A DNA stretch of 64,000 nucleotides. It comes from Alphaproteobacteria bacterium (lineage in GTDB: Bacteria > Pseudomonadota > Alphaproteobacteria > Micavibrionales > SZUA-601). The stretch lies in assembly GCA_965216395.1 (NCBI GenBank), contig OZ244156.1:1096765-1160764 (forward strand), written 5' to 3'. This document shows positions 1 through 64,000 of the stretch, one piece after another. Each line of letters opens with the position of its first letter. Positions within the stretch are counted from its first letter, which is position 1. The notes beneath the pieces were generated by a model. That model was given only the letters and a program-made list of their open reading frames with translations, made no database searches and had not been told where the DNA came from. The position numbers were made by a program, and so were the translations under genes.

Positions 1-749
1 TTAGAAAATTCCAACGCCTTATATTGCGCTGTGTTTTGTAAAGTTTCTAAAAGAGCTTGCCTGTCTACTAGACTTGGGAGTGCGCTTAAATCAAAGTTCA
101 CATCAAGATTACTAGTATCTGTAATATCGAGTATACGCGCCAAATCATTTTTGGCAGTAATCACGTCCTTTTCAGCTTTACGTTTTGCAACTTCTGCTGC
201 CGCTTGTTCTATATCGGCTTTGGTATGTTGAATATCAGCTGATTTAGCCGCACTAACACGTTTTTTAACGATACTATGTGTTTTGTTGGCTAAGCTGAGG
301 CGCTTATTTGCAAGATTGATACGTTCTTGTGCGACTGCCAGTCGGGCAAAAGCATAATCAGTTTCAGCAAGAAGACTTAAAGTTTGTGCTTTAGCTTGTT
401 GCTGAGTGATTTTATATGTGAGGTTGGCGATATCTTTACGATTTTTCCGCTTACCACCCATCTCAATGGTCTGTTCAATTCCAAGCGTAATGTCAGCTCC
501 ATCAAAGCCAGATAGCTCATCTGTTCCAGCAAAGTTTTCTACCTCAAAAATTGCATCAGGATTTAACGGTAGCGAGGCTTGCTGTCTATTGCCATCGGCT
601 GCGTCAATATCAGCTAATGCTGCCATATAAGTTGGGTTGTTTTGTAATACCCTTTGAAGCGCTGTTTCTTTATTTAATGTTTCTGCACCAGCATCATTTG
701 GTTGCAAAAGCAGTAAAGAAAGTGCGCAGGTGTAAAGTATTTTTTTCAT
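1..749 (-). CDS. Outer-membrane efflux factor, TolC/OEP family (CzcC/CusC-like); N-terminal ~249 codons, continues past the left window edge
   Basis: Absent from the ORF track because it is open at the edge. Reverse complement from the ATG at 749-747 reads MKKILYTCALSLLLLQPNDAGAETLNKETALQRVLQNNPTYMAALADIDAADGNRQQASLPLNPDAIFEVENFAGTDELSGFDGADITLGIEQTIEMGGKRKNR... with no stop down to position 1. This is a signal peptide followed by the typical first repeat of OEP-family proteins. Confidence 0.6.
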   Translation of the reverse strand, partial: MKKILYTCALSLLLLQPNDAGAETLNKETALQRVLQNNPTYMAALADIDAADGNRQQASLPLNPDAIFEVENFAGTDELSGFDGADITLGIEQTIEMGGKRKNRKDIANLTYKITQQQAKAQTLSLLAETDYAFARLAVAQERINLANKRLSLANKTHSIVKKRVSAAKSADIQHTKADIEQAAAEVAKRKAEKDVITAKNDLARILDITDTSNLDVNFDLSALPSLVDRQALLETLQNTAQYKALEFS

Positions 750-891
750 TCTATTAGTTCCTTGTTGAATAAATCAGGACACAAGGTAACGCTGAACACA
801 AACAGCGCGTCTTGTGAAAGCAATAAGGTCGTAAGAGTGTCCTCTGCTAATGACGTTAGGTCAAAAGAAGATGAGCTTAGCCTTGAAAAAA

Positions 892-1257
892 TTAAACTTT
901 GGGGGGGCGTTTTAATGAGTAGATAAGGTTTGATGCAAACAAAGTTGTATCAGGTATAAGTATCTTATCTTTGTCAGAAGTATCAATAGATTTGGCATCA
1001 GACAAGTTAGTAGCATGATGAACACAGCATCCAGCGCATGACATCTCACAGCCTTTGCTGCCTAAAGAAGTGCTATCTTGGTCATCAACATCAATGCTTA
1101 TAGAGATTTCTGTGTTTGTATCAACGCTAGCATGAACGTGCGATACGCAGACCATCACAGAGAGGATCATAGCAAACGCAGATAGCACTAAGAAAAATTT
1201 ACTCATATAGAAAAAACTAACATTAAAAAGTAACAGTTGTCGATTCAAATAACTCAT
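892..1257 (-). CDS. Small secreted Cys/His-rich protein, possible periplasmic metal-binding partner of the efflux system
   Basis: ORF track. An internal start at 1206 (MSKFFLVLSAFAMILSVMVCVSHVHA) gives a clean signal peptide. The mature part carries CEMSCAGCCVHH. It lies directly upstream of, and co-oriented with, the OEP gene. A G7 run at 901-907 sits in the last codons. Confidence 0.4.
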   Translation of the reverse strand: MSYLNRQLLLFNVSFFYMSKFFLVLSAFAMILSVMVCVSHVHASVDTNTEISISIDVDDQDSTSLGSKGCEMSCAGCCVHHATNLSDAKSIDTSDKDKILIPDTTLFASNLIYSLKRPPKV

Positions 1258-1444
1258 TCGCTACCTTAAGTCAAATAGTTACAAAAACCTTTAATTATTT
1301 TTCCACACTTCATATTATCACACAAACTATGGTAAATACTGTTGTTATTCATTGATTTAAAATAAAAAATTACATTACTTTTAAAAATGTATTTTCACTG
1401 CTTATTGTCATTTTGATAAGTTCGTTATTGAACTTGACGTCACC

Positions 1445-1780
1445 CTAAACAAGATTTGAAACCTCTGCTGTCATAAATTGTCTTAAAGTTAAATATGCGT
1501 TTTTTACTAAAAAAAGATCTCTTTGAACGTCAGGGTTTTTTCCTCCATGAAATAAATTGTTTCTAACTGAATACCAAAACTCAACCATATTACCCCAATC
1601 ATTAAGCGATAATACTTCACCTTTTTGAATACTATTTTCTTGATTGGGTTGATCACCTGAACTATTCCACCATTTATCAATTTGCTGGTCATCCATGTCA
1701 TGTGAACTATTGTGTAGTGGCTTAGATTTAAGTTCAGAGATAATTTCAGTCCAAGTATCTTTCAAAAAATCATCTTCCAA
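1445..1780 (-). CDS. HEPN-like C-terminal half of a split gene (Rx4H motif)
   Basis: Contains EFWYSVRNNLFHGGKN, i.e. the R-x4-H HEPN signature in a helical context. There is no ATG start (the track start is TTG) and no SD. It overlaps the upstream ORF by 19 nt in the -1 frame at an A7 tract. Confidence 0.55.
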   Translation of the reverse strand: MEDDFLKDTWTEIISELKSKPLHNSSHDMDDQQIDKWWNSSGDQPNQENSIQKGEVLSLNDWGNMVEFWYSVRNNLFHGGKNPDVQRDLFLVKNAYLTLRQFMTAEVSNLV

Positions 1781-2184
1781 TATTTTTTTATGTAAGATTC
1801 TTGTCGCACAGTATCTTTTTTAAGGCATTGTATAACCTTCCGATCATTACTTTGATCAAGATACAGGTTATTTTTAATATGTGCGATAAATGAAAGATAT
1901 TCAAAAACAAATTTAGAGAAATAATCACCCTCACTTGCTTTTTCATGCCAGGCTATAATCAAAGGAGTATAACTTCTTAACTCATCGGAAATCATTTGAA
2001 CAACTTTGTTACACCTCTTACAATAATATTCCACTATACCAATATTCCACGCGCCGTAATCTCCAGACATTTCAGAGGCAATATAATCAGCCATCTGACC
2101 ATCTGTTGCATTATCATCAAGATCAGCCATTTCTTCACGTCGATCTATTTTAACAAGCCGCCTATGGCACAGATCACATTTCAT
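1762..2184 (-). CDS. Zn-ribbon-like N-terminal half of the split HEPN gene
   Basis: CDLC (residues 3-6) and CKRC (about residues 55-58) form a CxxC...CxxC pair. The ATG abuts the stop of the upstream 272-aa gene (TGA ATG). It ends in a stop just after an A_AAA_AAA heptamer. Confidence 0.5.
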   Translation of the reverse strand: MKCDLCHRRLVKIDRREEMADLDDNATDGQMADYIASEMSGDYGAWNIGIVEYYCKRCNKVVQMISDELRSYTPLIIAWHEKASEGDYFSKFVFEYLSFIAHIKNNLYLDQSNDRKVIQCLKKDTVRQESYIKKYWKMIF

Positions 2185-3003
2185 TCAAAACAAACTTGGC
2201 TGTAACGCTATTGGTGGGTGAAAAGTTCCAATAATAACATAGGGGTTTCGCGCTCTCCTTATATGCCACTCCCTCGTAGTTCCAAGAAAGAAATAAAGAT
2301 CTTTTTTAAGAGCAAAATCATCAAAATATTTCTCTTTTACTTTTTTAGAAGCGGCATCTGGTGTTGATTTTTTTAAGCAATTCCAATAAAGAGAACCAAC
2401 TTCCCAGTCCTCAATCATCAATGTACTTCTTTCACCAAGATCATCTTCAAATATATACGAGAATTTCTTAGGTAGCTTTGGCATCATTTTAAAGTCTTCT
2501 ATATTCTGATCTTCAAACAGACTGCCCTGCTTTAGTTGACTTAAAATGCCATTTACCTTGTGCTGAGGCCACTCTGGGTCAGCGTCTTCTATTATAAAAT
2601 CAACAATTTTAGATGGCTTAAATACGGCTAATGATATTTTATCTTTATGTGCTAGTGATATTATTTCTTTTTTATTAGTATAAACTTTTGTCTTTTCTAA
2701 AACTATTTTTTTTCTATCTTCCCACTCACGTGATGTACCTATTTTCTGAAGTAGTTTTATTTCTTGAGTATTAGGAACACGATAGCTTTCTGGCCTAGGG
2801 TCCCCCTTATTTTTCTCAACATCCACTTCAATCCATTGATACTTTGAATAGCGTTTATCTTCTTTAAGTAATCTAAAAGGTATTGGATAAAGCCTTATCC
2901 AAGAACCATCCTCTCTAAAGCCTGCCGTACAAGCAAGTTCTTTATACTTTTCTGAGATAGTAGGATAAGTTTTAACGGTAATTAAAACACGTTCTTTTAG
3001 CAT
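2185..3003 (-). CDS. Conserved hypothetical protein (272 aa), middle gene of the three-gene operon
   Basis: Long ORF with no competing frame. It is 14 nt downstream of the DUF488 gene and directly abuts the ZnR-HEPN gene. I could assign no catalytic motif. The N-terminus is LITVKTYPTISEKYKELACTAGFREDGSWIRLYPIPFR. Confidence 0.6.
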   Translation of the reverse strand: MLKERVLITVKTYPTISEKYKELACTAGFREDGSWIRLYPIPFRLLKEDKRYSKYQWIEVDVEKNKGDPRPESYRVPNTQEIKLLQKIGTSREWEDRKKIVLEKTKVYTNKKEIISLAHKDKISLAVFKPSKIVDFIIEDADPEWPQHKVNGILSQLKQGSLFEDQNIEDFKMMPKLPKKFSYIFEDDLGERSTLMIEDWEVGSLYWNCLKKSTPDAASKKVKEKYFDDFALKKDLYFFLGTTREWHIRRARNPYVIIGTFHPPIALQPSLF

Positions 3004-3017
3004 TATTTATCCTCAAT

Positions 3018-3938
3018 CTATATGTGATTAATTTTATAATCCCATTCAGGTCGATTGGATATTGCTTTAGCAACACGTCCTCTATGACACATACAATGGT
3101 CTGCTTCGAAACAAGTAATTGCAATACGTTTGTGTTTTTGAAAAATAGCTACAAGCTTATCTAAAGCATCTTCATTATCTCTAAGCGTCGTTTTCTCATA
3201 GTCATCAAAAAGACGGTTATAATCAGATTGCGTTTTTAGCTCTTGCCTTTTGTCTGAGACAATTCCTAGTTCTGGTATATGAATATATTCAATACCTAAT
3301 TTTTTAAGAGTCTCAGAAAGTGTAGTCTTAGAAAACCCATATTTGCGACTTAAAGGATTTTTCCTAACATCACACAAAACTTTAACATTATTTTTGATTA
3401 GGCGATTCAAGTAATTTTCAAAGGATTGACCCTCATAACCTATCGTGAAAAAAGCGTGACTTTCATCTACCGGCTTACTATTTTCAATAACAGATAATTC
3501 TTTATCTGACATCAAATCTTGAGAAATTTCACTGTTAATTGCGTAATAAGGGTAATTACGATAAATTTCTTTAATTAGATTTTCGCCACAAATATTTTTA
3601 TATTTATCTTTAAATAAAATAATCTTTTTCTTATCGTCGTTAGATACTTGATCAATATAGTTAGTATTTTCTTCAGCTAAACACCAGTTATCTTCTGGCA
3701 AGATAGCTCCAACCTCAGTTAAACGACGTCGATCTGCATAAGATTGAAATGAAAAACAGCCAAATCGGTAAGGAACAAACTCGTAGCTTTTATCTTTCTG
3801 ACAAATCTCTGTATACAAAAATAAATATTTTTGTAAATCCAAGCTAGATAAACGTCCCCCAAAAGCTTCTAACAAGGCTAGTAGTAGTTTTTGACGACCA
3901 AATAATGATTTTTTCTTCTTAATGCTCATGACAATCAC
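3018..3938 (-). CDS. DUF488-domain fusion protein (N-terminal wHTH/Panacea-like module plus C-terminal DUF488)
   Basis: The C-terminal ~150 aa (FFTIGYEGQSFENYLNRLIKNNVKVLCDVRKNPLSRKYGFSK...GIEYIHIPELG...RIAITCFEADHCMCHRGRVA) follow the DUF488/YeaO-like pattern (TIGH/Y ... DVR ... C-E ... CHR). The N-terminal part (LQKYLFLYTEI...YEFVPYRFGCFSFQSY) loosely resembles DUF4065/SocA-type antitoxin domains; this part is low confidence. Confidence 0.7.
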   Translation of the reverse strand: MIVMSIKKKKSLFGRQKLLLALLEAFGGRLSSLDLQKYLFLYTEICQKDKSYEFVPYRFGCFSFQSYADRRRLTEVGAILPEDNWCLAEENTNYIDQVSNDDKKKIILFKDKYKNICGENLIKEIYRNYPYYAINSEISQDLMSDKELSVIENSKPVDESHAFFTIGYEGQSFENYLNRLIKNNVKVLCDVRKNPLSRKYGFSKTTLSETLKKLGIEYIHIPELGIVSDKRQELKTQSDYNRLFDDYEKTTLRDNEDALDKLVAIFQKHKRIAITCFEADHCMCHRGRVAKAISNRPEWDYKINHI

Positions 3939-4022
3939 AATAGTAAGTTAACTTGTGTTTGTAAAAGGTTAAGTTATTAGCTTAATCAGTAGTTAAATAG
4001 TATTCTATACTTACAAAGTATA

Positions 4023-7000
4023 TTATATATTCTCTTCAATAAGTTTTATTTCATCAGGAGTGAGGTCAAACACTTTGTAAACAGCGTTGTTTAAATCACT
4101 TTCAATAGAGATAATATTATTTGATAATTCAGAAATTGCTTTGCGTTTTTCAGTAAGATATTCCTCCCATTCATCGCGTTGTTTAAGACTAAGCTCTTTC
4201 TTAAAAACTTTTTTAATCTGTTTTTGAAACTCTTTAAAACTCAACTCCCACCATGATTTCAGACTATTATTGAGTTTGTATTCTGTGTCGTCAGGTGCAA
4301 AATCATGGATACGGTTACGTACTTGTTCTTGCAATTCATAGCGCTTCTCTGCAGCAATTTGGGCATTTTCTGCCAAATTTTCGATATTATTTTTTTGTTT
4401 ATTTGTAGCATTAGGGATAGGTAATTTATTTATATAAACAGGTTTTGCTTCTAAATACCCACCTTGCCTTATAATTGCCATATCCTTTAAAACGAACCAA
4501 AGAACATTTGAATTTAATAAGCCGCATACATAATGGCTTGCTCCTGATAATATAGGAGATGGGGCATTAATATAATATTTCTTGTTGTCATAGGAAAACT
4601 GTGGTTTAGATTGCAAATTCCCCCATATAATTTTGGGCTTTTCAAATTCCGTGTGATATGCAACCGTATCTTGAATTTCATACCATTTGTAAGTCCCTGA
4701 CTTCCTACCTATCCATTTTTTGTCAGTTGGCCAATCTTTAGGTTTGGGCATTAGCCTTTCTTTGTGTTTTTCAAGGTATTCTTTAATTGCTGGATATTTT
4801 TCAATATCTATATTTCTCTTAGTAAAAATTAAATAGAGTTTACGAGGTTCTGAAACCCATTTTTTTAAGTCTTTTCCTTCAAGAAAGGGGTGAATAATAT
4901 CATTCGAATTATGGTCTTTTTCAACCAAATTTTTCTTTACTTGAGATGAAATCAAGAAAACATCATTGCACCCTGTAACAACGCCTCTGTATACCAATGG
5001 ATAAATAGTTTCTAGTTTTTGAGATTTCTTTTGAATTTTATAAATTAGCTCTTTTGTGAGTTCACTTTGCAGATTCCATTGATTTTCGTTAAACCATTCT
5101 TGAGGCATGGTTTTTGAACGTTCATTAAAAAGCTTAGAAATATCGTCCTCTGGTTTTTCAGTTATTTTTAAAAATTCTATTTTATGATCTTTCATCGGTA
5201 TTGCATTATCAATCACAAAGATCGCTGGATAAGTTGTTACACCTTCAAATAACTGCACATCTCCAAAGTCTATAATAGTATCTATCTTTGATTTTTTGCT
5301 TAAATACTTGCGTAAATTTTCTCCACTCCCTGTCTTAAAAAAAGTAGCGGAACTGATATATCCCAAACGCCCGATATTAGGTTTTAATATACGCAAACCG
5401 AGTTCAAAAAAATAACTATATAAATCTGCCACGCCATTATAAACCTCATAGCGTTTTTCAAGATACGGTTTCATAGGAGAAATTAATTCTTGCCGGACGT
5501 AAGGTGGGTTTCCTAATACAACATCAAAACCACCGTCCGCGAAGACATCGGAAAATGCCTCTTTCCATGAAAATGCTTGATAAGAATAGTTAGAGTCTTC
5601 AATCACGCTATCACCAACACGCAAATTATCATCTAAGGAATTTAAAACTTTTCCACGCTGGGCTGTTTTTAACCATAAGGAAAGTTTAGTTATTTCTATA
5701 GACTCAGCGTTTACATCAACACCGTATAGGTTGTTATTTAGTATCTCCTTATTAAGGTCGAATACGTCGCGAGTACCGCCTCGTAAATCCGCAATTCGTT
5801 GATTAACACGTTCATATTCAGCATGAAGGTAATCAAAGGCCGCAACTAAGAATGCACCAGAGCCACATGCAGGGTCAACAACACGAATGTTCTTTAATGT
5901 ATCTTGATATGCTCTCCAAAACTTCAGTTCGGCTGCCTTGGATTTCCATTTAACAAGAGGTTGCCCTACAGTCACACCTGCAGTAAAATATTGCCTGCTC
6001 CCTTTTGTAATAAACTCTACCATTAAAAGATTGCGGCGTTTTTCTATATATTCGCCTAAGGTTTTCTCTACGATAAAACGTGTTATTGAGTTGGGGGTAT
6101 AGACAACACCCTCCTTCTTCTTTTTACCGTCTTTTTTCTTAAGACTTAAATCTCCAAACTCTTTTAATGCCTCTATGTCAGAAATGGATTGCTCAAAAAT
6201 ATGACCTAGTATTGTAACACTAACTTCACTTTGAAAATCATACGCACCAATTTTGTTAAAACCTTGAAAAATGCTATCTGGTAATTTTAAACTATCTATT
6301 ATTTTGTTAGGCGCAAATAAACCGCCATTATATTTGGGTATATTAAGAGATTTGTTTCCCTTATCTATAAAAGTGAAAAGTGCCTTAAAATTTTCCCAAA
6401 TAGGTTTGGGATTGTATTTGTCTTTATGCCTATAAGCTTCGTTCAAACTATCTTCAGGAAGAAGTCCCTTATCTTCAGCAAAAGCAATAAACAAAATACG
6501 ATCTAAAATTAACTGTGCATAGCCAACAGCATCTTGAAATATAATAGTTGGATTATTATCTGTAATTGCATGAATCAGGTTATGGCGAATTACCTTATAA
6601 TCCTGATAAAGGCGATCAGTAATCTCTTTATCCTGTTTTTCAGACTGTTTTAACCACTCATAAGTTTGACCACCAAGCAAATTATCTTTGTTAAGAAGTA
6701 AGTAAAAACGTTTGTACTCTTCTGGTTCACTTAGTAGGTCAAGTGAAAAACGCTCATAATTTTGCCTACCATAACCTACGGCATATAAACGTATTTCCAA
6801 ATAATTAGAAATAATAACCCACTTAGCCCCTTTAGCATCCATAGCATAATCCCATGCTTGTTGCACTGGAGTTTTATTGCGGCCTGACATGATAGCGTCT
6901 AAAGATGTTTTTGCCCCTTTGAGCTCAAATGGTGCAAGACATGAGTTTTTCTCTGGTAAGTTTGGGTCAATAAAACTTCCTAATGCTAGGTCAACACGTG

Positions 7001-7247
7001 TTCCAGCTATTGGGTATTCTACAGCAACATCATAATTGCCTGATGTTGATCCGAATGGTTTATACCCTAATACTTGGGTAACAATATTTTCTGTAAAAAT
7101 ACCATGTAAAGAAGTTTCCTTTTGAAGATAGATACTGCCATCTTTAATTGAGTTGGCCCAATTTTCTAGTATTTTCAAATGACCCGATGGGATTTCTATT
7201 GGCTGTTTAAGTAATTTATTTATTACTTTTGGATGAAAAAGTTCCAT
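4023..7247 (-). CDS. Type IIG restriction-modification enzyme (single-chain PD-(D/E)xK nuclease, gamma-class N6-adenine methyltransferase and TaqI-like specificity domain)
   Basis: 1074 aa. N-terminal VDLALG...APFELKGAK (D...ExK). Methyltransferase motif I VVDPACGSGAFLVAAF and motif IV VLGNPPYV. The C-terminal region with WYEIQD...KIIWGNL is typical of Eco57I/MmeI-like target-recognition domains. Confidence 0.85.
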   Translation of the reverse strand: MELFHPKVINKLLKQPIEIPSGHLKILENWANSIKDGSIYLQKETSLHGIFTENIVTQVLGYKPFGSTSGNYDVAVEYPIAGTRVDLALGSFIDPNLPEKNSCLAPFELKGAKTSLDAIMSGRNKTPVQQAWDYAMDAKGAKWVIISNYLEIRLYAVGYGRQNYERFSLDLLSEPEEYKRFYLLLNKDNLLGGQTYEWLKQSEKQDKEITDRLYQDYKVIRHNLIHAITDNNPTIIFQDAVGYAQLILDRILFIAFAEDKGLLPEDSLNEAYRHKDKYNPKPIWENFKALFTFIDKGNKSLNIPKYNGGLFAPNKIIDSLKLPDSIFQGFNKIGAYDFQSEVSVTILGHIFEQSISDIEALKEFGDLSLKKKDGKKKKEGVVYTPNSITRFIVEKTLGEYIEKRRNLLMVEFITKGSRQYFTAGVTVGQPLVKWKSKAAELKFWRAYQDTLKNIRVVDPACGSGAFLVAAFDYLHAEYERVNQRIADLRGGTRDVFDLNKEILNNNLYGVDVNAESIEITKLSLWLKTAQRGKVLNSLDDNLRVGDSVIEDSNYSYQAFSWKEAFSDVFADGGFDVVLGNPPYVRQELISPMKPYLEKRYEVYNGVADLYSYFFELGLRILKPNIGRLGYISSATFFKTGSGENLRKYLSKKSKIDTIIDFGDVQLFEGVTTYPAIFVIDNAIPMKDHKIEFLKITEKPEDDISKLFNERSKTMPQEWFNENQWNLQSELTKELIYKIQKKSQKLETIYPLVYRGVVTGCNDVFLISSQVKKNLVEKDHNSNDIIHPFLEGKDLKKWVSEPRKLYLIFTKRNIDIEKYPAIKEYLEKHKERLMPKPKDWPTDKKWIGRKSGTYKWYEIQDTVAYHTEFEKPKIIWGNLQSKPQFSYDNKKYYINAPSPILSGASHYVCGLLNSNVLWFVLKDMAIIRQGGYLEAKPVYINKLPIPNATNKQKNNIENLAENAQIAAEKRYELQEQVRNRIHDFAPDDTEYKLNNSLKSWWELSFKEFQKQIKKVFKKELSLKQRDEWEEYLTEKRKAISELSNNIISIESDLNNAVYKVFDLTPDEIKLIEENI

Positions 7248-7318
7248 AATTTTCCTAAAAAATTTTAATATTCCTAAAATAATAAAAGCATTAATCTAGT
7301 AATACTTATATCTATAAT

Positions 7319-9676
7319 TTACGCTGACTTTACTTCTGGCTCCTGTAAAGAAGCACTATCATTAATGGTTTCAGAGTCCTCACCCATCATTTTTTTATAA
7401 TGTTCATGAAATTCAGTTTGTTTAAATACACTTTCAAAATATCCTATGAACTTTTCAACATCAACTTCTTTCAAATCCGTATAATTGACTGCATCAGAAT
7501 ATGATTCTTTATTTACGTACCTTTCAAAAATTGAAAAAACAACATCATCCTCTGTGTCTCTTAATTTTTCAAACGCCTTTGATAACTTATTTTGACAATG
7601 AATAAAGTTAAAATAATGCTCTAGAATATTTCTCATTGCATTCGGTAAAATAACTGGTGATGCTTTATTGTTTTTAACATCTTTAATTACTTGCCAATAG
7701 GATTCATAATTATTTTGAATTTGTGATCTATTTATTTTTTCAATTATAGACCGTTTTCCCTTTATAACTCTATAAGTAGCACATTTTTTACCTAACTCAT
7801 TTCCTGTATTTCTTTCTATTTGAGCAAACATTTCATGTAAAAAATATAAATGATGTGTAAGTACTATAACCTGCCCATAAACTTTATCTTTAGAAAAAAA
7901 GATTTTTTTAATTAGGCAAGAAATATCAAAAACATGGTTAAATGAAAGACTAGATATTGGGTCATCTATTACAATAACACGATCTTCAATTGAAACTTTT
8001 GTATCAGCATCTGTTACCCCCATACAACTCTGAACAAAATACAAAAAAGAGATAAGTGTTTTTTCTCCTTCACTAAGTGAATGAAAAACGTTTTTCCCTG
8101 TATCCGTACGAGTTAATCGATAAAAAGTAATACTATCAATCACCTCTTTTTCAAAAGAAAACCCACTAAGGCCTATTAATTTAAGAGTTTTATCAATCCA
8201 TATTACAGCTTCATCTACATTTTTAGTTTCATTTTGAAACTTTTGAATTATTGCATCTTCACTTTTTAAAACTTCTTCTAATTCTTTGATTTTAAAAATT
8301 AAAGGTTTTTGATCAAAAGTATTTTTTTCTTTAGCAGTGTTGAAATCAGTAATTGTTTTATCAGCTAATTTTCTTATTAAGCACCAAAATTCATTTTTAA
8401 TTTCATCTTTAAATAATTTACTATCTTTGAGTTTATTATTGAAAGCTATATGTTCAGCATTTATAGCTGCAATAGTATTATTAATAAAAGTTATTTTATT
8501 TTCTGTTGAAATTAATTCAACAATAGTATTTGGGGCAGATATTTTTGAATTAATCTTTCTATTATTACTCTCAAGAATAATCCTTAAATTCTTACATTCT
8601 TCTTTTAAATTTTTATTAGACATTAAAATGTCAGAACTATCATAAGAATCTAGTATTACTAGCAAGTCTTCAGCTTTTAAATTGTATGATTTTTCTAAGC
8701 TTTTTAATTGCTCGATTTTAAATTGATATTGAGTATCAATATGAGATTTTATTTTGTCTTTTAAATCAATACTTAAATCCCTATAACAAAAAGGGCAGTC
8801 ATCCGTTTTATCAAGATATTTATCTATCCCTTCATTAAGCCAATTCTCATGCTCTAATTGATCTATTAAACCAGACAAATAGCCATCTTTAGAACTAGCA
8901 ATAATTTCTTTGAAGAGGATATTATTCTCAAATTCAGAAAAGCCTGTTTCTAGTAAAGAGAAAATTTCCTTCTCAGTTGAAGAACCATCAGAAAGTTCTG
9001 CATACTCAACAGCTATACTGTTAATTTTATCTGGTATTTTTTCTATTTCTAATTCATGTATATTAGAGCTAACCACCTTGTCTTTAAATTTTTTTGCAGG
9101 CACGAGGTAACCCGTCATACATTCTTTTAAAGATTGTGTAGTTTCATACATTTTTTTGAATTTATATACTTCATCTATAAGTTTTTTTTCTAATAATTTT
9201 TGTTCTTGACCTAGTGCTAGTAATTTTTCATCAAGTGGTTTTTTTTCTGCTGTGACAACTTCTTTTCGTTGATTGGCTTCTGAAATAGCTTCTATAGCTT
9301 TTTTATTGGTTTCATCCAGAGTAAAAATACCTTTTTGTTTATCTTCAGTATAAAAAGTGTCCTTCACGTAATCTTCATTATAAACCAAAGATTCAAGCGG
9401 TTTTTTAGGGGATGACAAAGTAACATTACAATCTTCATAACCCTCACGGTTTTGATCAGCCAACAGCCTAGAAATTGTTGTTTTCCCAGAACCATTAAGA
9501 CCATAAATAAAATTATATTTTTTAAGTGCTAACGATTCAGGCTCAGTAAAGCTTGTTACTTTTGAAATTGTTATGCTTTTTACTGGGTGTGAAGACGGAA
9601 CAACACTTTGAACCTTAGACTTAATACTTTTTATGACACCCGACATTTCAACCTCTATTATATTATCGTTATACAA
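7319..9676 (-). CDS. RloC/PrrC-family AAA_13 ATPase, putative tRNA anticodon nuclease with a coiled-coil/zinc-hook insert
   Basis: 785 aa. Walker A YGLNGSGKTT. A long Lys/Glu-rich coiled-coil insert carries CPFC (DDCPFCYRDL) near its middle. Walker B VIVIDDPISSLSFNH. The C-terminal LPNAMRNILEHYFNFIH resembles the PrrC/RloC nuclease-domain R..E..H region. It lies immediately upstream of an R-M gene, as prrC and rloC do. Confidence 0.75.
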   Translation of the reverse strand: MYNDNIIEVEMSGVIKSIKSKVQSVVPSSHPVKSITISKVTSFTEPESLALKKYNFIYGLNGSGKTTISRLLADQNREGYEDCNVTLSSPKKPLESLVYNEDYVKDTFYTEDKQKGIFTLDETNKKAIEAISEANQRKEVVTAEKKPLDEKLLALGQEQKLLEKKLIDEVYKFKKMYETTQSLKECMTGYLVPAKKFKDKVVSSNIHELEIEKIPDKINSIAVEYAELSDGSSTEKEIFSLLETGFSEFENNILFKEIIASSKDGYLSGLIDQLEHENWLNEGIDKYLDKTDDCPFCYRDLSIDLKDKIKSHIDTQYQFKIEQLKSLEKSYNLKAEDLLVILDSYDSSDILMSNKNLKEECKNLRIILESNNRKINSKISAPNTIVELISTENKITFINNTIAAINAEHIAFNNKLKDSKLFKDEIKNEFWCLIRKLADKTITDFNTAKEKNTFDQKPLIFKIKELEEVLKSEDAIIQKFQNETKNVDEAVIWIDKTLKLIGLSGFSFEKEVIDSITFYRLTRTDTGKNVFHSLSEGEKTLISFLYFVQSCMGVTDADTKVSIEDRVIVIDDPISSLSFNHVFDISCLIKKIFFSKDKVYGQVIVLTHHLYFLHEMFAQIERNTGNELGKKCATYRVIKGKRSIIEKINRSQIQNNYESYWQVIKDVKNNKASPVILPNAMRNILEHYFNFIHCQNKLSKAFEKLRDTEDDVVFSIFERYVNKESYSDAVNYTDLKEVDVEKFIGYFESVFKQTEFHEHYKKMMGEDSETINDSASLQEPEVKSA

Positions 9677-9806
9677 TAATATTGCTCTTATAAAAAATCA
9701 AACCATATAAAAAGTAGTTTCTGAGCCTAAACTCTTCAATTTTATAAAATATGCATTATTAATCATAAAAGTTTTAAATATTCTTTCCGCTTGCTATCCC
9801 TGCTAA

Positions 9807-9996
9807 CCCAAGCTAACGTTTGGGTGTGAATGCATTCGTGCATTCGCCGGGGCTTTAGAACCCTGCTTTAAGCGGCTGACATCAGCCGCAATGATGTCGT
9901 CTTTCGGTCTTATGACCGGGAGGCGACGGTGTATGTCCAAGCCTTGCGGTTAAAGATCGTCGCGGTTGTCTTAAAGCAACTTCTAAACTCCCGGTC
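9807..9996 (+). ncRNA. Candidate structured RNA or cis-regulatory leader upstream of the GIY-YIG gene
   Basis: GC-rich patch in an AT-rich spacer: I count 33/60 G+C in 9841-9900 versus 12/60 in 9721-9780. Hairpins: CCCAA/TTGGG (9807-9824), GAATGC/GCATTC (9828-9845), GCGGCTG-ACAT-CAGCCGC (9872-9889). Long-range helix GACCGGGAG (9914-9922) with CTCCCGGTC (9988-9996), stacked on GCGACG (9923-9928) with CGTCGC (9958-9963). Confidence 0.35.
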
Positions 9997-10024
9997 ACCA
10001 GGCAAAATGCCTTGGTGACCTTTT
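9993..10024 (+). terminator. Rho-independent terminator or attenuator hairpin directly before the GIY-YIG start codon
   Basis: GGTCACCAGGC-AAAAT-GCCTTGGTGACC (one bulged T) followed by TTTT. Its 5' arm shares GGTC (9993-9996) with the 3' arm of the long-range helix, so the two structures partly exclude each other. SD GAAAGG and the ATG at 10041 follow. Confidence 0.6.
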
Positions 10025-10040
10025 AGTTTGAAAGGCAACC

Positions 10041-10859
10041 ATGATTACACTGGAACAAATTTTAAATTCACAAAGCACAATACTTGAAGATGCTAAAGTC
10101 AAAGTCGTTCGCCATAAAGATAGTCGAACCGAATACCGCGATATTTTAAAAGACCGTGAACAACTGCTTGAATATCAAATGGGGCAGAAAAACCATGTTT
10201 TTAAAGATTGCGATTACATTATTTCTTTTATTGGACTAGAGCGAAAACGATCTCTTTTCATTGGTGTGTTTAAAGTTGGTGATTATAACAAAGCACCAGA
10301 CAATCACCGTTATAATCATTTATATGACTTAACCCCTGTCCCTGAATTTAAACATCTTGAAGATCGGCTTATTATCGATTGGGGCAACAATGCTATTTCT
10401 TGGCATCAGTGGTATGACAAACAACCCAAAGGGGTGATTGAAATTCTGCCCCAAGGATATATTGGCAACTTCCCTGGCCTGCTCAACTTCACCCTTGAAT
10501 TTGATGAACTTAAAAAACTAACCAATAACCCTGATGCTAATTTTGATTGGAAGAACCACCTATCATCGGTCAATGGTGTTTATATGATTTTAGATACTTT
10601 GACAGGACAACAATATATTGGATCAGCTAATGGTAAAAATGGGATTTGGCAAAGATGGTGTGAGTATGCAATTAACTATACAGGTGGTAATAAAGAGCTT
10701 ATCCAATTAATCAAACAAGACGCAAACCATCACAAGAATTTCAGGTTTTCGATTTTACAAACTTTGCCTAGCAACATCACTCAAAAAGAAATTGTTGCCA
10801 TCGAAAATCTTTACAAACAAAAATTAGGCTCAAAAGCGCATGGCTTGAATAACAATTAA
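10041..10859 (+). CDS. GIY-YIG nuclease-domain protein with an uncharacterised N-terminal domain
   Basis: The C-terminal ~90 aa read VNGVYMILDTLTGQQYIGSANGKNGIWQRW...ENLYKQKLG (GIY...YIG...R...E/N pattern). The N-terminal ~180 aa are unassigned. Confidence 0.75.
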   Translation: MITLEQILNSQSTILEDAKVKVVRHKDSRTEYRDILKDREQLLEYQMGQKNHVFKDCDYIISFIGLERKRSLFIGVFKVGDYNKAPDNHRYNHLYDLTPVPEFKHLEDRLIIDWGNNAISWHQWYDKQPKGVIEILPQGYIGNFPGLLNFTLEFDELKKLTNNPDANFDWKNHLSSVNGVYMILDTLTGQQYIGSANGKNGIWQRWCEYAINYTGGNKELIQLIKQDANHHKNFRFSILQTLPSNITQKEIVAIENLYKQKLGSKAHGLNNN

Positions 10860-10943
10860 CGTAAAAGACAACTAAAATACTGATTTCAAAATAATACCAT
10901 TCATTTTTTGATTGACATATCTTAATTATCTGGTATTTCTAAA

Positions 10944-11113
10944 AGTGCCTTGCAGAGTAGCACTTAGGAACCGGTGACAGTCCGGCGCTTGGCCGGTGAA
11001 AGCTTTAAGCGTGGTAGCTTCGTAAACTAACGTCATGTGCACTTCCTTGTGAGTGTCAGCCCGAATAGTCCCGACATTTAAACATTGAAACTTTAATCAA
11101 TGCTAGATGTCGG
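10944..11113 (+). ncRNA. Second GC-rich structured segment, upstream of the ParB-methyltransferase gene
   Basis: Hairpins AGTGC/GCACT (10944-10964), CCGGC/GCCGG (10982-10996), AAGCT/AGCTT (11000-11020), CCGACAT/ATGTCGG (11071-11113). It shares the 10-mer GCTTTAAGCG (11002-11011) with the first segment (9865-9874). A possible TTGACA -35 box lies just upstream, at about 10911. Confidence 0.25.
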
Positions 11114-11178
11114 CACGTTCAAAATCAAAAACTATGAATGTCATTGATATCTAGCATACAAGCTAGAAGGCATTCACG

Positions 11179-12501
11179 ATGACTAAACCAAATAAACAAC
11201 ATGACCCACAAATTACATGGGTCGATGCTGGCACCCTCACCCCTTATATTAACAACGCTAAAAAACACCCTGAAAAACAAATACACCAGATTGCCGAGAG
11301 CATAAAACAGTTTGGCTTTATCAATCCAATATTGGTTGATGACAAAAATATTGTCATTGCAGGTCATGGTCGACTTGAAGCAGCTAAACTGATTGGTATG
11401 GCGGAAGTGCCTGTTATTTTGATCAGCCATTTAAGTGAAGAAGAAGCACGCGCCTATCGCTTGGCTGATAATCAGCTGACCATGAATACGGGATATGATG
11501 ACGGGTTATTAAAAATTGAGCTTACTGAACTCAACGCGCTTGATTTGGACTTTGAATTAGAAATCACCGGATTTGAAACCGCAACACTTGACCTGATCAT
11601 TGATCAATCCAATATGGCCGACAATGATGAGGCTGATGAGCTACCCGATATTGATGACAACACTGTGCCTGTTACTCAGCTTGGTGATATCTGGCAGCTC
11701 GGTGATCATCGTCTTATTTGCGGTGATGCAACACAAGCAGAGACCTATCAAAAACTGATGGGCGATGATGACAAGGCGCAAGCGATTTTCACAGACCCAC
11801 CATATAATGTACCCGTTGATGGTCATGTTTGCGGTGCTGGTAAAATCAAGCATCGTGAGTTTGCCATGGCATCAGGCGAAATGACCCGCGATGAGTTTCT
11901 CACCTTCCTTTCATCTTTCATCAAGATGTCGATTGAGCACAGCGTCGACGGATCACTCCATTATATTTGTATGGACTGGCGCCATATTCGGGATCTGATT
12001 GAAAGCAGTGACGGCCTGTACAGCGATCTCAAGAACATCTGCGTCTGGAATAAAGACAATGGTGGTATGGGGTCGCTCTATCGATCAAAGCATGAGTTCG
12101 TCGCCGTCTTTAAAAACGGCACAGCGCCCCACACCAACAATATCAAACTTGGCAAGCACGGACGCTATCGTACAAATGTTTGGGATTACAAAGGTGTGAA
12201 CAGTTTTGGCTCAAACCAAGCTGATCTAAAAATGCACCCAACCGTCAAACCAGTCGCAATGGTCAGTGATGCCATTAAGGATTGTACCAAACGTGAACAA
12301 AGCGTCCTTGACCCCTTCTCCGGTTCAGGAACAACACTGATGGCCTGTGAAAAATCGGGTCGGCATGCGCGCTGCATTGAGCTGGATCCAATCTATTGCG
12401 ATGTCATCATCAAGCGTTGGCAGGATTTAACCGGCCTGGATGCTGTTCACAGTGTCACTGGCAAAACATTTACTGAAATTAAGGAAGACGACCATGAGTA
12501 A
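11179..12501 (+). CDS. ParB-like nuclease domain fused to an N6/N4 DNA methyltransferase
   Basis: The N-terminus (NPILVDDKNIVIAGHGRLEAAKLIG) is ParB/Srx-like. The centre has IFTDPPYNV (motif IV). The C-terminus has VLDPFSGSGTTLMACE (motif I). This is beta-class permuted order, typical of phage/GTA ParB-methyltransferase fusions. Confidence 0.85.
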   Translation: MTKPNKQHDPQITWVDAGTLTPYINNAKKHPEKQIHQIAESIKQFGFINPILVDDKNIVIAGHGRLEAAKLIGMAEVPVILISHLSEEEARAYRLADNQLTMNTGYDDGLLKIELTELNALDLDFELEITGFETATLDLIIDQSNMADNDEADELPDIDDNTVPVTQLGDIWQLGDHRLICGDATQAETYQKLMGDDDKAQAIFTDPPYNVPVDGHVCGAGKIKHREFAMASGEMTRDEFLTFLSSFIKMSIEHSVDGSLHYICMDWRHIRDLIESSDGLYSDLKNICVWNKDNGGMGSLYRSKHEFVAVFKNGTAPHTNNIKLGKHGRYRTNVWDYKGVNSFGSNQADLKMHPTVKPVAMVSDAIKDCTKREQSVLDPFSGSGTTLMACEKSGRHARCIELDPIYCDVIIKRWQDLTGLDAVHSVTGKTFTEIKEDDHE

Positions 12502-12883
12502 TAATGACAATAACGACGATTATGACGTTGGCTACGGTAAGCCACCCAAAAACACGCGCTTTGGTGCAAAGGATGGCAATCCAAGAAATCAAAAAGGACG
12601 ACCAAAAATACCAAACACTTTGGAAGAAGAAGCTCAGGCTGTTTTTAAAGCAAAAATAGGCATCACTCTTAATGGCAGGAAGACCAAAATTTCAAGGCGT
12701 CAGGCACTCATGGAAGTAATTGTTAATGGCGCCATTAACGGTGATGCACGCATGATGCGCCTAGCCATCCCGTTGTCCAAACTCGCTGACAACGCTCCTG
12801 AGATGGAAGTCCTCCCTGAAGATGAGATGGCACTCAAACGCTTATTAGAAAACATGAGCGATAATGGTGATGGTCATGAATAA
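12494..12883 (+). CDS. DUF5681-type small basic protein (terminase small-subunit-like)
   Basis: The ATG at 12494 overlaps the upstream stop (ATGAGTAA). VGYGKPPKNTRFGAKDGNPRNQKGRPK is the hallmark N-terminus of DUF5681 proteins, which sit upstream of terL in alphaproteobacterial phage-like elements. Confidence 0.55.
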   Translation: MSNNDNNDDYDVGYGKPPKNTRFGAKDGNPRNQKGRPKIPNTLEEEAQAVFKAKIGITLNGRKTKISRRQALMEVIVNGAINGDARMMRLAIPLSKLADNAPEMEVLPEDEMALKRLLENMSDNGDGHE

Positions 12884-14000
12884 TATTACAAACATTATCG
12901 ATATGTACCGCTATGATTTTCGAAGTTATATTGGTTTTTCTTATCGTACGCTACACCCCTATGAGCATCTTCAAGATAATTGGCACATTGATCTCTTAGC
13001 CGGTCATATCGAAGCGCTTGTTAAAAATGGAGAAAAACGACTTATTATTAATCTACCGCCACGCACACTCAAATCACATTGTGTGAGCGTGGCATTGACC
13101 ACATGGCTCTTGGGGCGTGATCCATCAACAAAAATTCTCTGTCTTCATGGCAGTGATGTTTTAGGACGCGATCTGCATGATGCTTCCAGACAACTTATGA
13201 TGCATCCAAGATACCGCGCCCTGTTTCCAGGAACAGTCATTCATGATAACAATAGAAAGATTCAAACGACATTTGGTGGTAAACGATTATTTTTACCCTT
13301 CATGAAAAATCTAACGGGGCTTGGCGCTGATTATATCATCATTGATGATCCCATCAGTGCAACAGATGCTCAAAATGATTCAATGCGCGATGCTGTTAAC
13401 AGACAGTTTGACCGTAATATTATTCAGCGCCTGAATCATAAATCATCTGGTATTATTATCGTTGTGATGCAACGCCTACATGAGCATGATCTGACAGGGC
13501 ACTTGCTGAGTAAGAAAATAGGCTTTCACCATCTCAATATTCCAGCTATTGCCATGGAAGACACAATTTGGAAATTGCCTCATAACAAAACCTATCAATG
13601 GCGTAAGGGTGAAGCGCTTCATAAAACACGCGAACCGCGCGAAGAACTTATCAAGACGCTACACTTAATTGGTGGATATGCTTTTGCTCATCAATATTTA
13701 CAAGGGTTATATAAGCCACATTTTGGCGAAAATGAGAAAGGTGCAATCTGGTTAAGCCCAGCGCGTGAGGGAGAATTTTATGATTTTCGAACCAATACCA
13801 ATCCACATGGATTTTATCATATTAGTGAAGAACATCTGATCACAGCAAAAGTGTTTGGTATTGGCGAAGACCCCTATCCTGATAATATGCGCTATAAACT
13901 AACCTTGGAAGAAGTTCTCGAACAAGCTAGGCTTCATCGTGAAAAACACCTTGAAGAAGAACGATTACGAATTGAGGCAGAAAACAAAGAATCTGGTTAA
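12864..14000 (+). CDS. Terminase large-subunit-like ATPase that appears to lack the C-terminal nuclease domain
   Basis: Walker A-like LPPRTLKS and Walker B DYIIIDDP, then VVMQRLHEHDLTGHLL and AHQYLQG, as in TerL ATPase domains. It is only 378 aa and ends in a charged coiled-coil tail (EEERLRIEAENKESG), not an RNase H-like nuclease fold. Confidence 0.65.
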   Translation: MVMVMNNITNIIDMYRYDFRSYIGFSYRTLHPYEHLQDNWHIDLLAGHIEALVKNGEKRLIINLPPRTLKSHCVSVALTTWLLGRDPSTKILCLHGSDVLGRDLHDASRQLMMHPRYRALFPGTVIHDNNRKIQTTFGGKRLFLPFMKNLTGLGADYIIIDDPISATDAQNDSMRDAVNRQFDRNIIQRLNHKSSGIIIVVMQRLHEHDLTGHLLSKKIGFHHLNIPAIAMEDTIWKLPHNKTYQWRKGEALHKTREPREELIKTLHLIGGYAFAHQYLQGLYKPHFGENEKGAIWLSPAREGEFYDFRTNTNPHGFYHISEEHLITAKVFGIGEDPYPDNMRYKLTLEEVLEQARLHREKHLEEERLRIEAENKESG

Positions 14001-14005
14001 ATTGA

Positions 14006-14563
14006 TTGGACTTCCCCCTCAAGGTAAGCGTTACTGTTGGTGTTGCAACAACGAGAGACACTATCATGCCAAGACAATATTTGAACATTTCAACAGCCCC
14101 CCTATATAAAGTCAGCGATATCCCCGTCGATAAGGCGCTCAAACAGATTAAGAAGCTTCAAGGTCAACCACTGCGCCAAACTTATATTAAGATCTGCGGC
14201 CAAGACGGTGTTCTTCGGGTCAAGAATAATAAAGATTTACTACAAAGGCGCCTCTATCAAAATGTTCAAAAACGCCATTTGGGCGGCTTATCAACTAAAC
14301 ATTACAATACACTCTATCGCCTTGTGAGAGACACCTCTCCTGACCGGAAACCCTCTGTTAAAAATAAGTATAACCTATCAGAAGGGTCTGTTTTAAAACG
14401 CACATGGCAAGAACGTGAACATCAGGTTCGCGTTACTGATAAGGGCTTTAATTATCAGGGGCAAACCTACGTTTCACTTAGTCGCATTGCTAAAATCATT
14501 ACAGGTCATGAGCGCTCTGGCCCGGCTTTTTTTGGGCTTAAACAACGCGAGCAAGCATCATGA
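14006..14563 (+). CDS. DUF2924-domain protein (recombinase-associated)
   Basis: The C-terminal GSVLKRTWQEREHQVRVTDKGFNYQGQTYVSLSRIAKIITGHERSGPAFFGL fits the DUF2924 pattern. It overlaps the serine recombinase start by 4 nt. The true start may be the ATG at 14066. Confidence 0.6.
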   Translation: MDFPLKVSVTVGVATTRDTIMPRQYLNISTAPLYKVSDIPVDKALKQIKKLQGQPLRQTYIKICGQDGVLRVKNNKDLLQRRLYQNVQKRHLGGLSTKHYNTLYRLVRDTSPDRKPSVKNKYNLSEGSVLKRTWQEREHQVRVTDKGFNYQGQTYVSLSRIAKIITGHERSGPAFFGLKQREQAS

Positions 14564-16269
14564 CGGCAGAAAACAAAAAATTACGCTGCGCGGTCTACAC
14601 CCGCAAATCAAGCGAAGAAGGTTTAGATCAGGAATTCAATTCACTTGATGCACAGCGCATTGCTGGGGAAGCATATATCCAAAGCCAACAGCATGAAGGC
14701 TGGACGCTTGTTAAAACCGCATATGACGATGGTGGATATAGCGGCGGCAATATCGAACGACCCGGATTAAAAAAGCTTATCTCTGATATTAAACAGCGCA
14801 AGGTTGATGTTGTGGTGGTTTACAAAATTGATCGCCTCACCCGTTCCCTGATGGATTTTTCGAGAATTGTTGAAATCTTTGACGCATACAATGTCAGCTT
14901 TGTTAGCGTCACGCAAAGTTTTAACACCACGACCTCTATGGGACGACTAACACTCAACGTCCTGCTCTCCTTTGCCCAGTTTGAACGTGAAGTCACCGGT
15001 GAGCGTATTCGCGATAAAATCAAAGCGAGCAAGCAAAAAGGAATTTGGATGGGCGGTCGCCCTCCCTTTGGTTACGATGTTGTCAATCGCAAGCTCATTA
15101 TTAATGAAAAAGAAGCCGAACAAATACATTATATATATGAGCAATATTTAAAGAAAAACTCCTGTCATAAAATATTAGTTGATCTGAACACGAAAGGCAT
15201 CACTCAAAAATCTTGGGTCACGCAAAAAGGCAAAGCCATCACTGGCAAGCCGTTTACAACCACTACCATCTACAATCTTCTTAAAAATCCGATTTATCTG
15301 GGTAAACTCAAATATAAAGACAATATATATGATGGTGAGCATAACCCCATTATTGATCAAGATATCTGGGACAAGGTTCAGAGTAAATTGAAAAGCAGGG
15401 CTGCTAATAAGAATGGGCGCAAAAATAAAGTAGCGCCTTTTTTATTAAAAGGAAAAATCTTTGATGACGCGGGGCGCAAATATTCAACCACATACACGTC
15501 TAAAACACGAAATGGTATTAGGAAATACACACGCTACTATGTCATGCTCAAAGAAGCCAAAAAAGGCTATGTCATCAACACTCCACGCTATATTAATGCT
15601 GATGAAATCAAAGAGATTACTCACTCTCTTTTGACAGCTTGTTTAAAAGATGAACTAAGACTTCAAAAACAATGGCACGGCGTTAGTCCTAAACAGCGCG
15701 ATCAACTCTTGAAGAAAGCTATTGTCAGAGTAATGATCAGCAAGGACCAGATCAGAGCTGAGTTTGATAAAGTACAGGTCAAGCGTATTATCAATAAATA
15801 CAAAAAACAGGATATTGCTTTTATTGAGAATGCCAGAGCTAGAAAAAGAACAGTATCAAACATTGATGTTATTGATACTGAGACAAATATGTCTTGTGTT
15901 CTCAACTATGCTTACAAATCCTATAAAGGAAAAAAGATCATTACTGACACATTAGGGCGTGATATTACTGCTCATAAAACAAACAAGAACTCTGATCTGA
16001 TCAGCGCGCTTGTCACCGCCCATCAATGTCATGAACATCTCAAGAAAGGCTCAATAACAAGCATCAAAAAGCTCTCAGAAAAAATGAAACGAGACCCCTC
16101 TTACATTAGTAAAATCATCAAGCTGTATTCTCTATCGCCTAAGATCAAGGCAACCATTCTCGATGGCAATCAGCCTCGCACCACAACTGTGCAATCTCTG
16201 ATTAAAATCAGTCGGCACATTGATTGGAAAAAGCAGGAGGGCTTATTTGGGTTGATATCAAAAGCATAA
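14560..16269 (+). CDS. Large serine recombinase (resolvase/invertase N-domain, recombinase domain and Zn-ribbon/coiled-coil)
   Basis: LRCAVYTRKSSEEGLDQEFNSLDAQR (catalytic Ser region), VVVVYKIDRLTRS, FAQFEREVTGERIRD; 569 aa. Confidence 0.9.
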   Translation: MTAENKKLRCAVYTRKSSEEGLDQEFNSLDAQRIAGEAYIQSQQHEGWTLVKTAYDDGGYSGGNIERPGLKKLISDIKQRKVDVVVVYKIDRLTRSLMDFSRIVEIFDAYNVSFVSVTQSFNTTTSMGRLTLNVLLSFAQFEREVTGERIRDKIKASKQKGIWMGGRPPFGYDVVNRKLIINEKEAEQIHYIYEQYLKKNSCHKILVDLNTKGITQKSWVTQKGKAITGKPFTTTTIYNLLKNPIYLGKLKYKDNIYDGEHNPIIDQDIWDKVQSKLKSRAANKNGRKNKVAPFLLKGKIFDDAGRKYSTTYTSKTRNGIRKYTRYYVMLKEAKKGYVINTPRYINADEIKEITHSLLTACLKDELRLQKQWHGVSPKQRDQLLKKAIVRVMISKDQIRAEFDKVQVKRIINKYKKQDIAFIENARARKRTVSNIDVIDTETNMSCVLNYAYKSYKGKKIITDTLGRDITAHKTNKNSDLISALVTAHQCHEHLKKGSITSIKKLSEKMKRDPSYISKIIKLYSLSPKIKATILDGNQPRTTTVQSLIKISRHIDWKKQEGLFGLISKA

Positions 16270-16308
16270 CAAGCTAATGATATTAGAAGCTATTGTTAGG
16301 AGTTCCAC

Positions 16309-17046
16309 TTGTTCACACCAGAAATTATCAAACATCTTGGACATTACGTCTATCGCCTTATTGATCCTCGTAATGGTGAAACATTTTATGTTGGGAAAGG
16401 GACTAAAAATCGTGTTTTTGATCATGTAAAAGGTGAAATCAAAAGTAAAGATGATGATGACATAAGTCATAAGTTGCAACGTATTAGAGATATTCGTGTT
16501 GACGGCTTTGAAGTTGCGCATGTTATTCATAGGCATGGTTTAGATAGCAAAACAGCCTTTGAAGTTGAAGCAGCCCTGATGGATGCTTATCCAGAAACAA
16601 CCAATGTATCAGGCGGCAGACATTCTGGTGAACGCGGGATCATGCATTCAAAGCAAGTAATTGAACGATATAAAGCAAATGAAACACCCTTTAAACACAA
16701 ACTCTTGATGATTACTGTTAATCGTTCAATATCTGAAAGAGATAGTATTTATGAAGCTGTTAGGTGGGCTTGGAAACTAGCCCCTAAAACAGCCAAACAA
16801 GTTGATTATGTTTTAGCCATGCAACAAGGACTTGTTATTGGTGTGTTCGTTGCAGAAGAATGGTTAAAAGCAACGCCTGAAAACTTTCCAGGCAAAATTG
16901 CTCGCCCGAGACGATGGGGGTTTAATGGGCATGAAGCGCCAGAAGATATTAAGAAAATTTACATGCGCACTAGGATACCCGATGATATGTATAAAAAGGG
17001 AGCAGCCAATCCCATAAAATACATACTAGAGCCCGACAAACATTGA
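16309..17046 (+). CDS. GIY-YIG domain protein (second copy of the fold, different family)
   Basis: The N-terminus GHYVYRLIDPRNGETFYVGKGTKNRVFDH has the GIY-(10)-YIG spacing. It uses a TTG start 6 nt after AGGAG. Confidence 0.65.
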   Translation: MFTPEIIKHLGHYVYRLIDPRNGETFYVGKGTKNRVFDHVKGEIKSKDDDDISHKLQRIRDIRVDGFEVAHVIHRHGLDSKTAFEVEAALMDAYPETTNVSGGRHSGERGIMHSKQVIERYKANETPFKHKLLMITVNRSISERDSIYEAVRWAWKLAPKTAKQVDYVLAMQQGLVIGVFVAEEWLKATPENFPGKIARPRRWGFNGHEAPEDIKKIYMRTRIPDDMYKKGAANPIKYILEPDKH

Positions 17047-17074
17047 GGTATGGCAAAAACAAACTCTACAGCTG
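17045..17074 (+). repeat. Junction motif copy 1 (GAGGTATGGCAAAA...ACAGCTG)
   Basis: GAGGTATGGCAAAAACAAACTCTACAGCTG. Related copies end the two long repeats at 18541-18570 and 21048-21077. Confidence 0.7.
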
Positions 17075-17301
17075 ATTAGATGAAAATTGCCTTATTTGCA
17101 TTTTGACCTGTATCTGGCGACCATGTTTTTGCAAAATAACCTCGCAACGACCCCAGTGATGCGCGGTTGTGAAATAAGATTTCAATTTTTAAAGATATAA
17201 GTGTAATGATTGGTGGTTCGATCTATACTCGAATTAACGCCAACACAGCTCTCTAGATCACTTGATATATCTGAGGTTGAAGTGGATTAATATATCCACT
17301 T

Positions 17302-18426
17302 TTAGTCTATTTTTTCTATTTCATTAAGCATTGGCAAACGATAACTTGTGCTACGCCCCCCGCCTTCATTTTGAATAAATATATGACGGGTTAGTAGATC
17401 TTTTATATCGCGAAGCGCTGTGTCATTAGATGACTTTGTGAGCTTGGCATATTTAGACGTGTTCATATGGCCTTTAAAATCTTCCAGCATTCGATTGATA
17501 ATCAACTGCTGTCTTTCATTAACAGGCTTGTGATTAATGCGCCCCCAAAGATTGTCCTTATATAGAACAGTTTCAAGAATACCTTCTGCTCCCTCAATAG
17601 ACCGACCTAGACAACTCAAGAACCAATCAAGCCAAGGTGTTATGTCAGTTGTGCTTCTTTGTTGTTGTTCAAGCTTTTTATAATAGTCTTTACGCTCATG
17701 ACGAATTTGTGTCGACATTGAATAAAAACGATAATTAGTTTTGTCAGAGCGCGCGAGCATTAAATCTGCAATCGCTCTTGCAATACGACCATTCCCATCT
17801 TCAAAAGGGTGAATAGTAACAAACCATAAATGAGCAACCCCTGCTTTTAAAACAGGGTCAATATTATCAGTATCTGATTCAAACCACTCCAAGAACTGAT
17901 CCATCTCTTTATCTAATGTAGACGCTTGTGGTGCCTCATAGTGAACTTTTTCTTTTCCCGTCGGGCCAGAAACAACCTGCATCGGATCTGTATTCGGTTT
18001 ACGCCATGCACCAACAGTGATTTTTTTCAAACCACTTTGCCCTGTTGGAAACAAGGCTGCATGCCAGCTAAAGAGACGCTCTTTAGTCAAAGGCTCTTTA
18101 TAATTTTGTGTGGCATCTAGGAGCATCTCAACAACGCCATCAACATGACGCCCTGATGGAATGAGCCCTGCAACGTCTAGACCCAACCGCCGCGCCACAG
18201 AAGAACGAACTTCTTGCTGGTTAAGGTTTTCACCTTCAATCTCAGAAGTTTTGAGAATATCCTTGCTGATAATAGTTAGACTTGCTTCTTGTTTTAAAGA
18301 AAATCCGAGCGTATTCATACGTCCAATGAGCAGTCCTTGACGGTGCCGTATATCAGAAAGAGAGGCGGATAAGTCTTTATCGCGCCATGACAGGGTAGGC
18401 CATTGTTTATTTTGATAGATCCACAT
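17302..18426 (-). CDS. Fic/DOC family protein (DUF4172 N-terminus, Fic core, C-terminal wHTH)
   Basis: Fic motif HPFEDGNGRIARAIADL. The N-terminal MWIYQNKQWPTLSWR is typical of DUF4172-Fic proteins. Confidence 0.9.
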   Translation of the reverse strand: MWIYQNKQWPTLSWRDKDLSASLSDIRHRQGLLIGRMNTLGFSLKQEASLTIISKDILKTSEIEGENLNQQEVRSSVARRLGLDVAGLIPSGRHVDGVVEMLLDATQNYKEPLTKERLFSWHAALFPTGQSGLKKITVGAWRKPNTDPMQVVSGPTGKEKVHYEAPQASTLDKEMDQFLEWFESDTDNIDPVLKAGVAHLWFVTIHPFEDGNGRIARAIADLMLARSDKTNYRFYSMSTQIRHERKDYYKKLEQQQRSTTDITPWLDWFLSCLGRSIEGAEGILETVLYKDNLWGRINHKPVNERQQLIINRMLEDFKGHMNTSKYAKLTKSSNDTALRDIKDLLTRHIFIQNEGGGRSTSYRLPMLNEIEKID

Positions 18427-18570
18427 ATTTATTCACCGCATAATTTAAGGTGATTATAACCTATATTCACCGCAAAGGCAAGAATATTCACAGCATAATG
18501 TGCGGTGATTAAACGCCCTATTCACCGCAAAAGACTTTTGGAGGTATGGCAAAATTCAGAAACACAGCTG
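18369..18570 (+). repeat. Direct repeat copy A (fic 5' end, upstream operator region and junction motif)
   Basis: It aligns by eye with 20909-21077 at high identity, except for a ~35-bp segment absent from copy B. Confidence 0.85.
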
Positions 18571-18703
18571 AGACAATTGATACACATGATATTAAAGTAA
18601 AAAACAATACTCTTAAAAACTAATAATTATTTAGATAAGTCATGTTGACATTATAAAACAGAATTATAATATATATAATAAATACATATTATAAAGGTGC
18701 GCC

Positions 18704-19306
18704 ATGCTAAAAGATCAAACTATTGCTATCGTAAGTGTTAAAAAAGAAACTGGGCAAGAAGCAAACACACCAGCAGGCTATGTATCCAATTTGCTGCACG
18801 ATAATGTTAAAGCGGGTGATAACATACAGATTGCACCACCTTGTGGAGATTTTTTCCTAGACTTAACCGAAAAACATGAGCGCCCTTTGGTACTATTATC
18901 TGCAGGAGTAGGCATCACGCCTATCTTGAGCATTCTGTTATCCGTTATAGAAGAAACGCCAGACCGCCCGATTATTTTTATCCACGGCAGTTTAAACAAA
19001 GGAACGCAAGCATTTAAAGAAGTGATTGATAATCTTGCATCGCAACACCCTAATCTTAAAGTTCATTATCGTTACAGTGACCCTATTGATGAAGCACCCA
19101 ATGATACTAATACAAGTATTGGTTTAATTGATGCAAACTTAATTGAAGAAATGGTGTCAGACCGTAATGCAGACTATTATTTCTGTGGTCCAAAGCCTTT
19201 TATGGTCAATATTTACCATGATCTTTTAGAGTGGGGCATCCCAGCATCACAAGTTCATTTTGAATTCTTTGGTCCTCGGCAAGAATTAGAAAGTAAAGTG
19301 GCTTAA
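18704..19306 (+). pseudogene. hmp: 5'-truncated flavohemoprotein (Hmp): part of the FAD domain and the NAD-binding domain only
   Basis: GYVSNLLHDNVKAGDNIQIAPPCGDFFL, LVLLSAGVGITPILSIL, DYYFCGPKPFM and HFEFFGP match the ferredoxin-reductase module of Hmp. The globin domain and the RxYS FAD motif are missing, and no continuation exists upstream in any frame. Confidence 0.7.
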
Positions 19307-19312
19307 CTTTTC

Positions 19313-19741
19313 ATGCAATTAACTCAGTTTACAGACTACGCTCTACGCACGCTAATGTATCTGGCAACTGCGCCTGATCAACTCTCTAGTGTTAAGACAA
19401 TTTCTAGTCACTATGGTATCTCTAATAACCATTTAGTAAAAGTCGTTCATCGCCTTTCCCAGTTTTCATATATTGAAACAACTAAGGGAAAAGGCGGGGG
19501 AATCAAATTGTCAAAAAATTCTCTAACCCTTCGTTTAGGTGACCTTGTCAACACACTAGAACCCAATATGTGTATTGCGGAATGTTTTAATCCCGAAACA
19601 AACACATGTCGTATTACTGATTATTGTCAATTAAAGCACTATCTATTTGAGGCCAATCAATCTTTTATCGATACGCTGAATCAATACACACTTGCTGACA
19701 CCGTTAAAGATAAAAAATTAGCACATAGTATTACGGGGTGA
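19313..19741 (+). CDS. nsrR: Rrf2-family NO-responsive regulator
   Basis: MQLTQFTDYALRTLMYLA plus a three-Cys cluster (CIAECFNPETNTCRITDYC), in the context of hmp and globin genes. Confidence 0.75.
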   Translation: MQLTQFTDYALRTLMYLATAPDQLSSVKTISSHYGISNNHLVKVVHRLSQFSYIETTKGKGGGIKLSKNSLTLRLGDLVNTLEPNMCIAECFNPETNTCRITDYCQLKHYLFEANQSFIDTLNQYTLADTVKDKKLAHSITG

Positions 19742-20205
19742 TTATGCTTTCTTTCTTCTCTAAGCATCAAGATAGCCTAAATATAATAATACCTATGCTC
19801 TATTTAATATGGGCAGGCCTTATTCTTGGGGTATCCTTTATTGCCACGCCTGTAAAATTTCAAGCACCTAACCTGACAATGCCTGTTGCATTGGAAGTTG
19901 GCAAAGCAACTTTTCATCTTTTCAATCCTATTGAATGGGTAATCATCATTGCCATTATTATACTAACAGGTATAGCGCCTAATCTATCTCAGAAATGGGA
20001 TCTAATCTTTTTATTATTACCCCTGCTATTGGCTCAAACTTTTTGGCTACTCCCTGCGTTAGATATACGGGCAGATGCCGTCATTGCAGGAACACCACCA
20101 AACCCAAACCATCTACATTGGATATATATTATAATGGAACTCAGTAAACTTCTTATAACGCTTATTGTGCCATGGCAGATTTTAAAAAGAGGACTTCATG
20201 GCTAG
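19738..20205 (+). CDS. Four-TM membrane protein (DUF4149-like)
   Basis: Hydrophobic segments and 4-nt overlaps with both neighbours. The family call is tentative. Confidence 0.45.
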   Translation: MIMLSFFSKHQDSLNIIIPMLYLIWAGLILGVSFIATPVKFQAPNLTMPVALEVGKATFHLFNPIEWVIIIAIIILTGIAPNLSQKWDLIFLLLPLLLAQTFWLLPALDIRADAVIAGTPPNPNHLHWIYIIMELSKLLITLIVPWQILKRGLHG

Positions 20206-20587
20206 CGACACAATAACAGAAGAATCAATCAAACTTTTAGTAAATAATTTTTATCAAAAGATTCGATTAGATACAGAGTTATCCCCTATTTTCATACAAA
20301 TCATTGGAGAAGATGAAAAAGATTGGGTGCCACATTTAGAGCGCATGTATGCCTTTTGGTCATCTATCATGCTTTCTTCTGGTCAATATCACGGAAACCC
20401 CATGAAAAAGCACAAGGATATTCCAAAATTTAATAAGCAATTATTTGAACGATGGTTATTCTTATTTGCAGAAACAGCACATGAAATACATACAGATGAC
20501 ATCGCTCAAAAATATATTGATAGAAGCCACCGTATTGCAGAAAGCCTAAAGCACGCCCTATACAAGAGTAAAGAAAGAGTAATGTGA
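20198..20587 (+). CDS. Group III truncated haemoglobin (Ctb-like)
   Basis: ITEESIKLLVNNFYQKIRLDTELSPIF...WVPHLERMYAFWSSIMLSSGQYHGNPMKKH...FERWLFLF parallels Campylobacter Ctb-type trHb sequences. Confidence 0.7.
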   Translation: MASDTITEESIKLLVNNFYQKIRLDTELSPIFIQIIGEDEKDWVPHLERMYAFWSSIMLSSGQYHGNPMKKHKDIPKFNKQLFERWLFLFAETAHEIHTDDIAQKYIDRSHRIAESLKHALYKSKERVM

Positions 20588-20862
20588 TGAAAACCCTTCC
20601 TCAAAATTTAAAAAAATATAAATCCACCCCTGTATTTACAGAAAAAAATGTCCCCAGTGGGCTTTTAAAAAACCACATGACGAGACCTGATATATGGGGC
20701 GTTATACAAGTCCAAAAAGGTCAAATTAAATATACTATTCAAAATAAAGACGCTTATATCCTTAGTCCTGATACCAATGGAATTGTTGAACCAGAAACCC
20801 CTCATCATATAAAACCATTGGGATCCGTATCTTTTTTTATTACTTTTTACAAACAAGATTAA
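20584..20862 (+). CDS. DUF1971 protein (TehB N-terminal-like)
   Basis: YKSTPVFTEKNVPSGLLKNH...WGVIQVQKGQIKY...ETPHHIKPLG fits DUF1971. Confidence 0.6.
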   Translation: MMKTLPQNLKKYKSTPVFTEKNVPSGLLKNHMTRPDIWGVIQVQKGQIKYTIQNKDAYILSPDTNGIVEPETPHHIKPLGSVSFFITFYKQD

Positions 20863-20908
20863 ACAAAATTATTATATTTGAGCGCAATCACCATAAAAAC
20901 TGCGGTAA

Positions 20909-21077
20909 ATAAGTCTTTATCGCGCCATGATAGTATTGGCCATTGTTTATTTTGATAGATCCACATATATATTTACCGCAAAGACAAGAATATTCACAGC
21001 ATAATGTGCGGTGATTAGCCATTTCATTCACCGCAAAACCACACTTCGAGGTATGGCAAAATTCAGAAACACAGCTG
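20909..21077 (+). repeat. Direct repeat copy B
   Basis: See copy A. It contains the remnant fic start, the operator-like motifs and the junction motif. Confidence 0.85.
20910..20966 (-). pseudogene. Remnant of a second fic gene (first 19 codons only)
   Basis: Reverse complement from the ATG at 20966 reads MWIYQNKQWPILSWRDKDL, compared with MWIYQNKQWPTLSWRDKDL for the intact gene. Similarity then stops. Confidence 0.8.
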
Positions 21078-21139
21078 GCTTTAATAAAAACGCCTAAAAC
21101 CCTTATATATCAAGGCATCTGGTACCTTGTTCTTGTGTA

Positions 21140-21157
21140 GTCGGCGGTTCGAGCCCG
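21140..21157 (+). repeat. 18-nt inverted copy of the tRNA-Ala T-arm
   Basis: GTCGGCGGTTCGAGCCCG is the exact reverse complement of 21227-21244 inside the tRNA-Ala gene. Confidence 0.8.
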
Positions 21158-21213
21158 TATCGACGCGGGTTACAAAACCATGTTAAGCTATTGATTTTAA
21201 ACGATAAATTTCG

Positions 21214-21289
21214 TGGTGGAGCTGAGCGGGCTCGAACCGCCGACCTCTTCGCTGCCAGCGAAGCGCTCTCCCAGCTGAGCTACAGCCCC
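21214..21289 (-). tRNA. tRNA-Ala (anticodon GGC)
   Basis: Reverse complement: GGGGCTGTAGCTCAGCTGGGAGAGCGCTTCGCTGGCAGCGAAGAGGTCGGCGGTTCGAGCCCGCTCAGCTCCACCA. It folds as a cloverleaf with G3:U70, anticodon loop CTGGCAG and an encoded CCA. Confidence 0.95.
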
Positions 21290-21377
21290 ACACGATCTGA
21301 GATGAACGGAGATTAAATGGCTCTGATCTGTTTTTCAAGAGTAAACTTCTATTGCATCCTTCTTTAATCTGGCTAGA

Positions 21378-22064
21378 ATGCGTTTCATGGAAACAAATGG
21401 TCATATTTATAAAAATACCGTTATTGCGATTGACGGCCCTGCCGCTAGCGGTAAAGGCACATTGGCTAAAAAACTTAGTCGTGAATTTGATTACGCACTT
21501 CTTGACACAGGTTTACTTTATCGTGCTGTTGGATTAATGGTTTTAAATCAAGGCCAAGATCCCGACAACCCAAAAGCAGCAACACAAGCAGCAGAGTTAC
21601 TAACAGATAGTTTGGGTGAAGAAACGCTTAAAAATCCAAAGCTTCGGGGCAACGAAGTAGCGATTGCCGCGTCAAAAGTTTCAGCTGTACCTATGGTCAG
21701 ACAGGTTTTACTTGATTTACAACGTAATTTCGCGCGTACCCCACCTGATGGTAAAAGTGGGGCTGTTCTTGATGGGCGTGATATTGGTACCATTGTCTGC
21801 CCTGATGCTGATTTTAAATTTTTTGTGACCGCAACACCAGAGATACGCGCGGAAAGGCGTTCACGCGAAAAATATGGCGAAAAATGGCTTGAACACTATG
21901 AAACACTGCTCGCTCAAACAATTGAAAGAGATGAACGCGATTCCAACCGCCCTATTGCCCCCTTAAAACCAGCTTTTGATGCGATTATTCTAGATACAAC
22001 CCATATGGATATCGAAACAGTTTTTGCAACCGCTCTCAAAGAAATATATCAGCAAACTTCTTGA
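21378..22064 (+). CDS. cmk: Cytidylate kinase
   Basis: IAIDGPAASGKGTLAKKLS, and synteny with rpsA. Confidence 0.9.
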   Translation: MRFMETNGHIYKNTVIAIDGPAASGKGTLAKKLSREFDYALLDTGLLYRAVGLMVLNQGQDPDNPKAATQAAELLTDSLGEETLKNPKLRGNEVAIAASKVSAVPMVRQVLLDLQRNFARTPPDGKSGAVLDGRDIGTIVCPDADFKFFVTATPEIRAERRSREKYGEKWLEHYETLLAQTIERDERDSNRPIAPLKPAFDAIILDTTHMDIETVFATALKEIYQQTS

Positions 22065-22090
22065 AAATATTCCAAAAATTAAAAAGAATG

Positions 22091-22119
22091 TTTGACATTA
22101 CACTTGTTTTTGCCTAAAC
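22091..22119 (+). promoter_or_regulatory. Possible sigma-70 promoter for rpsA
   Basis: TTGACA (22091-22096), 17-nt spacer, TAAACA (22114-22119). Confidence 0.3.
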
Positions 22120-22226
22120 AGTGGCTGTCTTAAATCCATGATTTGGGACAATCAATCATTAAGGTCAGATGGTATTTGATACCGCCATAGCGATTGAATT
22201 ATTTCTAAAAGGAAAAATTATATATA

Positions 22227-24005
22227 ATGACTAAAACGAATACAGTGGCAAAAATGCCAGAAAATCAACTTAACGAAGACTTCGCTCAACTACTCGAGGA
22301 GTCGCTTTCTAACAATACATTCAAAATCGGTTCTGTTACCAGAGGTACGGTTATTGGCTTTGAAAAAGATCTTGTGATCATTGACGTAGGCCTTAAATCT
22401 GAAGGACGTGTTCCTGTTCGTGAATTTTCACCAGCCGGTGGTGAACTTGACATTGATATCGGTGACAAAATCGATGTTTTTGTTGAACGTATGGAAGACC
22501 GTAATGGTGAGATTGTTCTTTCTCGTGAAAAAGCACGTCGTGAAGAAGCATGGATTGAACTTGAAAAACTTCATGAAAAAGGAGAGCGTGTCAACGGAAT
22601 TATCTTTAACCGTGTTAAAGGCGGTTTTACCGTTGATCTAAGTGGTGCAATCGCATTTTTACCCGGTTCTCAAGTGGATATTCGTCCCATCAAAGATGTG
22701 ACACCCTTAATGGGGACCCCTCAACCATTCCAGATTCTAAAAATGGATCGTGCACGTGGGAATATTGTTGTTTCACGTCGTGCTGTCTTGGAAGAAAGCC
22801 GTGCAGAAGCGCGTGGTGAACTCATTCAAGGTATGTCTGAAGGTCAAACACTTGATGGTGTTGTAAAAAATATTACAGATTATGGTGCTTTTATTGATTT
22901 AGGTGGCGTGGACGGCTTGCTTCATGTGACAGATATCTCATGGCAAAGAATCAATCATCCATCGGAAGTTTTAACAGTTGGACAAACCGTTAAAGTTCAA
23001 GTTATTCGCTTTAACGAAGACAACCAACGTATTTCATTAGGTATGAAACAGCTTGAATCAGACCCATGGGAAGATGTTGCCGTAAAATACCCTGTTCAAA
23101 CGAAAGCTAAAGGGCGTATTACAAATATTGCCGACTATGGTGCTTTTGTTGAATTAGAGCCAGGTATTGAAGGCCTTATTCACGTTTCTGAAATGTCATG
23201 GACCAAGAAAAACGTTCATCCAAGCAAAATTGTTTCAACTTCACAAGAAGTAGAAGTCATGGTTCTTGAAGTTGATACCGATAAGCGTCGTATCAGCCTT
23301 GGCTTGAAACAATGTTTGGATAATCCATGGTCAAGCTTCACTGAAAAATATAGTGTCGGTGACGTTATCGAAGGCGAAGCAAAAAATACCACTGAATTTG
23401 GTCTTTTTGTCGGCCTTGACGGTGATATCGACGGTATGGTTCATATGTCAGATATTTCATGGGACTTAGATGGAGAAGAAGCGCTCCAAACTGTTGAAAA
23501 AGGTTCAACCGTTAAGGCTAAAATTCTTGAAATCGATGCAGAAAAGGAACGTATTTCTTTGGGCATGAAGCAATTGACAGATGACCCGTTTGCAGGCGCT
23601 CTTGATGGTGTTTCTAAAGGTTCTGTTGTAACATGTACAATCACAGCAACAGACGCTAAAGGTGTTGAAGTATCTGTTAAAGAGAGTTTGACCGGTTACA
23701 TTAAGAAAAGCGATTTATCGCGTGAGCGTTCAGAACAACGTGTCGATCGTTTTGCTGTTGGCGAAAAAGTTGACGCTATGGTCGTTTCGATTGAAAAATC
23801 GTCTCGCAAGTTGAATCTTTCGATTAAGGCACGTGAACTGGCTGAAGATAAAAAAGCCGTTGCTGAATACGGTTCTTCCGACAGTGGTGCATCCCTTGGT
23901 GACATTCTCGGTGCTGCGTTACAAAACCAAAAAGCAGAAGAGAAACCAAAGAAAAAAGCTTCAGCAAAAAAGAAAGACGAAAAATCGTCTGACGAAGACA
24001 AATAA
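22227..24005 (+). CDS. rpsA: 30S ribosomal protein S1
   Basis: Six S1-domain repeats (for example GTVIGFEKDLVIIDVGLKSEGRVP and VVKNITDYGAFIDLGGVDGLLHVTDISW) and an acidic/Lys-rich tail. Confidence 0.95.
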   Translation: MTKTNTVAKMPENQLNEDFAQLLEESLSNNTFKIGSVTRGTVIGFEKDLVIIDVGLKSEGRVPVREFSPAGGELDIDIGDKIDVFVERMEDRNGEIVLSREKARREEAWIELEKLHEKGERVNGIIFNRVKGGFTVDLSGAIAFLPGSQVDIRPIKDVTPLMGTPQPFQILKMDRARGNIVVSRRAVLEESRAEARGELIQGMSEGQTLDGVVKNITDYGAFIDLGGVDGLLHVTDISWQRINHPSEVLTVGQTVKVQVIRFNEDNQRISLGMKQLESDPWEDVAVKYPVQTKAKGRITNIADYGAFVELEPGIEGLIHVSEMSWTKKNVHPSKIVSTSQEVEVMVLEVDTDKRRISLGLKQCLDNPWSSFTEKYSVGDVIEGEAKNTTEFGLFVGLDGDIDGMVHMSDISWDLDGEEALQTVEKGSTVKAKILEIDAEKERISLGMKQLTDDPFAGALDGVSKGSVVTCTITATDAKGVEVSVKESLTGYIKKSDLSRERSEQRVDRFAVGEKVDAMVVSIEKSSRKLNLSIKARELAEDKKAVAEYGSSDSGASLGDILGAALQNQKAEEKPKKKASAKKKDEKSSDEDK

Positions 24006-24019
24006 AACATCATGAAAAA

Positions 24020-24050
24020 GCCAAACCCAATATAAGGGGTTTGGCTTTTT
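24020..24050 (+). terminator. Rho-independent terminator after rpsA
   Basis: GCCAAACCC-loop-GGGTTTGGC followed by TTTTT. Confidence 0.8.
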
Positions 24051-24083
24051 CAAATACTCAAAATATAAACGGACTAAATTACT

Positions 24084-24368
24084 ATGACAAAATCAGAGCT
24101 TATCTTACGTATTACTGATAAAAATCCCCATTTAGGTCAAGAGGATATTGAGAGAATTGTCACAACAATTCTTCATGAAATTACAGACGCTCTCGCAAAG
24201 GGCAATCGCGTTGAACTCCGTGGCTTTGGTGTTTTTTCTGTTAAAGAACGTAACCCACGCGATGGTAGAAATCCACGCACAGGCGAATCAGTGAAGGTTG
24301 AAAAAAAGAAAGTTCCGTTCTTTAAAACCGGAAAACTGTTGCATGAAAAGCTCAATAGTGAAAAATAA
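24084..24368 (+). CDS. ihfB: Integration host factor beta subunit
   Basis: MTKSELI...[43 protein letters not shown], in the cmk-rpsA-ihfB synteny. Confidence 0.9.
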
Positions 24369-24384
24369 TCTGTATTTTTTTTAT

Positions 24385-24412
24385 AAAAAAGGCTGATTTT
24401 TCGGCCTTTTTC
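24385..24412 (+). terminator. Terminator after ihfB
   Basis: AAAAAAGGC-loop-GCCTTTTT. Confidence 0.55.
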
Positions 24413-24536
24413 TTTATTATTTTTTAATAATTTACATATTAATTTGAAATTAGCAAAATATTGTTGTATGTATGTGGCATAACATTATTTATAAGAAAAT
24501 TACTTAATTGATGATTTTTAAGAAATATTAAGAAGG

Positions 24537-25430
24537 ATGAGAGCAATGAAATTAAAATTTCCAACCATGAAAATGAAACTCGGTTTTTGTATGCTTGCAA
24601 TAGGCGCAATGAGTTTTTTAAACAGTTGCAGTAAGGATGATGGCGGCGCGGACCCAACCACACCAACAGGCCAAAACCCAACAAACCCAGGTACAGGTAA
24701 CCCAACCAATCCTGGTAATGGTAGTGGTACAGATTACAGCCAAGATGTAGTGAGTAAAAGTTTTACATTTACAGATGTCTACTTTCTCTCTGGTTCAGAA
24801 AATAGCATTAAAATGGATAATAAAGACGCAAGTAATCCAGGGCTTGATCGGGTGCCAAAGTTAGGAAAAACGCTTTTGCTAAACTCTATTGGTGCTAACC
24901 CAGACACATCAATGGTTGTTACTGTCACGGGGCAAATTGTCCCTGACAATAAAAAACCAATTGATATGCCAAATAATGATGGGTTTGCTTATTCAGCAAT
25001 TTCAATTGTTTCACCACAATATGTTCCTGAAGATAGTACAGCAGAACCTAATATTCGTATTGAGCGTATTCAAGATTTTACTTTTGCACCGAATGGTGCA
25101 CAAGGACAGGATATGTTTGGTAATACAATTGTTAATATCACGAGTGGCGAATTTAAAATGACCGCACTTGTGTCAGGTGCCTTAGGACAAACCAGTTCAG
25201 GACAACCCGTACAATCTATTACATACAAATATGTTTCCAATGCTTATGTCGCAAGTTACTATGCCGATAATGCTGTGGTTGCAAATAGCAATCTAAATGT
25301 GCCCAATGAAATTGAAGCATTATTTAATGATAATAGCGCTTCATCTATTGAAGTTTATGGTATTGAGATTATTAACAGTGATCCTAACCTTAACGGATTA
25401 CAAGTAACTCGTCCTTATATGCCAAATTAA
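24537..25430 (+). CDS. Lipoprotein with a Pro/Thr/Asn/Gly-rich linker, function unknown
   Basis: Signal peptide and lipobox (MKLGFCMLAIGAMSFLNSC), then DPTTPTGQNPTNPGTGNPTNPGNGSG. The start is probably one of the internal ATGs at 24546-24573. Confidence 0.65.
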   Translation: MRAMKLKFPTMKMKLGFCMLAIGAMSFLNSCSKDDGGADPTTPTGQNPTNPGTGNPTNPGNGSGTDYSQDVVSKSFTFTDVYFLSGSENSIKMDNKDASNPGLDRVPKLGKTLLLNSIGANPDTSMVVTVTGQIVPDNKKPIDMPNNDGFAYSAISIVSPQYVPEDSTAEPNIRIERIQDFTFAPNGAQGQDMFGNTIVNITSGEFKMTALVSGALGQTSSGQPVQSITYKYVSNAYVASYYADNAVVANSNLNVPNEIEALFNDNSASSIEVYGIEIINSDPNLNGLQVTRPYMPN

Positions 25431-25450
25431 AGTCGAGTAGAACACTTCTT

Positions 25451-25481
25451 AAAAAAACCTGCGTATATCGCAGGTTTTTTT
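25451..25481. terminator. Bidirectional terminator between the convergent lipoprotein genes
   Basis: AAAAAAACCTGCG-TATAT-CGCAGGTTTTTTT. Confidence 0.8.
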
Positions 25482-25512
25482 ATAAAAATATCTTCGATAG
25501 AAAAGTATATAT

Positions 25513-28500
25513 TTAACCGCTGACATCACCAAAAGGATCATCGCTAGGGCAATCAATATAATTACCATCCGCATCAAACCCAGGTACACAGGGTTCATCA
25601 TCATCACAAGCCGGATGACCAATAGGATAGCTTAGACCATCAGATCCGATACATGTGCCATCACCAAAGTTTGGATCACAGTTTGCATGCCCCATCGGCC
25701 ATGGGTTGCCATCCATATCAAAACACCATGGCGGACAATAAGGATGGCCTTCGGTATAAGTTATACCATTATAACCCGTACAAGTGCCTGGTGGTGATTC
25801 CCACTCACCAATTTCACATCCACCAGCATAGGTTGTTCCGCCATCAGTGTTCCCGTCACCAACACTATCATCCCAGTAACGATCTTCAGATAATGCCATG
25901 AAATCACACACTTCCGATGGCGGAATAATATCCGTGGTTTGAAGAGCACCAAATACATTGGCAAAGGATGCACCTGCCAAATTGAATTCAAAATAGTGAT
26001 CCACCGTTTTTTCACCAGGGTTACTTGGGTTGTCAATCACATGATCGGCACATGTATTCACCGCACCGGGGAGATTAAGGATAAAAACCTGACCATTTTC
26101 ATATGTATCTTTAAAACGGCCAGAGAAGGAGCTCAAATCTGAAGTCGTGCCACAGACACTATTTATAAAACCTGTATGCGGGCCAGCCTCGCCATCGGTC
26201 ATCACATAGACCGCGACCTCAATATCACTGGGATCTTTTGGATCATTCGGGTAAAGCTGGTTATGAAGATCGGCACGATATTGCATTTCTGTTTGCAAAT
26301 GGCCAAGTGCCGCCTCTAGCGTTTGATAAAGTGGCGTCCCACCACCACGCGTGTCTGTTATATCAGCAATGCCATTTAAAACATTGCTAATTTCATTAAC
26401 TATAACTTCCTCATTACCACAATCAGGCCAATTATCGTCAATCGGTGTTGGTTGCCCATCGCCCAATTTACAACCCGTGACACGAAAAGTACGACTGTCA
26501 ATATTATTACTTAGGAAATATGTATAAATAAAGGAGGAACCATATTGCATTTCTGGCACGATAACTTCATTAATCGCATAATCAACGGCTTGATATTTTA
26601 ATTCCGTCACTGGATTCCCATTTTCATCCAAGATCGCTTCTTCATCATAGAAACAAACACCAGGGCACGTATCTTGACAATCAGGCGCATTACTGCCCTG
26701 TTGGCAAATACGCAAACCATCACCATCACCATCAGAACCTTGGTATAATGAACCCAGTAAATCATCATGGACATCTTCACATGTCCCGCCACTGCTCAAC
26801 GCACCTTCTACAAAGGCGGTAATCATGGGGTCGTTTTGGTAAATCGCTTTAATATCATTCATCAGCGCATTATAATCTTCAACACTTTGAGTGCCATCAT
26901 TAGCCACCATATTTTCATCTAAAATTGTACAACTGGCCTCAGGGTTGTTAAATACGTTATAAAGTGTGGTTTTACAACGACGGTCCCCCCTTACCTTATG
27001 AACCAAGTCTTCTGGAGTGGTAAAACCCATACTAGCTGAGCGATCGACAATCACCATCGTCACTTCGGGTAATACCCCTTGTTTACAGGTTTGGCCTTCC
27101 ATGTTACATGAGATATTGGTTGTTGATAAAAAATTGGCCATTTGCGTTAAAATGGAGTCGTTAAACTCATCCTGATCAGCGATCGTATTAAGATCATCGC
27201 TTGATAAGAAATAATTCAGATTATTCACACGATCAACCACATCGGGCGTTTCTGTTCCCGCCACCGCGATAGTGCTATAGGCTTGTTCGCCCCGCCCTGT
27301 ATTGTGTGGTTGTAGCGCCAGCGGTGTTGTCATTTGCACGCGTTGACGTACATACATCGAACCATTACCCATCGGACAGCTGATCGGCACATTATCAATA
27401 CGCGTATGACATTGTGCTCCCACGTAATACATCTGATAAATCGTGTTTTTTTCATCGGTCAGCACAGGGGGCGTATTACCCGTTGGGTCGACCTCATAAA
27501 CGTCACATCGGCGCGTTTCATAATCAGCAATCAAATCGCCATACCAATCAAAACCACATTCTCGTTCAATCATGTCGCCATTAACGACTTGACCATTTTG
27601 AATAATCGGATTAACCGCTTGTTGGATCGTAATCGGTTCTTCATTACATTCTATAAGAATGGATGGATCAAGCGCGGGATCAAAGGGTAAACACTCATCC
27701 GCTTGACCGGGAACAGACACACAGCGAATTGTTAGCGGTTGACTGGTATTCGCATCTTGAAAATATGTTGACCAATCGGTTCCCATGGTAATACCGTCAG
27801 AGATTTGAAAATCTCTCTCTGGGGCTTCTTGCGCAGGGCGACAGAATTGATCAATATCGGCTTGTGTGGGTTGCTCACAATCACGAACAACCATGGGTAA
27901 ACCATCCGCATCAAGTTGTATTTGACCCGTATTTTGGTCAAATGTGTAACGGGTCACACATTGTTTTGCGATTGTGCCCATTAATTGCACATTGCCAATA
28001 TTTGTATTTAAACCAGATAAATCAGCACATTGATAAACAATCGTTGAAAGTTTATCCGTAAATTCTTGAGGCAGAACTGTTTGAATATTAGCCAAGTTTA
28101 ACGCCACAACTGGTGAACCATTGGCGATATCTAAGCTTTGGATCGCATTCATACAATCTGCATTGTTTTGTGTATTTGCGATACCTTTAATCGTTGAATC
28201 TGATTTATAACCAACATTGCGCGCACCAAAACGATTTTGTAATTCACCAATCATTTGCATCGCATGAACATCGCTGTCAATCGGGCCAAGACCACGAATA
28301 TTAGCCTCTTCTTCGTGAATATAAGCAAAAACACCGTCATTACAACGTTGCGTACGCACCACGCCAGAATCACCACCAATAATATTGGCATATGAACCCG
28401 GTGCGGCGCCATTGGCCTCCATAAAATAAGCGCTGAGTTCACTTTGCACAGCATCAGCAATAGCGACAGAAATTTCCCCCGCACGGCTTGAAGATATTTG

Positions 28501-28608
28501 TGATTCTTGGTCTTCAAACATTTTCTTTTCACCTGGAAGACATGCCGTGACCATGCCGATAAGACAAATGACTGATAGTCGTTTCAAAAATTTCATTTTA
28601 TTCTCCAA
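25513..28608 (-). CDS. Large Cys-rich lipoprotein with a von Willebrand factor A (MIDAS) domain
   Basis: Lipobox LIGMVTAC. MIDAS-like VIVDRSASMG and a later VYVMTDGEAG. Many Cys residues. Three C-terminal repeats of the form C-x-G/D-x-N/D-G-x2-Y/W-x2-GH-P/A-x-C. Confidence 0.7.
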   Translation of the reverse strand: MENKMKFLKRLSVICLIGMVTACLPGEKKMFEDQESQISSSRAGEISVAIADAVQSELSAYFMEANGAAPGSYANIIGGDSGVVRTQRCNDGVFAYIHEEEANIRGLGPIDSDVHAMQMIGELQNRFGARNVGYKSDSTIKGIANTQNNADCMNAIQSLDIANGSPVVALNLANIQTVLPQEFTDKLSTIVYQCADLSGLNTNIGNVQLMGTIAKQCVTRYTFDQNTGQIQLDADGLPMVVRDCEQPTQADIDQFCRPAQEAPERDFQISDGITMGTDWSTYFQDANTSQPLTIRCVSVPGQADECLPFDPALDPSILIECNEEPITIQQAVNPIIQNGQVVNGDMIERECGFDWYGDLIADYETRRCDVYEVDPTGNTPPVLTDEKNTIYQMYYVGAQCHTRIDNVPISCPMGNGSMYVRQRVQMTTPLALQPHNTGRGEQAYSTIAVAGTETPDVVDRVNNLNYFLSSDDLNTIADQDEFNDSILTQMANFLSTTNISCNMEGQTCKQGVLPEVTMVIVDRSASMGFTTPEDLVHKVRGDRRCKTTLYNVFNNPEASCTILDENMVANDGTQSVEDYNALMNDIKAIYQNDPMITAFVEGALSSGGTCEDVHDDLLGSLYQGSDGDGDGLRICQQGSNAPDCQDTCPGVCFYDEEAILDENGNPVTELKYQAVDYAINEVIVPEMQYGSSFIYTYFLSNNIDSRTFRVTGCKLGDGQPTPIDDNWPDCGNEEVIVNEISNVLNGIADITDTRGGGTPLYQTLEAALGHLQTEMQYRADLHNQLYPNDPKDPSDIEVAVYVMTDGEAGPHTGFINSVCGTTSDLSSFSGRFKDTYENGQVFILNLPGAVNTCADHVIDNPSNPGEKTVDHYFEFNLAGASFANVFGALQTTDIIPPSEVCDFMALSEDRYWDDSVGDGNTDGGTTYAGGCEIGEWESPPGTCTGYNGITYTEGHPYCPPWCFDMDGNPWPMGHANCDPNFGDGTCIGSDGLSYPIGHPACDDDEPCVPGFDADGNYIDCPSDDPFGDVSG

Positions 28609-28817
28609 GTGTTCGAATTAAGCGAATTCTATAATTAATAAGTCTCATTATACCACAAATATATAAAATTTTATACATATTTTTTGTATTATATGTCGTA
28701 TAAATTAACCACAAGACCACCTTTACACAAAATTACGTAAAAAATCTTAATGAATAGAAAAGTTTTTTATTAAAAGGACTAGATTTTTTATCCATTTCAG
28801 GGCATAAAAGCATCATT

Positions 28818-29666
28818 ATGAGTTGGATTTCAAATATTGTACGCCCTAAAATACGGGCTCTCGTTCAGAAACAGGATATTCCAGATAATCTATGGATTAA
28901 ATGTCCATCCTGTAACTCTATGTTGTTTCATCGAGATTTAGAGAAACATCATCAGGTTTGCCATTACTGTAACCATCACTTAAGACTGCCGATTACAAAA
29001 AGATTGCAGCTTTTATTTGATAATGAAAACTATAAGACAGAGAAGTTACCAGAAAACGTAACTGATCCTTTAAAATTCAAAGATCGCAAAAAATACACAG
29101 ATAGATTGCGTGAGGCACGCCAAAAAACAGGCCGCGATGATGCTATTATTGTTGCCTCTGGCACAATTGGCGAAAAAAAAGCTGTTGTAGCCGCTTTTGA
29201 CTTTCGTTTCATGGGTGGATCTATGGGTATTGCTGTGGGTAACGGCCTTGTTCGAGCGGCAGAAATTGCTGTCAAGCAAGGCGCTGCACTAATTGTCGTA
29301 CCGGCTTCTGGGGGCGCACGTATGCAAGAAGGCATCTTATCTCTTATGCAGATGCCACGTTCAATCATCGCCATTGATAAGGTTAAAGACGCAAAATTGC
29401 CTTATATCGTCTTACTAACAGATCCAACAACTGGTGGGGTCAGTGCCTCTTTTGCAATGCTTGGTGATATCCATATCGCAGAGCCAGGCACGCAAATTGG
29501 CTTTGCAGGTAAACGTGTTATTCAAGAAACCATACGTGAAAAACTGCCCGAAGGGTTTCAAACTGCGGAATATCTCTTGGATCATGGACAAGTCGATCTT
29601 GTGGTACCACGTCACGAATTAGCCGAAACAATCGGTAAAATTTTGAGAATACTCATGAAAAAATAA
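28818..29666 (+). CDS. accD: Acetyl-CoA carboxylase carboxyltransferase beta subunit
   Basis: N-terminal Zn finger CPSCNSMLFHRDLEKHHQVCHYCNHH, plus FDFRFMGGSMG. Confidence 0.95.
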   Translation: MSWISNIVRPKIRALVQKQDIPDNLWIKCPSCNSMLFHRDLEKHHQVCHYCNHHLRLPITKRLQLLFDNENYKTEKLPENVTDPLKFKDRKKYTDRLREARQKTGRDDAIIVASGTIGEKKAVVAAFDFRFMGGSMGIAVGNGLVRAAEIAVKQGAALIVVPASGGARMQEGILSLMQMPRSIIAIDKVKDAKLPYIVLLTDPTTGGVSASFAMLGDIHIAEPGTQIGFAGKRVIQETIREKLPEGFQTAEYLLDHGQVDLVVPRHELAETIGKILRILMKK

Positions 29667-29667
29667 G

Positions 29668-30996
29668 ATGAAAAAAGATAAAAATCATCTTAGGCAGGTT
29701 TTAGAGCAAGAATTACAGGAAATATACACGTATCATACTCAATCCATTGATTTGGGATTAGAGAGGGTTTATCGCCTTTTAAATGACCTTGGCAACCCAC
29801 ACGAAGCTTTACCCCCCGTGATACATATTGCTGGAACAAACGGTAAAGGCTCAACGCTGAGTTTTATTCAAGCCATCATGGAAGATGCTGGATATTGTGT
29901 TCACAAATATACATCCCCTCACCTTATTCGATTTAACGAACGTATTATTCTCAGTGGCCAAGAAATCAGCGATGAGACATTATTACCGCTTATTCAACAT
30001 GTCAAATCTGTTAATAAAAATCAACCCATTACGTTTTTCGAATTCACCATGGCGATGGTGTTTTATGCTTTTGCACAAAATCCTGCAGATATTGTCTTAC
30101 TTGAGACAGGCTTAGGCGGACGTCTTGACGCATCCAATGTTATTACAAAACCATCCGCCTCACTTATATCAAAAATTGGTATGGATCATATGCATTTTTT
30201 AGGCGACACAATAGAACAGATTGCCTTTGAAAAAGCGGGGATAATCAAGCAAAACTGCCCTTGTTTTGTTAGTAAACAAGTCAGTGAAAATGTTTATAAC
30301 GTTTTTGAAAAATATGCGGGCGAAAAACAAGCGCCACTGAAACGTTATGGCGTTGATTGGTCGGTTCACCCAAAAGAATCAGGGTTTGAAGTCACTTTTG
30401 ATCAAGAACAGGTGCATCTTCCAAATCCGAGTTTGCTCGGTGAACATCAATATGAAAATGCCTCTCTGGCCATCGCATGTCTTAAAAATTTGCAGGGATT
30501 TGATATTACAAACCAAAACATTAAAAATGGGATACAAAAGGCACAATGGCCTGCCCGCATGCAGCATATTGCCTGTGGATATCTCACAAATTTTATCTCA
30601 AAAGAAGCTGAAATATGGCTCGATGGTGGCCACAATATTGACGGCACAATCGCTATTGCTGAGATTCTAAAGAACTGGCAAGAAGAGGGCGCGAAAACGC
30701 ATCTCATTTTTGCCACTGTTGACAATCGGGATCCTGCGACCATTATTGCTCCGCTTCTTCCCTTTGTTGACACAGTGAGCAGTATTGACTTTGATCATAA
30801 CAAAGCGCGCAGAGCCTCTGAAACCGTATCATTGCTTAAAAAAGCTGGCATAAATGCAGCCGCATATGCAACAATTATCGACGCTTTATTGGTTTTAAAT
30901 AAGGAAATAATTTCAGGAGATCGCGTTCTGATTTGCGGTTCGCTCTACATGGCTGGTGAAATTTTAGCAATAAATCAGAAAACTGGATTGGCTTAG
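29668..30996 (+). CDS. folC: Folylpolyglutamate synthase / dihydrofolate synthase
   Basis: IHIAGTNGKGST and the accD-folC synteny. Confidence 0.9.
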   Translation: MKKDKNHLRQVLEQELQEIYTYHTQSIDLGLERVYRLLNDLGNPHEALPPVIHIAGTNGKGSTLSFIQAIMEDAGYCVHKYTSPHLIRFNERIILSGQEISDETLLPLIQHVKSVNKNQPITFFEFTMAMVFYAFAQNPADIVLLETGLGGRLDASNVITKPSASLISKIGMDHMHFLGDTIEQIAFEKAGIIKQNCPCFVSKQVSENVYNVFEKYAGEKQAPLKRYGVDWSVHPKESGFEVTFDQEQVHLPNPSLLGEHQYENASLAIACLKNLQGFDITNQNIKNGIQKAQWPARMQHIACGYLTNFISKEAEIWLDGGHNIDGTIAIAEILKNWQEEGAKTHLIFATVDNRDPATIIAPLLPFVDTVSSIDFDHNKARRASETVSLLKKAGINAAAYATIIDALLVLNKEIISGDRVLICGSLYMAGEILAINQKTGLA

Positions 30997-31051
30997 GACT
31001 TATTATTTCCTATAATATTTTAGAAAATAACAAATAACAGAGATAAAAAGC

Positions 31052-31483
31052 ATGAATTCACGCTGGGACAAACGTTTTTTAGACTTAGCCGAACATATTT
31101 CGACTTGGTCACGTGATCCCAATCGAAAAGTGGGTTCTGTGATTGTTCGCCCCGATAAAACAGTAGCATCGATGGGATTTAACGGTTTCCCGAGAAATGT
31201 TGATGACGATGAAACACGTTACAATGACCGTGAAACAAAGAATCAGATGGTTGTTCATGCAGAAATGAATGCTATTTTACATGCACGCGAACCTCTTCAT
31301 GGATATACATTATACGTGTGGCCTTTTCATCCGTGCGCACGCTGTGCCGCGGCGATCATACAATCAGGAATTAAGCATGTTGTAACCGTTCCGTGGGAAA
31401 CAACAAATTGGAAAGAGACCATTCGAATCGCTCGACAAATGATGGACGAAGCGGGTGTTCGCATTCAAATTTTTGAAAATTAA
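31052..31483 (+). CDS. dCMP/CMP deaminase family protein
   Basis: Zinc motifs VHAEMNAI and PCARCA. Confidence 0.85.
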   Translation: MNSRWDKRFLDLAEHISTWSRDPNRKVGSVIVRPDKTVASMGFNGFPRNVDDDETRYNDRETKNQMVVHAEMNAILHAREPLHGYTLYVWPFHPCARCAAAIIQSGIKHVVTVPWETTNWKETIRIARQMMDEAGVRIQIFEN

Positions 31484-31515
31484 TAAACAAACCGATAAAT
31501 CAATAAGGAATAATA

Positions 31516-32805
31516 ATGGATAAAATACGTGTTAAAGGCGGTCAACGTCTCGAAGGAACGATCACAATTTCTGGTGCCAAAAATTCAGCATTAAAATTAA
31601 TGTGCGCCACGATGCTGACAGAAGAACCTGTGACACTCTACAATGTACCGCAATTGGCCGATATTGCGACTTTAACCGATCTTTTAACCGATATGGGAAC
31701 AAAAATTGAACTCGACGGTGATCAATCGGCTCAAAGTGATTATGGCCGTGTGATAAAGTTTACTACACCAGAGGTTAAACCCCATGCCGATTATGAGCTT
31801 GTGCGGAAACTTCGTGCTAGTATTGGGGTCTTAGGCCCTGTTTTGGCGCGTCACCATTATGCTGAAGTTTCCTTACCTGGCGGTTGTGCCATTGGCGCCC
31901 GTCCGCTTGACCTACATATCATGGCGATGGAACAACTAGGCGCAGATGTTACAATCGAAAACGGTTATATTATCGCTAAAGCTGAAGGGGGGCTTAAAGG
32001 GGGACATATCGTTTTCCCAAAAGTCACCGTTATGGGTACAGAAAATGCGATGATGGCCGCAACACTCGCCAAGGGTGAAACCATTATTTCCAATGCAGCT
32101 CGTGAACCCGAAGTGGCTGATTTGGCAAATATGCTCAATAAAATGGGAGCTAAAATATCGGGTCACGGCACTGATACGATCACGATTCAAGGTGTTGAAA
32201 AGCTTCATGGTGTTGAATATCACGTCATTGCGGATCGTATCGAAGCGGGCACTTACGCTGTCGCTGCGGCGCTCACCGCGGGAGATATATTCCTTGAACA
32301 TGCCAATCGTGAACATTTCGAAGCCACTGCGGTTAAATTGGAAGAAGCCGGCGCTGTGGTAGAACAAAAAGAAAATGGCTTACGTGTCTATCGTAACGCT
32401 GACTCACCGATTAAACCAATTGACGTTATCACAGCGCCTTTCCCTGGTTTTGCTACTGATTTGCAAGCGCAAACAATGATTTTGATGTGTTTGGCCGATG
32501 GTGCCGGCACTTTGGAAGAAAACGTTTTCGAAAACCGTTTTATGCATGTTCCAGAATTATCAAGAATGGGCGCGGATATTAGTATCCACGGCAATACAGC
32601 AACCATCAAAGGTATTAAAAAATTCCATGGCGCCCAAGTCATGGCAACGGATCTTCGCGCCTCTGTTTCTCTTATTCTTGCTGGTTTAGTAGCAGAAGGA
32701 GAAACAATTGTCAGCCGTATTTATCACCTTGACCGTGGATATGAACAATTAGAAAGAAAATTATCACGCGTTGGGGCGATCATCGAACGCTTCAGTGAAG
32801 ACTAA
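31516..32805 (+). CDS. murA: UDP-N-acetylglucosamine 1-carboxyvinyltransferase
   Basis: MDKIRVKGGQRLEGTITISGAKNSALKLM..., full length. Confidence 0.95.
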   Translation: MDKIRVKGGQRLEGTITISGAKNSALKLMCATMLTEEPVTLYNVPQLADIATLTDLLTDMGTKIELDGDQSAQSDYGRVIKFTTPEVKPHADYELVRKLRASIGVLGPVLARHHYAEVSLPGGCAIGARPLDLHIMAMEQLGADVTIENGYIIAKAEGGLKGGHIVFPKVTVMGTENAMMAATLAKGETIISNAAREPEVADLANMLNKMGAKISGHGTDTITIQGVEKLHGVEYHVIADRIEAGTYAVAAALTAGDIFLEHANREHFEATAVKLEEAGAVVEQKENGLRVYRNADSPIKPIDVITAPFPGFATDLQAQTMILMCLADGAGTLEENVFENRFMHVPELSRMGADISIHGNTATIKGIKKFHGAQVMATDLRASVSLILAGLVAEGETIVSRIYHLDRGYEQLERKLSRVGAIIERFSED

Positions 32806-32884
32806 TAATAGGCTCAGACCTTGCAAAAAGATTTAAAAACAGGTAAAAAGCTCAAAATATAACAAATATAAAGCGAAGGATTAT

Positions 32885-33103
32885 ATGGCTAAAGAAGATC
32901 TTATTGAATTTGACGGTGTTGTTCTTGAACTCCTCCCAAACACAACATTCTTAGTTGAACTTGAAAATGAACATCGTATCATTGCCCACATGGCGGGGAA
33001 AATGCGTAAAAACCGTATTCGCGTTCTGGCAGGAGATAAGGTGAAGGTTGAAATGACCCCTTATGACCTTACTAAGGGTCGTATTATTTTTCGAACAAAG
33101 TAA
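32885..33103 (+). CDS. infA: Translation initiation factor IF-1
   Basis: [70 protein letters not shown]. Confidence 0.95.
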
Positions 33104-33109
33104 AGCACG

Positions 33110-33685
33110 ATGTCTCAGGCGCGTCTTATTCTCGGCTCTGGCTCCCCTCGAAGGCTGGATCTTTTGCGCCAGATTAATATTGAACCCGATATTATTGCTC
33201 GTCCCGACATCCTAGAAATCCCTAATAAGGGTGAAAAACCGCGCGATTACGTCATTCGGCTTGCGCGAGAAAAAAATCAAGCCTTAGCAGATAAATACCC
33301 CAATGATTTTGTGATCACGGGGGATACAACCGTTGCTTTGGGGCGTCGCTTTATTGAAAAAGCAAAAAACGACCAAGAACAAAGAAAATTTATGAATATG
33401 ATGTCAGGGCGCGCGCACCGTGTTCTCAGTGCTGTATGTTTAAAATCCCCGCATGGAAAAATTTCATGCAAATTATCAACAACACGGATTATTTTTAAAC
33501 GATTAAGTCATCAAGAAATTGAAGATTATGTGCAGAGCGGCCATTGGCAAGGAAAAGCAGGCTATGGTGTTCAGGACATTGAACATTTGATTCAGTCTTT
33601 GCAAGGTTCCTATAGTGGCGCAATCGGTTTGCCGCTTTATGAAACACATCAATTACTTACCGGCATGGGTTATTACACATCATGA
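33110..33685 (+). CDS. maf: Maf-like nucleoside triphosphate pyrophosphatase
   Basis: LILGSGSPRRLDLL...GAIGLP. Confidence 0.85.
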   Translation: MSQARLILGSGSPRRLDLLRQINIEPDIIARPDILEIPNKGEKPRDYVIRLAREKNQALADKYPNDFVITGDTTVALGRRFIEKAKNDQEQRKFMNMMSGRAHRVLSAVCLKSPHGKISCKLSTTRIIFKRLSHQEIEDYVQSGHWQGKAGYGVQDIEHLIQSLQGSYSGAIGLPLYETHQLLTGMGYYTS

Positions 33686-34518
33686 ATTGGATGATCGTTG
33701 GCGATGAAGACGAAAATTTCGAGTATGCCGCCCTTTTAAAGGATAAAATATTTTTTGATTTTAAAATCCGTAATAAAAAATCTATCTTTTCTATTGGTGA
33801 TATTTTTTATGGTCAAATTGATCAATATTTCCCCCGATTAAATGCTTATCGCGTTATTTTACCTCAAAACAGCGTCGCACATTTACCGGATTCATCTCGA
33901 AAAAAACATTATAAATCAGGAGATTATATATTAGTTGAAATACGCTCCTTAGCATATGCTGATAAAGACATCCTTTTATCCAGTAAAACCAACCCGAAGG
34001 AAACCGATCTGTCTACATCTAATAAGAAACAGATAGAAAAAGTTTTTTCAGCCGCCTCATTGACGGAAATAATTTTTCAAAAATATCAACACCTTGAACC
34101 GAAATTATCAGATAATAATTTTGACCATTATGATCTATGGCCACGTATAGAGAACTTAAAACAAGGAAAACTTAGTCTAAAAAACGGCGTGTCTATTGTG
34201 ATTGATACTACAACAGCGCTAACCGCCATAGATGTGAACAGCATTGGCCAAGTCAGCGCCACCAAAGCCAATATTATTGCCTCAGAAGCTATTATTCAAC
34301 AAATTCGTTTAAGAAATATCAGTGGCATTATTATCATTGACTTCATCAATATGAAAGAAAAAGCTGACCGAATTGGGCTCAAAGAAAAAATTAAAAAAAT
34401 AACGTGTTACGATATTTATCCATTTCACATCCATGGCTTTACGCGATTAAATCTGTTCGAATTAAGCCGAAAACGAAAAGGCAATTCGATATCCGAGATT
34501 ATTGGCCAAACAAATTAA
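33682..34518 (+). CDS. Short RNase E/G-family protein
   Basis: S1-like IGDIFYGQIDQYFPRLNAYRV, then LTAIDVNS, GIIIIDFINM and LFELSRKR, with maf-rng synteny. At 278 aa it is much shorter than canonical RNase G. Confidence 0.6.
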   Translation: MNWMIVGDEDENFEYAALLKDKIFFDFKIRNKKSIFSIGDIFYGQIDQYFPRLNAYRVILPQNSVAHLPDSSRKKHYKSGDYILVEIRSLAYADKDILLSSKTNPKETDLSTSNKKQIEKVFSAASLTEIIFQKYQHLEPKLSDNNFDHYDLWPRIENLKQGKLSLKNGVSIVIDTTTALTAIDVNSIGQVSATKANIIASEAIIQQIRLRNISGIIIIDFINMKEKADRIGLKEKIKKITCYDIYPFHIHGFTRLNLFELSRKRKGNSISEIIGQTN

Positions 34519-34669
34519 CAGCATCGAATAGGCTTTAGAAACAATAACTTTTATCAAATTTATTTGAGCATTAGAGCATTGAAATCTTAACATACAAAAA
34601 GGTGTTATACGGTTTACAGGGCCAAAAATTACATTAATCATTAAGGTTTTGAGCTATTATTATTTCGTA

Positions 34670-35005
34670 ATGGCGCGTTCACGTAAGAATCTTACAGTCC
34701 TGGTTGTAGAAGACTCCCCCGCTGACTTTTTTATTTTAAAAGAGTTACTCTTACGCTTAGGTGACAAGATTGAGATTATTGATCATGCGTATAACCTTCG
34801 AGAGGCAGAGAATTTAATCAAAGCAAATAATTATGATTTGTCATTCGTTGATCTTGGTTTACAAAATAGCGATAAAATTGAAACATTAAGACGGTTTCAA
34901 AATCTTTCTTATATGGGCCCTATTATCATACTTACTGGCCTTATAGCCGTCCTACTTTTTTATGGGTTGATGAAGCACATTACTTTCTTCATGAACATGA
35001 TATAG
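34670..35005 (+). pseudogene. Truncated response-regulator receiver domain
   Basis: LTVLVVEDSPADFFILKELL...DLSFVDLGLQNSD...GPIIILTGL covers beta1 to beta4. The sequence then becomes hydrophobic nonsense (IAVLLFYGLMKHITFFMNMI), and alpha4-beta5-alpha5 are missing. Confidence 0.55.
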
Positions 35006-35043
35006 ATCATCAATCAACAGCGCGAAGTTACCGTGCCTGTACC

Positions 35044-35625
35044 GTGGATCTCACACAAAACTTACCCAATTTTAGTCTCCATTTTGGTGGACGTGATATA
35101 TTAATCTACTTAGGATTATCTATAAAGCATCGTATGGAAATTTCTAAATATGGCACAACCTACGACTTTAAGCGTTTCAGTCTCTCACAAGGTGAGATTG
35201 CACCTTTTTGGTATAGGCTTATAGGACAGAAAATATTAGGCATTAAAATTAATGAATACATGATTCATATTGTCTTTGAACCTGCTTTGGGATTTTTAGT
35301 AGGAAGCCTTTTGCTAATTTTTCCATTTTCCCGATTAGTCGGTGGTGTTTTAATATTCTCTGCTATTTGTTTTGCAATCAAAAACTTTACACAAGCGCAA
35401 TTGGGACGTAACTGGGTTCTTGATATTATTGATGATAAAATCTGCAATGAATTAAATCATGATATATTTATTGAGGATAAGCCAAGTCAAGAAACGAAAG
35501 GTGTTTATTTACCTATTGAATTACCAAAGGAAGAGGAAACCCGTAAAATAATCTATGATGCTTTTAATCAATCAATGGGGATTGAAGAAGATATTTGGGT
35601 CAATGACCAATTGGATGATGATTAA
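35044..35625 (+). CDS. Hypothetical two-TM membrane protein; its frame stays open upstream to 34882 and there encodes a Walker-B-like WVDEAHYF remnant
   Basis: ORF track (GTG start). TM segments ALGFLVGSLLLIFPF and VGGVLIFSAICFAI. The upstream in-frame extension reads ...YSRPTFLWVDEAHYFLHEHDIDHQSTARSYRACTVDLTQ. Confidence 0.4.
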   Translation: MDLTQNLPNFSLHFGGRDILIYLGLSIKHRMEISKYGTTYDFKRFSLSQGEIAPFWYRLIGQKILGIKINEYMIHIVFEPALGFLVGSLLLIFPFSRLVGGVLIFSAICFAIKNFTQAQLGRNWVLDIIDDKICNELNHDIFIEDKPSQETKGVYLPIELPKEEETRKIIYDAFNQSMGIEEDIWVNDQLDDD

Positions 35626-35961
35626 TTATTTATCTCTTGTGTCAAGAAATGGCCCCTCAGCTTCTTTAGGATCAAATAAATGCCCTTGTTCGGGCGCTCT
35701 TTGTAGAATATATCTTTTGAGATGAATAATCATATTATGTAAACGCTTGTCAAATTGACTTTGTGAGACTTTACCAATATTAAGCACATGTAATTCATGT
35801 CTAAGATGCATTTCAATGACACGACGTGCTACAAAAGCAGGCTTAAAACCTAATTTTTCAGTGATCAGTTTTTGGGCTTGCTCTTTATATTCAGGATATA
35901 AATCTGAATATTCCATTAGTGTATCCCAACTATATTCTGGAGCATAATATTTAGATGTCAT
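35626..35961 (-). CDS. Tandem paralogue 1 of an uncharacterised ~110-aa family
   Basis: ORF with SD AGAGG. About 70% identical by eye to paralogue 2. The shared C-terminal tail is PEQxHLFDPKEAExPFLDTRDK. Confidence 0.7.
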   Translation of the reverse strand: MTSKYYAPEYSWDTLMEYSDLYPEYKEQAQKLITEKLGFKPAFVARRVIEMHLRHELHVLNIGKVSQSQFDKRLHNMIIHLKRYILQRAPEQGHLFDPKEAEGPFLDTRDK

Positions 35962-36068
35962 ATTAAACCTCTATTTTCTTGACATAAAGAATAACATATA
36001 AATCATTAAATTTCAACTATGGAAAGCAAGCATCTGGGAAGATTTCAAATGCAAAAGCATATTGTTAA

Positions 36069-36404
36069 TTATTTATCCCTTGTGTCAAGAAATGGCGCTT
36101 CTGCCTCTTTTGGGTCAAATAAATGCGCCTGTTCGGGTGCTCTTTCTAGAATATATCTTTTAATGTGAATAATCATATTATGCAAGCGCTTGTCAAATTG
36201 ACTTTGTGAAACGTTACCAATTTTAAGCTCATGTAATTCACGTCGAAGACACTTTTCAACACTTTTACTAGCAACATAGGCAGGTTTGAAACCTAATTTT
36301 TCTTTAATTAATTCTCGTGCTTGCTCTTTATATTCAGGGTAAAAATTACAAAACTCTTTGACAGAATTCCATTTATACTCGGGCGCATAATTTTTAGATG
36401 TCAT
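36069..36404 (-). CDS. Tandem paralogue 2
   Basis: As above. The repeat period is 443-445 bp and includes a near-identical ~105-bp upstream spacer. Confidence 0.7.
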   Translation of the reverse strand: MTSKNYAPEYKWNSVKEFCNFYPEYKEQARELIKEKLGFKPAYVASKSVEKCLRRELHELKIGNVSQSQFDKRLHNMIIHIKRYILERAPEQAHLFDPKEAEAPFLDTRDK

Positions 36405-36513
36405 TTTTAAACCTTTCGTTTTTTTGACATAAAGAATAACATAAAAATCATTAAATTTAAACTATGGAAAGCAAGCATCTGGGAAGATTTCAAATGCAAA
36501 AGCATATTGTTAA

Positions 36514-36846
36514 TTATTTATCCCTTGTATCAAGAAATGGAGCTTCTGCCTCTTTTGGGTCAAATAAATGCGCCTGTTCAGGTACTCGTAGTAAGATGTA
36601 TTTTTTAATTAGTATCAAACCATTGTGAAGACGTTTGTTAAAAGTGTATTGAGATATTTTACCTTGTTCAAGAAGTTTTAATTCTTTTCTTAGTCCTCGC
36701 TCAGTGCTTCGACTTGCATTTAAGCTAGGCTTGAAACCTAATCCTTCAATAACAAGTTTTCGAGCTTGGTCTTTGTACTCCAAATCATCTGTATCATAAG
36801 CAATAATAGATGCCCAATCGGTAGAAAAAGGTTTACTAGTTGGCAT
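36514..36846 (-). CDS. Tandem paralogue 3 (most divergent)
   Basis: The last 22 residues (PEQAHLFDPKEAEAPFLDTRDK) are identical to paralogue 2, while the N-terminal two-thirds are diverged. Confidence 0.7.
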   Translation of the reverse strand: MPTSKPFSTDWASIIAYDTDDLEYKDQARKLVIEGLGFKPSLNASRSTERGLRKELKLLEQGKISQYTFNKRLHNGLILIKKYILLRVPEQAHLFDPKEAEAPFLDTRDK

Positions 36847-36898
36847 TTTGAAACTCCAAATTACCCATTAAACATAACATAAATTAAACTTTATTTCA

Positions 36899-37279
36899 AT
36901 GATGAAAAAGGATGATTTAAAGCTTTTAAAAGACACTATTTTAATCGATTTTGATATTATAAAGCTTATTGATGAAAAAGAAAAAGCGATTGATAAACTT
37001 ACGCATAAACAAACATCGGGTTATTTTGAACCTAAACCAAGTTTAACTCCCAAAGATGATTTAAACCTACCTAAAGAGAAATCTCTAAGTAAAGAATTAA
37101 AGGATGCTCAGCGCAATAAAATTGAGCAAACCCGTAAAGATTTTGATGATAAAATAGAAGCAGAAGCCCGCAATAACATCGATAGAAATGGTTATGAACA
37201 TCACAAAGAAAAAATGAATAAACTCAACCAATATAGGTCAAGACAACAACTAAGCCCACGCCGTAGACATGGGTATTAG
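36899..37279 (+). CDS. Hypothetical Lys/Asp/Glu-rich coiled-coil protein
   Basis: ORF track only; low-complexity charged sequence. Confidence 0.35.
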   Translation: MMKKDDLKLLKDTILIDFDIIKLIDEKEKAIDKLTHKQTSGYFEPKPSLTPKDDLNLPKEKSLSKELKDAQRNKIEQTRKDFDDKIEAEARNNIDRNGYEHHKEKMNKLNQYRSRQQLSPRRRHGY

Positions 37280-37387
37280 TCTACATGCCTTTCGCCAGAC
37301 CTATTAAAAATTACCAGTTTTCGATGGGTGACAATTTTATTAATTTTTGCCTTGTCAGCCCTTAAATTCTTATGTTTTTTGTTTTCG

Positions 37388-37423
37388 TTTTGGGTGGCAT
37401 TTTGGGTGGCATTTTGGGTGGCA
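37388..37423 (+). repeat. Perfect 12-bp tandem repeat x3 (TTTTGGGTGGCA)
   Basis: Read directly: units at 37388-37399, 37400-37411 and 37412-37423. Confidence 0.9.
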
Positions 37424-37632
37424 AATTGACCGTTTTTGTATGAATTTGAATGCAACATGATGCACTTATCCTTTCTTAAAAAAATAAGTAGTTCACGTTT
37501 TATATCGACTCATCAAAGACATCACTATGCACATAAAAGTGCTGTGTCGCCCATATAGCAAGGGATTCAATTTTCTACTGGACAATCGGGCAAAATGTAT
37601 CTATACACCTAATGACCGTTTTGTGACGGTGT

Positions 37633-37708
37633 GCCCTGATAGCTCAGTTGGTAGAGCAAACGACTGAAAATCGTTGTGTCGGCAGTTCAAGTCTGCCTCG
37701 GGGCACCA
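37633..37708 (+). tRNA. tRNA-Phe (anticodon GAA)
   Basis: GCCCTGATAGCTCAGTTGGTAGAGCAAACGACTGAAAATCGTTGTGTCGGCAGTTCAAGTCTGCCTCGGGGCACCA. It folds as a cloverleaf with anticodon loop CTGAAAA and an encoded CCA, followed by a T-run. Confidence 0.95.
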
Positions 37709-37729
37709 TTTTTTTAAAAACCGCTGTCT

Positions 37730-38653
37730 TTATTTAATAATTTCAATATCTTGACCTTTCAAGATATCACGTGTTTTTTGTAGATCATGGGTAACCCCCA
37801 GAATATAACCGCCACCACCAGAGCCACATAATTTTAGATAATAATTGTTGTGATCAATGCCGGATTGCCAAATATTGCGCATATTTTGGGGAATCATTGG
37901 CGAAAAGAGCGCGAAAGTGATTTGTGAAATCTTCTTGAACTGATTCAAAATGAGATCTTTATTTTGCCCAAGCAGAGCATCGACACCCTGATTGGTTATC
38001 GGTATGAATTGATTATAGAACAAATCTTTAAAGTTTTTCTCTTGGATCATTTTTGAAAAATTTTTAACCATAAGATCAGTTTGAGCCACTTGGTGCGTAT
38101 CAAGTAAAAAAAACTTAATAGAGGGATTAAGCCCAGAAAAATCAAAAAGACTAATATTAGAGGGTTGTGCTATCAAAGCTTGGTTAAGATAACTTGTTAA
38201 AGGATCTAAACCCGATGAGATACCATGAAAAAAATGCTCCATTTTTGACAATATGTTTTTTGTTTTAAGAATCTGTGTTGTTTTTACATTACAGTTTTTA
38301 ACACCATATTGATCATAAAGAGCAGCGACCAATGCACCACTGCTACCAATCCCGTATCTCTGTGGAATATGGCTGTCAAAATAAAGATTTTTGCTAAGAT
38401 CTTTTGCCAATTTATTAAGGTTGAGAGCAGATATATCTTTATCAAAAACACATCTTTCTTTTAAATACTTTAAAAACTTCTTCAAAATAAGGTGAGAGGA
38501 TGTTTGATCTTTTGAAAGATTCTGCTGATTTAACCGCAATTGACCGGAATATTTAGAAAATGGAACGGTTACGCCTTTACCGCCATGTACGACGGCATAT
38601 TCCCCTAGAAGAAGAATTTTGGCATGAAAAACGCTATTATTATGCTCCCTCAT
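37730..38653 (-). CDS. GHMP kinase, probable mevalonate kinase
   Basis: AKILLLGEYAVVHGGKGVTVP, YGIGSSGALVAALY and GSGGGGYILG, adjacent to the mevalonate diphosphate decarboxylase gene. Confidence 0.7.
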   Translation of the reverse strand: MREHNNSVFHAKILLLGEYAVVHGGKGVTVPFSKYSGQLRLNQQNLSKDQTSSHLILKKFLKYLKERCVFDKDISALNLNKLAKDLSKNLYFDSHIPQRYGIGSSGALVAALYDQYGVKNCNVKTTQILKTKNILSKMEHFFHGISSGLDPLTSYLNQALIAQPSNISLFDFSGLNPSIKFFLLDTHQVAQTDLMVKNFSKMIQEKNFKDLFYNQFIPITNQGVDALLGQNKDLILNQFKKISQITFALFSPMIPQNMRNIWQSGIDHNNYYLKLCGSGGGGYILGVTHDLQKTRDILKGQDIEIIK

Positions 38654-39702
38654 GATACGCGGTAGGCACCCTCACCCATTTGATCATGGATAAACGCACC
38701 ATCTTCACAGTAATTAGCCAAATCCATTTCAATAAAATTTCTCACTTGCTGTTTACAAAAATCAGGATAAATACAATGAACATTAGCCCCCGCATCCAGT
38801 GTAAAACAAACAGGAATATTATTTTTTATCCGAAAATCTTTGATTTTATTTATAACGGCTAGCGTGTTGGATTTCATCAAAATGACGTTTGGCGTACTAC
38901 TCATCATCAAAGCATGTAAGGTCAAAGCCTCTGTTTCAACAATATCAATAAAAGCGTTCATATCCCCATTTCTAAGCGCTTCTTGCATAAGTTTTATATG
39001 TTTATTCGCTTGTTGATATCGTGCCGCCGCAAATGGATGATTATGCATTAAGGCATGGCCGGCGCTGCTACTTGTATTTTTGCGACCTTTATCAATAAGC
39101 AATACGGTATTACAAAGTGACTTAAACATGTTATCGATTTTATTTTCGTATGGCGTGGCATAGTCATCAGAGCTATTTTTATAATATTGACTTTGTCCCC
39201 ATATATTAAAGCCGCCGTAAACACTTCGACTGGCACTACCCGAGCCAAGGCGCGCTAAAAAAGAGGCTTTTTGCTTTAGTTCATCGCCTTTTAATCCTTG
39301 GATATCGACCAAACAAAGCGCTAAGGCGGCCATACCACTGGCTGAAGAAGCGATGCCACTGCTATGAGGAAAGGAATTTTGCGTCTTGATGGTCAAAAAA
39401 TGACTTTCTAAAAAAGGAATATAACCGCGAATCCGCGAAAAAAATGTTTCAATCTTTGGTCTAAAATTATCATTAGGCACATCATCAACATATATCTCAA
39501 ACCCTGTATGATTGGCTTTTTGAAAAATCACTTCTGTTATCGTATGACAATGCGTTAGAGAGAAACTCAAAGAGGGATTAAGCGGTAACTGCACCTCTTT
39601 TTTACCCCAATATTTAATAAGTGCAATATTACTGGGCGCACACCATTTGACGTGCCCGTGGTCAGGGACGTTAAAATCAGCTTTTTTCTTAAATAGATCC
39701 AT
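38650..39702 (-). CDS. Diphosphomevalonate decarboxylase
   Basis: APSNIALIKYWGKK, SSGIASSASG and LGSGSASRS. Confidence 0.85.
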   Translation of the reverse strand: MDLFKKKADFNVPDHGHVKWCAPSNIALIKYWGKKEVQLPLNPSLSFSLTHCHTITEVIFQKANHTGFEIYVDDVPNDNFRPKIETFFSRIRGYIPFLESHFLTIKTQNSFPHSSGIASSASGMAALALCLVDIQGLKGDELKQKASFLARLGSGSASRSVYGGFNIWGQSQYYKNSSDDYATPYENKIDNMFKSLCNTVLLIDKGRKNTSSSAGHALMHNHPFAAARYQQANKHIKLMQEALRNGDMNAFIDIVETEALTLHALMMSSTPNVILMKSNTLAVINKIKDFRIKNNIPVCFTLDAGANVHCIYPDFCKQQVRNFIEMDLANYCEDGAFIHDQMGEGAYRVS

Positions 39703-39736
39703 TGATTATCTGTTTTTTTTTATTTACAACCAAGCT

Positions 39737-40642
39737 ATGAGACACAATTTTTACAGTCATGGCAAGCTTTTACTCAGTGGTGAATATGCTGTATTGGATG
39801 GTGCCTTATCACTTGCTCTGCCGACTCAATTTGGTCAGTCACTAGACATATCTGAAATTAAAGAAAAAAAACTGCTCTGGACAGCCCAAAATCATCAAAA
39901 TCAAATTTGGTTTGACCTTGAATTAAATTTACCATTAGAGAGCATAAACAATGGATGTGTCACAAGTCATTTTTTAATTAAAGTCTTAGAAGGGGCACAA
40001 GAAATCAATCCTCATTTTTTGTCATCACATAACGGTTATCAAGTCAAAACAAAATTGGATTTTAATCTAGAATGGGGACTTGGATCATCATCAACTTTGA
40101 TCAATAATATCGCCAGTTGGGCGAATATTGATCCGCTTCAACTCTTTAAACGGGTTTCAAACGGCAGCGGTTATGATATTGCATGTGCAGGGTCCCACCA
40201 GCCTATCTTGTATCAAATCAAGAACAAAATACCAACAATAACGCCTGTTGATTATAACCCCATATTCACCGATCAGCTTTATTTCATCTACCTTAATAAA
40301 AAACAATGCAGTAAACAGGCAATTGAAACCTATCGTGCAAAAAGTATTCCTCCCTCTTTCGTAGAGGATATTTCAAACATCACAAAAGAAATCATTCAAT
40401 GTAATCAACTCAAAGAATTTCAATTTCTGATTAGCGCTCATGAGAAATATGTTGCCCAAATTTTAGAAATTCCAACGATTAAAGAAAAGTTTTTTAAAGA
40501 CTACACCGGCTCTATTAAAAGTTTAGGGGCTTGGGGTGGCGACTTCATTCTAGCCACTGGAGAACAAGCCCCCTCCTATTTTAAAAATAAGGGCTATCAC
40601 ACAATTATTCCCTATCAAAACATGGCATTAGATCAATCATGA
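39737..40642 (+). CDS. GYDIA-family GHMP kinase (putative phosphomevalonate kinase)
   Basis: GKLLLSGEYAVLDGALSLALPT, WGLGSSSTLINNIA and the SGYDIACA motif. I moved the start to the ATG at 39737, because the track start at 39647 overlaps the divergent gene. Confidence 0.7.
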   Translation: MRHNFYSHGKLLLSGEYAVLDGALSLALPTQFGQSLDISEIKEKKLLWTAQNHQNQIWFDLELNLPLESINNGCVTSHFLIKVLEGAQEINPHFLSSHNGYQVKTKLDFNLEWGLGSSSTLINNIASWANIDPLQLFKRVSNGSGYDIACAGSHQPILYQIKNKIPTITPVDYNPIFTDQLYFIYLNKKQCSKQAIETYRAKSIPPSFVEDISNITKEIIQCNQLKEFQFLISAHEKYVAQILEIPTIKEKFFKDYTGSIKSLGAWGGDFILATGEQAPSYFKNKGYHTIIPYQNMALDQS

Positions 40643-41220
40643 GTGAAACAAATATTATCATCGGCTCTGATCTCAAAAAACGTTGTGGGTGGTGTGGTAA
40701 TGATCCTTTATACGTTGCTTATCACGATCATGAATGGGGGCGCCCCCAAAAAGATAATATTAAACTCTTTGAACAAATCTGTTTAGAGGGTTTTCAATCA
40801 GGCCTCAGTTGGATCACAATTTTGCGAAAAAGAGATAATTTTCGAAACGCTTTCGATCATTTCGACTATTCTCAAATCATTCAATATGATGATCAAAAAA
40901 TAGAAAACCTTCTTACGAATAAAGGGATTATTCGCCACTCAGGTAAAATAAAAGCCGTTATTAACAATGCGCGTTGCGCTCTTAAACTATTAGATGAATA
41001 CACATCATTGGCCGATTATTTTTGGCGTTTTCAAGGTGAAACACAAAAAAATACTTCTCAAACACCCATAACCGTCAATAAAGAAGCCCAAGCCATGGCA
41101 AAAGACCTCAAAAATCGGGGCTGGAAATTTGTTGGTCCCACAACCTGTTATGCTTTTATGCAAGCGGTTGGGATCGTCAATGACCATGCAGCAGAGTGTT
41201 TTTTAAAAGGTAAAATTTAA
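40639..41220 (+). CDS. tag: DNA-3-methyladenine glycosylase I
   Basis: CGWCGNDPLYVAYHDHEWGRP...LEGFQSGLSWITILRKR. Confidence 0.9.
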   Translation: MSETNIIIGSDLKKRCGWCGNDPLYVAYHDHEWGRPQKDNIKLFEQICLEGFQSGLSWITILRKRDNFRNAFDHFDYSQIIQYDDQKIENLLTNKGIIRHSGKIKAVINNARCALKLLDEYTSLADYFWRFQGETQKNTSQTPITVNKEAQAMAKDLKNRGWKFVGPTTCYAFMQAVGIVNDHAAECFLKGKI

Positions 41221-42686
41221 GCGACCAAACATTGCTTAATGGCTTTTTGCCATCCTTGCAGATATTGATTTCGTGTTTGGATATCCATAGAAGGTTTAAA
41301 ACTTTTATCCAATTGATAAAAATCGTTAATTTCTGTTGATTTTGGATAGAATCCAATTTGCATTCCTGCCAGATAAGCCACGCCCCATACGGTTGTTTCA
41401 ATATTTTTTGGTCGATCAATATTCACATTGCAAATATCAGCAATAAATTGACACACAAAATTATTCGCCACCATGCCACCATCAAGACGGATAGTTTTTA
41501 AAGCCATGTTTGCATCACCAACCATGGCCATAAGCAAATCTTGTGTTTGGTAGGCTTGTGCTTCTAACGCGGCACGAATAATATGCGCCTTGTCCGTTGA
41601 ACGTTGTAAACCAGTGATCAAACCACGCGCAGACGGTTTCCAATAGGGGGCGCCCAAACCTGTAAACGCAGGGACGAAATACACCCCCCCATTATCAGCT
41701 ATTGATTGCGCAATACTTGCTGTTTCACGCGCATGATCGATGATTTTGAGGTCATCACGCAACCATTGAATCGCTGTACCCGCATTAAAAATAGCACCTT
41801 CTAAGGCATAATGGGTGACCCCATTTAAGCGATAGCCAACCGTGGTTAAAAGGCCGTTTTGGGAAGACACCGCTTGAGAACCCGTATTCATTAAAACAAA
41901 ACAACCCGTGCCATAGGTTGACTTGACCATGCCTTTATCAAAACACGCCTGACCAATCAATGCCGCCTGTTGATCACCAGCAACACCCGTCACAGGTATG
42001 GGTTGACCAAAAATAATTGTATTACAAAATTCACCGGCGCAATCTTTCACATCTGGCAACATAGATTTGGGAATATCAAAAATGTTCAGTAATTTATCAT
42101 CCCAGGCTTGATCATGAATATTAAATATTTGAGTACGTGATGCGTTTGTAGCATCACTTATATGCGCAGAACCACCACTGAGATTCCAAATCAGCCATGA
42201 ATCAATAGTACCAAATAAAAGATCACCCTTTTGCGCCTTTTCTTTGGCACCATCCACATGTTCCAAAATCCATTTTATTTTCGATGCAGAAAAATAAGGA
42301 TCAATAACCAATCCCGTTTTATCATAGATCCATTTTTCATGACCTAATTTCTTTAACTGATTACAAAAACGTGCTGTACGGCGATCTTGCCAAACAATCG
42401 CCTTATAAATTGGCTGTCCCGTATGACGGTCCCAAACAACGGTCGTTTCTCGTTGATTGGTAATGGCAATCGCCGCAATATCTTGTGAATCAGCAATCAC
42501 TTCATGGCAAACTGTTAAAACATCTTGCCAAATTTGCAACGCATCCTGTTCCACCCAACCATCTTGCGGATAACGAATATCAAGGCTTTTTTGAGCCTTC
42601 TGGACAATTTGACCTTTTTTATCAAACAAAAAAGCGCGCGTTGAGGTTGTCCCTTGGTCGATGCTTAAAATATATTTACTCATCAT
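41217..42686 (-). CDS. glpK: Glycerol kinase
   Basis: YILSIDQGTTSTRAFLF. The start ATGATG overlaps the glpD stop (ATGATGAGTAA). Confidence 0.95.
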   Translation of the reverse strand: MMSKYILSIDQGTTSTRAFLFDKKGQIVQKAQKSLDIRYPQDGWVEQDALQIWQDVLTVCHEVIADSQDIAAIAITNQRETTVVWDRHTGQPIYKAIVWQDRRTARFCNQLKKLGHEKWIYDKTGLVIDPYFSASKIKWILEHVDGAKEKAQKGDLLFGTIDSWLIWNLSGGSAHISDATNASRTQIFNIHDQAWDDKLLNIFDIPKSMLPDVKDCAGEFCNTIIFGQPIPVTGVAGDQQAALIGQACFDKGMVKSTYGTGCFVLMNTGSQAVSSQNGLLTTVGYRLNGVTHYALEGAIFNAGTAIQWLRDDLKIIDHARETASIAQSIADNGGVYFVPAFTGLGAPYWKPSARGLITGLQRSTDKAHIIRAALEAQAYQTQDLLMAMVGDANMALKTIRLDGGMVANNFVCQFIADICNVNIDRPKNIETTVWGVAYLAGMQIGFYPKSTEINDFYQLDKSFKPSMDIQTRNQYLQGWQKAIKQCLVA

Positions 42687-44172
42687 AACCTCGCTTTTTG
42701 AGGTAGTTTTCAAGATTTTTTTTGGTTTTATCACAGATATGATAGATCAATTTTGACCGTCTTAATAAAATATCATTTAGACCACGCGCCCATTCATATT
42801 CAATCAAATAATCGATTTCACAACTATAGAGATCATCACCAAAACTTTCCCCTAAATCTTTGACAGATTGGGCATGGTTTAAAACCGCATCAATACGTGT
42901 TCCATAGGCTGTGACTAAGCGTTTAACTACTGTCTCCGGCAAAAAATGAAACTGTTTGATTTTTTGATTTAAAAACAAATTTCGATCTAAAATATCACCC
43001 CCTGGAATGCTTGCATTTTCAGTCCAAGGCTTTGTCTTTAAACCCAAAGATTGTGATATCTCATTCACCACATCTTCTGCAAGACGGCGGAAAGTGGTGA
43101 TTTTTCCACCAAATATTGATAAATAATATGGCTTTGTTTCGCCGCGATGAATCCGATAATCACGTGTTATGGCCGCCGCTTCCCCTTCTTCATCATCAAA
43201 AAGAGGACGAACACCGCTATAAGAGAAGACAACATCATCAGCTGAGATCTGTTTTTTAAGATACGCATTCACCGATTGACAAAGATAATCCAACTCTTCT
43301 GGACTAATTACGGGGCGTTTGGGGCCATCATCAGGCAATTCAACATCTGTGGTCCCGATTAATGTGTATTTGCCTTCATAAGGCCACAAGAAAATCACGC
43401 GTTGATCTGGGTTTTGTAAAAGATAGGCATGATTACCTTCATAAAGTTTTTCAACAATAATATGGCTTCCTTTAATTAATCGGATCTTGCCACCTGATGT
43501 TTTTAAACCTTGGATATTTTTAACGACACCGTCCAACCAAGGTCCCGCCGCATTAATCAATGTCTTCGATTGAATTATATCCTTTGAACCGTCTGGGTTT
43601 TCTACTTCTATGTGCCAAATATCTTGAACACGTTTTGCCGATTTAAACTCCGTATAGGTGTTAATGGATGCGCCTTTATGAGACGCATCAACCGCGTTCA
43701 AAACAACAAGGCGCGCATCTTCTACCCAACCATCAGAATAAATAAATCCTTTTTTCAATGTGTTTTTTAAAATCTGTCCATAGGGGTGTTTCTGTATTTT
43801 TATACCACGCGATTTGGCCAATGTTTTACGTCCACCAATATGATCGTAAAGAAACAAGCCAAAGCGAACCAACCAAGCAGGGCGAATTGTGTTTTTGTGA
43901 GGCAAAACAAATTCCAATGGCCAAATCAAATGGGGCGCTGACTTTAAAAGAACCTCTCGCTCTTTCAAAGCTTCCCGAACGAGGCGAAATTCGAAATATT
44001 CTAAATATCGCAAACCACCATGGAGCATTTTTGAGCTGGCTGAGGATGTACCACGCGCCAGATCACCTTTTTCACACAAATATACTGATAATCCTCTACC
44101 AGCTGCGTCACGGGCAATTCCACAACCATTGATACCACCACCAATAATAAAAACGTCATAAATCTCAGACAA
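42676..44172 (-). CDS. glpD: Glycerol-3-phosphate dehydrogenase (FAD)
   Basis: YDVFIIGGGINGCGIARDAAGRGLSV. Confidence 0.9.
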   Translation of the reverse strand: MSEIYDVFIIGGGINGCGIARDAAGRGLSVYLCEKGDLARGTSSASSKMLHGGLRYLEYFEFRLVREALKEREVLLKSAPHLIWPLEFVLPHKNTIRPAWLVRFGLFLYDHIGGRKTLAKSRGIKIQKHPYGQILKNTLKKGFIYSDGWVEDARLVVLNAVDASHKGASINTYTEFKSAKRVQDIWHIEVENPDGSKDIIQSKTLINAAGPWLDGVVKNIQGLKTSGGKIRLIKGSHIIVEKLYEGNHAYLLQNPDQRVIFLWPYEGKYTLIGTTDVELPDDGPKRPVISPEELDYLCQSVNAYLKKQISADDVVFSYSGVRPLFDDEEGEAAAITRDYRIHRGETKPYYLSIFGGKITTFRRLAEDVVNEISQSLGLKTKPWTENASIPGGDILDRNLFLNQKIKQFHFLPETVVKRLVTAYGTRIDAVLNHAQSVKDLGESFGDDLYSCEIDYLIEYEWARGLNDILLRRSKLIYHICDKTKKNLENYLKKRGYDE

Positions 44173-44225
44173 AATACGATCCTTTTGTTAGACGAATAAA
44201 AGGATTACAGAAAAACCTTAAAACC

Positions 44226-44642
44226 TCAATAAGTCTTTTTAATTGGATCAAATTTCATTCGATTATTCAGTATACGAATTTTTGCCTCTAATTGTGTTGG
44301 TGAAAAAGGTTTGCGGACATAGGCCGAAACCCCCACCTCTTTTGCTTCATAAACGGATTCAATATCGCCACGCCCCGTCAACATTAAAAAAGGCATATCT
44401 GGATCAACGGTGCGTAATTGTTTTAACAAATCAATCCCCGTCATTTTGGGCATATTCCAGTCACAAATAACCATATCCACCATTTCAGGAGCCAGGTCTA
44501 ACAAAGACATAGCTTCACGGCCATCAACAGCTTCTGTAATTTGTGTGATGTTCAAATCGCTCAACATACCACGAACCAAACGCCTTGCTTCTGGTTGATC
44601 ATCAATAATCAAAAATTTTAACCGTTCAATATCACTCGCCAT
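44226..44642 (-). CDS. Single-domain CheY-like response regulator
   Basis: FLIIDDQ..., MVICDWNMPKMTG and YVRKPF. Confidence 0.85.
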   Translation of the reverse strand: MASDIERLKFLIIDDQPEARRLVRGMLSDLNITQITEAVDGREAMSLLDLAPEMVDMVICDWNMPKMTGIDLLKQLRTVDPDMPFLMLTGRGDIESVYEAKEVGVSAYVRKPFSPTQLEAKIRILNNRMKFDPIKKTY

Positions 44643-44658
44643 ATTTAAACCTCTTGAT

Positions 44659-45924
44659 TTATTTCATATCCGCTCTTAAACGTTCAGATTCATGTAATGT
44701 TTTTATCTGAATCGCTTTTTCCAAAGCCTTTTTAATTTGTATAGGTTGCACAGGTTTTGACAGAATAATTGCATGATCGGGTAGAGAGAGTTCCTTTAAT
44801 CGGCGATCTTCGGCTGGATAGCCTGTGATATAAACAACAGCCATTTCAGGCCGAAGACTTGTCATTAATTGCGCAACCTTAACCCCACTCATTCCAGGCA
44901 TAATCAAATCCGTCATCAAAACATCAATATCATTGGGAAATTTATCTTGAACATTTAAAGCATCATCGCCATTTATTGCTGTTAATGCGCGCATGCCAAA
45001 ATCTTCTAATATTTGTTGATTAAGCGATAAAAGCTCTTTCTCATCCTCAACAATTAATGCTGTTTTACCAGATAATTCGGTATAAGATCGTGATTCATCG
45101 GATAATACCTGATGCTTTTTTTCAGATAGCGGTAAATAAACAATAATGCTTGTTCCCTCGCCTTCAGCTGTTTTTAAGTCAATTTTACCGCCGGCTTGTT
45201 GCACCAAACCATAGATCATCGGCAGACCCAAACCTGTTCCTTTGCCCTGTTCTTTTGTCGTAAAAAATGGTTCAAACGCTCTCTTAGCAATTTGATCATC
45301 CATACCTGAACCATTATCTGTGATCGTAATCACGGCATATTTTGCCGATTGATTTTCATCAGCTATGTCAACATTTATTGTAATTATCCCTTCAGTATCT
45401 TCTTGAATAGCATCTCTGGAATTAATGCATGTGTTGAGCAATATTTGCCAAACTAAATCTTTATCACAAGAAACAATAACATTCTCTTCTGGTACTTCCA
45501 TCAAAATTTTAACCTTAGGCATCAAAAGGGGTTTGAGAAGAATTTCATGGTCACGGATCGCTTTAATTAAATCACATGTTTTTTCTGAAACAACGCTCTG
45601 CCTGCCAAAAGCCAGTAAACGCCTTGTTAAGCTTGTACCACGCCGCGATGCTTCTAAAATATTTTCAACCATTGCCAAAGCTGGGCTTTCATCATCAATA
45701 TGCTTTTTGACCAAACGTGCATAACCTTCGATAATGGATAATACATTATTGAAATCATGCGCCACACCACCAGCTAATTGCCCCAGCGCTTCCATTTTTT
45801 TCGAATGCGATATTTCAATATCTTTCCATTTTGGCATAACACCTCCAACACTACTATTTATGGTTGTATTATGATCCATGAGTCTGAAAAAAAACTTTAA
45901 TATTATGGTTAAATATCGATACAA
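44659..45924 (-). CDS. Hybrid sensor histidine kinase (HisKA, HATPase_c and receiver)
   Basis: H-box GGVAHDFNNVLSII, G-boxes DNGSGM and GTGLGL, and a C-terminal receiver (ALIVEDE...LMTDLIMPGMSG...SKP). The true start is probably an internal ATG. Confidence 0.85.
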   Translation of the reverse strand: MYRYLTIILKFFFRLMDHNTTINSSVGGVMPKWKDIEISHSKKMEALGQLAGGVAHDFNNVLSIIEGYARLVKKHIDDESPALAMVENILEASRRGTSLTRRLLAFGRQSVVSEKTCDLIKAIRDHEILLKPLLMPKVKILMEVPEENVIVSCDKDLVWQILLNTCINSRDAIQEDTEGIITINVDIADENQSAKYAVITITDNGSGMDDQIAKRAFEPFFTTKEQGKGTGLGLPMIYGLVQQAGGKIDLKTAEGEGTSIIVYLPLSEKKHQVLSDESRSYTELSGKTALIVEDEKELLSLNQQILEDFGMRALTAINGDDALNVQDKFPNDIDVLMTDLIMPGMSGVKVAQLMTSLRPEMAVVYITGYPAEDRRLKELSLPDHAIILSKPVQPIQIKKALEKAIQIKTLHESERLRADMK

Positions 45925-46070
45925 ATGTATGTTTTAAAATAAAAATTACTCATAAAAATGACTTCACTTATTCTTTCAGATATCAAGAAAATAACGAATT
46001 TTAAAGATTGTTTAAGGAAATAACCGCTAAAACAATAAAGATAGTCATATATAACAAGTTGGAAAATCCC

Positions 46071-46487
46071 ATGCCTCTAAAAATACAACTTCGTCCCCAA
46101 GAACGTGTTATTATCAATGGCGCTGTTATTGAAGGACATTCTGACAGTCGCACTGAAATCACTGTTTTGAACAAAGTTATGATTATGCGACAAAAGCATA
46201 TCATTAAAGAAAAGGATGCTGATACCCCATCAAAACGTCTCTATTTTACGTTACAAATGATGTATATTGATCCTGATAATATTGATGATTATCGTCAACA
46301 TTATCAGAAGTTTCACAAAGATTTATGCGAAACGGTTACGTTACCAACACTTGTTAACTCTCTTGAATTAATTGACCGCTCGGTTGAAAACAATAATTTC
46401 TATGATGCGATGAAAATATGTCGCGAACTGATTAAGGTAGAAGCAGAATTATTAAAAATTGCTATGCCTGAAATTGCCCAAGAATAG
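46071..46487 (+). CDS. flbT: Flagellin synthesis regulator FlbT
   Basis: MPLKIQLRPQERVIINGAVIEGHSDSRTEITVLNKVMIMRQKHII matches the FlbT N-terminus. It lies upstream of flagellin. Confidence 0.8.
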   Translation: MPLKIQLRPQERVIINGAVIEGHSDSRTEITVLNKVMIMRQKHIIKEKDADTPSKRLYFTLQMMYIDPDNIDDYRQHYQKFHKDLCETVTLPTLVNSLELIDRSVENNNFYDAMKICRELIKVEAELLKIAMPEIAQE

Positions 46488-46545
46488 ATATTATATCTTA
46501 TAAATTAAATAGTTAACACGCTTTCTTCATTTTTTTAATTCTGTT

Positions 46546-46561
46546 TGGCATAGCTTTTGCA
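46546..46561 (+). promoter_or_regulatory. Sigma-54 (-24/-12) promoter upstream of flagellin
   Basis: TGGCAT-AGCTT-TTGCA, with the canonical GG-N10-GC spacing, ~45 nt upstream of the flagellin ATG. Confidence 0.7.
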
Positions 46562-46604
46562 AATGTTTTAGCAGGAATTATTTTAAAAAAATGGAGAAAC
46601 TATT

Positions 46605-47471
46605 ATGGCTTTAAATTCTGTTCATACAAATGTAAGTGCAATCATCGCGTTACAAGGACTTAATCGTACCAACCAAGCACTAGATGCTTCGCAAAAACGT
46701 GTTAATACGGGTTTTAAAATTGCAGATGCGCTTGACGATGGCGCAGGTTTTTCAATTGCCCAAGGGTTGCGTGCTGATTTACGTGCCTATGAAGCTGTGC
46801 AAGAGCAAATGTCAAAAGCACGTGGCACATTAACCGTTGCCAGTGAAGCATCACGACAAATTTCTGATACGATGGCTGATGTCCGTGCGGTTATTACAAA
46901 ACTTGCTGATGAAAACGTAACAGGTAATCAACGCACACAATATCAAAATGATTATGCAGCACTGAGAACAGAGATCAGTAATTTTATCAACCAAGCTGAT
47001 TTTAATGGTATCAATCTTCTTGATAACTCTGCTGTACCTGGCTTGAACATTATTGGTAATATTGATGGTTCTACTTTGACACTGGGTGCTTACGACTTGA
47101 TCACAGATTTAGGTGCTAACCTTATTGATCTAGACGTTCCTGGTACATTTGCCACAGCCGCCCTAGCTGCTGCGGCTGCACAAGGTACGATTGATCCAAC
47201 CGGAACAGCTGAATTCGTCACAGCTGAAGCAAATATTGGGACAACCATGTCAAACCTTGGTGCAGATCTGAGAACGTTAGACAACCGTTTGGATTATCTA
47301 AGAGTTTTAGAAGATGCAACCACAGACGGACTTGGTTCCATCGTTGATGCTGATTTGGCAAAAGAATCAGCCAAGCTCCAGTCTCTACAGATTCGTCAAC
47401 AGCTGGGTACGCAGACATTAAGTATTGCCAACTCATCACCACAAATCTTACTAAGCCTCTTCCAAGGCTAA
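46605..47471 (+). CDS. Flagellin (short alphaproteobacterial type)
   Basis: The N-terminus is MALNSVHTNVSAIIALQGLNRTNQALDASQKRVNTGFKIADALDDGAGFSIAQGLR. The C-terminus is LQSLQIRQQLGTQTLSIANSSPQILLSLF. Confidence 0.9.
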   Translation: MALNSVHTNVSAIIALQGLNRTNQALDASQKRVNTGFKIADALDDGAGFSIAQGLRADLRAYEAVQEQMSKARGTLTVASEASRQISDTMADVRAVITKLADENVTGNQRTQYQNDYAALRTEISNFINQADFNGINLLDNSAVPGLNIIGNIDGSTLTLGAYDLITDLGANLIDLDVPGTFATAALAAAAAQGTIDPTGTAEFVTAEANIGTTMSNLGADLRTLDNRLDYLRVLEDATTDGLGSIVDADLAKESAKLQSLQIRQQLGTQTLSIANSSPQILLSLFQG

Positions 47472-47515
47472 GGTTTAAGAGTAGTTGAAACTTTTTTAAG
47501 TAAGGCAAAATTATC

Positions 47516-48994
47516 ATGACAACATCAGCATTAGGAGCAGCATTAAGCGGATTACGCGTCGCGCAAAGAAGCCTTGATCTTGTTTCCAATAATATTGCCA
47601 ATGCCGAAACGGAAGGGTATACACGAAAAACCCTTCCAACCGAGCATATTCTTGCTGATGGAATTGGTGTAGGTGTTCGATATGGTTCAGTACAACGCTT
47701 TGTTAATCAAGCTATTTTACGTGATTTTCGTGCCCAAGTGAGTGTTGAAAGTTATTTAAGTAAAAGAGAGCCTTATTTAGCGCGTATTCAATCTTTTCAT
47801 GGTAGTGCAGAGCAAGAAAGTAATATTGCATCCCGTATTGGTAATTTGAACAATGCATTGGTTGAACTTTCTGCTAGTCCTGAATCCACGATATTACAAT
47901 CAACAGTTGTCACCAAAGCACAAGATGTTGCCAATAATATCAATCGATTTTCAGAATTTCTTCTTGAACAGCGCAACCTTGTCCAGCGTGAAATATCGTT
48001 GACTGTTGATGATGTTAATCAACAATTAGAAATGATTGCTGACTTAAACAAACGCATTAAATCCGCTAAAAATACGGATCAAACCACGGCGGCATTTGAA
48101 GATCAGCGTGATAATGCGATCAAAGTTTTATCAGAAAAGATTGCCATCACATATTTCGAAACCTCTGATGGGTCTATCGTTGTTCAAACACCTCAAGGAC
48201 AAGTTTTAGCCGATGAACATGCACGACCCATAAAATTCAACGAAGAGCGGATCGGTTATCAATCCGCTTATCCAGATAACCTGTCAGGTGTTATTTTAGC
48301 AGATAATACTATTGGTGAAGTTGATTTAGCCAGTTTAAATATTGGTGGCGAATTGGGGGCTTTGATTGATCTACGTGATGAAACCTTACCAACCTATCAG
48401 GCACAGCTGGATGAATTGGCGCATAAAATGGCGCTTAGATTCGATGCGCAAAATTTACGGATGTTTACTGATAGCACTGGTGTTATTCCACCCGATGTGC
48501 CGGAAAACTATGCTGGTTTTGCCGCAGAAATGCGTGTTAATCAATTTATTCTTGATGATTCTTCTCTGGTACAAAGTGGAACATCTGGTCCTACACCCGA
48601 TCCTGGATCAAATGCTATTATTAGTAATATTGTCGATTATACATTTGGGCCATTCAGTGACGCATCTAATACGCCCCATCCGCCTTTTAGAATTGAAAAT
48701 ATTGGTCCCAATAATGCAATTAATCTCGATTTATCATTTGAAAATATATCTATTGAAGAATTTGCCCGTGGCATGATCAGTGTACAAGCTGAAGAACATC
48801 AAGCAAATGTTCTATCGCTTGAAATTGAAGAGTCATTTACAAATGATATTCAAAAAAGACTACTCGACACATCGGCTGTAGATACGGATGAAGAACTGTC
48901 TAATATGATCGAACTTCAACAAGCATACGCAGCCGCCGCACAAGTTATCACAACTTTAGAAGAACTATTTAATGAGCTTTTATCGGCTGTGTAA
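47516..48994 (+). CDS. flgK: Flagellar hook-associated protein 1
   Basis: ALSGLRVAQRSLDLVSNNIANAETEGYTRK, and a C-terminal ELSNMIELQQAYAAAAQVITT. Confidence 0.9.
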   Translation: MTTSALGAALSGLRVAQRSLDLVSNNIANAETEGYTRKTLPTEHILADGIGVGVRYGSVQRFVNQAILRDFRAQVSVESYLSKREPYLARIQSFHGSAEQESNIASRIGNLNNALVELSASPESTILQSTVVTKAQDVANNINRFSEFLLEQRNLVQREISLTVDDVNQQLEMIADLNKRIKSAKNTDQTTAAFEDQRDNAIKVLSEKIAITYFETSDGSIVVQTPQGQVLADEHARPIKFNEERIGYQSAYPDNLSGVILADNTIGEVDLASLNIGGELGALIDLRDETLPTYQAQLDELAHKMALRFDAQNLRMFTDSTGVIPPDVPENYAGFAAEMRVNQFILDDSSLVQSGTSGPTPDPGSNAIISNIVDYTFGPFSDASNTPHPPFRIENIGPNNAINLDLSFENISIEEFARGMISVQAEEHQANVLSLEIEESFTNDIQKRLLDTSAVDTDEELSNMIELQQAYAAAAQVITTLEELFNELLSAV

Positions 48995-49027
48995 TTGGTG
49001 ATTAAAATTTTAAAAAGGTAACATATT

Positions 49028-50026
49028 ATGGCAGTTTCAAATATAGGAAGAAGTTTAAACGAACAATTTCTTTTGCAACGTCTACGCAATGAATTGACCG
49101 ATGTTCAAACCCAGATTAACACTGGTAAAAAAGGAAATACTTTTAGCGCGCTTGACACGGCGGGTGCGTCTAATTCACTCTCATTTCGTAACAGTCGCAA
49201 TCTTTTGCAAAGCTATATCGATAGCATCAATATTGTGCGCGCGCGAACGGATGTTATGGATGCTGCGCTGTTAAGCGTAACGGATTCAAGTCGTGATGTA
49301 TTGACACGATTACAATCTCAATTACAAGACACAGCCCCCCAAACAGCCATTATCCGTGATGAAGCGCGCAATCAGCTCGAAGTCGTTTTACAAAAACTAA
49401 ATACGCGTTTTGGGGACCGTTATCTTTTTTCAGGTACAGATATCACAAACCCTCCCCATGATAACGCGACAGGTTTGAATACAAATTTTGCAGCCCAAGT
49501 TGCAACATGGATGGGAGGAACACCCACTGTTGCTTCTGTTGTTACCGATGCCAATACATTCAATGACGCTGCTCTTGGTTATTCAACAACTCTCTCCTCT
49601 GCGGGGAGCGTGACTGTACGCGCCGATGAAGGCACAGATATTGATTACACAGTTTTAGCCAACCAAGAAGGCATCCGTGATGTTATTCGTGGCCTTTCCA
49701 TTGTTGCTAATTTGCAAGACCCAACAACACCAGCAGAACAGGATAATTTTTGGACAATCGTTAATGGTGCCATTGAACTCATTGACAATGGAAGTCGTGT
49801 CATTGATGACCAAATTGGTATTTTGGGCAATAAATCAAGACAAATGGAAGATTTATTGGTACAACATGATGAAAGTCAAGGCGCATTAGAAATTTTTATT
49901 GGCAAAGTGGAAGATATTGACCTTGCCGATGCAGCAACACGTTTCAACTCACTTGAGCTACAGCTCCAAGCCTCTTATCAAGTCACGACAACGGCGCGTC
50001 AGTTAAGCTTGGTTAATTTTCTCTAA
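49028..50026 (+). CDS. flgL: Flagellar hook-associated protein 3
   Basis: Flagellin-like termini and a position directly after flgK. Confidence 0.8.
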   Translation: MAVSNIGRSLNEQFLLQRLRNELTDVQTQINTGKKGNTFSALDTAGASNSLSFRNSRNLLQSYIDSINIVRARTDVMDAALLSVTDSSRDVLTRLQSQLQDTAPQTAIIRDEARNQLEVVLQKLNTRFGDRYLFSGTDITNPPHDNATGLNTNFAAQVATWMGGTPTVASVVTDANTFNDAALGYSTTLSSAGSVTVRADEGTDIDYTVLANQEGIRDVIRGLSIVANLQDPTTPAEQDNFWTIVNGAIELIDNGSRVIDDQIGILGNKSRQMEDLLVQHDESQGALEIFIGKVEDIDLADAATRFNSLELQLQASYQVTTTARQLSLVNFL

Positions 50027-51099
50027 TCTGTAAATTTTTTTGCATCGCTAACCAGTGAATCAAGATCACTATAAACAGCTTGATTAACAATGATATTCAA
50101 ACCATAACGATGGCGAGAACAGGCAGATATCATCGTTTGACCATTCAATTTCTTAGTCATTGCAACAAAACTATGATCAATAGCCAAACCTTGCGCATCG
50201 TGTATATCTAAAGCATGTGATTGATTAATCAATGGCCAGATTACTTTGTTGGAAAAAGTTAAAATACGCGACTGTACCATTTCATTGATTGCCTTTGCCA
50301 CATTGCGATCTTGCGTTAAAATCAATCCTGTTTTTTTATAATTTTCATCGTGGCTACGCCATTTTAAATAGGTCATCACAGCTTCATCCATGGTCGCATA
50401 AGCATCAACCGCCCAAATAATACCATCATGATCCATCAGCGATTTGAGCGCTTTCTCAGTGTCTGATTGGTAGAGTTGCGTCATAAATTGTCTTTGAAAG
50501 TCTGTTTTCTGCCTAAAGCCAGTTTTTAATCGAAACCAGGTCTTTGGAAACTCTTTCTCCAAAGTGATAAGGGGCACGCCACCTTCTTTGGGCGTTTCTT
50601 GACGATAATCGCCCATTAAGACAAGTTTTTCCCATGATTGATCTACCGCCGCTTGCAAAATTTTTATCATCAAGCTTTCATCAATTAAACCAGCTTCATC
50701 AATAAAAACAACTGATCTTTCTGGAATAACATGTGTATTTTTTAAAAAATCATCAATTAAATAAATTTTTTGTTGGGATTTTTCTGATAATCGCAATACC
50801 GCTTGTTGTGAAAGCGAAAGACCAAAAACAGGAAAATTTATGCTATCATAAAACTGCATCGCTTGAGCTGCTAAATATGTTTTGGCTGATCCAGGGGGAC
50901 CACTCAAAATATTCATTTTATATTTTGATTGTAAAATTGACTTTAAAACGTCAGAACGGGTTTCAGGATCGTCTTCAGATGATAAACTATCATGAAAATC
51001 TTCAACAAATTTTTCACTGGCTTTTTGAATATGATCAGCAAAAATGATCTCTTTTTTAAAGAAAATTTTCGCATAAAAGATTAAATCACTTTGCGACAT
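50023..51099 (-). CDS. Compact SF1 (RecD/TraA-like) helicase-domain P-loop protein
   Basis: Walker A LSGPPGSAKTY and Walker B VVFIDEAGLID. The C-terminal IHDAQGLAIDHSFV...SACSRHRYGLNIIV resembles SF1 motifs V/VI. It is the last gene of the pilus operon strand. Confidence 0.55.
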   Translation of the reverse strand: MSQSDLIFYAKIFFKKEIIFADHIQKASEKFVEDFHDSLSSEDDPETRSDVLKSILQSKYKMNILSGPPGSAKTYLAAQAMQFYDSINFPVFGLSLSQQAVLRLSEKSQQKIYLIDDFLKNTHVIPERSVVFIDEAGLIDESLMIKILQAAVDQSWEKLVLMGDYRQETPKEGGVPLITLEKEFPKTWFRLKTGFRQKTDFQRQFMTQLYQSDTEKALKSLMDHDGIIWAVDAYATMDEAVMTYLKWRSHDENYKKTGLILTQDRNVAKAINEMVQSRILTFSNKVIWPLINQSHALDIHDAQGLAIDHSFVAMTKKLNGQTMISACSRHRYGLNIIVNQAVYSDLDSLVSDAKKFTD

Positions 51100-51102
51100 T
51101 TA

Positions 51103-51792
51103 TTATAAAATATTTTTTTCAGGAGAATAAGATGATGGTGCGGGTTTAATCTCTATAATCTTAGAACCATTACTGGCAAACATCCCCCCTAAAGATATGT
51201 CTTCTACAATCAGGCCATTGGGTAATTGATCGCCAACATAAACAGTTTGCCGTGTCATATCATCGCCATATGTTGGCGCAATAACAGCTTTACATGCCTG
51301 ATTAAGACATGTGATTTCTGACCAGACAAAATCTGAAACAGAAACATCCTCAACAACTGGGGCTGAGGCCTTTGATGTTTTTGGTAAATCCAAAGGTGGC
51401 ATCAGTTGCGGTAAACGTGCCGAAGACAAAACATAATCTTGATATAAATCGGCATAAAATTCAGCGCATACATCATTACCAGGCAGTTGTTTACAAATAT
51501 CATATTCAGGGGCAGGCATTTCAAACGGAACGCCAATATCAGAAAAATTTTCGGCAATTTGATTCAGTTCTTCTTGCCGGTCAATCATTTTTTCAAGCAA
51601 AGCGACCTGATTTTGTAACTGTAAAATACTCGACATATAGTCATTATTATATACAAATTGAATTTCAGGCGTTTCCTGCGGTTTTTGAATTTGATTGGCA
51701 CCAAAAATACCCTGTGCATGCGCATGATGTGCTGCCATACTCGGGATCAACGTAATCAAAATTACAAAAATGGTCTTCATTAAAATATTCAT
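51103..51792 (-). CDS. Secreted protein with a PilP-like C-terminal beta domain
   Basis: It has a signal peptide. The C-terminal QTVYVGDQLPNGLIVEDISLGGMFA...IIEIKP parallels ATVKKGEQLSDGSKVQEISIRGVEV...VIVL of the PilP-position gene. Confidence 0.4.
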   Translation of the reverse strand: MNILMKTIFVILITLIPSMAAHHAHAQGIFGANQIQKPQETPEIQFVYNNDYMSSILQLQNQVALLEKMIDRQEELNQIAENFSDIGVPFEMPAPEYDICKQLPGNDVCAEFYADLYQDYVLSSARLPQLMPPLDLPKTSKASAPVVEDVSVSDFVWSEITCLNQACKAVIAPTYGDDMTRQTVYVGDQLPNGLIVEDISLGGMFASNGSKIIEIKPAPSSYSPEKNIL

Positions 51793-51834
51793 AAGGTTAA
51801 TTTGCCTGAAAGGCGTTTAAAAGAGATTAAAATT

Positions 51835-53082
51835 CTAACAATTTGGCCCATATTGATCGTTAATGCCACCTGGTTGAATGGTCACACAGTCATCCACTGT
51901 CAAAACTTCAACAACCGCAGCGCCATTCACCACAGCATCCCCGTTAACGGTGACATTATTATTCACCGTCATTTCATCGGTTTGCGCCGAAACAGCATTA
52001 AGCTCATTCGCATTGAGCGTGTTGGCCTGTATCTCACCATCGGCAAGCACAGAACCGCTAACAATCAGATCACTAGCCAGCGTTGCATCGGCTGATACGC
52101 TTATGTTTGTAGCCGAGATATCAGGCGCATTCACAACAGACGCATTGACCGTATTCACATTCACCGTCGCCGCATCAATATTACCACTTCCCGCTGAACC
52201 ATCTCCAACGATCAAATCCCCTTGTGATAAAGTTAAATCATCCACAACATAAATTTGATCATCAACATTTAATGTCCCACCGATATCAACCGACCCGACA
52301 AAGGTCGTATCGCCATCAACCTGTAATTGTTGAATCGTTGCCGATGTTTCAACCTCTAAATCATTGACATCCATTTCACCAACGGCACGAATGGCGTTAC
52401 CATTCATGTTTAAATCCGTAAACATTGTGTTACGATCTGGATCCCCGACATCATTACGATATAAATAAGGTCCGAAAGCTTCTTCTAAGCTCAAAGAAAG
52501 GTAAGAAACCAGATAACCTGCATCATCATCGGCATCAGTTGGCGGGGCACCGAAAGGTAAGCCAAAATTGACCGTTAAATCGGTCGTCCATAAACCAAAA
52601 GCGCTTTCAGCAATATTCGATGGCGTTAAAATATTAGATGCATACCCACCCGAAGCGCCCGAAGAACGCGCTGCTGGTAAAAGTTTATCATAAGCAACAG
52701 CCCCATCTGTATAAATAACAGCTTGATATTCAACATTTGGTGGCGGGGTAATATTGAGACGAACCCGTAGGTCTTGTCGCAATGGGTTGCGCATCGTCAT
52801 TCCCGTGGGAAGTTGAGCCGCTATTTCAGCCGTAATATCTGTATTATCAATTAATGTACCCGGGTTAGGCGCATTAATTCGAATATAATTCTCAACAATT
52901 TCTGTGATTTTTTGCATGTGCACACCACTGAGCTCAGCCAGTTGCCGGTTAGCCCATAAACTGCTCAATCGGCCAAAACCAATAATCAAGGTAGCTGTTA
53001 ATCCAACAACCAGCAATAATTCTAACAGTGTAAAACCTTGCTGATTATTACACATTTTCTTGATATTTTGTGTTTGTATCAT
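51835..53082 (-). CDS. PilV-like large minor pilin or tip adhesin with a beta-helix-like repeat C-terminus
   Basis: Prepilin N-terminus NNQQG/FTLLELLLVVGLTATLIIG. The C-terminal ~200 aa are degenerate V/N/D/G/T repeats (VNVNTVNASVVNAPDISATNISVSADATL...) ending in Cys residues. Confidence 0.65.
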   Translation of the reverse strand: MIQTQNIKKMCNNQQGFTLLELLLVVGLTATLIIGFGRLSSLWANRQLAELSGVHMQKITEIVENYIRINAPNPGTLIDNTDITAEIAAQLPTGMTMRNPLRQDLRVRLNITPPPNVEYQAVIYTDGAVAYDKLLPAARSSGASGGYASNILTPSNIAESAFGLWTTDLTVNFGLPFGAPPTDADDDAGYLVSYLSLSLEEAFGPYLYRNDVGDPDRNTMFTDLNMNGNAIRAVGEMDVNDLEVETSATIQQLQVDGDTTFVGSVDIGGTLNVDDQIYVVDDLTLSQGDLIVGDGSAGSGNIDAATVNVNTVNASVVNAPDISATNISVSADATLASDLIVSGSVLADGEIQANTLNANELNAVSAQTDEMTVNNNVTVNGDAVVNGAAVVEVLTVDDCVTIQPGGINDQYGPNC

Positions 53083-53093
53083 ACCTTTTACCT

Positions 53094-54656
53094 TTAAAGT
53101 GGGTTGGCTGGCGGGTCCGTAATTGCATCAGGACAAGCCGCCCCGAAACAATCAATATTAATATTAATATCGCCATTATTAATGATAAACTCGCCCCCTG
53201 AATCAATCGTCATAGAGCCAAAATCACTGCTGTTCATCGTCGCATCATCCACAACCATCTGCCCTACCGAAGCCGAAGCATCTGCCCCAACGAGATTAAT
53301 ATTATTAGGCCCAATATCAATATTGGCGGTTGGGGCTTGTATATCACCATCATTGGTACCATTAGCTTGTACGGCTAATACGCCCGAGGGATCTGCTTGT
53401 GTGAATTCACCCAGAACGATCAAATCATTACCATCTGTAACATTAATAGCCAAACTGGATGACTGCTCCGTTAAAACATCGATAATGGCAATTTCATCAG
53501 AAACATTCAGCGCCGCAGCGTGACCGCCCCCTTCAGTTAAACTGCCTGAAATAATTTCAACATTACCATCAACAATCATACCGTTACTACCATTCAAATC
53601 CTCTGTCACTAAGTCATCAGAAACAGATACATCCTGTGCTAAAACTCCACCACCATTAACTGTCATCGTTGCTAAACCATAATAAGCGCTTGCCGTATCT
53701 GTGGTCCCCACCTGCATATTGATGGCATTTAAATTCTGCGCGTCAATAAAACTGACATTAGAAATGGCATTATTCACCCCACCGCCATCAAAACGAATTT
53801 CTGAGACATTAACTGTTTGGGCATCGGGGCGACCTGGTTGTGGATAACGATAAACAATATCTTGATTACTACCTTCTTGGTTGGTTTCCCAAGATGGTGC
53901 AATCGCATCATTCTCATCTAAATTGGCAACATAATTGGCCTGATTGGTGATTACATCTAAATCACTGGACGTTAAACAGTCATTGGGATTATCACCCCAA
54001 CGCGTATATTCCACCACACCATTACACAACCGTGTTGAGGGCTGTAAGACAGGGTTTGCGCCTGAATCTTGCGCTTGTCCTATTCGTAATAATCCAACCG
54101 ATGACGCACCTGCACGAAATGCGGCAATATCAGATCCTGTACGCACTTGATTGGGCCTCAACGTGATATCAATGATGGTAAATGCGGTCGGCGCAGAATT
54201 TGGAGCTCCCCCGCGCGGTGCTAAATCCGCATAAGACGTTATTTGAACATCTTGGTATTTTTGGCGATTCAATTGAAAATTTGACGGCAAAAAATTATTA
54301 GCAATTAAATCATTAATCGTCACTTGGTTGCCCCCCACCCCTGCACCATTCAAAAATGTATCTCTTTGGGGGTTGCCAGCATAATCAGGGTCATAAGCCA
54401 CGGTTTGTACGTATAAATGAGACGCTTTAGCCACTTGGGCAAATTGCTGGCCCATCGCATAGTTAATTTCCCAATTAAATTCTTTTTTTTCAACAAAAGC
54501 CAACGATGTATAACCCGCCCCAAGCAATAAAATAAGCGCAAGCATACCTAAAAACAGGTAACCACTTTCAGCTTTATAAGAGCGGACAAGGCTTTGATTC
54601 GTTTGCATATATCGCAAAACCCATCCTAAAACTTTGTTTTTAAACAATAATAACAC
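53094..54656 (-). CDS. Second large pilin-like protein with a beta-helix-like repeat C-terminus
   Basis: N-terminal hydrophobic helix after ...KAESG/YLFLGMLALILLLGAGYTSLAF (non-canonical, no Glu5). The C-terminal repeats are similar in composition to the neighbouring gene and end CFGAAC. Confidence 0.55.
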   Translation of the reverse strand: MLLLFKNKVLGWVLRYMQTNQSLVRSYKAESGYLFLGMLALILLLGAGYTSLAFVEKKEFNWEINYAMGQQFAQVAKASHLYVQTVAYDPDYAGNPQRDTFLNGAGVGGNQVTINDLIANNFLPSNFQLNRQKYQDVQITSYADLAPRGGAPNSAPTAFTIIDITLRPNQVRTGSDIAAFRAGASSVGLLRIGQAQDSGANPVLQPSTRLCNGVVEYTRWGDNPNDCLTSSDLDVITNQANYVANLDENDAIAPSWETNQEGSNQDIVYRYPQPGRPDAQTVNVSEIRFDGGGVNNAISNVSFIDAQNLNAINMQVGTTDTASAYYGLATMTVNGGGVLAQDVSVSDDLVTEDLNGSNGMIVDGNVEIISGSLTEGGGHAAALNVSDEIAIIDVLTEQSSSLAINVTDGNDLIVLGEFTQADPSGVLAVQANGTNDGDIQAPTANIDIGPNNINLVGADASASVGQMVVDDATMNSSDFGSMTIDSGGEFIINNGDININIDCFGAACPDAITDPPANPL

Positions 54657-54778
54657 TTAAATTCAATTCCCAATCCTTTATAACTACAGATTGATCATAC
54701 ATAAACAACCCTAATAAACAGTATACCACAATTTATATAAAATTTTAAGTATATTTTATAAATAAACTTTCATCTTAA

Positions 54779-54811
54779 TAAAAAAAGCCACCCAAATATG
54801 AGTGGCTTTTT
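54779..54811. terminator. Terminator or attenuator after the major pilin gene
   Basis: AAAAAAAGCCACC-loop-GAGTGGCTTTTT. On the minus strand the hairpin is followed by a U-run. Confidence 0.7.
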
Positions 54812-54829
54812 AAGAATATCATTTTAATT

Positions 54830-55333
54830 TTAATTGAAAGTCCATTCCATGCTTTCACCACCTTCACAACCATCAACCAAATCAGAAACAAGCGTAGGTG
54901 AGTCAACACCACTGGCAGCAACGTTCAGATCAATCACATCAGAAGGATCGGTAATGGCTGTACCCAATTTGATACATGGGTTTTCTGGGACATCTTCGAA
55001 TGTCACAGTAAAGTTTGAATCATTCGTTCCAGAAGGTTCAACCGTAATATCACCATTAAACGGGTGTTTACCCGAATCAGGAATAGCACCCAATCCTATC
55101 ATAACAGCCGTGCTTATACCGTCATAGCTTGACTGATTCTGATAAAGATTTTGAGCCTCTTGCTTAATTTGTAACAATAGACGTGTACCGTCACTGACCT
55201 TATTGCCTTCTGTGACAAGACGGTATGTTGCGATACCACCAATTAAGAGTAAGGCACCAACACCAACAACCAAAAGCAATTCAAGCAGTGTGAAGCCTGA
55301 CTGGCGATCCTTTGTTTTATTATTTGAATTCAT
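54830..55333 (-). CDS. pilS: Major prepilin
   Basis: MNSNNKTKDRQSG/FTLLELLLVVGVGALLLIGG (G-1, F+1, E+5), 167 aa, a C-terminal Cys pair, and a terminator immediately downstream. Confidence 0.8.
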   Translation of the reverse strand: MNSNNKTKDRQSGFTLLELLLVVGVGALLLIGGIATYRLVTEGNKVSDGTRLLLQIKQEAQNLYQNQSSYDGISTAVMIGLGAIPDSGKHPFNGDITVEPSGTNDSNFTVTFEDVPENPCIKLGTAITDPSDVIDLNVAASGVDSPTLVSDLVDGCEGGESMEWTFN

Positions 55334-55346
55334 TTTTTTCTCCTAT

Positions 55347-56408
55347 TTAAAGTGATGATGCTGCTTGGATTTGTTGAACGACTCCAAACAGCGCTGTAAT
55401 TAGTAATCCCATTGTAACCGCAATAAGCACAAGTGCAACCGTATTTGCAATTTTCATAGCCGAAGATATATTTGTTTCCACATCTTGAACCCATTCACGC
55501 GTTACGTTTACTAGATTATCCTCGAAACCTTTTAACGTTGCGTAAACGCGAAGATCATCAATCAATTCTTCATCAGGGAAATCAAACCCCGTTCGAGCCA
55601 TGGCTTCTCCTAAATTATGTCCCGCAGAGATTTCATGACTAATCGCATTAATACGTTCCGAAAGATAGGGCGGAACTTTATTCGATATCCGTCGCAAAGA
55701 AACACCATCAATTTTCACCCCTGAAGACATCAAAGACGCAATAGATAATAAGAAAGAGGATCCCTGCCACATGCGATAAACACTCCATGGAACGATTTTT
55801 TCAACCACCATACGCGATTTCCCCGTCCAACGCGGCAAAGAATACGAAATAATGATCATTGCTGATAAAAGAATCATAAAAATCATTAAACCATTCTCTT
55901 TTATAAAATTAGAAGCATAGGCAATTTTCTGTGGTGTCCCGGTCCAATCTTCGATTGGCATTACTTCTGCAAAGGTCGGAATAACATTGTAAGAAGCCAT
56001 CGCTAAAGCCGCAATCAAGATCACAATCAACAAAGCAGGATAAGCACCGCTACTGATAATCGCATTTTTGACGCGTCTCTGGGCTTCAACCGCTTCGGCG
56101 GCGTTCAAAAGTGAATCTTGTAGCTTACCCGAATCACTGCCCGATTCAAGGAGCATACTTTCCCCCGTTGGCACATAATAGCCAATACAAGTTCCAAAAT
56201 TAACACCATTTTCAACTTGATTTCGCCATTTCAAAATTAAATCAGCTAGACCGTGTCGGCGACGTTTTTTTTCTAAAAAAGCGATCTGCGTTAACCCTGC
56301 ATCCAATGACACGCCATTACGTAGTAATTGTGATAATTTACGATAAAAACGCATACGCGTTTTAATATCAAATTGAAACAATATCGTTAAACGTTCACCT
56401 AAAGTCAT
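55347..56408 (-). CDS. pilR: Pilus platform protein (GspF/PilC family)
   Basis: Polytopic membrane protein with two GspF-like repeats, positioned between the ATPase and the prepilin as in R64 and PAPI-1. Confidence 0.75.
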   Translation of the reverse strand: MTLGERLTILFQFDIKTRMRFYRKLSQLLRNGVSLDAGLTQIAFLEKKRRRHGLADLILKWRNQVENGVNFGTCIGYYVPTGESMLLESGSDSGKLQDSLLNAAEAVEAQRRVKNAIISSGAYPALLIVILIAALAMASYNVIPTFAEVMPIEDWTGTPQKIAYASNFIKENGLMIFMILLSAMIIISYSLPRWTGKSRMVVEKIVPWSVYRMWQGSSFLLSIASLMSSGVKIDGVSLRRISNKVPPYLSERINAISHEISAGHNLGEAMARTGFDFPDEELIDDLRVYATLKGFEDNLVNVTREWVQDVETNISSAMKIANTVALVLIAVTMGLLITALFGVVQQIQAASSL

Positions 56409-57985
56409 GACGCATCTTCTCGATTGGGTCGAACCAGCGGACCAACGACTTTTTCAGCATCCACAGGGTCACATTCGCCAGCAATCACACGATCAATCAT
56501 GTGTTCAACCATATTGCGCCCGCCTAAATTTTTAAGCCAATGATCTTCTGCACCGGCTTTGTTATCTGCACGCACATATTCCATGAATTTTTCATCTGGA
56601 ATAATAATCTCTGCGACCAAAGTTCGACCCACATAACCTTTACCATCGCCACAATTTTCACAGCCCTTTTCATTGTGAAGACGAATTTTTTCCATGGGCA
56701 CGCCCGCTTCATCAAGGCGCGCCATAAGAGAATAAGAAATTTCATCTCCTGAAACGACAGGACGACTACATTGAGGACATAAAACACGTACTAAACGTTG
56801 CGAAATCAAACCTGTTAACAGCGTAGGATCACCGAGTTTAAAACTTTCAACTTTCAAATCACGCAAACGAAACGGAATTGTCACCGCATCATTACTATGC
56901 AGGGTTGTCCATACTTGGTGACCCGTCATGGCGGCTTCAAAAGCAAGCTGTGCGGAGGCTGCATCACGCACCTCACCGATCATCAAACGATCTGGATTGG
57001 AACGCAGTGAAGCTGCAATGGCTTTGGTAAATGCAGCTTCGCGTTCCTCAGCCGTCGCCGCATTAACAACCGGCATCTGTACCGCACCAGGAATGGGATA
57101 TTCAGGCGGATCTTCAACCGTATAGATAGCAATATTATTTTTATGTTCTTTTAAGATTGAGATAATATTACGTTGCAATGTTGTTGATTTACCATGACCC
57201 GTTGGCCCTGCAACAACATTAATACCAAAAGGCAAAGCCCGTAAATATTCAAAATCTTCGATCTGTTCTGGAGAGAAACCAAGCGCACTGACATCGCCTT
57301 CCGTCTTTTCATCACTGTCATAAAGAAGACGCACAATCATCACCCGCCCACCATAGACTATGGGATTAAACTGCAAACGAAGTGAGATCACACCATCAGG
57401 AAGACGCAGGTCTTTACGATTGGAAACACGGGCGCCTTGATATTCGTAAGGCTGATAGTTAACGTCAGACGCATCGGCCATTGTAAACGCCGCTGCACAG
57501 AAACTATGGCCATAATCAGGTGGCCATTCGGCAATTTGTTGCATCATCCCATCAATACGGGCACGCACGATACACGAATTTTCACCCACAACGACATGAA
57601 TATCCGACGCGCGACGTTTCGATACTTTTGCAACCAAATCAATGACTTCACGTCGCATACGTGCATCATCACGACCAATACGTGACGATTCTTGTTGTGC
57701 CTTAGCGTAACATGCGGTTATGGAGCTAATATCCACCGCTTCTATTTCTGGCTCAGGAAAACCTTCAATCTTAATTTCTTCAATAAAACTTAGAATCTGT
57801 GGATTATTCATGTGCGATTTTGACACCATTAAACGCCCATCAGAAAAATAAGCAGCAATGGAACGGATCTGATGACCGCGATCAAGCACCCCGCCCTCAA
57901 TCGTTAGAGGGATATCAGGATTTAGATCTGCAAGTTTAATTTTTTTCTTTTTAAAAAGATCCATACCTATCGCTCTTCCTGCCAA
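56405..57985 (-). CDS. pilQ: Pilus assembly ATPase (GspE/PilB family)
   Basis: Walker A GPTGHGKSTT, Asp/His boxes (IGEVRD, TGHQVWTTLHSN) and a tetra-Cys motif CPQC...CENC. Confidence 0.9.
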   Translation of the reverse strand: MAGRAIGMDLFKKKKIKLADLNPDIPLTIEGGVLDRGHQIRSIAAYFSDGRLMVSKSHMNNPQILSFIEEIKIEGFPEPEIEAVDISSITACYAKAQQESSRIGRDDARMRREVIDLVAKVSKRRASDIHVVVGENSCIVRARIDGMMQQIAEWPPDYGHSFCAAAFTMADASDVNYQPYEYQGARVSNRKDLRLPDGVISLRLQFNPIVYGGRVMIVRLLYDSDEKTEGDVSALGFSPEQIEDFEYLRALPFGINVVAGPTGHGKSTTLQRNIISILKEHKNNIAIYTVEDPPEYPIPGAVQMPVVNAATAEEREAAFTKAIAASLRSNPDRLMIGEVRDAASAQLAFEAAMTGHQVWTTLHSNDAVTIPFRLRDLKVESFKLGDPTLLTGLISQRLVRVLCPQCSRPVVSGDEISYSLMARLDEAGVPMEKIRLHNEKGCENCGDGKGYVGRTLVAEIIIPDEKFMEYVRADNKAGAEDHWLKNLGGRNMVEHMIDRVIAGECDPVDAEKVVGPLVRPNREDAS

Positions 57986-58521
57986 TCCAATACGATTACC
58001 TTACCTTTTTTATTTTTCACCTCAACACCACGGATAGAAATTTCTTGTACTTTTGAACCATCGCTCAACTGTTCACCTTTTTTAACAGTGGCCAGCATCC
58101 CTTCAGACGTGATAAGTTGTGCTTGTAATTGCCCATCTTTACCCCATACACGACGAACAAACCATTGCGAGGTATTTTGTAATGGTTTTTGATTTAATAC
58201 TGGTGCGATATTTTCTTCAATTTCTGCCGCACTAATAGGTTGCAACATTTTCATATCAATCGGTGTCGGATTACCCAATAAGGCTGAATTGTTTGAAAAT
58301 TTCTCAGACGCAAGTTCATTAAGCTCTTGAAGTAATTTAGATCTTTCGACACATAAGGAAAGACGATCAATATCTTCTTGTACACGTGCCAAATCTGATG
58401 GAACAACCATTGCTTCCACTTGAGGATCGGGACATAAAACTTCAGCTGCTTTTACCAATGTCGGAGACATTAAAAAAATCATCACAGCTAAGAAATAAAA
58501 AAAACTCTGCATATTATTCAC
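57967..58521 (-). CDS. Periplasmic pilus biogenesis protein in the PilP position
   Basis: Signal peptide, matching size and gene order, and a C-terminal beta domain. Assigned by position, not by motif. Confidence 0.5.
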   Translation of the reverse strand: MNNMQSFFYFLAVMIFLMSPTLVKAAEVLCPDPQVEAMVVPSDLARVQEDIDRLSLCVERSKLLQELNELASEKFSNNSALLGNPTPIDMKMLQPISAAEIEENIAPVLNQKPLQNTSQWFVRRVWGKDGQLQAQLITSEGMLATVKKGEQLSDGSKVQEISIRGVEVKNKKGKVIVLDWQEER

Positions 58522-59803
58522 CTTTTCTTTTCGTCATGATTTTGGCCTTATACATCCAATCACCTTTGTCTACATCCCACGTAATTTTTTGAACCTCCAT
58601 ACCAACAAGGTCAAAATATCCAGCGAGTGTTTTGGGCGAAACGGTTGTTTTCAACTCAATTTCTATATAGGGGCGCTCGGGTAATTTTGGTCGTTCACCT
58701 TTTTTCGGTGGGGGGGGCGGCTTGGGCGTCACAGGCTTAATTTTTAAACGACCAATATTATTCAAACGTTGTTCAAGATTAAAAATCGCTTGTTCATTTG
58801 AAAGCCAATTTTCCTGTTGAAATAACGATAATTCTTTTAATGGCATAGAAGCAAGTAAACTACGCCCTTTAATAGACACACGCGCCGAAGAAGGAAAATC
58901 TTTCATGTAATTACGGGCAATATTCATACTGCCAACCGTTTTTTGCCACTCAACAGTAACACCACTTGGGCTACATGTCATCATGACTAATGGCCAACCA
59001 GGTATCGGGCGAATAATCTGACCCGCTGTTTGACCACATGTATCAATGAGGACACTGGGTCTGGGGAGTTGAATGATTTTTTCTTCTTCTGGTTGACTTA
59101 AATCAGGGAGCGCCGCCACTTCTTTGGGTAACTGAGAATAGGCTGATAATTTTTTTTCAATTTTTGGTTTTTCCGGTACTTTAATCGGTTTTGGGAACAG
59201 AACAGGCATTAAGAAATAAGCAAAAACACCCAGCACACAGATCACAAAAGCAAGCGTTGCAAGTTGTAAATTTTTAGTGCTACCAAAAAAGGATGTAAGA
59301 CTTGTTGCTTGAAGCACAGCACCGTTTTTCCAATCACCAATCAGGTCGGACAAATCAATCTCTTCGATATCTAAATCCCATTCTTTTGGCGCATAAGCAT
59401 GAGGCCAATTATGATTATCAGCCCCTTCCATAAAAGCATTATAGGCGTCTTCTTCTGAAGCAAAAAATTGATCGCCATGCGGAGAAACAGTGTCTGAATG
59501 AACTTGTAAATACCACCAACCATTATCGGCTTTGAAAACGCCATGCCAATCCCCAACCATTTTATCAACAGCAATGGAAGCAATCGCTGTCATGCCAGCG
59601 CGGTGGCCTTTGTCCAACCACCCAATACCATGCTGATTAACAATCGAGGATCTCAAACAATAAAAGTCTCCTTGTGCTTTTCGAACGCGGTGACGTGCTA
59701 ATTTTTTATCGTCATCTTCATTGACCAATAACCACAGTAAACCAACGGCATATTTTTTACCGTTAAAAATCAAAACACCGTCGTTTTTATTATCTGCTCG
59801 CAA
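58514..59803 (-). CDS. Bitopic pilus biogenesis protein in the PilO position
   Basis: 429 aa with one central TM (LATLAFVICVLGVFAYFLMPVLF). Size and order match R64 PilO. Confidence 0.5.
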   Translation of the reverse strand: MRADNKNDGVLIFNGKKYAVGLLWLLVNEDDDKKLARHRVRKAQGDFYCLRSSIVNQHGIGWLDKGHRAGMTAIASIAVDKMVGDWHGVFKADNGWWYLQVHSDTVSPHGDQFFASEEDAYNAFMEGADNHNWPHAYAPKEWDLDIEEIDLSDLIGDWKNGAVLQATSLTSFFGSTKNLQLATLAFVICVLGVFAYFLMPVLFPKPIKVPEKPKIEKKLSAYSQLPKEVAALPDLSQPEEEKIIQLPRPSVLIDTCGQTAGQIIRPIPGWPLVMMTCSPSGVTVEWQKTVGSMNIARNYMKDFPSSARVSIKGRSLLASMPLKELSLFQQENWLSNEQAIFNLEQRLNNIGRLKIKPVTPKPPPPPKKGERPKLPERPYIEIELKTTVSPKTLAGYFDLVGMEVQKITWDVDKGDWMYKAKIMTKRKGE

Positions 59804-59836
59804 AGTTTAATACTCTATTTTTTCTTAATCAATGAA

Positions 59837-61462
59837 TTACTGTGTCAATACGCTGATCGGTTCTTCTGGCAATACATCTGTTGTAATCAATAGAACACGA
59901 ATTTCGCGACCATGGCCAAAACGTTTTTGTCCACCAGTAAACATATTCCATGAAACACCTGTGCCCGATTCAAGATCATTAGCGACCTTTTTCTCAAAAC
60001 CGGCCAGAACGAGGGTTTCACCATCAGATAAAATAGCATTTTGTAAGAAACCCGTCGTGTCGACTTCTGGTAACTGAATTGAAGAATCGCCTGCATTAAA
60101 TTCACGTAAAGCCACCAGATCTGTAATACCTACAGCAAGACGAAGCATAACTTTATCACGTTGAATCACGCGCGGGAGAACATTCATCGTCAAACCGATA
60201 TCAATTGTTCCCGGTTCAAGAGAAAGCGAGGATGTCGTATCTGAAGAAGACCCTGAAACACGCGCCACGTAAGAGCGTTTCGTCGCCACCTGTAACGGTG
60301 CGGGTTGATCAGAAAGCGTCACAATCGATCCAGAATGCACCACTGAAACCTCTTGCGCCACAGCAGAAAGCGCATTGATTACGGCCTGAACAGAACCATC
60401 CGTACCTAAGTTTCCAGGAATTTCTCTAACCAAACCCGTTGAAACATCGCGTCCATCGCCTAAACCACTCGCTAAACTGGAAAAGATAAAGGGTTGGTCA
60501 TTGAAAACATCTTTCAATACTACATCAAGATCAAAATTATAATCATTAGAATTGTCCAAAGTTACAGATAATACCTGTACCTCAATAGCAACACGACGAA
60601 GACGAAGCTTGTTCTGCATTTCAAGATATTTTTCTACATCTTTAACCACGGATGGTGAACCCGCCACCGTCACAGTCCCTGTTGTTGGAGAAAAACTCAC
60701 GCGAGCGCGCGATTCTGTGATACTTGAAATGGCTTCTTCAATTTCTTCCCAAATAGATAATGTTGTTGATGTATCAACGGATTGTTGTGGCAAACCACTT
60801 TCAGCACCGCTTGGACCTGTCTTAACACTGCCCCCAACTTCGGTTGAACCGGCTAATGAGTGAAGCATAAAAGTCCGCACAACATGTTTTGAAAGAACAA
60901 TTGACTTACCATCATAATGCCATTGCGCATCGAAACGGTCAGAAACCTGATCAAGGACATCTGACAAAGCCCCTTGCCACAAAATCCGACCTCCAGAAAC
61001 TTCTGTACCACCTGCTGGTAAAAACCGCGTTTGCTGATCACGCCCATCTTCACTTCCCGCTTCTACAATAACACGAATACCTGTTGTCCCCTGAATCGTT
61101 CGCGCCACTTCGTATAATGTCAGCGGCTTATCAAAAGTAATAATCAATGCCTCATTATGATCAACAGATTTAGGCAAAAGCGTTCCATTTTCAGAAAGAA
61201 TAGCCCGTTCACCAAACCAAGGCTCATTTTTAATGCTGAGAGAGGTTTTTTGACCTGAGTCAAAAGAACGGATTTCTTGCAAAGCTCTTTCAGCAGAGCT
61301 ACGGATTTCTTGTGATTTTTCCCTTGCCTCTTCTCTTTGAGCGCAACTCATCAACGGCAAGATAAGTATGGATAGTAAGAGAAAAAATTTCAAAGATTGA
61401 AGGATTGAATAACGCATAGGAGATACCAATTTGATAATATTAAATGTCATAATGAACCACAA
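59837..61462 (-). CDS. pilN: Secretin lipoprotein (type IVb PilN/TcpC-like)
   Basis: Lipobox ILPLMSC. The C-terminal secretin-like region ends ...GREIRVLLITTDVLPEEP. Confidence 0.75.
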   Translation of the reverse strand: MWFIMTFNIIKLVSPMRYSILQSLKFFLLLSILILPLMSCAQREEAREKSQEIRSSAERALQEIRSFDSGQKTSLSIKNEPWFGERAILSENGTLLPKSVDHNEALIITFDKPLTLYEVARTIQGTTGIRVIVEAGSEDGRDQQTRFLPAGGTEVSGGRILWQGALSDVLDQVSDRFDAQWHYDGKSIVLSKHVVRTFMLHSLAGSTEVGGSVKTGPSGAESGLPQQSVDTSTTLSIWEEIEEAISSITESRARVSFSPTTGTVTVAGSPSVVKDVEKYLEMQNKLRLRRVAIEVQVLSVTLDNSNDYNFDLDVVLKDVFNDQPFIFSSLASGLGDGRDVSTGLVREIPGNLGTDGSVQAVINALSAVAQEVSVVHSGSIVTLSDQPAPLQVATKRSYVARVSGSSSDTTSSLSLEPGTIDIGLTMNVLPRVIQRDKVMLRLAVGITDLVALREFNAGDSSIQLPEVDTTGFLQNAILSDGETLVLAGFEKKVANDLESGTGVSWNMFTGGQKRFGHGREIRVLLITTDVLPEEPISVLTQ

Positions 61463-61579
61463 TGATTAAAAAGAACTTCGTGATCTGTATTTTGCTCATG
61501 AATTAGTTAATGATAACATAATAAACGCAGATCAAAAGACCTGATATTAAGCTTTTTTTATAATAATTTAAAAAACGAA

Positions 61580-63091
61580 TTAACCGTCAAGGTTTTCCGT
61601 TTCAATGACCAAGACAGGTTGACCAGAAGGTTGATTAAGGTGTAAACGACCCAAAGGACGCGGTTCTGCACTTGAAAGGCCATCTAAAACAGTTTGAACA
61701 GCCTTTTCAAAACTCCCAGAAATATTCACATCCACTTGAATTGGATAATTAAATTTTGATTTCCAAACCAAAGAAACATTTGCTTGTTCAGCCCAGTCCA
61801 CTAAAATAGATCGCAATGTCGCACCACTATCGGCTTGCCATTGATACCCACCCGATATCATTGAATTTTGTGACATCATATTATTACCAAACGTTGATTC
61901 AACGAATTCACCTTCTTGTTGAGATTGGTTTGAAACCACGCCTTGCATAGCAGTCGTTTTTTGTGAACCGTTATTCAAATACGTCGTTGGCACAAAAGGT
62001 TTAACCTGATGAACACTTGATGGTGGAGTTAATTCCATCGGTTGGCCAATAGAAAGCTCAGAAAGCTCTAAACGGTCAGAACGTACTAATAAACTTTGTG
62101 GCTCATTTGATATTTTTTGATCCAACTGAATTGGTTGTGCACTTTTTTGAAGTGACATAGTTTTTGGCAAAACATCACGCATTGGTTTTTCATCAACCAA
62201 CAAATCGTTGATCGGACTTTGTGATAAAGGTTTCTTAGGCATTTGCACAACAGGTGTTAATTCAACTGGGGCCATTTTATCGTTCTCGTGCATTTCTTGT
62301 TTTTGGACAATTTTTGTTTTTTGTGCCATTGCCATTTCAACAGGCGGGGTAGATCGTAAATAAATCACATTCCCAGATATCTCAGCAGAAACACCATGCG
62401 CGCGCGTCATGTCAGAAACAACCTCATCCCATGGCTTACCACCTCGCCAATCCACTTTCATACCTGGATTAACACTATCCGCAAAAACATAACGGTAATC
62501 AGCCGGTACAATTTGTTGTAAAGCAATAACCAAAGGCACTTGGGTAGCAAAGCCTTGCGCCACCTGTTTATCTGATACAGCTAATTCAACAGGTTGTGAA
62601 AACTCAGAGTTTTTAAAAGAGTTATCGTCTGATTTCATAACCATATCGGGTAACTTACCTTTCATCTCTTGCTTAGTACTCATATCGCTGGACTTCGTTT
62701 CAGAGGCGATCAGAATTTTTTTGTTTTTAACAGGTAAGGAAGACACAGATTTTTTTTGTTTTGGTAAAATTTCCTTTAAAGTCGTTTGAATATTTCCCAT
62801 CCATGTTTTCGTTTCAGTTTCTTCAACATTCATCGGTGATGACTGAACTTCGGGTTTAAGCTCAGGTTTAGACTCAGGCTCAGTTTTGATATCACGCGTT
62901 TTATTTTCAACAAGATTTTCTGATAAAACAGTTTCAGAAACAACCTTCTCTTCCACCACTTTCGGGGCCGACATACTGGGCTCTTGATTAATAGGCGCGA
63001 CGAACTCAAAACCAGCTTGAACATATGTTGGCATAACAGATATTGCTAAAATGAACGCAGTTCCGATGTATAAATTTGAACGATGAGCCAT
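61580..63091 (-). CDS. pilL: PilL-like protein with two TcpQ-type domains
   Basis: It has a signal peptide. The central VPLVIALQQIVPADYRYVFADSVNPGMKVDWRGGKPWDEVVSDMTRAHGVSAEISGNVIYL and the C-terminal YQWQADSGATLRSILVDWAEQANVSLVWKSKFNYPIQVDVNISGSFEKAVQTVL both fit the TcpQ/PilL C-terminal domain pattern. Confidence 0.6.
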   Translation of the reverse strand: MAHRSNLYIGTAFILAISVMPTYVQAGFEFVAPINQEPSMSAPKVVEEKVVSETVLSENLVENKTRDIKTEPESKPELKPEVQSSPMNVEETETKTWMGNIQTTLKEILPKQKKSVSSLPVKNKKILIASETKSSDMSTKQEMKGKLPDMVMKSDDNSFKNSEFSQPVELAVSDKQVAQGFATQVPLVIALQQIVPADYRYVFADSVNPGMKVDWRGGKPWDEVVSDMTRAHGVSAEISGNVIYLRSTPPVEMAMAQKTKIVQKQEMHENDKMAPVELTPVVQMPKKPLSQSPINDLLVDEKPMRDVLPKTMSLQKSAQPIQLDQKISNEPQSLLVRSDRLELSELSIGQPMELTPPSSVHQVKPFVPTTYLNNGSQKTTAMQGVVSNQSQQEGEFVESTFGNNMMSQNSMISGGYQWQADSGATLRSILVDWAEQANVSLVWKSKFNYPIQVDVNISGSFEKAVQTVLDGLSSAEPRPLGRLHLNQPSGQPVLVIETENLDG

Positions 63092-63185
63092 TATTGAGTC
63101 CCTTATTTATTTTTTAATTTATTTTGATATTCTGAAGTGTCTTGTATCAATATGCAAGAGATAGAAGTAATTCGCTAATTTTTTT

Positions 63186-63467
63186 TTAAAATCCACCATA
63201 ATCTTTAAATTCACGTCGATTTATTTTAAGTAGAGCAGGTCTTTTTTGACCAATAAACCAAACACGTACTCTGCGCATAGCCAACGGAACTGTTAATCCA
63301 AAACGTTCCAAAATAGCAAAAAAAACAACGGACAAAATCGCTAAAATAAAAGTCCATAAGCGAATATGAATCAGAAATAACAACAAAAACCCCGCTGCAC
63401 GCGCATCTACATTAAAAAACCGAACGGCTCTTGCTGTGTTACGCCAGTGATTTTGTGCGTTAAACAT
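63186..63467 (-). CDS. icmT: IcmT/TraK-family small membrane protein (type IVB secretion)
   Basis: NHWRNTARAVRFFNVDARAAGFLLLFLIHIRLWTFILAILSVVFFAILERFGLTVPLAMRRVRVW closely follows the IcmT/TraK pattern. I place the start at 63467, where ATGTTTAA overlaps the upstream stop. Confidence 0.75.
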   Translation of the reverse strand: MFNAQNHWRNTARAVRFFNVDARAAGFLLLFLIHIRLWTFILAILSVVFFAILERFGLTVPLAMRRVRVWFIGQKRPALLKINRREFKDYGGF

Positions 63468-64000
63468 TTTCTTCACCTGACCCTTTTGCAATCAGCATGT
63501 AATGGCGTTTTTCAATCAAGCCTTCATCATAAGCCATTTTCGCAGATTGTACCATTGTACGCCCTCTCTCAGGGAGAATTTTCAAAAGCTCAATAACCCA
63601 TTTTTCATGATCCATACTAAGGAATTTTTCCCGTAATTCATCATCAAAAACCAACCATTCACGCAATCCTACGCGCCCACCACCAATGCGGGGCAATAAT
63701 GTTTGTGTCACGATTAACCGCATAGATTCCATCAAAGAATAGGCGCGCTCATTGCGCTCAGAATGGTCAAAAGCAACAACCATACGCCGAATGGTTGCGG
63801 CCACACCATTCGTATGCACAGTTGTGTATACTGCGTGACCCGTTTGCGCCGCCTCAATAGCGGCTGCAATCGTTTCTCTATCACGTGATTCGCCCACTAA
63901 AATAATATTGGGTTTACGGCGTAAGGCGTTACGCACACCTGCTTCAAAACTTTTTAGATGACGCGGTATTTCTGTTTGAGCAATCAAACTCGTAGGGCCT
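63460..64000 (-). CDS. PilT/DotB-type hexameric secretion ATPase, C-terminal part; continues past the right window edge
   Basis: NIILVGESRDRETIAAAIEAAQTGHAVYTTVHTNGVAATIRRM (Asp/His boxes). The frame is open to position 64000 (...GPTSLIAQTEIPRH), since the track M is an internal TTG. The DotB/TraJ assignment is favoured by translational coupling to icmT/traK. Confidence 0.7.
   Translation of the reverse strand, partial: GPTSLIAQTEIPRHLKSFEAGVRNALRRKPNIILVGESRDRETIAAAIEAAQTGHAVYTTVHTNGVAATIRRMVVAFDHSERNERAYSLMESMRLIVTQTLLPRIGGGRVGLREWLVFDDELREKFLSMDHEKWVIELLKILPERGRTMVQSAKMAYDEGLIEKRHYMLIAKGSGEENV

Follow-up and report, generated by a model that had tools for sequence, protein, structure and literature searches.

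An intact copy of the candidate defence cassette PDC-M19 next to a frameshifted gene of a separate Zn-ribbon family in an alphaproteobacterial genome

Results and Discussion

Two elements in one interval

Genes 1 and 2 (2185-3938) of the alphaproteobacterial DNA analysed here, a stretch of 64,000 nt referred to as the window, make up one intact copy of PDC-M19, a mobile cassette of two genes. The gene that follows them, gene 3 (1445-2184), is a member of a separate, unnamed family with a Zn-ribbon and a helical domain. The best explanation for the interval as a whole, which we hold to be reasonably probable, is that these are two independent things. The initial annotation had proposed the trio as an undescribed defence or toxin-antitoxin (TA) module; this was mostly the rediscovery of a catalogued candidate together with what appears to be an unrelated pseudogene, and its main worth comes from the further results given here.

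The three ORFs are tightly packed on the minus strand, downstream of a Type IIG restriction-modification (R-M) enzyme and an AAA_13 protein:

7319-9676, minus strand: AAA_13 ABC-ATPase, RloC/PrrC-like (PADLOC candidate PDC-S06), co-oriented and upstream
7616-7633, minus strand: RNILEH motif in the AAA_13 protein
4023-7247, minus strand: Type IIG R-M enzyme, upstream of gene 1 by 84-93 nt and co-oriented with it
3018-3938, minus strand: gene 1 (PDC-M19A), a 306-aa ORF from GTG; an ATG start at 3929 is likelier
2185-3003, minus strand: gene 2 (PDC-M19B), 272 aa
1762-2184, minus strand: 5' fragment of gene 3 (140 aa), carrying CDLC (aa 3-6) and CKRC (aa 55-58); premature end after the frameshift
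1783-1789, minus strand: frameshift site, A7 on the coding strand (T7 on the plus strand); the intact state would be A8
1445-1780, minus strand: gene 3, 3' fragment, 111 aa in the -1 frame, with a helical, HEPN-like domain
1547-1564, minus strand: RNNLFH (R-x4-H) of gene 3, within VRNNLFHGGK

Genes 1 and 2 are separated by 14 nt (ATTGAGGATAAATA), which include a GAGG Shine-Dalgarno sequence, while the stop codon of gene 2 and the start codon of gene 3 abut (TGAATG). Everything that had been read from the sequence about the packing, the spacer and this junction holds. As many full-length homologues of each were found, genes 1, 2 and 3 are real genes and not chance ORFs. Scanning 1200-4300 for promoters and terminators gave fewer sites than chance alone would produce.

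The setting is a defence island, as had been suggested, and Pfam and PADLOC searches bear this out: the Type IIG R-M enzyme, PDC-S06 and UzuA lie in an island of low GC content (26-36%, compared with 40-46%). The Type IIG enzyme has Pfam Eco57I, N6_Mtase, TaqI_C and MmeI domains and matches PADLOC REase_MTase_IIG (E=1.4e-147). The AAA_13 protein is matched by Pfam AAA_13 (E=6e-101) and PADLOC PDC-S06 (E=4e-202), and by PrrC at only E=1.7e-9. An overlapping ORF pair at 41217-44172, suspected of being a second frameshift, was rejected as such, being two intact genes for GlpK and GlpD.

Genes 1 and 2 as PDC-M19

A PADLOC scan of the window, which the initial annotation had put forward as a check, matched genes 1 and 2 end to end to the known candidate PDC-M19, and the pair can no longer be called undescribed. 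Gene 1 matched PDC-M19A with E=8.2e-120 (aa 13-306 on model positions 2-294 of 294) and gene 2 matched PDC-M19B with E=4.8e-114 (aa 1-272 on model positions 1-269 of 269); the genes are adjacent, on the same strand and in A>>B order. This two-family cassette (FAM_02799>>FAM_02993, CAS_00089) is listed with the figure 174, apparently an occurrence count, and was selected because it is embedded in BREX, DISARM and Type I R-M systems; the 145 PDCs, PDC-M19 included, are stated to be untested candidates (Payne et al. 2024, 10.1101/2024.01.29.577857). Nothing structural sets the copy in the window, which also lies beside an R-M enzyme, apart from this computational candidate, of which the following gene 3 is not a part. 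No functional study of PDC-M19, of DUF488 in defence or of DuOB was found in the literature.

The tight coupling of genes 1 and 2 is a general property. Counting the neighbouring gene 1 homologues gave 77, and gene 1 adjoins gene 2, lying immediately upstream of it, in 77 of 80 other genomes from many phyla; the remaining three loci are cut by contig ends. No neighbour beyond these two genes is conserved over the surveyed PDC-M19 loci, and an ORF tightly coupled downstream is present at only 10 of 65.

The linkage between DUF488 and the OB gene is kept at approximately 27-32% identity, in an altered layout, in the Rhizobium plasmid pRL8 and the Gordonia phage Eviarto. In both, a DUF488-only protein, without the N-terminal domain of gene 1, is encoded convergently to the OB gene, and the partner is convergent at a further locus (L071) as well. 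Due to this orientation the partners at these three loci are not co-transcribed. In distant relatives the partner association tracks DUF488 and not the N-terminal domain. The Eviarto pair adjoins a repressor and an integrase. The DUF488 partner in the Gordonia phage is gp42; the 'immunity repressor' gp44 was tried as a gene 1 homologue and rejected (BLASTP E=0.67, with only sub-threshold HTH_31 in Pfam).

A Sulfolobus gene 2 homologue has no DUF488 neighbour, which counts against the explanation favoured here. Its 168-aa neighbour in pSOG2 was considered as a DUF488 protein and rejected (hhalign probability 0.1). In archaeal plasmids a D...ExK-like motif is the only hint that the partner may instead be nuclease-like.

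Gene 3 is not part of the cassette

The trio had been presented as one unit, and the packing and the TGAATG junction in the window are in keeping with a single three-component defence or TA system in which the HEPN protein is the effector. A rare cassette FAM_02799>>FAM_02993>>FAM_02906, with the figure 2 in the supplement of Payne et al., would also be consistent with this, its third family being known by number only. However, no gene 3 relative was found in the 80 PDC-M19 loci and genes 1 and 2 were found in none of the 74 loci with gene 3 relatives. The homologues thus do not co-occur as far as gene 3 is concerned, and the idea of one system is largely refuted by this survey. Gene 3 relatives are, moreover, joined just as tightly to unrelated upstream genes, with gaps of -11 to +60 nt, and in the window gene 3 is frameshifted while genes 1 and 2 are intact. 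A single three-gene system is consequently highly improbable.

The frameshift in gene 3, one A missing at an A7 tract, was confirmed. With one A restored, the encoded protein is 246 aa long and aligns end-to-end with 245-aa homologues at about 60% identity, and judging from the sequence gene 3 appears to be inactivated here through the loss of one nucleotide from an A8 tract. A full-length product could still be made if the missing base was an assembly error, since homopolymer indels commonly arise in assembly, or if -1 ribosomal or transcriptional slippage gave a low-level or phase-variable product; the A7 lies exactly as an X_XXY_YYZ heptamer (A_AAA_AAA) in the 0 frame, and reading on after a -1 shift gives homologue-like sequence. 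We consider this rather unlikely. The 27 other runs of at least 7 bases in the intact long ORFs of the window all stay in frame, the homologues from the protein search are single ORFs of about 245 aa, and disrupted copies also occur in metagenomes (L119, L134/L135). These other disrupted copies suggest that the gene 3 family decays often.

The gene 3 family

The repaired gene 3 has 280 full-length homologues. None of Pfam, NCBIfam and PADLOC v2 contains the family, and scans of the two gene 3 halves against these three collections gave no match; Zn_ribbon Pfam matches in the homologues are weak. VRNNLFHGGK is invariant among close homologues (alignment A2), and in distant relatives (alignment A4) there is no variation at R, L, G and K, with at least 90% conservation at V, N, N, F and H.

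The third gene had been described as a Zn-ribbon-HEPN protein and possible RNase. The Zn-ribbon and the R-x4-H motif are indeed present; a significant match to a HEPN profile or fold was lacking. Among the 58 Pfam families matched for A2, the 25 with the most matches include no HEPN family. HEPN_Apea is the commonest Pfam match in the distant relatives, being found below threshold in 5 of 33 (best E=0.0053), and among PADLOC models CARF_HEPN (E=0.024) and DzbB (E=2.6e-4) are also below threshold. Beyond the Zn-ribbon, the AlphaFold2 (AF2) model (pLDDT 77) consists only of helices, and Foldseek against the PDB returned nothing at E<1, with Csm6 and Cas13bt only at E 2-5. Searches of PDB sequences, using gene 1 by itself and profiles of genes 2 and 3, returned only noise, such as arenavirus L, DnaK and YegP. 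Membership of gene 3 in the HEPN superfamily is weakly supported, and RNase activity is possible, at somewhat short of even chances.

A validated protein of comparable composition is HEC-08, with a DUF3644 HEPN and a Zn-ribbon (Payne et al. 2024, 10.1101/2024.01.29.577857). With it and other R-M-associated, Apea-like HEPN proteins gene 3 shares R-N-x-x-x-H, the Zn-ribbon and a location embedded in defence genes. In contrast to HEC-08, the Zn-ribbon of gene 3 is N-terminal, so the domain order is reversed, and gene 3 differs from the group in having no HMM above threshold and no structural match at E<1, and in being an apparent pseudogene in the window.

Members of the gene 3 family are found either within Type I R-M operons or appended at the 3' side of many defence operons that are unrelated to one another. 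Homologues follow Avs4 (at L086), Avs3a, an OloB/LmuA-like protein, an HNH-domain protein and a protein matching DNA methylases. Another follows DUF2779 after an OLD-family ATPase and UvrD helicase pair, which we read as Gabija-like, and others lie between hsdM and hsdS/hsdR. No gene 3 relatives turned up when viral contigs were scanned. The repeated association of the family with Type I R-M operons and with Avs, Gabija-like and Olokun/Lamassu-like systems makes it a promising candidate for a new defence gene, whether accessory or acting alone.

The two proteins of the cassette

The domains and motifs of gene 1 are placed as follows:

3459-3902, minus strand: N-terminal domain (about aa 13-160), weakly Panacea-like or wHTH-like
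3813-3836, minus strand: LQKYLFLY stretch
3747-3779, minus strand: FVPYRFGCFSF stretch
3063-3419, minus strand: DUF488 domain (aa 174-292), predicted to be catalytic
3081-3113, minus strand: CFEADHCMCHR motif, with invariant C276, E278 and C284-H285-R286

The DUF488 domain recognised at the outset was confirmed by Pfam (PF04343, E=5.1e-27, 95.3 bits against a gathering cut-off of 22.2). C276, E278, C284, H285 and R286 are invariant columns in an alignment of 22 homologues down to 29% identity (A3), and the CFEADHCMCHR motif is a candidate active site. Burroughs and Aravind reportedly assigned DUF488 to a rhodanese-phosphatase type in 2023, and the chemistry proposed below for the domain follows their work.

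The N-terminal domain is probably a partner-binding or regulatory part of the protein. Its proposed likeness to Panacea antitoxin domains is weak: SocA_Panacea (PF13274) was found below threshold in 5 of 22 gene 1 homologues (best E=2.2e-4), but the protein in the window gave no match at E up to 1, and none of 99 homologues of the N-terminal domain has a precomputed PF13274 assignment. In a PDB profile search the top match of this domain was to 44 residues (31-74) of 7yk3_B at E=0.11; this chain, deposited as DNA ADP-ribosyl glycohydrolase, we take to be DarG. The domain also matched a haloarchaeal ORF annotated as PadR (tblastn E=1e-3) and, weakly, the C terminus of a Type I S-subunit model.

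The 272-aa product of gene 2, which had been thought to fit no family, can be assigned to the PDC-M19B family and is predicted to have a tandem OB fold. More than 7,580 full-length homologues were found; the family shows 60-77% identity across phyla and forms about 2,600 clusters at 50% identity. The AF2 model (pLDDT 86, pTM 0.85) was matched by Foldseek to RPA filament and HIN-200 domains with probabilities of 0.97-0.99 but TM scores of 0.2-0.4, and these low scores count against the OB assignment. Structural matches in BFVD were to baculovirus LEF-3 and phage SSBs, and Pfam DuOB was found, below threshold, in only 3 of 107 family members. With this predicted tandem OB fold, gene 2 probably encodes a DNA-binding protein. 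The best Foldseek matches are thus tandem OB binders of the HIN-200 (AIM2/IFI16/p202) and RPA/LEF-3 kind, from which gene 2 differs in its extra helices, the low TM scores and an identity of 8-12%.

R37, D68, R70 and W200 are invariant over 107 diverse members, and the invariant charged residues are E22, R37, K54, D68, R70, E72, R97, D199 and E201. Such an acidic and basic set would be unexpected in a simple binder. With so many invariant charged residues gene 2 could be an enzyme and not a passive binder.

Possible functions of PDC-M19

Genomic context indicates that PDC-M19 most probably serves anti-phage defence or conflict between mobile genetic elements (MGEs); for a defence function, the same context leads us to lean slightly in favour.

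An alternative is that the cassette benefits MGEs through DNA repair, establishment or anti-defence and is not a form of host immunity, with an SSB-like OB protein and an end-processing enzyme protecting or repairing incoming plasmid or phage DNA. Gene 2 homologues occur on 23 plasmid records, 11 of them conjugative, the pRL8 pair adjoins DUF3991-toprim, DUF1419 and a large DEAD/DEAH helicase, and the structural neighbours SSB, RPA and LEF-3 are replication proteins. This is nonetheless quite unlikely in our estimate, as the cassette was chosen by Payne et al. for its embedding in defence systems, the copy in the window is flanked by the Type IIG R-M enzyme on one side and a further defence-associated gene on the other, PDC-S06 and UzuA being close by, and Type IIG/MTase-like neighbours are present at 7 of 80 PDC-M19 loci. 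The Gordonia phage copies, too, sit in a lysogeny/immunity module, and this module of actinophages is the usual place of prophage defence genes. Many gene 2 homologues lie on conjugative plasmids beside establishment-type genes; this would also fit repair or anti-defence, against the defence reading.

Another, also rather unlikely possibility is a TA pair of the PanAT or DarTG type. Gene 2 would then be a DNA-directed toxin, either a replication-blocking binder or a DNA-modifying enzyme, and gene 1 a dual-mode antitoxin whose Panacea-like domain binds the toxin while DUF488 reverses the damage, as the macrodomain does in DarG. The sub-threshold SocA_Panacea matches, DarG as the top PDB profile match, the invariant charged residues of gene 2 and the position of the putative antitoxin, upstream and translationally coupled over the 14-nt spacer, are all in line with this, and there is a precedent in the dual function of DarG (discussed in Kurata et al. 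PNAS 2022). On the other hand, the Panacea signal is weak, the convergent partners in pRL8, Eviarto and L071 would be atypical for type II TA pairs, and in the first two the partner does not carry the N-terminal domain at all.

The two known systems show where the resemblance ends. With PanAT (Panacea/DUF4065 antitoxins, Kurata et al. PNAS 2022) gene 1 shares the LQK..F/Y...P(Y/W)..G(P/C)(F/Y)S pattern and the upstream position with variable partners, whereas its N-terminal domain is below the Pfam threshold in the window protein, is fused to DUF488 and does not govern partner association in distant relatives. DarG joins an enzymatic reversal domain to a toxin-binding domain, a layout comparable to the putative partner-binding and enzyme domains of gene 1, and in both cases a DNA-directed partner is expected. 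However, the enzyme domain of gene 1 is DUF488 and not a macrodomain, the partner has a predicted tandem OB fold and is not an ADP-ribosyltransferase, and the similarity of the N-terminal domain is limited to E=0.11 over 44 residues.

Returning to defence, a division of labour between an OB binder and a DUF488 enzyme can be proposed tentatively, and with some doubt. The tandem OB protein would be the nucleic-acid-binding, target-recognising subunit, its target being perhaps the ssDNA or DNA ends that an invader or replication intermediates present. The DUF488 domain, with its Cys/Glu/Cys-His-Arg site, would be the catalytic subunit and could chemically process a phosphate or sugar group at the ends of nucleic acids, while the Panacea/wHTH-like domain may tether gene 1 to its OB partner or restrain it. 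A bolder version, which we regard as unlikely, is a new kind of nucleic-acid immunity, in which a HIN/RPA-like OB protein senses ssDNA or ends and DUF488 edits the termini, or a DNA modification made by the OB protein is undone by DUF488 in a DarTG-like manner.

As DUF488 is very widespread and of unsettled function, its strict partnership with an OB protein offers a concrete system for finding its substrate, and the residues pointed to for mutants are C284, H285 and R286 in gene 1 and R37, D68, R70 and W200 in gene 2. The DUF488-OB partnership is conserved from Proteobacteria to actinophage prophages.

Genes 1 and 2 as a two-gene cassette

The three minus-strand ORFs described in the initial annotation were all located, the third as two fragments:

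3018-3938, minus strand: gene 1, 306 aa from a GTG start; the ATG at 3929 better matches homologues
2185-3003, minus strand: gene 2, 272 aa
1762-2184, minus strand: gene 3, 5' fragment, 140 aa, with CDLC and CKRC
1445-1780, minus strand: gene 3, 3' fragment, 111 aa, with RNNLFH at 1547-1564

Genes 1 and 2 are separated by a 14-nt spacer, ATTGAGGATAAATA, which includes a GAGG ribosome-binding site, and the stop of gene 2 abuts the start of gene 3 (TGAATG). The trio had been proposed as an undescribed defence or toxin-antitoxin module. However, gene 1 and gene 2 matched the PADLOC-DB models PDC-M19A (E=8e-120) and PDC-M19B (E=5e-114) end-to-end. The 145 'phage defence candidates' of Payne et al. 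(10.1101/2024.01.29.577857) come from genes that lie inside BREX, DISARM and Type I R-M systems, and the supplement of that study lists PDC-M19 as a two-family cassette (FAM_02799>>FAM_02993), beside the figure 174, apparently an occurrence count. The pair was therefore already catalogued, and is best read as an intact PDC-M19 cassette with a putative role in defence.

More than 7,580 homologues of gene 2 (60-77% identity) were found, spread over phyla that include Acidobacteria, Nitrospira, Alphaproteobacteria and Bacteroidota, and a profile search gave 2,594 clusters at 50% identity. The survey of gene neighbourhoods suggested in the initial annotation placed a gene 1 homologue immediately 5' of gene 2 in 77 out of 80 genome loci, the remaining three being truncated by contig ends. 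When all neighbouring ORFs at the 80 loci were clustered, no conserved neighbour other than genes 1 and 2 was found; a tightly coupled downstream ORF of any kind was present at just 10 of 65 loci, and seven loci had Type IIG or MTase-like neighbours, like the window. Gene 1 and gene 2 are a strict, mobile two-gene unit. Although the three genes are packed together in the window, relatives of gene 3 occurred at none of the 80 PDC-M19 loci and genes 1 or 2 at none of 74 loci carrying gene 3 relatives, making a true three-gene system very improbable.

Proteins of the pair and their possible roles

The C-terminal half of gene 1 is DUF488, as initially called (score 95 bits, cut-off 22), and C276, E278 and C284-H285-R286 were invariant among homologues down to 29% identity. 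In 2023 Burroughs and Aravind reportedly placed DUF488 in the rhodanese-phosphatase superfamily, with a predicted action on the sugar or phosphate of nucleic-acid ends or on ADP-ribose derivatives. The N-terminal 160 residues had been likened to Panacea-type domains; SocA_Panacea was weakly matched by five of the 22 homologues, at E=2e-4 at best, which falls short of establishing family membership. Other weak matches were to 7yk3_B, the top PDB profile match (E=0.11), which we take to be a DarG chain, to a haloarchaeal ORF annotated as PadR (E=1e-3) and to the C-terminal end of Type I S-subunit models. This region was therefore treated as a putative Panacea/wHTH-like partner-binding or regulatory domain. 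Several of its homologues (P0394, P0398, P0402 and P0421) lack DUF488 and are encoded on long contigs as separate proteins of 150-200 aa, so the two domains may also exist as separate genes.

Gene 2 gave a confident AF2 model (pLDDT 86, pTM 0.85). Its best PDB neighbours were an RPA-DNA filament and the HIN-200 domains of IFI16, AIM2, p202 and p204, with probabilities of 0.97-0.99 but TM-scores of just 0.2-0.4, and its BFVD neighbours were phage SSBs and baculovirus LEF-3, an ssDNA-binding protein. The Pfam DuOB ('dual OB') family was matched below threshold in distant members. Across 107 diverse members R37, D68, R70 and W200 were invariant and around 20 further positions nearly so, which exceeds the needs of a passive binder.

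The gene for this predicted tandem OB-fold protein (the OB gene) also occurs in other arrangements. In seven Gordonia phages and on pRL8, a plasmid of Rhizobium, its partner is a short protein consisting of DUF488 alone, encoded convergently on the opposite strand; at another locus, L071, the layout is also convergent, with a full-length gene 1 homologue. One of the phage loci, and a locus on an archaeal plasmid, were:

Gordonia phage Eviarto MH479912.1 (L155), 3974-5271, convergent: OB protein gp43 and DUF488-only gp42, with six related phage records
Sulfolobus islandicus conjugative plasmid pSOG2 (L156), 4001-5361: gene 2 homologue beside an integrase, then a 168-aa ORF

In Eviarto the pair directly adjoins the immunity repressor gp44, with the integrase gp39 near. 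Such a place in a temperate actinophage is the usual site of prophage-encoded defence genes. The alternative that the pair is a repair or anti-defence module of mobile genetic elements was judged improbable. The 168-aa pSOG2 ORF was considered as a DUF488 protein and rejected; by eye it carries a D...E-x-K-like motif (IDLVAL...AFEMK), and could possibly be an alternative nuclease partner. The DUF488-OB partnership predates the fusion of DUF488 to the N-domain, and these pairings favour functional coupling of the OB protein to a nucleic-acid-processing enzyme. In such a scheme the OB protein would bind DNA, the DUF488 enzyme would process nucleic-acid termini and the N-domain would control this processing. 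A PanAT/DarTG-like toxin-antitoxin pair is unlikely, although somewhat less so than a repair or anti-defence module: the convergent, opposite-strand layouts fit a classic co-transcribed antitoxin-toxin pair more poorly, whereas DarTG-like logic is compatible with them. The pair should also be a practical system in which to find out what DUF488 does.

The gene 3 family

With a single A inserted into the A7 tract of gene 3 (plus-strand T7, 1783-1789), the gene encodes a 246-aa protein, collinear with 245-aa homologues at around 60% identity. As 27 other homopolymer runs of at least 7 bases lie in frame inside long ORFs of the window, the frameshift is probably a real mutation. The run is read as A_AAA_AAA in the 0 frame, so low-level -1 slippage may be possible. 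Family copies at L119 and L134/L135 (metagenomic) are also split in two ORFs, which suggests that the family is frequently pseudogenised, perhaps owing to a cost or toxicity of its product.

Full-length relatives were found behind a range of unrelated systems:

L086: directly after Avs4
L093: directly after Avs3a
L085: directly after an OloB/LmuA-like protein
L082: directly after DUF2779, with HsdR, an OLD-family ATPase and a UvrD helicase upstream
L081: directly after a protein with an HNH domain
L103: directly after a protein matching a DNA methylase

We read the OLD-family ATPase and UvrD helicase set as Gabija-like. Further relatives are at L110, L122, L124, L127 and L136, and shorter relatives lacking the Zn-ribbon sit among hsdM, hsdS and hsdR within Type I R-M operons.

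The Zn-ribbon cysteines (CDLC and CKRC) and the R-x4-H motif (RNNLFH) noted initially are present. In the motif VRNNLFHGxK, R, L, G and K were invariant across relatives, with conservation of 90% or more at V, N, N, F and H. The HEPN assignment is tentative: HEPN_Apea, the commonest Pfam match, was below threshold (5 of 33 relatives, best E=0.005), PADLOC returned DzbB (2.6e-4) and CARF_HEPN (0.024), and Foldseek with the gene 3 model (pLDDT 77) gave no match with E below 1. The family was not found in Pfam, NCBIfam or PADLOC v2. Its members, some with an N-terminal Zn-ribbon and some lacking it, recur at the 3' end of Avs3, Avs4, Gabija-like and Olokun/Lamassu-like systems or within Type I R-M operons, so that the family resembles a defence-associated one that has yet to be listed, and is of interest as such; the copy in the window is best read as a decayed HEPN-like add-on, unrelated to the PDC-M19 cassette.

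The island

Three further genes of the island are:

4023-7247, minus strand: Type IIG R-M enzyme, co-oriented with and upstream of genes 1-3 (PADLOC E=1.4e-147)
7319-9676, minus strand: AAA_13 ABC-ATPase, likewise co-oriented and upstream (PADLOC candidate PDC-S06, E=4e-202; weak PrrC match)
10041-10859, plus strand: GIY-YIG protein, UzuA (Uzume) (PADLOC E=3e-93)

The UzuA match places another defence gene at the margin of the low-GC island (26-36% GC across approximately 1.4-10 kb, compared to 40-46% further right). The defence-island setting is therefore real, given the R-M and PDC-S06 neighbours, the low GC and UzuA. The ATPase had been called RloC-like; it is a PDC-S06 candidate and not clearly RloC.

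The C-terminal region of the AAA_13 protein contains RNILEH (7616-7633), an R-x4-H motif as in gene 3. Past the defence genes, on their right-hand side, 11179-18426 encodes a ParB_N-DNA methylase fusion, DUF5681 and DUF2924 proteins, a 378-aa ORF without a Pfam match, a Fic/DUF4172 protein, a LEM-3-like GIY-YIG protein and, at 14560-16269, a large serine recombinase. With these genes included, the whole block looks like an integrative mobile element that bears the defence genes as cargo. A tRNA-Ala gene lies at 21214-21289 and cmk at 21378.

Follow-up and report, generated by a model that had tools for sequence, protein, structure and literature searches.

An RloC-family gene, probably nuclease-dead, beside a Type IIG restriction-modification gene in an alphaproteobacterial defence island

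The adjacency of an RloC-like gene and a Type IIG restriction-modification (R-M) gene in the window (the whole 64,000-nucleotide stretch of DNA analysed, from an Alphaproteobacteria bacterium) is best explained as an ordinary defence-island juxtaposition, in which the RloC-family copy is probably nuclease-dead, and not as a new regulatory partnership; we give this reading a probability of roughly 0.6. Two observations carry it: (i) tyrosine occupies the position of the catalytic histidine in the anticodon-nuclease domain, and (ii) linkage of RloC-like and Type IIG genes is rare and scattered when surveyed from either side. The features concerned are listed with the evidence for each in brackets.

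1445..2184, minus strand: Zn-ribbon and HEPN (RNNLFH) frames, split by a frameshift (reading frames)
2185-3003, minus strand: PDC-M19B (Pfam, PADLOC)
3018-3938, minus strand: PDC-M19A, a DUF488 fusion (Pfam, PADLOC)
4023..7247, minus strand: single-chain MmeI-like Type IIG R-M enzyme, 1074 aa (Pfam, PADLOC, homologue alignment)
7248..7318, minus strand: AT-rich spacer, 71 nt long, that separates the RloC-like gene from the Type IIG gene (sequence; AGGA Shine-Dalgarno before the Type IIG ATG)
7319..9646, minus strand: RloC-family gene, PADLOC PDC-S06 and Pfam AAA_13 (open reading frame, profile matches, AF2 model, hhalign)
7499..7501, minus strand: TAT codon of Tyr726, which stands where the catalytic His is expected (H356 in PrrC, H737 in Geobacillus RloC) (homologue alignments)
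7619..7633, minus strand: R682-N-I-L-E686, which supplies Arg-X3-Glu of the anticodon-nuclease triad (alignment to PrrC)
8786..8797, minus strand: codons of the zinc hook CPFC (residues 294-297), central in the coiled-coil insert (invariant in 119 homologues)
9476..9502, minus strand: codons for residues 59-67, the Walker A motif GLNGSGKTT (its N, G, G and K are invariant in 119 homologues)
10041..10859, plus strand: Uzume (UzuA) GIY-YIG defence gene, divergent from the RloC-like gene (UzuA match, 3.3e-93)

The longest open reading frame of the RloC-like gene covers 7319-9676 on the minus strand (785 aa, up to a TTG at 9676). The gene itself would likely start at the ATG at 9646, giving 775 aa, because a GAGG Shine-Dalgarno sequence lies 6 nt upstream of this codon and the resulting length agrees with that of a 775-aa database entry (P0009). 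Judged by its sequence, the protein belongs, as a divergent member, to the RloC / PDC-S06 branch of AAA_13: it matches the PADLOC model PDC-S06 (PDLC04886) with 671.8 bits (4.1e-202; residues 33-766 aligned to model positions 3-724 of 727) and Pfam AAA_13 at 6e-101 (residues 45-752). Its closest database relative is 42% identical over the full length, and no orthologue was found in the same genus or family. Beyond the Walker A motif and the hook, the protein carries the signature LSEGEK (534-539), the Walker B/D-loop VIVIDDP (567-573) and the switch histidine of the H-loop (H608), and across 119 aligned homologues the columns of the ATPase motifs and of CPFC vary little or not at all. In the AF2 model (pLDDT 84), whose best PDB fold matches are Rad50/SMC proteins, long helices at residues 122-501 form the coiled-coil insert that splits the ATPase around the hook. 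The AAA_13 Walker A/B pair divided by a coiled coil with a central CPFC, as described in a sequence-only reading of this DNA, is thus present in full. A PDB sequence search, run both with the single protein and with a profile of 31 sequences, matched the P-loop and coiled-coil regions only, to Rad50, SMC and AriA, and returned no RloC or PrrC structure.

The C-terminal domain is related to that of PrrC. The PADLOC PrrC model matches residues 497-770 at 1.7e-9, and an hhalign comparison of 120 homologues with five genuine PrrC proteins, drawn from a scan of 400 gammaproteobacterial genomes with the PADLOC PrrC model and each scoring 460-504 bits against it, gave 97.5% probability (E 6.5e-12) over residues 531-733. 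Together with the PDC-S06 match, this profile comparison, which the sequence-only reading had proposed as a check, bears out its assignment of the protein as RloC-like by homology and architecture. The same reading had placed the nuclease motif at MRNILEHYF (residues 681-689), and this stands in part: R682 and E686 align with the catalytic R and E of LLRNLYE in genuine PrrC, while the catalytic His expected 40 residues further on is here a Tyr. Modeled in isolation, the domain forms a six-helix bundle (pLDDT 80), for which the fold search remained below significance (best PDB E value, 1.3), with weak matches that include the nucleotidyltransferase ANT (6un8 and 6p01), 2q00 and an ITS2 pre-rRNA processing complex (7y17_C), structures with HEPN-type domains. 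In the RYVNKESY stretch of the protein, a Tyr stands where the HEPN motif would have its His. The HEPN superfamily has an all-alpha fold and a catalytic Rx4-6H motif, and PrrC and RloC form one of its clades (Anantharaman et al. 2013, PMC3710099).

The catalytic triad of RloC has been defined as R-X3-E-X36-52-H, with a Ser usually preceding the His (PMC2610378); in the window's protein it reads R682, E686, S725 and Y726, so that the histidine of the RloC definition is missing. Histidine occupies position 726 in 119 of 119, 79 of 80 and 144 of 144 homologues in three sets, 342 of 343 taken together, and is kept by the closest homologue, at 61% identity. The one other exception, locus L059 in the set of 80, has Pro and is unrelated to the window's gene. 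Y726 also aligns with the PrrC histidine in the hhalign comparison with the five PrrC proteins. When the C-terminal 289 residues were searched against a library of 1.8 billion representatives, the best 150 matches were all PDC-S06-like and none among them was a PrrC. A single transition, CAT to TAT, would produce Tyr726, the codon being read from an assembly that is a single contig with 98% completeness. Across the protein, 3 of 67 highly conserved columns deviate (H726Y, Q298Y and N495D), and H726Y is the sole deviation with no counterpart in the window's own subclade; Q298Y and N495D were considered as further damage and rejected, both positions being variable inside that subclade. H687, beside E686, was likewise rejected as a stand-in for the lost histidine, since homologues that retain H726 have Y, H or N at position 687.

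In Geobacillus RloC, ACNase activity and toxicity are both lost when any one of the three residues is changed to Ala (R692A, E696A or H737A), and the H-to-A change is also null in PrrC (H356A) (PMC2610378). Since H737A and H356A are null in these relatives, the window's copy most likely does not cleave tRNA, by an analogy in which the characterised mutants are H-to-A and the present change is H-to-Y; Tyr726 may leave a residual or altered nuclease activity.

The neighbouring enzyme is intact. It matches the PADLOC model REase_MTase_IIG at 1.4e-147 over residues 1-1072 and carries the Pfam domains Eco57I, N6_Mtase, MmeI_Mtase and TaqI_C (the specificity domain). Its PD-(D/E)XK residues D86/E108/K110, motif I DPACGSG (458-464) and motif IV NPPY (580-583) are present and invariant in 26 homologues; its closest homologue is 70% identical. 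It had been described from sequence as a 1074-aa nuclease-methyltransferase fusion on the same strand, 71 nt downstream, and the reading-frame coordinates and the PADLOC match agree. The promoter/terminator scan found neither a terminator-like hairpin nor a promoter-like match in the 71-nt spacer, and over 3800-10100 its sites were no commoner than in shuffled sequence. Because no terminator separates them, the two genes may be co-transcribed. Their composition differs, with a GC3 of 17% in the RloC-like gene versus 26% in the Type IIG gene.

Both genes belong to a recombinase-bearing island beside a tRNA-Ala gene, which also holds Uzume and PDC-M19. PDC-M19 (2185..3938), a candidate defence system made up of two genes, lies downstream of the Type IIG gene and is separate from it. 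The HEPN operon that had been noted downstream is there as a HEPN frame; it is, however, frameshifted and follows PDC-M19, a known candidate system. The genome's two Type I loci are placed at ~5 kb and ~550 kb on the chromosome, both distant from the window at 1.10 Mb.

How often RloC homologues neighbour Type IIG genes, a question raised with the proposed partnership, was surveyed from both sides. A related-locus search with the single RloC-like protein as query found nothing; the forward survey, with an alignment as query, covered 80 species-level homologue loci, of which only 3 to 4 have an adjacent Type IIG gene (L041, L046 and L057, plus L067 at 2 kb). In these loci the Type IIG gene always lies upstream of rloC, opposite to the order in the window, and mostly belongs to another subfamily, with DUF7149/DUF7814. 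Type IIG linkage requires five changes on the tree for five rows and therefore does not cluster, and the nearest RloC-like relatives (P0013, P0011 and L002) have no Type IIG neighbour. In the reverse survey, 86 loci around Type IIG homologues were fetched, ~67 of them informative, and AAA_13 appeared in one distinct locus only, as a member of a distant AAA_13 clade; there the Type IIG homologue P0131 (67% identity) precedes a distant AAA_13/RloC-like gene whose start codon overlaps its stop codon. Apart from this locus, the adjacency is missing around the closest relatives of both genes. Neither survey yielded another case of rloC followed by a Type IIG gene. R-M systems of any kind adjoin ~23% of homologues, mostly in the arrangement hsdM-hsdS-rloC-hsdR, with ~10% of family members inside Type I operons and ~5% beside Type IIG genes; these figures quantify R-M linkage in the RloC-like family and extend the 2008 count of 8 in 72 (PMC2610378). 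A general functional relationship of the family with R-M enzymes is plausible, given the ~23% of homologues that adjoin R-M systems, the P0131 case and the possible co-transcription in the window.

These observations can be weighed against several alternative rationales. In the partnership proposed from sequence, the Type IIG enzyme would bind the RloC-like nuclease and keep it latent, as EcoprrI does PrrC, and a phage anti-restriction factor acting on the Type IIG enzyme would release the tRNase. The shared strand, the 71-nt spacer with no terminator, the independent recurrence of the juxtaposition (L041, L046, L057 and L093/L094) and the adjoining of R-M systems by about a quarter of the family, including PrrC-like hsdM-hsdS-rloC-hsdR insertions, are all in its favor, but the linkage is rare (3-4/80; 1/~67), phylogenetically scattered and reversed in order elsewhere, the closest relatives of the RloC-like gene are without Type IIG linkage, composition is unequal between the two genes, and with the catalytic His gone there may be no nuclease activity to mask. 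Moreover, published work reports that RloC is controlled through its zinc hook and its DNA-dependent ATPase (PMC3458546). We regard this partnership as decidedly improbable, and the comparative data, with adjacency both rare and independent and composition unequal, lend it no support. It is doubtful, though less so, that the gene encodes a fully functional stand-alone RloC-type anticodon nuclease in which Tyr726 is a sequencing error or is tolerated: the frame is full length, every other conserved motif is intact with only 3 of 67 columns deviating, 2 of them variable in the subclade, PADLOC treats PDC-S06 as a single gene, and most homologues have no R-M neighbour. Against this, His is found in 342 of 343 homologues, the H-to-A change is null in both PrrC and RloC, and substitution errors should be uncommon in a single-contig, 98% complete assembly.

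The copy could also be a nuclease-dead derivative kept for a non-catalytic role, e.g., sensing DNA ends or damage, or acting as a decoy together with neighbouring island genes. Although its His is lost, the copy retains the ATPase, hook and coiled coil in fully conserved form, and HEPN domains with no catalytic motif are on record as binding modules that do not catalyse (PMC3710099); however, there is no clade of His-less homologues, the Pro-bearing L059 being unrelated, which argues for sporadic inactivation over a selected new function and makes such a role very unlikely. A still more speculative extension, to which we attach slightly less weight again, is that RloC-type hook ATPases serve as "break readers" with any type of R-M system, the His-less copy surviving by sensing or modulating the DNA ends made by the Type IIG enzyme, with no killing.

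The preferred reading, that of juxtaposition with a probably inactive nuclease, can be put as follows. The RloC-like protein joins an ABC ATPase of the Rad50 kind, with a zinc hook, to an anticodon-nuclease domain of the PrrC type (putatively HEPN-class); in RloC proteins that have been characterised, ATPase and hook sense DNA damage or DNA ends and release the tRNase, which stops translation as an abortive anti-phage response. The island was acquired horizontally, the RloC-like/Type IIG adjacency probably reflecting accretion of independent cassettes, and the Tyr726 copy may be a null allele that arose recently, by one transition, in a self-toxic gene. We infer that functional coupling of the two genes is absent: linkage is rare and independent, the nearest relatives are unlinked, GC3 differs and no orthologue is found in the genus or family, all of which argues against a dedicated module.

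This analysis removes an unsupported claim of a new RloC-Type IIG regulatory partnership and indicates that Type IIG adjacency arises repeatedly and is never inherited as a unit. It also bears on annotation, since PADLOC, DefenseFinder and the COG label "wobble nucleotide-excising tRNase" would score the gene as active despite its lost catalytic His; natural null alleles of self-toxic defence genes occur and are visible at the residue level only. If Tyr726 is real and the protein still functional, it would offer a handle to separate RloC sensing from killing.

Among known systems, the closest comparison is with RloC, named in Geobacillus kaustophilus, Acinetobacter baylyi and Campylobacter jejuni (Davidov and Kaufmann 2008, PMC2610378; Klaiman et al. 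2012, PMC3458546), which cleaves the tRNA anticodon loop, excises the wobble nucleotide and is Zn responsive (PMC2610378). The window's protein falls within the published range of 658-897 aa (PMC2610378) and shares with RloC an ABC ATPase interrupted by a coiled coil whose centre holds a CXXC hook (Geobacillus C291, PMC2610378; C294 in the window's protein), the R-X3-E motif (682/686 here, 692/696 in Geobacillus), followed some 40 residues on by Ser-X (726 versus 737), and an R-M linkage that is sporadic and not obligatory. This likeness to the Geobacillus protein was drawn from residue numbers in the literature, together with the alignment of the family and the comparison with genuine PrrC. 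Unlike RloC, it has Tyr for the catalytic His, and its R-M neighbour is Type IIG and not Type I or III. PDC-S06, matched here at full length, is a computationally defined single-gene phage-defence candidate in PADLOC, for which no experimental test was found in the literature searched. With PrrC of EcoprrI (E. coli), the protein shares a homologous ATPase C-lobe and nuclease domain in the R-X3-E...SH layout, but PrrC itself has some 370-400 aa (~340-416 aa by the wider definition), lacks a coiled coil and zinc hook and is always found in a Type Ic hsd operon; the window's protein, twice as large, hooked, beside a Type IIG gene and lacking the His, is not a PrrC. With MmeI-family Type IIG/IIL enzymes, the Type IIG enzyme shares a single chain that begins with a PD-(D/E)XK nuclease and also holds the helical spacer of MmeI, an N6-adenine methyltransferase of the gamma class with NPPY, and the TaqI_C specificity domain.

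The RloC-like gene is one of a cluster of defence genes that lies in the window's first 10 kb, mostly on the minus strand, with UzuA on the plus strand. The cluster and its borders are as follows (PDC-M19 and PDC-S06 are PADLOC candidate defence systems):

3-749, truncated outer-membrane efflux gene, bordering the defence run on one side
1445-2184, minus strand, Zn-ribbon and HEPN pair, split by a frameshift
2185-3003, minus strand, PDC-M19B
3018-3938, minus strand, PDC-M19A
4023-7247, minus strand, Type IIG ORF of 1074 aa (PADLOC Type IIG and Pfam domain matches)
7319-9676, minus strand, RloC-like ORF of 785 aa (AAA_13 and PDC-S06 matches)
10041-10859, plus strand, Uzume UzuA (PADLOC, 3.3e-93)
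11179-16269, ParB-methylase, DUF2924 and serine-recombinase module, bordering the run on the other side
21214-21289, tRNA-Ala gene, on the recombinase-module side of the run

The window gene is a true but divergent member of the RloC family, which is defined by PrrC-like ABC motifs, a Rad50-like coiled-coil and CXXC insert, a length of 658 to 897 aa and a C-terminal Arg-X3-Glu-X36-52-His triad, often with Ser just before the His (Davidov and Kaufmann, PMC2610378). The hallmarks named in the sequence-only reading (AAA_13 Walker A/B pair, coiled coil and CPFC) were borne out: Pfam AAA_13 matched residues 45-752 (6e-101), the PDC-S06 model covered nearly the entire protein (4.1e-202), and the Walker A motif (59-67), CPFC hook (294-297), LSEGEK signature (534-539), VIVIDDP Walker B/D-loop (567-573) and H608 are all present and invariant or nearly so in an alignment of 119 homologues. 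Comparison with PrrC, which that reading had proposed alongside AAA_13, was likewise positive, with a match of the PADLOC PrrC model to residues 497-770 (1.7e-9) and an hhalign probability of 97.5% (E 6.5e-12, residues 531-733) between the RloC-like profile and a profile of PrrC genes from gammaproteobacterial genomes, themselves scoring 460 to 504 bits against the PADLOC model. In an AlphaFold2 model (120 sequences; mean pLDDT of 84) the protein has an ABC head, long helices at 122-501 that flank the hook, and an all-alpha domain at the C-terminus; the top PDB fold matches of the model are Rad50, SMC, Lamassu LmuB and AriA. Searched alone, the C-terminal domain (six helices; pLDDT 80) had no significant fold match in the PDB, and its HEPN assignment is therefore based on the PrrC homology and the published classification (PMC3710099). 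The ORF opens with TTG; an internal ATG at 9646, with GAGG 6 nt upstream, corresponds to the start of a 775-aa database entry.

What is new and most specific here is a Tyr, as assembled, in place of the catalytic His. In Geobacillus RloC, where the hook starts at C291 and the triad is R692/E696/H737, alanine at any triad residue leads to loss of nuclease activity and toxicity (PMC2610378). C294, R682 and E686 of the window protein are the counterparts of C291, R692 and E696, whereas S725-Y726, with Y726 40 residues past E686, stands where Geobacillus RloC has H737. In the hhalign alignment, R682 and E686 pair with the R and E of PrrC LLRNLYE, and Y726 with the His of PrrC SH. The MRNILEHYF stretch, previously likened to the nuclease motif, thus supplies the R-X3-E portion only, and the His that should complete it is Tyr; H687, within the stretch, is a variable column with Y, H or N in homologues. 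The Y726 column is occupied by His in every one of 119 homologues from a word-indexed search, in 79 of 80 species-representative genomic homologues and in all 144 representatives among the matches listed when the C-terminal region was used for an exhaustive search; the closest of these, at 61% identity, has His as well. Among 67 columns of at least 95% conservation the window protein departs from three, two of which (Q298 and N495) vary in its nearest relatives too, leaving H726Y as the sole private change; its codon, TAT as assembled (7499-7501), is a single transition from CAT. Judged from the assembled sequence, the true catalytic His is missing, and by likeness to H737A and H356A the change should abolish tRNA cleavage. 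The family holds further natural inactivations: the one genomic exception, L059 (Ohessyouella blattaphilus, 7520-7849), has Pro at this column, and the reading frame is apparently split in two other loci, into 258 and about 424 aa (L015) and 327 and about 338 aa (L071). Such inactivations are consistent with the toxicity of RloC-type enzymes.

The neighbour appears intact from its motifs, and its description as a single-chain nuclease-methyltransferase holds: the 1074-aa protein matches the PADLOC Type IIG model end to end (1.4e-147), carries Eco57I, N6_Mtase, MmeI_Mtase, MmeI_hel and TaqI_C domains, and has a PD-(D/E)XK site (D86/E108/K110), DPACGSG and NPPY that are invariant across it and 25 homologues. 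Its family is very large (more than 7,500 matches; closest relative at 70% identity). The two genes differ in composition, with GC 28.0% and GC3 17.1% for the RloC-like gene (7319-9646) and 34.1% and 26.2% for the Type IIG gene; GC is 38% for the whole window, and GC3 is 22 to 32% in island neighbours of the RloC-like gene. The extreme composition of the latter points to a donor far more AT-rich than the host. No orthologue of the 785-aa protein was found in genomes of the same genus or family, nor a second AAA_13 gene in its own genome, a single contig of 1.65 Mb.

We surveyed up to 10 kb of flank around RloC-like homologues at 80 species-level loci. Three of them (L041, L046 and L057) have a same-strand Type IIG gene directly upstream, and L067 has one 2 kb upstream; those of L041 and L046, with DUF7149/DUF7814 N-termini, belong to a different subfamily from that of the window, and the window's order, rloC then Type IIG, occurs at none of the 80. 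The two upstream genes gave Methylase_S 7 times, N6_Mtase 6, N6_N4_Mtase 5, TaqI_C 3 and EcoRI methylase once, and the two downstream genes HSDR_N 8 times and EcoEI_R_C 5, tallies that together indicate about eight or nine loci with a PrrC-like hsdM-hsdS-rloC-hsdR order (e.g., L029, L030, L035, L037 and L049). A Type III system adjoins the gene in one locus (L044). Linkage of homologues to R-M genes, on which the earlier proposal depended, is thus present, some R-M system adjoining about a quarter of the loci; the remainder have more than 100 unrelated neighbour families. On a maximum-likelihood tree, the five Type IIG-linked rows require five changes and are hence scattered. L001 and L002, which form a group with the window protein (support 100), show no Type IIG gene within the sequence available, and P0013, among the closest metagenomic relatives of the window protein, is surrounded by housekeeping genes. 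Elsewhere on the tree, three loci from Treponema and Melainabacteria (L032, L040 and L050) form a tight clade (support 100) always preceded by a pair of genes of about 462 and 383 aa, which to judge from the upstream tally may encode an N6_N4 methyltransferase and a partner. Among the R-M linkages on the tree, this one alone looks inherited rather than re-acquired.

The reverse survey took in the surroundings of the four closest Type IIG homologues (six loci) and 80 loci from metagenomes, 67 in all offering 2.3 kb or more of flanking sequence on one side. AAA_13 adjoins the Type IIG homologue in only one distinct case (L093, identical to L094), in which the stop codon of the Type IIG gene (P0131, 67% identity) overlaps the start codon of a 758-aa AAA_13 gene downstream. 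The AAA_13 product has CQFC, R-X3-E and SH but falls in a distant clade (34% identity over 171 residues). Other close homologues have GmrSD, a Schlafen/AlbA_2 protein or unknown genes downstream. Individually, P0129 (among L090-L095) is followed by an unknown 486-aa protein and then GmrSD, P0131 by its AAA_13/RloC-like gene and then GmrSD, with stop and start codons overlapping, P0133 by a Schlafen/AlbA_2-HATPase protein, P0130 by a HAD hydrolase and the window's own gene by PDC-M19. Downstream cargo seems to be interchangeable in the window-type Type IIG family, and the region 3' of its genes resembles a docking site for second-line effectors.

We favor, with a probability of about 0.6, a joint reading in which the RloC-like copy is nuclease-dead and has no dedicated coupling to the Type IIG enzyme: the gene was acquired separately from its neighbour, and the island that holds it is made up of independent defence cassettes. 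That the protein is active, with Tyr726 tolerated or an error, is rather improbable, the column being otherwise nearly always His. Lower still we place the masking model, in which the Type IIG enzyme keeps the nuclease latent as EcoprrI does PrrC. With no terminator-like hairpin in the 71-nt spacer, read-through transcription would be possible. The proposed new RloC-Type IIG partnership found no support in the surveys, adjacency being found in three of 80 loci (plus L067), in the opposite gene order and without clustering, and once in the reverse survey. A repurposed sensor is the least probable of these alternatives.

Beside the preferred reading of a dead, uncoupled copy, the affinity of RloC-like genes for R-M loci is real but loose and extends to every R-M type; an RloC-like gene adjoining an R-M gene would not surprise a specialist. 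Linkage to Type I and III systems was already reported in 2008, in 8 of 72 cases (PMC2610378), and R-M affinity has been reported for HEPN-ABC proteins generally (PMC3710099). At L088/L089, the loci of P0011 (another of the closest metagenomic relatives, with 38% identity to the window protein), a Type I operon transcribed divergently from the RloC-like gene has acquired Fic/SoFic, TIR (CAP12-PCTIR) and DpnI-like genes, matching the R-M and Fic/Doc neighbourhoods of RloC-like proteins in Anantharaman et al. (2013). Type IIG is one more occasional host of RloC-like genes, not a new partnership. The host chromosome carries two further Type I-like loci with N6_Mtase and Methylase_S (G000:C1, about 4.9-7.0 kb and 549.8-552.0 kb), giving at least three R-M systems despite the small genome; the trans relationship with Type I R-M proposed by the RloC authors is thus no less available here than one in cis with the Type IIG gene.

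Follow-up and report, generated by a model that had tools for sequence, protein, structure and literature searches.

The locus considered here raises the question of what is encoded by a GC-rich, apparently structured stretch of about 200 nt that lies, within the analysed window of 64,000 nucleotides of alphaproteobacterial DNA, directly upstream of a gene for a GIY-YIG protein. The first-pass annotation placed this element at 9785-10040 and described a long-range closing helix in competition with an intrinsic terminator, a layout suited to a riboswitch or attenuator or, alternatively, to an independent small RNA.

Extent of the element and the gene that follows

The described GC-rich patch following an AT-rich spacer was readily confirmed, with a G+C content of 0.52-0.56 over 9800-9999 as opposed to 0.22-0.27 over 9600-9799. 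Folding of the plus strand of 9780-10040 yielded -116 kcal/mol (z = -8.7), a value matched by none of 200 shuffled sequences, the corresponding score for the minus strand being z = -6.0; the RNA was assigned to the plus strand, on which many G.U pairs are found. A covariance model of 203 nt (R1), built only from UzuA-linked copies, gives 216 bits to 9826-10024, its one match in the window, and the whole structured RNA is accordingly drawn on the plus strand from an inferred start at 9826 to the terminator U-tract at 10024. The element as originally delimited contains a real RNA, but transcription probably starts near 9826, and the first hairpin, which appears at about 9802-9825 in the minimum free energy fold, is not conserved and overlaps a conserved promoter-like block. 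This putative promoter (9791-9819, plus strand) comprises a -35 element TTGCTA at 9791-9796, for which the consensus in relatives is TTGATA, and a -10-like GCTAACGT at 9812-9819, the block GTTGATAC...AGCTAAYGT being kept in 14 of 16 relatives. An E. coli-type promoter scan of the element, which employs a simple model, did not call the block; it resembles the alphaproteobacterial TTGAC-N-GCTANAWC promoter type. Two small minus-strand ORFs (9803-9940 and 9910-10038) were treated as spurious because the covariation is of the RNA type. A further GC-rich patch at 10930-11085 was examined in case it held a duplicate of the element or a different structured RNA; it was set aside, since it matches neither R1 nor Rfam, has z = +1.5 and is conserved at the sequence level only.

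The gene that follows, uzuA (10041-10859, plus strand, 272 aa), encodes the Uzume anti-phage GIY-YIG nuclease UzuA, Uzume being catalogued as a GIY-YIG defence system of one gene. The PADLOC profile PDLC03973 matches residues 1-272 at 3.3e-93, with the C-terminal GIY-YIG Pfam domain (PF01541, residues 178-264) scoring 20.8 bits, just under its cut-off of 22.6 bits. A Shine-Dalgarno-like AAGG is present at 10032-10035, and only 16 nt separate the end of the U-tract (10024) from the ATG at 10041, leaving no room for a separate promoter between terminator and uzuA.

Covariation in the junction and the 5' domain

Covariation was assessed over 67 pairs in an alignment of 100 distinct homologues, in which 92.7% of the paired cells can pair compared with 40-46% when partners are slid; compensatory changes occur at 59 of the pairs, and the covariation score is 0.449 as opposed to 0.05-0.07 for slid partners. 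Since most of the sequences were collected with a search pattern (TATGTCCAR...AAAR) situated within P1 and P3, the sample is skewed to one branch of the family, the invariance of CCGGG in the P1 5' strand is partly an artefact, and conservation of the P3 loop motif in the collected set proves nothing.

The three-way junction consists of a 9-bp helix, P1, and two hairpin arms, P3 and P4, all of which are 98-99% paired with compensatory changes. P1 is formed between a 5' strand, B (GACCGGGAG, 9914-9922), and a 3' strand, C (CUCCCGGUC, 9988-9996), the last four nucleotides of which (GGUC) also form the base of the terminator. It is paired in 98.8% of cases in the 100 homologues, with compensatory changes at six of nine pairs, so the closing helix described at the outset is well founded. 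The P3 arm (9923-9963) has a stem at 9923-9930:9956-9963 that is 97.9% paired, with seven of eight pairs compensatory; at 8 bp it is longer than the stacked helix first noted at 9923-9928:9958-9963, and homologues now provide the covariation for both helices that had been suggested as a check. Beyond an internal loop (GUAUGUCCAA/UAAAG), its apical hairpin (9941-9943:9948-9950) is 99% paired. P4 (9964-9981; core 9965-9968:9977-9980) is 98.7% paired with four of four pairs compensatory, and the 5' hairpin P0 (9828-9834:9839-9845) is 91.7% paired with compensatory changes at all seven pairs.

The upstream half had been interpreted as three local hairpins beside the junction. While the junction stands, the 5' half is better described as a pseudoknotted docking domain than as independent hairpins, and the covariation indicates that it docks on the three-way junction through two pseudoknots, PK1 and PK2. 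The P2 hairpin pairs GGGG (9849-9852) with CCCU (9861-9864) across an 8-nt loop, CUUUAGAA, and is 98.5% paired; each of its four pairs changes on both sides (G-C to A-U) at least once, most of the variation being one-sided between G-C and G-U, and relatives have the stem variants GAGG/CCUC and GGAG/CUCC. In PK1, UUUAGAA of the P2 loop (9854-9860) pairs with UUCUAAA (9981-9987), the junction strand directly 5' of the P1 3' strand; it is 93.2% paired, and the three central pairs each occur as three to four pair types in roughly equal numbers. Since the PK1 3' strand is contiguous with that of P1, the two helices could feasibly stack. PK2, in which CUUUAAG (9866-9872) pairs with the P4 loop (9970-9976), is 73-88% paired with seven of seven pairs compensatory, and is hypervariable even among close relatives. 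An alternative long-range pairing proposed by RNAalifold, GGGG (9849-52) with UCCC (9989-92), showed no covariation and was rejected in favour of the local P2 with PK1. Subtype A alone has an additional H-type pseudoknot at 9873-9898, comprising S1 (9873-9876:9885-9888; 82.5% paired, two of four pairs compensatory) and S2 (9878-9884:9892-9898; 92.4% paired, six of seven compensatory), which was observed also upstream of true Xcc1 in Neisseria. PK1, PK2 and S1 were absent from the model that guided the alignment.

Genomic distribution and relation to sRNA-Xcc1

More than 140 copies of the element were collected: 17 via UzuA loci, 8 in viral contigs and at least 120 in metagenomes, with integron cassettes, plasmids, prophages and genomic islands among its habitats. 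With the element as query, blastn found no match in phage or E. coli genomes and one weak match in plasmids, upstream of a HEPN gene. The idea that the element always precedes this GIY-YIG family is not sustained, since it is present at only 16-17 uzuA loci (16 of 80, with the other 64 lacking it) and most copies precede other genes. These encode ECF sigma factors, lipoproteins, Rha/BRO, HEPN, GmrSD, SymE, DUF805 and ORF6N proteins, and the downstream proteins are heterogeneous overall, falling into 82 clusters among 126. In 69% of copies, as opposed to 24% of random positions, an ORF that has a Shine-Dalgarno sequence begins on the same strand 45-135 nt after the core, the distance peaking at 80-110 nt. 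At seven loci a lipoprotein gene lies between the RNA and uzuA, the RNA staying at the 5' end of the operon, and at one locus (L009) a syntenic, 68%-identical uzuA is accompanied not by the RNA but by a divergent XRE-type regulator, which fits an exchangeable regulatory module. No constant neighbouring protein family, as might be expected of an RNA binder, was found among 2504 flanking ORFs.

The RNA had not been matched by eye to any known class, and an Rfam scan of the element likewise returned no family at the gathering threshold. A weak match does exist, however, to RF02221 (sRNA-Xcc1), with 36.3 bits and E = 1e-4 against the window, the gathering score being 53; it spans model positions 1-87 on 9914-10004. 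The sole other Rfam match at E <= 10, to HgcG, was dismissed as meaningless. RF02221 at its gathering threshold similarly failed to match four other members of the family (L083-L085, L087). Conversely, R1 finds four bona fide RF02221 loci (L210-L213; 69-73 bits with RF02221) at E values of 1e-5 to 1e-10, three of them at full length, and at these loci P2, PK1 and the S1/S2 pseudoknot can be seen upstream of the annotated sRNA. From these reciprocal matches, the window RNA is best classed as a sub-threshold, extended homologue of RF02221. The two share a three-way junction with a 9-bp P1 and two arms, the whole 87-nt model being matched, and a position just upstream of mobile-element cargo genes (symE, ORF6N, BRO). 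They differ in the P3 loop, which is GUAUGUCCA in the window RNA and AUACAAUA in Xcc1; UzuA-linked relatives and true Xcc1 copies have the latter motif instead of TATGTCCAR...AAAR. They differ also in extent, the window unit of about 200 nt having a 5' docking domain, an additional strand (A, described below) and a separate terminator that overlaps P1, whereas the Rfam model covers the 3' junction only.

sRNA-Xcc1 was first described in Xanthomonas campestris as an 88-nt species giving a single Northern band of about 100 nt (PMC2996969), and since the 87-nt RF02221 begins at the P1 5' strand, the mapped sRNA appears to start there. In Xylella, seven Xcc1 copies are transcribed, five of them in tandem, and in another strain one copy adjoins C4 antisense and IsrK RNAs (PMC12189769). 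The papers found treat sRNA-Xcc1 as a trans-acting sRNA with predicted targets, the sole suggestion of a regulatory link to a downstream symE being made in a preprint on Xanthomonas integrons, and no description of the larger, ~200-nt architecture was found in the literature searched. What is new here is the 5' docking domain, the two docking pseudoknots, the strand swap involving A and the lack of specificity for UzuA.

Competing helices and the function of the RNA

The intrinsic terminator at 9993-10024 (stem 9993-10003:10009-10020, then UUUU) was recovered by a terminator scan as 9993-10020 plus TTTT, and has GGUC (9993-9996) in common with P1, as had been noted. The full stem has a predicted free energy of -20.0 kcal/mol; loss of the four basal pairs leaves -9.0 kcal/mol and a stem 4 nt away from the U-tract. 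One basal pair, 294:360 in alignment positions, covaries (UA in 26 sequences, CG in 24). To the pair of helices that were already known to compete, a third competitor can be added, namely the A strand (GUCUUUCGGUC, 9899-9909), which forms a U.G-rich hairpin with B at 9914-9924 and is proposed to act as an anti-antiterminator. Of 50 subtype-A sequences, 48 allow A and B to pair at 9-11 of the 11 positions, each using 0-4 G.U pairs; across the whole of alignment A5, A:B is 83.8% paired and P1 98.8%. The corresponding positions in A, B, C and the terminator 3' arm vary in concert, as U-A-U-A (n = 15), C-G-C-G (n = 7) and A-U-G-C (n = 3). Given that A competes as well, the layout is that of a complete four-segment attenuator, and mutually exclusive helices are modelled to link a sensor-like core to the terminator. 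Of the 50 sequences with an A strand, 33 have a terminator that shares 3-6 nt with P1, whereas among those without one, just 4 of 37 have any terminator-like hairpin. The two alternative states are near in energy (-63.0 and -68.0 kcal/mol, tertiary contacts excluded). As the overlap between P1 and the terminator is just 4 nt, both could partly coexist. In most subtype-A sequences P1 is followed by NCCA, while the remainder of the terminator stem varies.

Branches of the family differ in the 3' platform attached to this common core. In GC-rich relatives without the A strand and terminator, the competitor of the P1 3' strand is a hairpin further downstream, close to the ribosome-binding site, which suggests a translational version of the switch. 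The first-pass suggestion of a riboswitch, attenuator or sRNA layout is supported, therefore, to the extent that a conserved plus-strand RNA with exactly the described competition between P1 and terminator is present.

The reading preferred here, to which a probability of roughly one half is attached, is that of a portable, riboswitch-like leader that would control transcription attenuation in cis, with a promoter, sensor RNA and terminator placed before mobile-element cargo genes. Comparison of the homologues shows the core of P1, P3 and P4 to be locked by PK1, between the P2 loop and the strand beside P1, and by PK2, between the linker and the P4 loop. It shows also that B (9914-9922/24) can pair with A (9899-9909) or C (9988-9996), and the GGUC of C with B or the terminator 3' arm. 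During transcription, A would presumably capture B first. If a putative effector, perhaps a small molecule, protein or RNA, were to steady the core, nascent C would oust A and P1 would form, leaving a terminator without its four basal pairs beside the U-tract and permitting read-through into uzuA. If the core were not stabilised, A:B would persist, the full terminator would form and an RNA of about 200 nt would be released. Such an arrangement resembles transcriptional riboswitches and attenuators of the four-segment kind (trp-type logic, T-box, fluoride or ZTP ON-switches) in having a pseudoknotted, sensor-like core 5' of genes, P1 bases shared with a terminator, an upstream competing strand and branch-specific expression platforms. 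Classical metabolite riboswitches differ in that the genes downstream of the present family are heterogeneous mobile-element cargo that offers no metabolic hint and does not belong to one pathway. Attenuation of the trp type by a leader peptide was rejected, there being no conserved short ORF: relatives do not keep the AUGs at 9830 and 9891, and variation in the element tracks base-pairing, not codons.

The discrete 88-nt sRNA arising from the homologous Xanthomonas junction (PMC2996969) is no less compatible with an RNA product than with a pure leader. It is possible, although we lean against it, that the product is indeed an sRNA, with the transcript ending at the terminator and the downstream gene expressed by incidental read-through, the sRNA acting in trans or on its own read-through mRNA. 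A tentative elaboration is that the RNA is cut at the P1 5' end (9913/9914), perhaps by RNase P, to give a stable three-way-junction RNA of about 90-110 nt, which would agree with the size of sRNA-Xcc1 and the starting point of RF02221, and the transcribed Xylella copies also favour an RNA product. The precursor of C4 is an RNase P substrate, and there are several likenesses to C4 (phages P1/P7; RF01695, c4-a1b1) and to IsrK (Gifsy-1), these being structured leader RNAs before antirepressor-type prophage genes: members of the present family precede BRO, ORF6N and Rha genes of that type, two short upstream segments pair with the body of the RNA (PK1 and PK2 resembling the a1/b1 with a'/b' pairs of C4), and the NCCA after P1 recalls a pseudo-acceptor stem followed by CCA. 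The notion of a tRNA-like or RNase P substrate is speculation. The window RNA, however, is larger and differently folded, with no match to a C4-family model at E <= 10 in 9600-10150, and clear copies of the pseudoknot partners could not be made out around the ribosome-binding site downstream, where a1 scores a mean of 5.17 of 7 against 4.94 +/- 0.06 when permuted, and b1 5.00 against 4.93 +/- 0.08, which is not significant. C4-like antisense action on the RNA's own ribosome-binding site was not favoured, the target copies not being convincingly enriched. An sRNA acting in trans does not account for the A strand, for the fact that this strand and the terminator occur together, or for the tight, oriented coupling to an ORF. 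The switch and sRNA readings are not mutually exclusive.

Two further explanations were considered very improbable. The RNA might be a dedicated partner of UzuA, either a type III antitoxin RNA or an RNA that the GIY-YIG nuclease uses as cofactor or guide. The toxIN order is toxI-terminator-toxN, and the window locus mirrors it with a promoter, a structured RNA, an intrinsic terminator and a nuclease gene that needs read-through; moreover, the uzuA loci bearing the RNA, and copies before the toxin-like genes HEPN and symE, lend the idea some support. It was nevertheless rejected in view of the 64 of 80 uzuA loci without RNA, the syntenic uzuA at L009 and the 82 downstream clusters, most copies preceding unrelated, non-toxic genes (ECF sigma factors, lipoproteins, DUF805) and seven being separated from uzuA by a lipoprotein gene. 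Unlike toxI, the window RNA has no tandem direct repeats, just an 8-nt sequence occurring twice inside P0, and its partner gene is not constant. There is an equally slight chance that the element functions at the DNA level, as an attC-like recombination site, a replication or packaging signal or a MITE-like selfish repeat, with RNA structure being incidental. Its multiple copies, sometimes in tandem arrays, and its residence in mobile DNA would suit this explanation, but compensatory changes maintain nested helices and three pseudoknots, G.U pairs are frequent on one strand only, a conserved promoter-like block and a terminator are present, and the element keeps a fixed orientation and distance to the ORF that follows. 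In addition, terminal inverted repeats were not noticed, and the Xanthomonas copy seems to lie inside the symE cassette, not at an attC-type cassette junction.

A broader version of the attenuation-leader reading, which we regard as doubtful when taken whole, is that these RNAs are a new class of sensor, either a riboswitch or an attenuator that answers to a factor, with sRNA-Xcc1 as its 3' fragment. Such a sensor would serve as a portable gate on prophage, plasmid, integron and defence-island cargo (Uzume, GmrSD, HEPN, SymE, antirepressors and ECF sigma factors), opened by a single cellular or infection signal common to all. Should the switch reading be correct, sRNA-Xcc1, which has been annotated as a trans-acting virulence sRNA for 15 years, would be the stable core of a larger cis-regulatory RNA, and a portable cassette of promoter, sensor and terminator would keep costly or toxic mobile-element cargo silent until a signal arrives. 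Such cargo would include at least one anti-phage system, Uzume, for which no description of an activation mechanism was found in the literature searched. With more than 140 copies, rich covariation, three pseudoknots and two expression platforms, the family is a good orphan candidate for the discovery of a ligand or factor, and even if the RNA is just a processed sRNA, the extended architecture and four-segment swap provide testable hypotheses. Against the switch reading, a run of U comes immediately after P1 in several true Xcc1 copies and in the Rfam consensus; there P1 could itself be the terminator, with the opposite logic.

A pseudoknotted RNA 5' of uzuA and its covariation

The structured element (9826-10024, plus strand) occupies the spacer that separates the 272-codon gene at 10041-10859 from a divergently transcribed AAA_13/PDC-S06 gene on the minus strand (7319-9676). 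The GC-rich patch reported in the first-pass annotation is evident as a rise in G+C from 0.22-0.27 to 0.52-0.56 across 9800-9999, and the plus strand of 9780-10040 folds at -116 kcal/mol (z = -8.7), far beyond shuffled controls, with a weaker fold on the minus strand (z = -6.0). Both helices proposed there (9914-9922 with 9988-9996, and 9923-9928 with 9958-9963) are present, and a scan recovered the proposed intrinsic terminator at 9993-10020, followed by UUUU and ending 16 nt 5' of the ATG.

Homologues (101 hits) were aligned to a model of the nested helices alone and pairs were counted, including those of helices outside the model. Paired cells amounted to 92.7%, versus 40-46% with slid partners, and compensatory change was seen in 59 of 67 pairs (covariation score 0.449 versus 0.05-0.07 when slid), identifying a conserved RNA. 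The nested helices on the plus strand are P0 (9828-34:9839-45), P2 (9849-52:9861-64), P1 (9914-22:9988-96), P3 (9923-30:9956-63, with an apical hairpin at 9941-43:9948-50) and P4 (9965-68:9977-80). To these are added an H-type pseudoknot formed by S1 (9873-76:9885-88) and S2 (9878-84:9892-98), PK1 (9854-60:9981-87), which pairs the P2 loop with the strand immediately 5' of the P1 3' strand, and PK2 (9866-72:9970-76), which pairs a linker with the P4 loop. The element is a real finding, and a more interesting one than a lone hairpin.

PK1 is paired in 93% of cases, its three central pairs each showing 3-4 pair types in roughly equal numbers. Strict compensation accompanies extreme sequence variability in both PK1 and PK2, which differ even among otherwise nearly identical close relatives, as in TTTAGAA/CTTTAAG in the window versus TTTATAA/CACGTAG in L061, another uzuA locus (9854-9872/9970-9987 and homologous positions). 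This variability could feasibly reflect selection for private pairing when several copies share a cell. An alternative partner for GGGG offered by RNAalifold was rejected, having zero covariation.

Relation to sRNA-Xcc1 and distribution of the element

The first-pass annotation could assign the element to no riboswitch class. Nothing matched at the Rfam gathering threshold, but at relaxed thresholds 9914-10004 aligned with the whole of the 87-nt sRNA-Xcc1 family RF02221, the 9-bp closing helix included (36.3 bits against a gathering score of 53; E = 1e-4). Four bona fide RF02221 loci (Neisseria, Aeromonas, and plasmids of Nitratidesulfovibrio and Pseudomonas), which score 69-73 bits with RF02221, were all detected by a 203-position covariance model built from UzuA-linked copies only, three of them at full length. 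Upstream of these loci the P2 loop/junction pairing is found as in the element, as is the S1/S2 pseudoknot in Neisseria. Given this reciprocal detection and the upstream features, RF02221 therefore corresponds to the three-way junction at the 3' end of a larger RNA. These sequence comparisons place the window element in the sRNA-Xcc1 family as a divergent member of extended form.

sRNA-Xcc1 lies 5' of symE in the most widespread Xanthomonas integron cassette, and in APSE phages it precedes an ORF6N gene. In Xanthomonas it is an 88-nt species that gives a single band of ~100 nt, and targets in trans have been predicted for it (PMC2996969). Seven copies are transcribed in Xylella, including five that form a tandem array within a genomic island, and another strain has one copy beside C4 antisense and IsrK RNAs (PMC12189769). 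A search of the literature on sRNA-Xcc1 found no description of a larger architecture or a switch.

Hundreds of UzuA homologues were found, and 80 uzuA loci were fetched from genomes. Single-sequence and profile nhmmer searches, and later the covariance model, placed the element 5' of uzuA in 16 of these, with no copy detectable by the same methods in the other 64; the idea that it might always precede this GIY-YIG family was not borne out, other copies standing before diverse ORFs. The carriers comprise Micavibrio-like, Pseudobdellovibrionaceae-labelled, Rickettsiales-labelled and other alphaproteobacterial MAGs, and one Magnetococcales MAG. In nine loci the element lies immediately 5' of uzuA, as it does in the window, whereas in seven (L002-L006, L011 and L061; ~2400-3000) a gene of ~140-200 codons, which overlaps the uzuA start, is interposed between the RNA terminator and uzuA, the RNA keeping its 5' position nonetheless. 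The product of this gene (in L011, a lipoprotein-like protein of 199 aa) has an N-terminal signal and a cysteine of the lipobox type, and gave zero matches in a Pfam search; in that lineage it may serve as a second component of Uzume, or it may simply be a passenger.

The locus L009 lacks the RNA, although its UzuA is 68% identical to that of the window and downstream synteny is the same. Its region 2689-3000 holds, in place of the RNA, a divergent gene for a 76-aa XRE-type HTH protein, and a promoter-like block resembling that of the window, TTGATG-N14-GCTAATCC, ~40 nt 5' of uzuA. Protein-based control appears to stand in for RNA-based control at this locus. Since uzuA loci without the RNA exist, the syntenic L009 among them, the RNA is dispensable for UzuA, and it seems to behave as an exchangeable regulatory module.

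The core was also searched for with the pattern CCGGGNGGC-N6-7-TATGTCCAR-N7-12-AAAR; because this pattern itself specified the loop motif and some of P1, finding those invariant among the collected sequences is no evidence. Viral contigs gave eight matches, each a full-length homologue on inspection, and metagenomes at least 120. Among the matches listed, 119 copies have enough flank, and in 69% of these an ORF on the same strand, equipped with a Shine-Dalgarno sequence, starts 45-135 nt past the core; the distances peak sharply at 80-110 nt, and random positions give 24%. The ORFs behind the collected copies are very diverse, 126 proteins falling into 82 clusters, 63 of them singletons, and among them are ECF sigma factors, UzuA, a 54-aa membrane peptide, small secreted proteins, lipoproteins, giant RCC1/RHS proteins, GmrSD, DUF4268, DUF805, Rha/ORF6C and an NTase-HEPN fusion. 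No constant flanking protein family was found around the copies. Six loci carry two-copy tandem arrays with spacings of 130 nt to ~3.9 kb (L099 5881-6401; L100 5334-5649; L097 1499-2081; L104 5348-5853; L094 3329-7411; L210 2356-2799), each copy having its own ORF where checked (L094). These arrays echo the five tandem copies reported in Xylella and suggest cassette-like duplication or capture.

Partner-swapping segments and proposed mode of action

Half of the aligned sequences (50/101, the window included; subtype A) carry an additional A strand (9899-9909), which forms, together with B (9914-9924), a hairpin rich in U.G pairs, 9-11 of 11 positions being paired in 48 of the 50. B doubles as the 5' strand of P1, and GGUC (9993-9996), the last four bases of the P1 3' strand (C), doubles as the terminator base, such that these helices are mutually exclusive. 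Bases in A, B, C and the terminator 3' arm vary in concert (U/A/U/A in 15 sequences, C/G/C/G in seven and A/U/G/C in three), and the basal terminator pair covaries (UA 26, CG 24). A terminator overlapping P1 by 3-6 nt co-occurs with the A strand in 33/50 sequences, whereas any terminator-like hairpin is present in just 4/37 of those without it. With tertiary contacts left out, the two states are close in computed energy (A:B plus full terminator, -68.0 kcal/mol; P1 plus truncated terminator, -63.0 kcal/mol). Once its four basal pairs are lost, the terminator stands apart from the U-tract, and its energy goes from -20.0 to -9.0 kcal/mol. Subtype B, GC-rich and without the A strand, has instead a CCGGC-UUCG-GCCGG hairpin competing for the P1 3' strand, and hairpins containing Shine-Dalgarno-like sequences; this arrangement resembles a translational platform attached to the same core. 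No conserved leader peptide was found in the element.

The most likely reading, to which we assign a probability of about 0.5, is that the element is a cis-acting attenuator of the ON type. The comparison establishes the helices, that they exclude one another and that they occur together; from these we infer an order of folding, an effect on termination and an effector. During transcription A would take B; should an effector stabilise the pseudoknotted core, C would displace A to form P1, with PK1 and P3 as its stacking partners. With the base of the terminator thereby blocked, transcription would run on into uzuA; otherwise an RNA of ~200 nt would be released. The main rival, which we consider possible but distinctly less probable, is that this RNA is itself the product, an sRNA that ends at the terminator and is perhaps cleaved where P1 begins. 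The discrete Xcc1 species and the neighbouring C4/IsrK-type RNAs speak for it, as does a conserved NCCA directly 3' of P1 in most of the 50 subtype-A sequences (ACCA at 9997-10000), kept while the remaining terminator stem varies freely. Phage C4 RNA is processed by RNase P, and P1 followed by NCCA resembles a pseudo-acceptor stem, which raises the idea that RNase P might act at the P1 start, where the Xcc1 5' end appears to map. Yet a search for target copies near the downstream ribosome-binding site gave none that convinced, and the sRNA reading leaves the A strand unexplained. The attenuator and sRNA readings are compatible with each other. Two further readings are disfavoured: an antitoxin or cofactor specific to UzuA, most uzuA loci fetched having no detectable copy, and a DNA-level repeat, given the compensatory changes in most pairs. 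Both the conserved architecture and the segments that swap partners favour a portable sensor or attenuator placed before mobile-element cargo, here the Uzume nuclease.

Surroundings of uzuA

The gene at 10041-10859 encodes UzuA (PADLOC PDLC03973, 3.3e-93), which alone makes up the Uzume anti-phage system; its C-terminal GIY-YIG domain falls slightly below the Pfam cut-off, Uzume being catalogued as a GIY-YIG single-gene system. Upstream, on the minus strand within 4023-9676, are the 785-aa AAA_13/PDC-S06 ATPase (PADLOC 4e-202, weak PrrC similarity), divergent from the RNA, and a 1074-aa type IIG restriction-modification enzyme. On the 3' side uzuA is followed by a ParB-methyltransferase gene, a small-terminase-like gene, a truncated large terminase and a serine recombinase. 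With defence genes and terminase and recombinase genes as neighbours, the locus is therefore a defence island bordering a phage-derived region, 4023-9676 being a variable defence hotspot. In L011 an AIPR-like gene stands at the position of the ATPase and restriction-modification genes.

Within 12864-16269, the 378-aa large-terminase ORF, of which the N-terminal part only matches terminase profiles, is followed by a 185-aa ORF and the 569-aa large serine recombinase. Because the packaging gene looks interrupted or decayed, the adjoining phage may be a remnant or the carrier of an insertion. Uncovered by any gene, the stretch from uzuA to the ParB-methyltransferase gene contains a second GC-rich patch (10930-11085, 0.43-0.52 G+C), which shows none of the stability of a structured RNA (z = +1.5) and matched neither Rfam nor the covariance model. 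Its sequence is kept at the same place in L001, L003, L008, L009 and L011, and the phage-derived module may use it as a signal at the DNA level, such as a promoter, operator or packaging site. Two tRNA genes, at 21217-21289 (minus strand) and 37633-37705 (plus strand), are the sole Rfam gathering-threshold matches in the 64-kb window.
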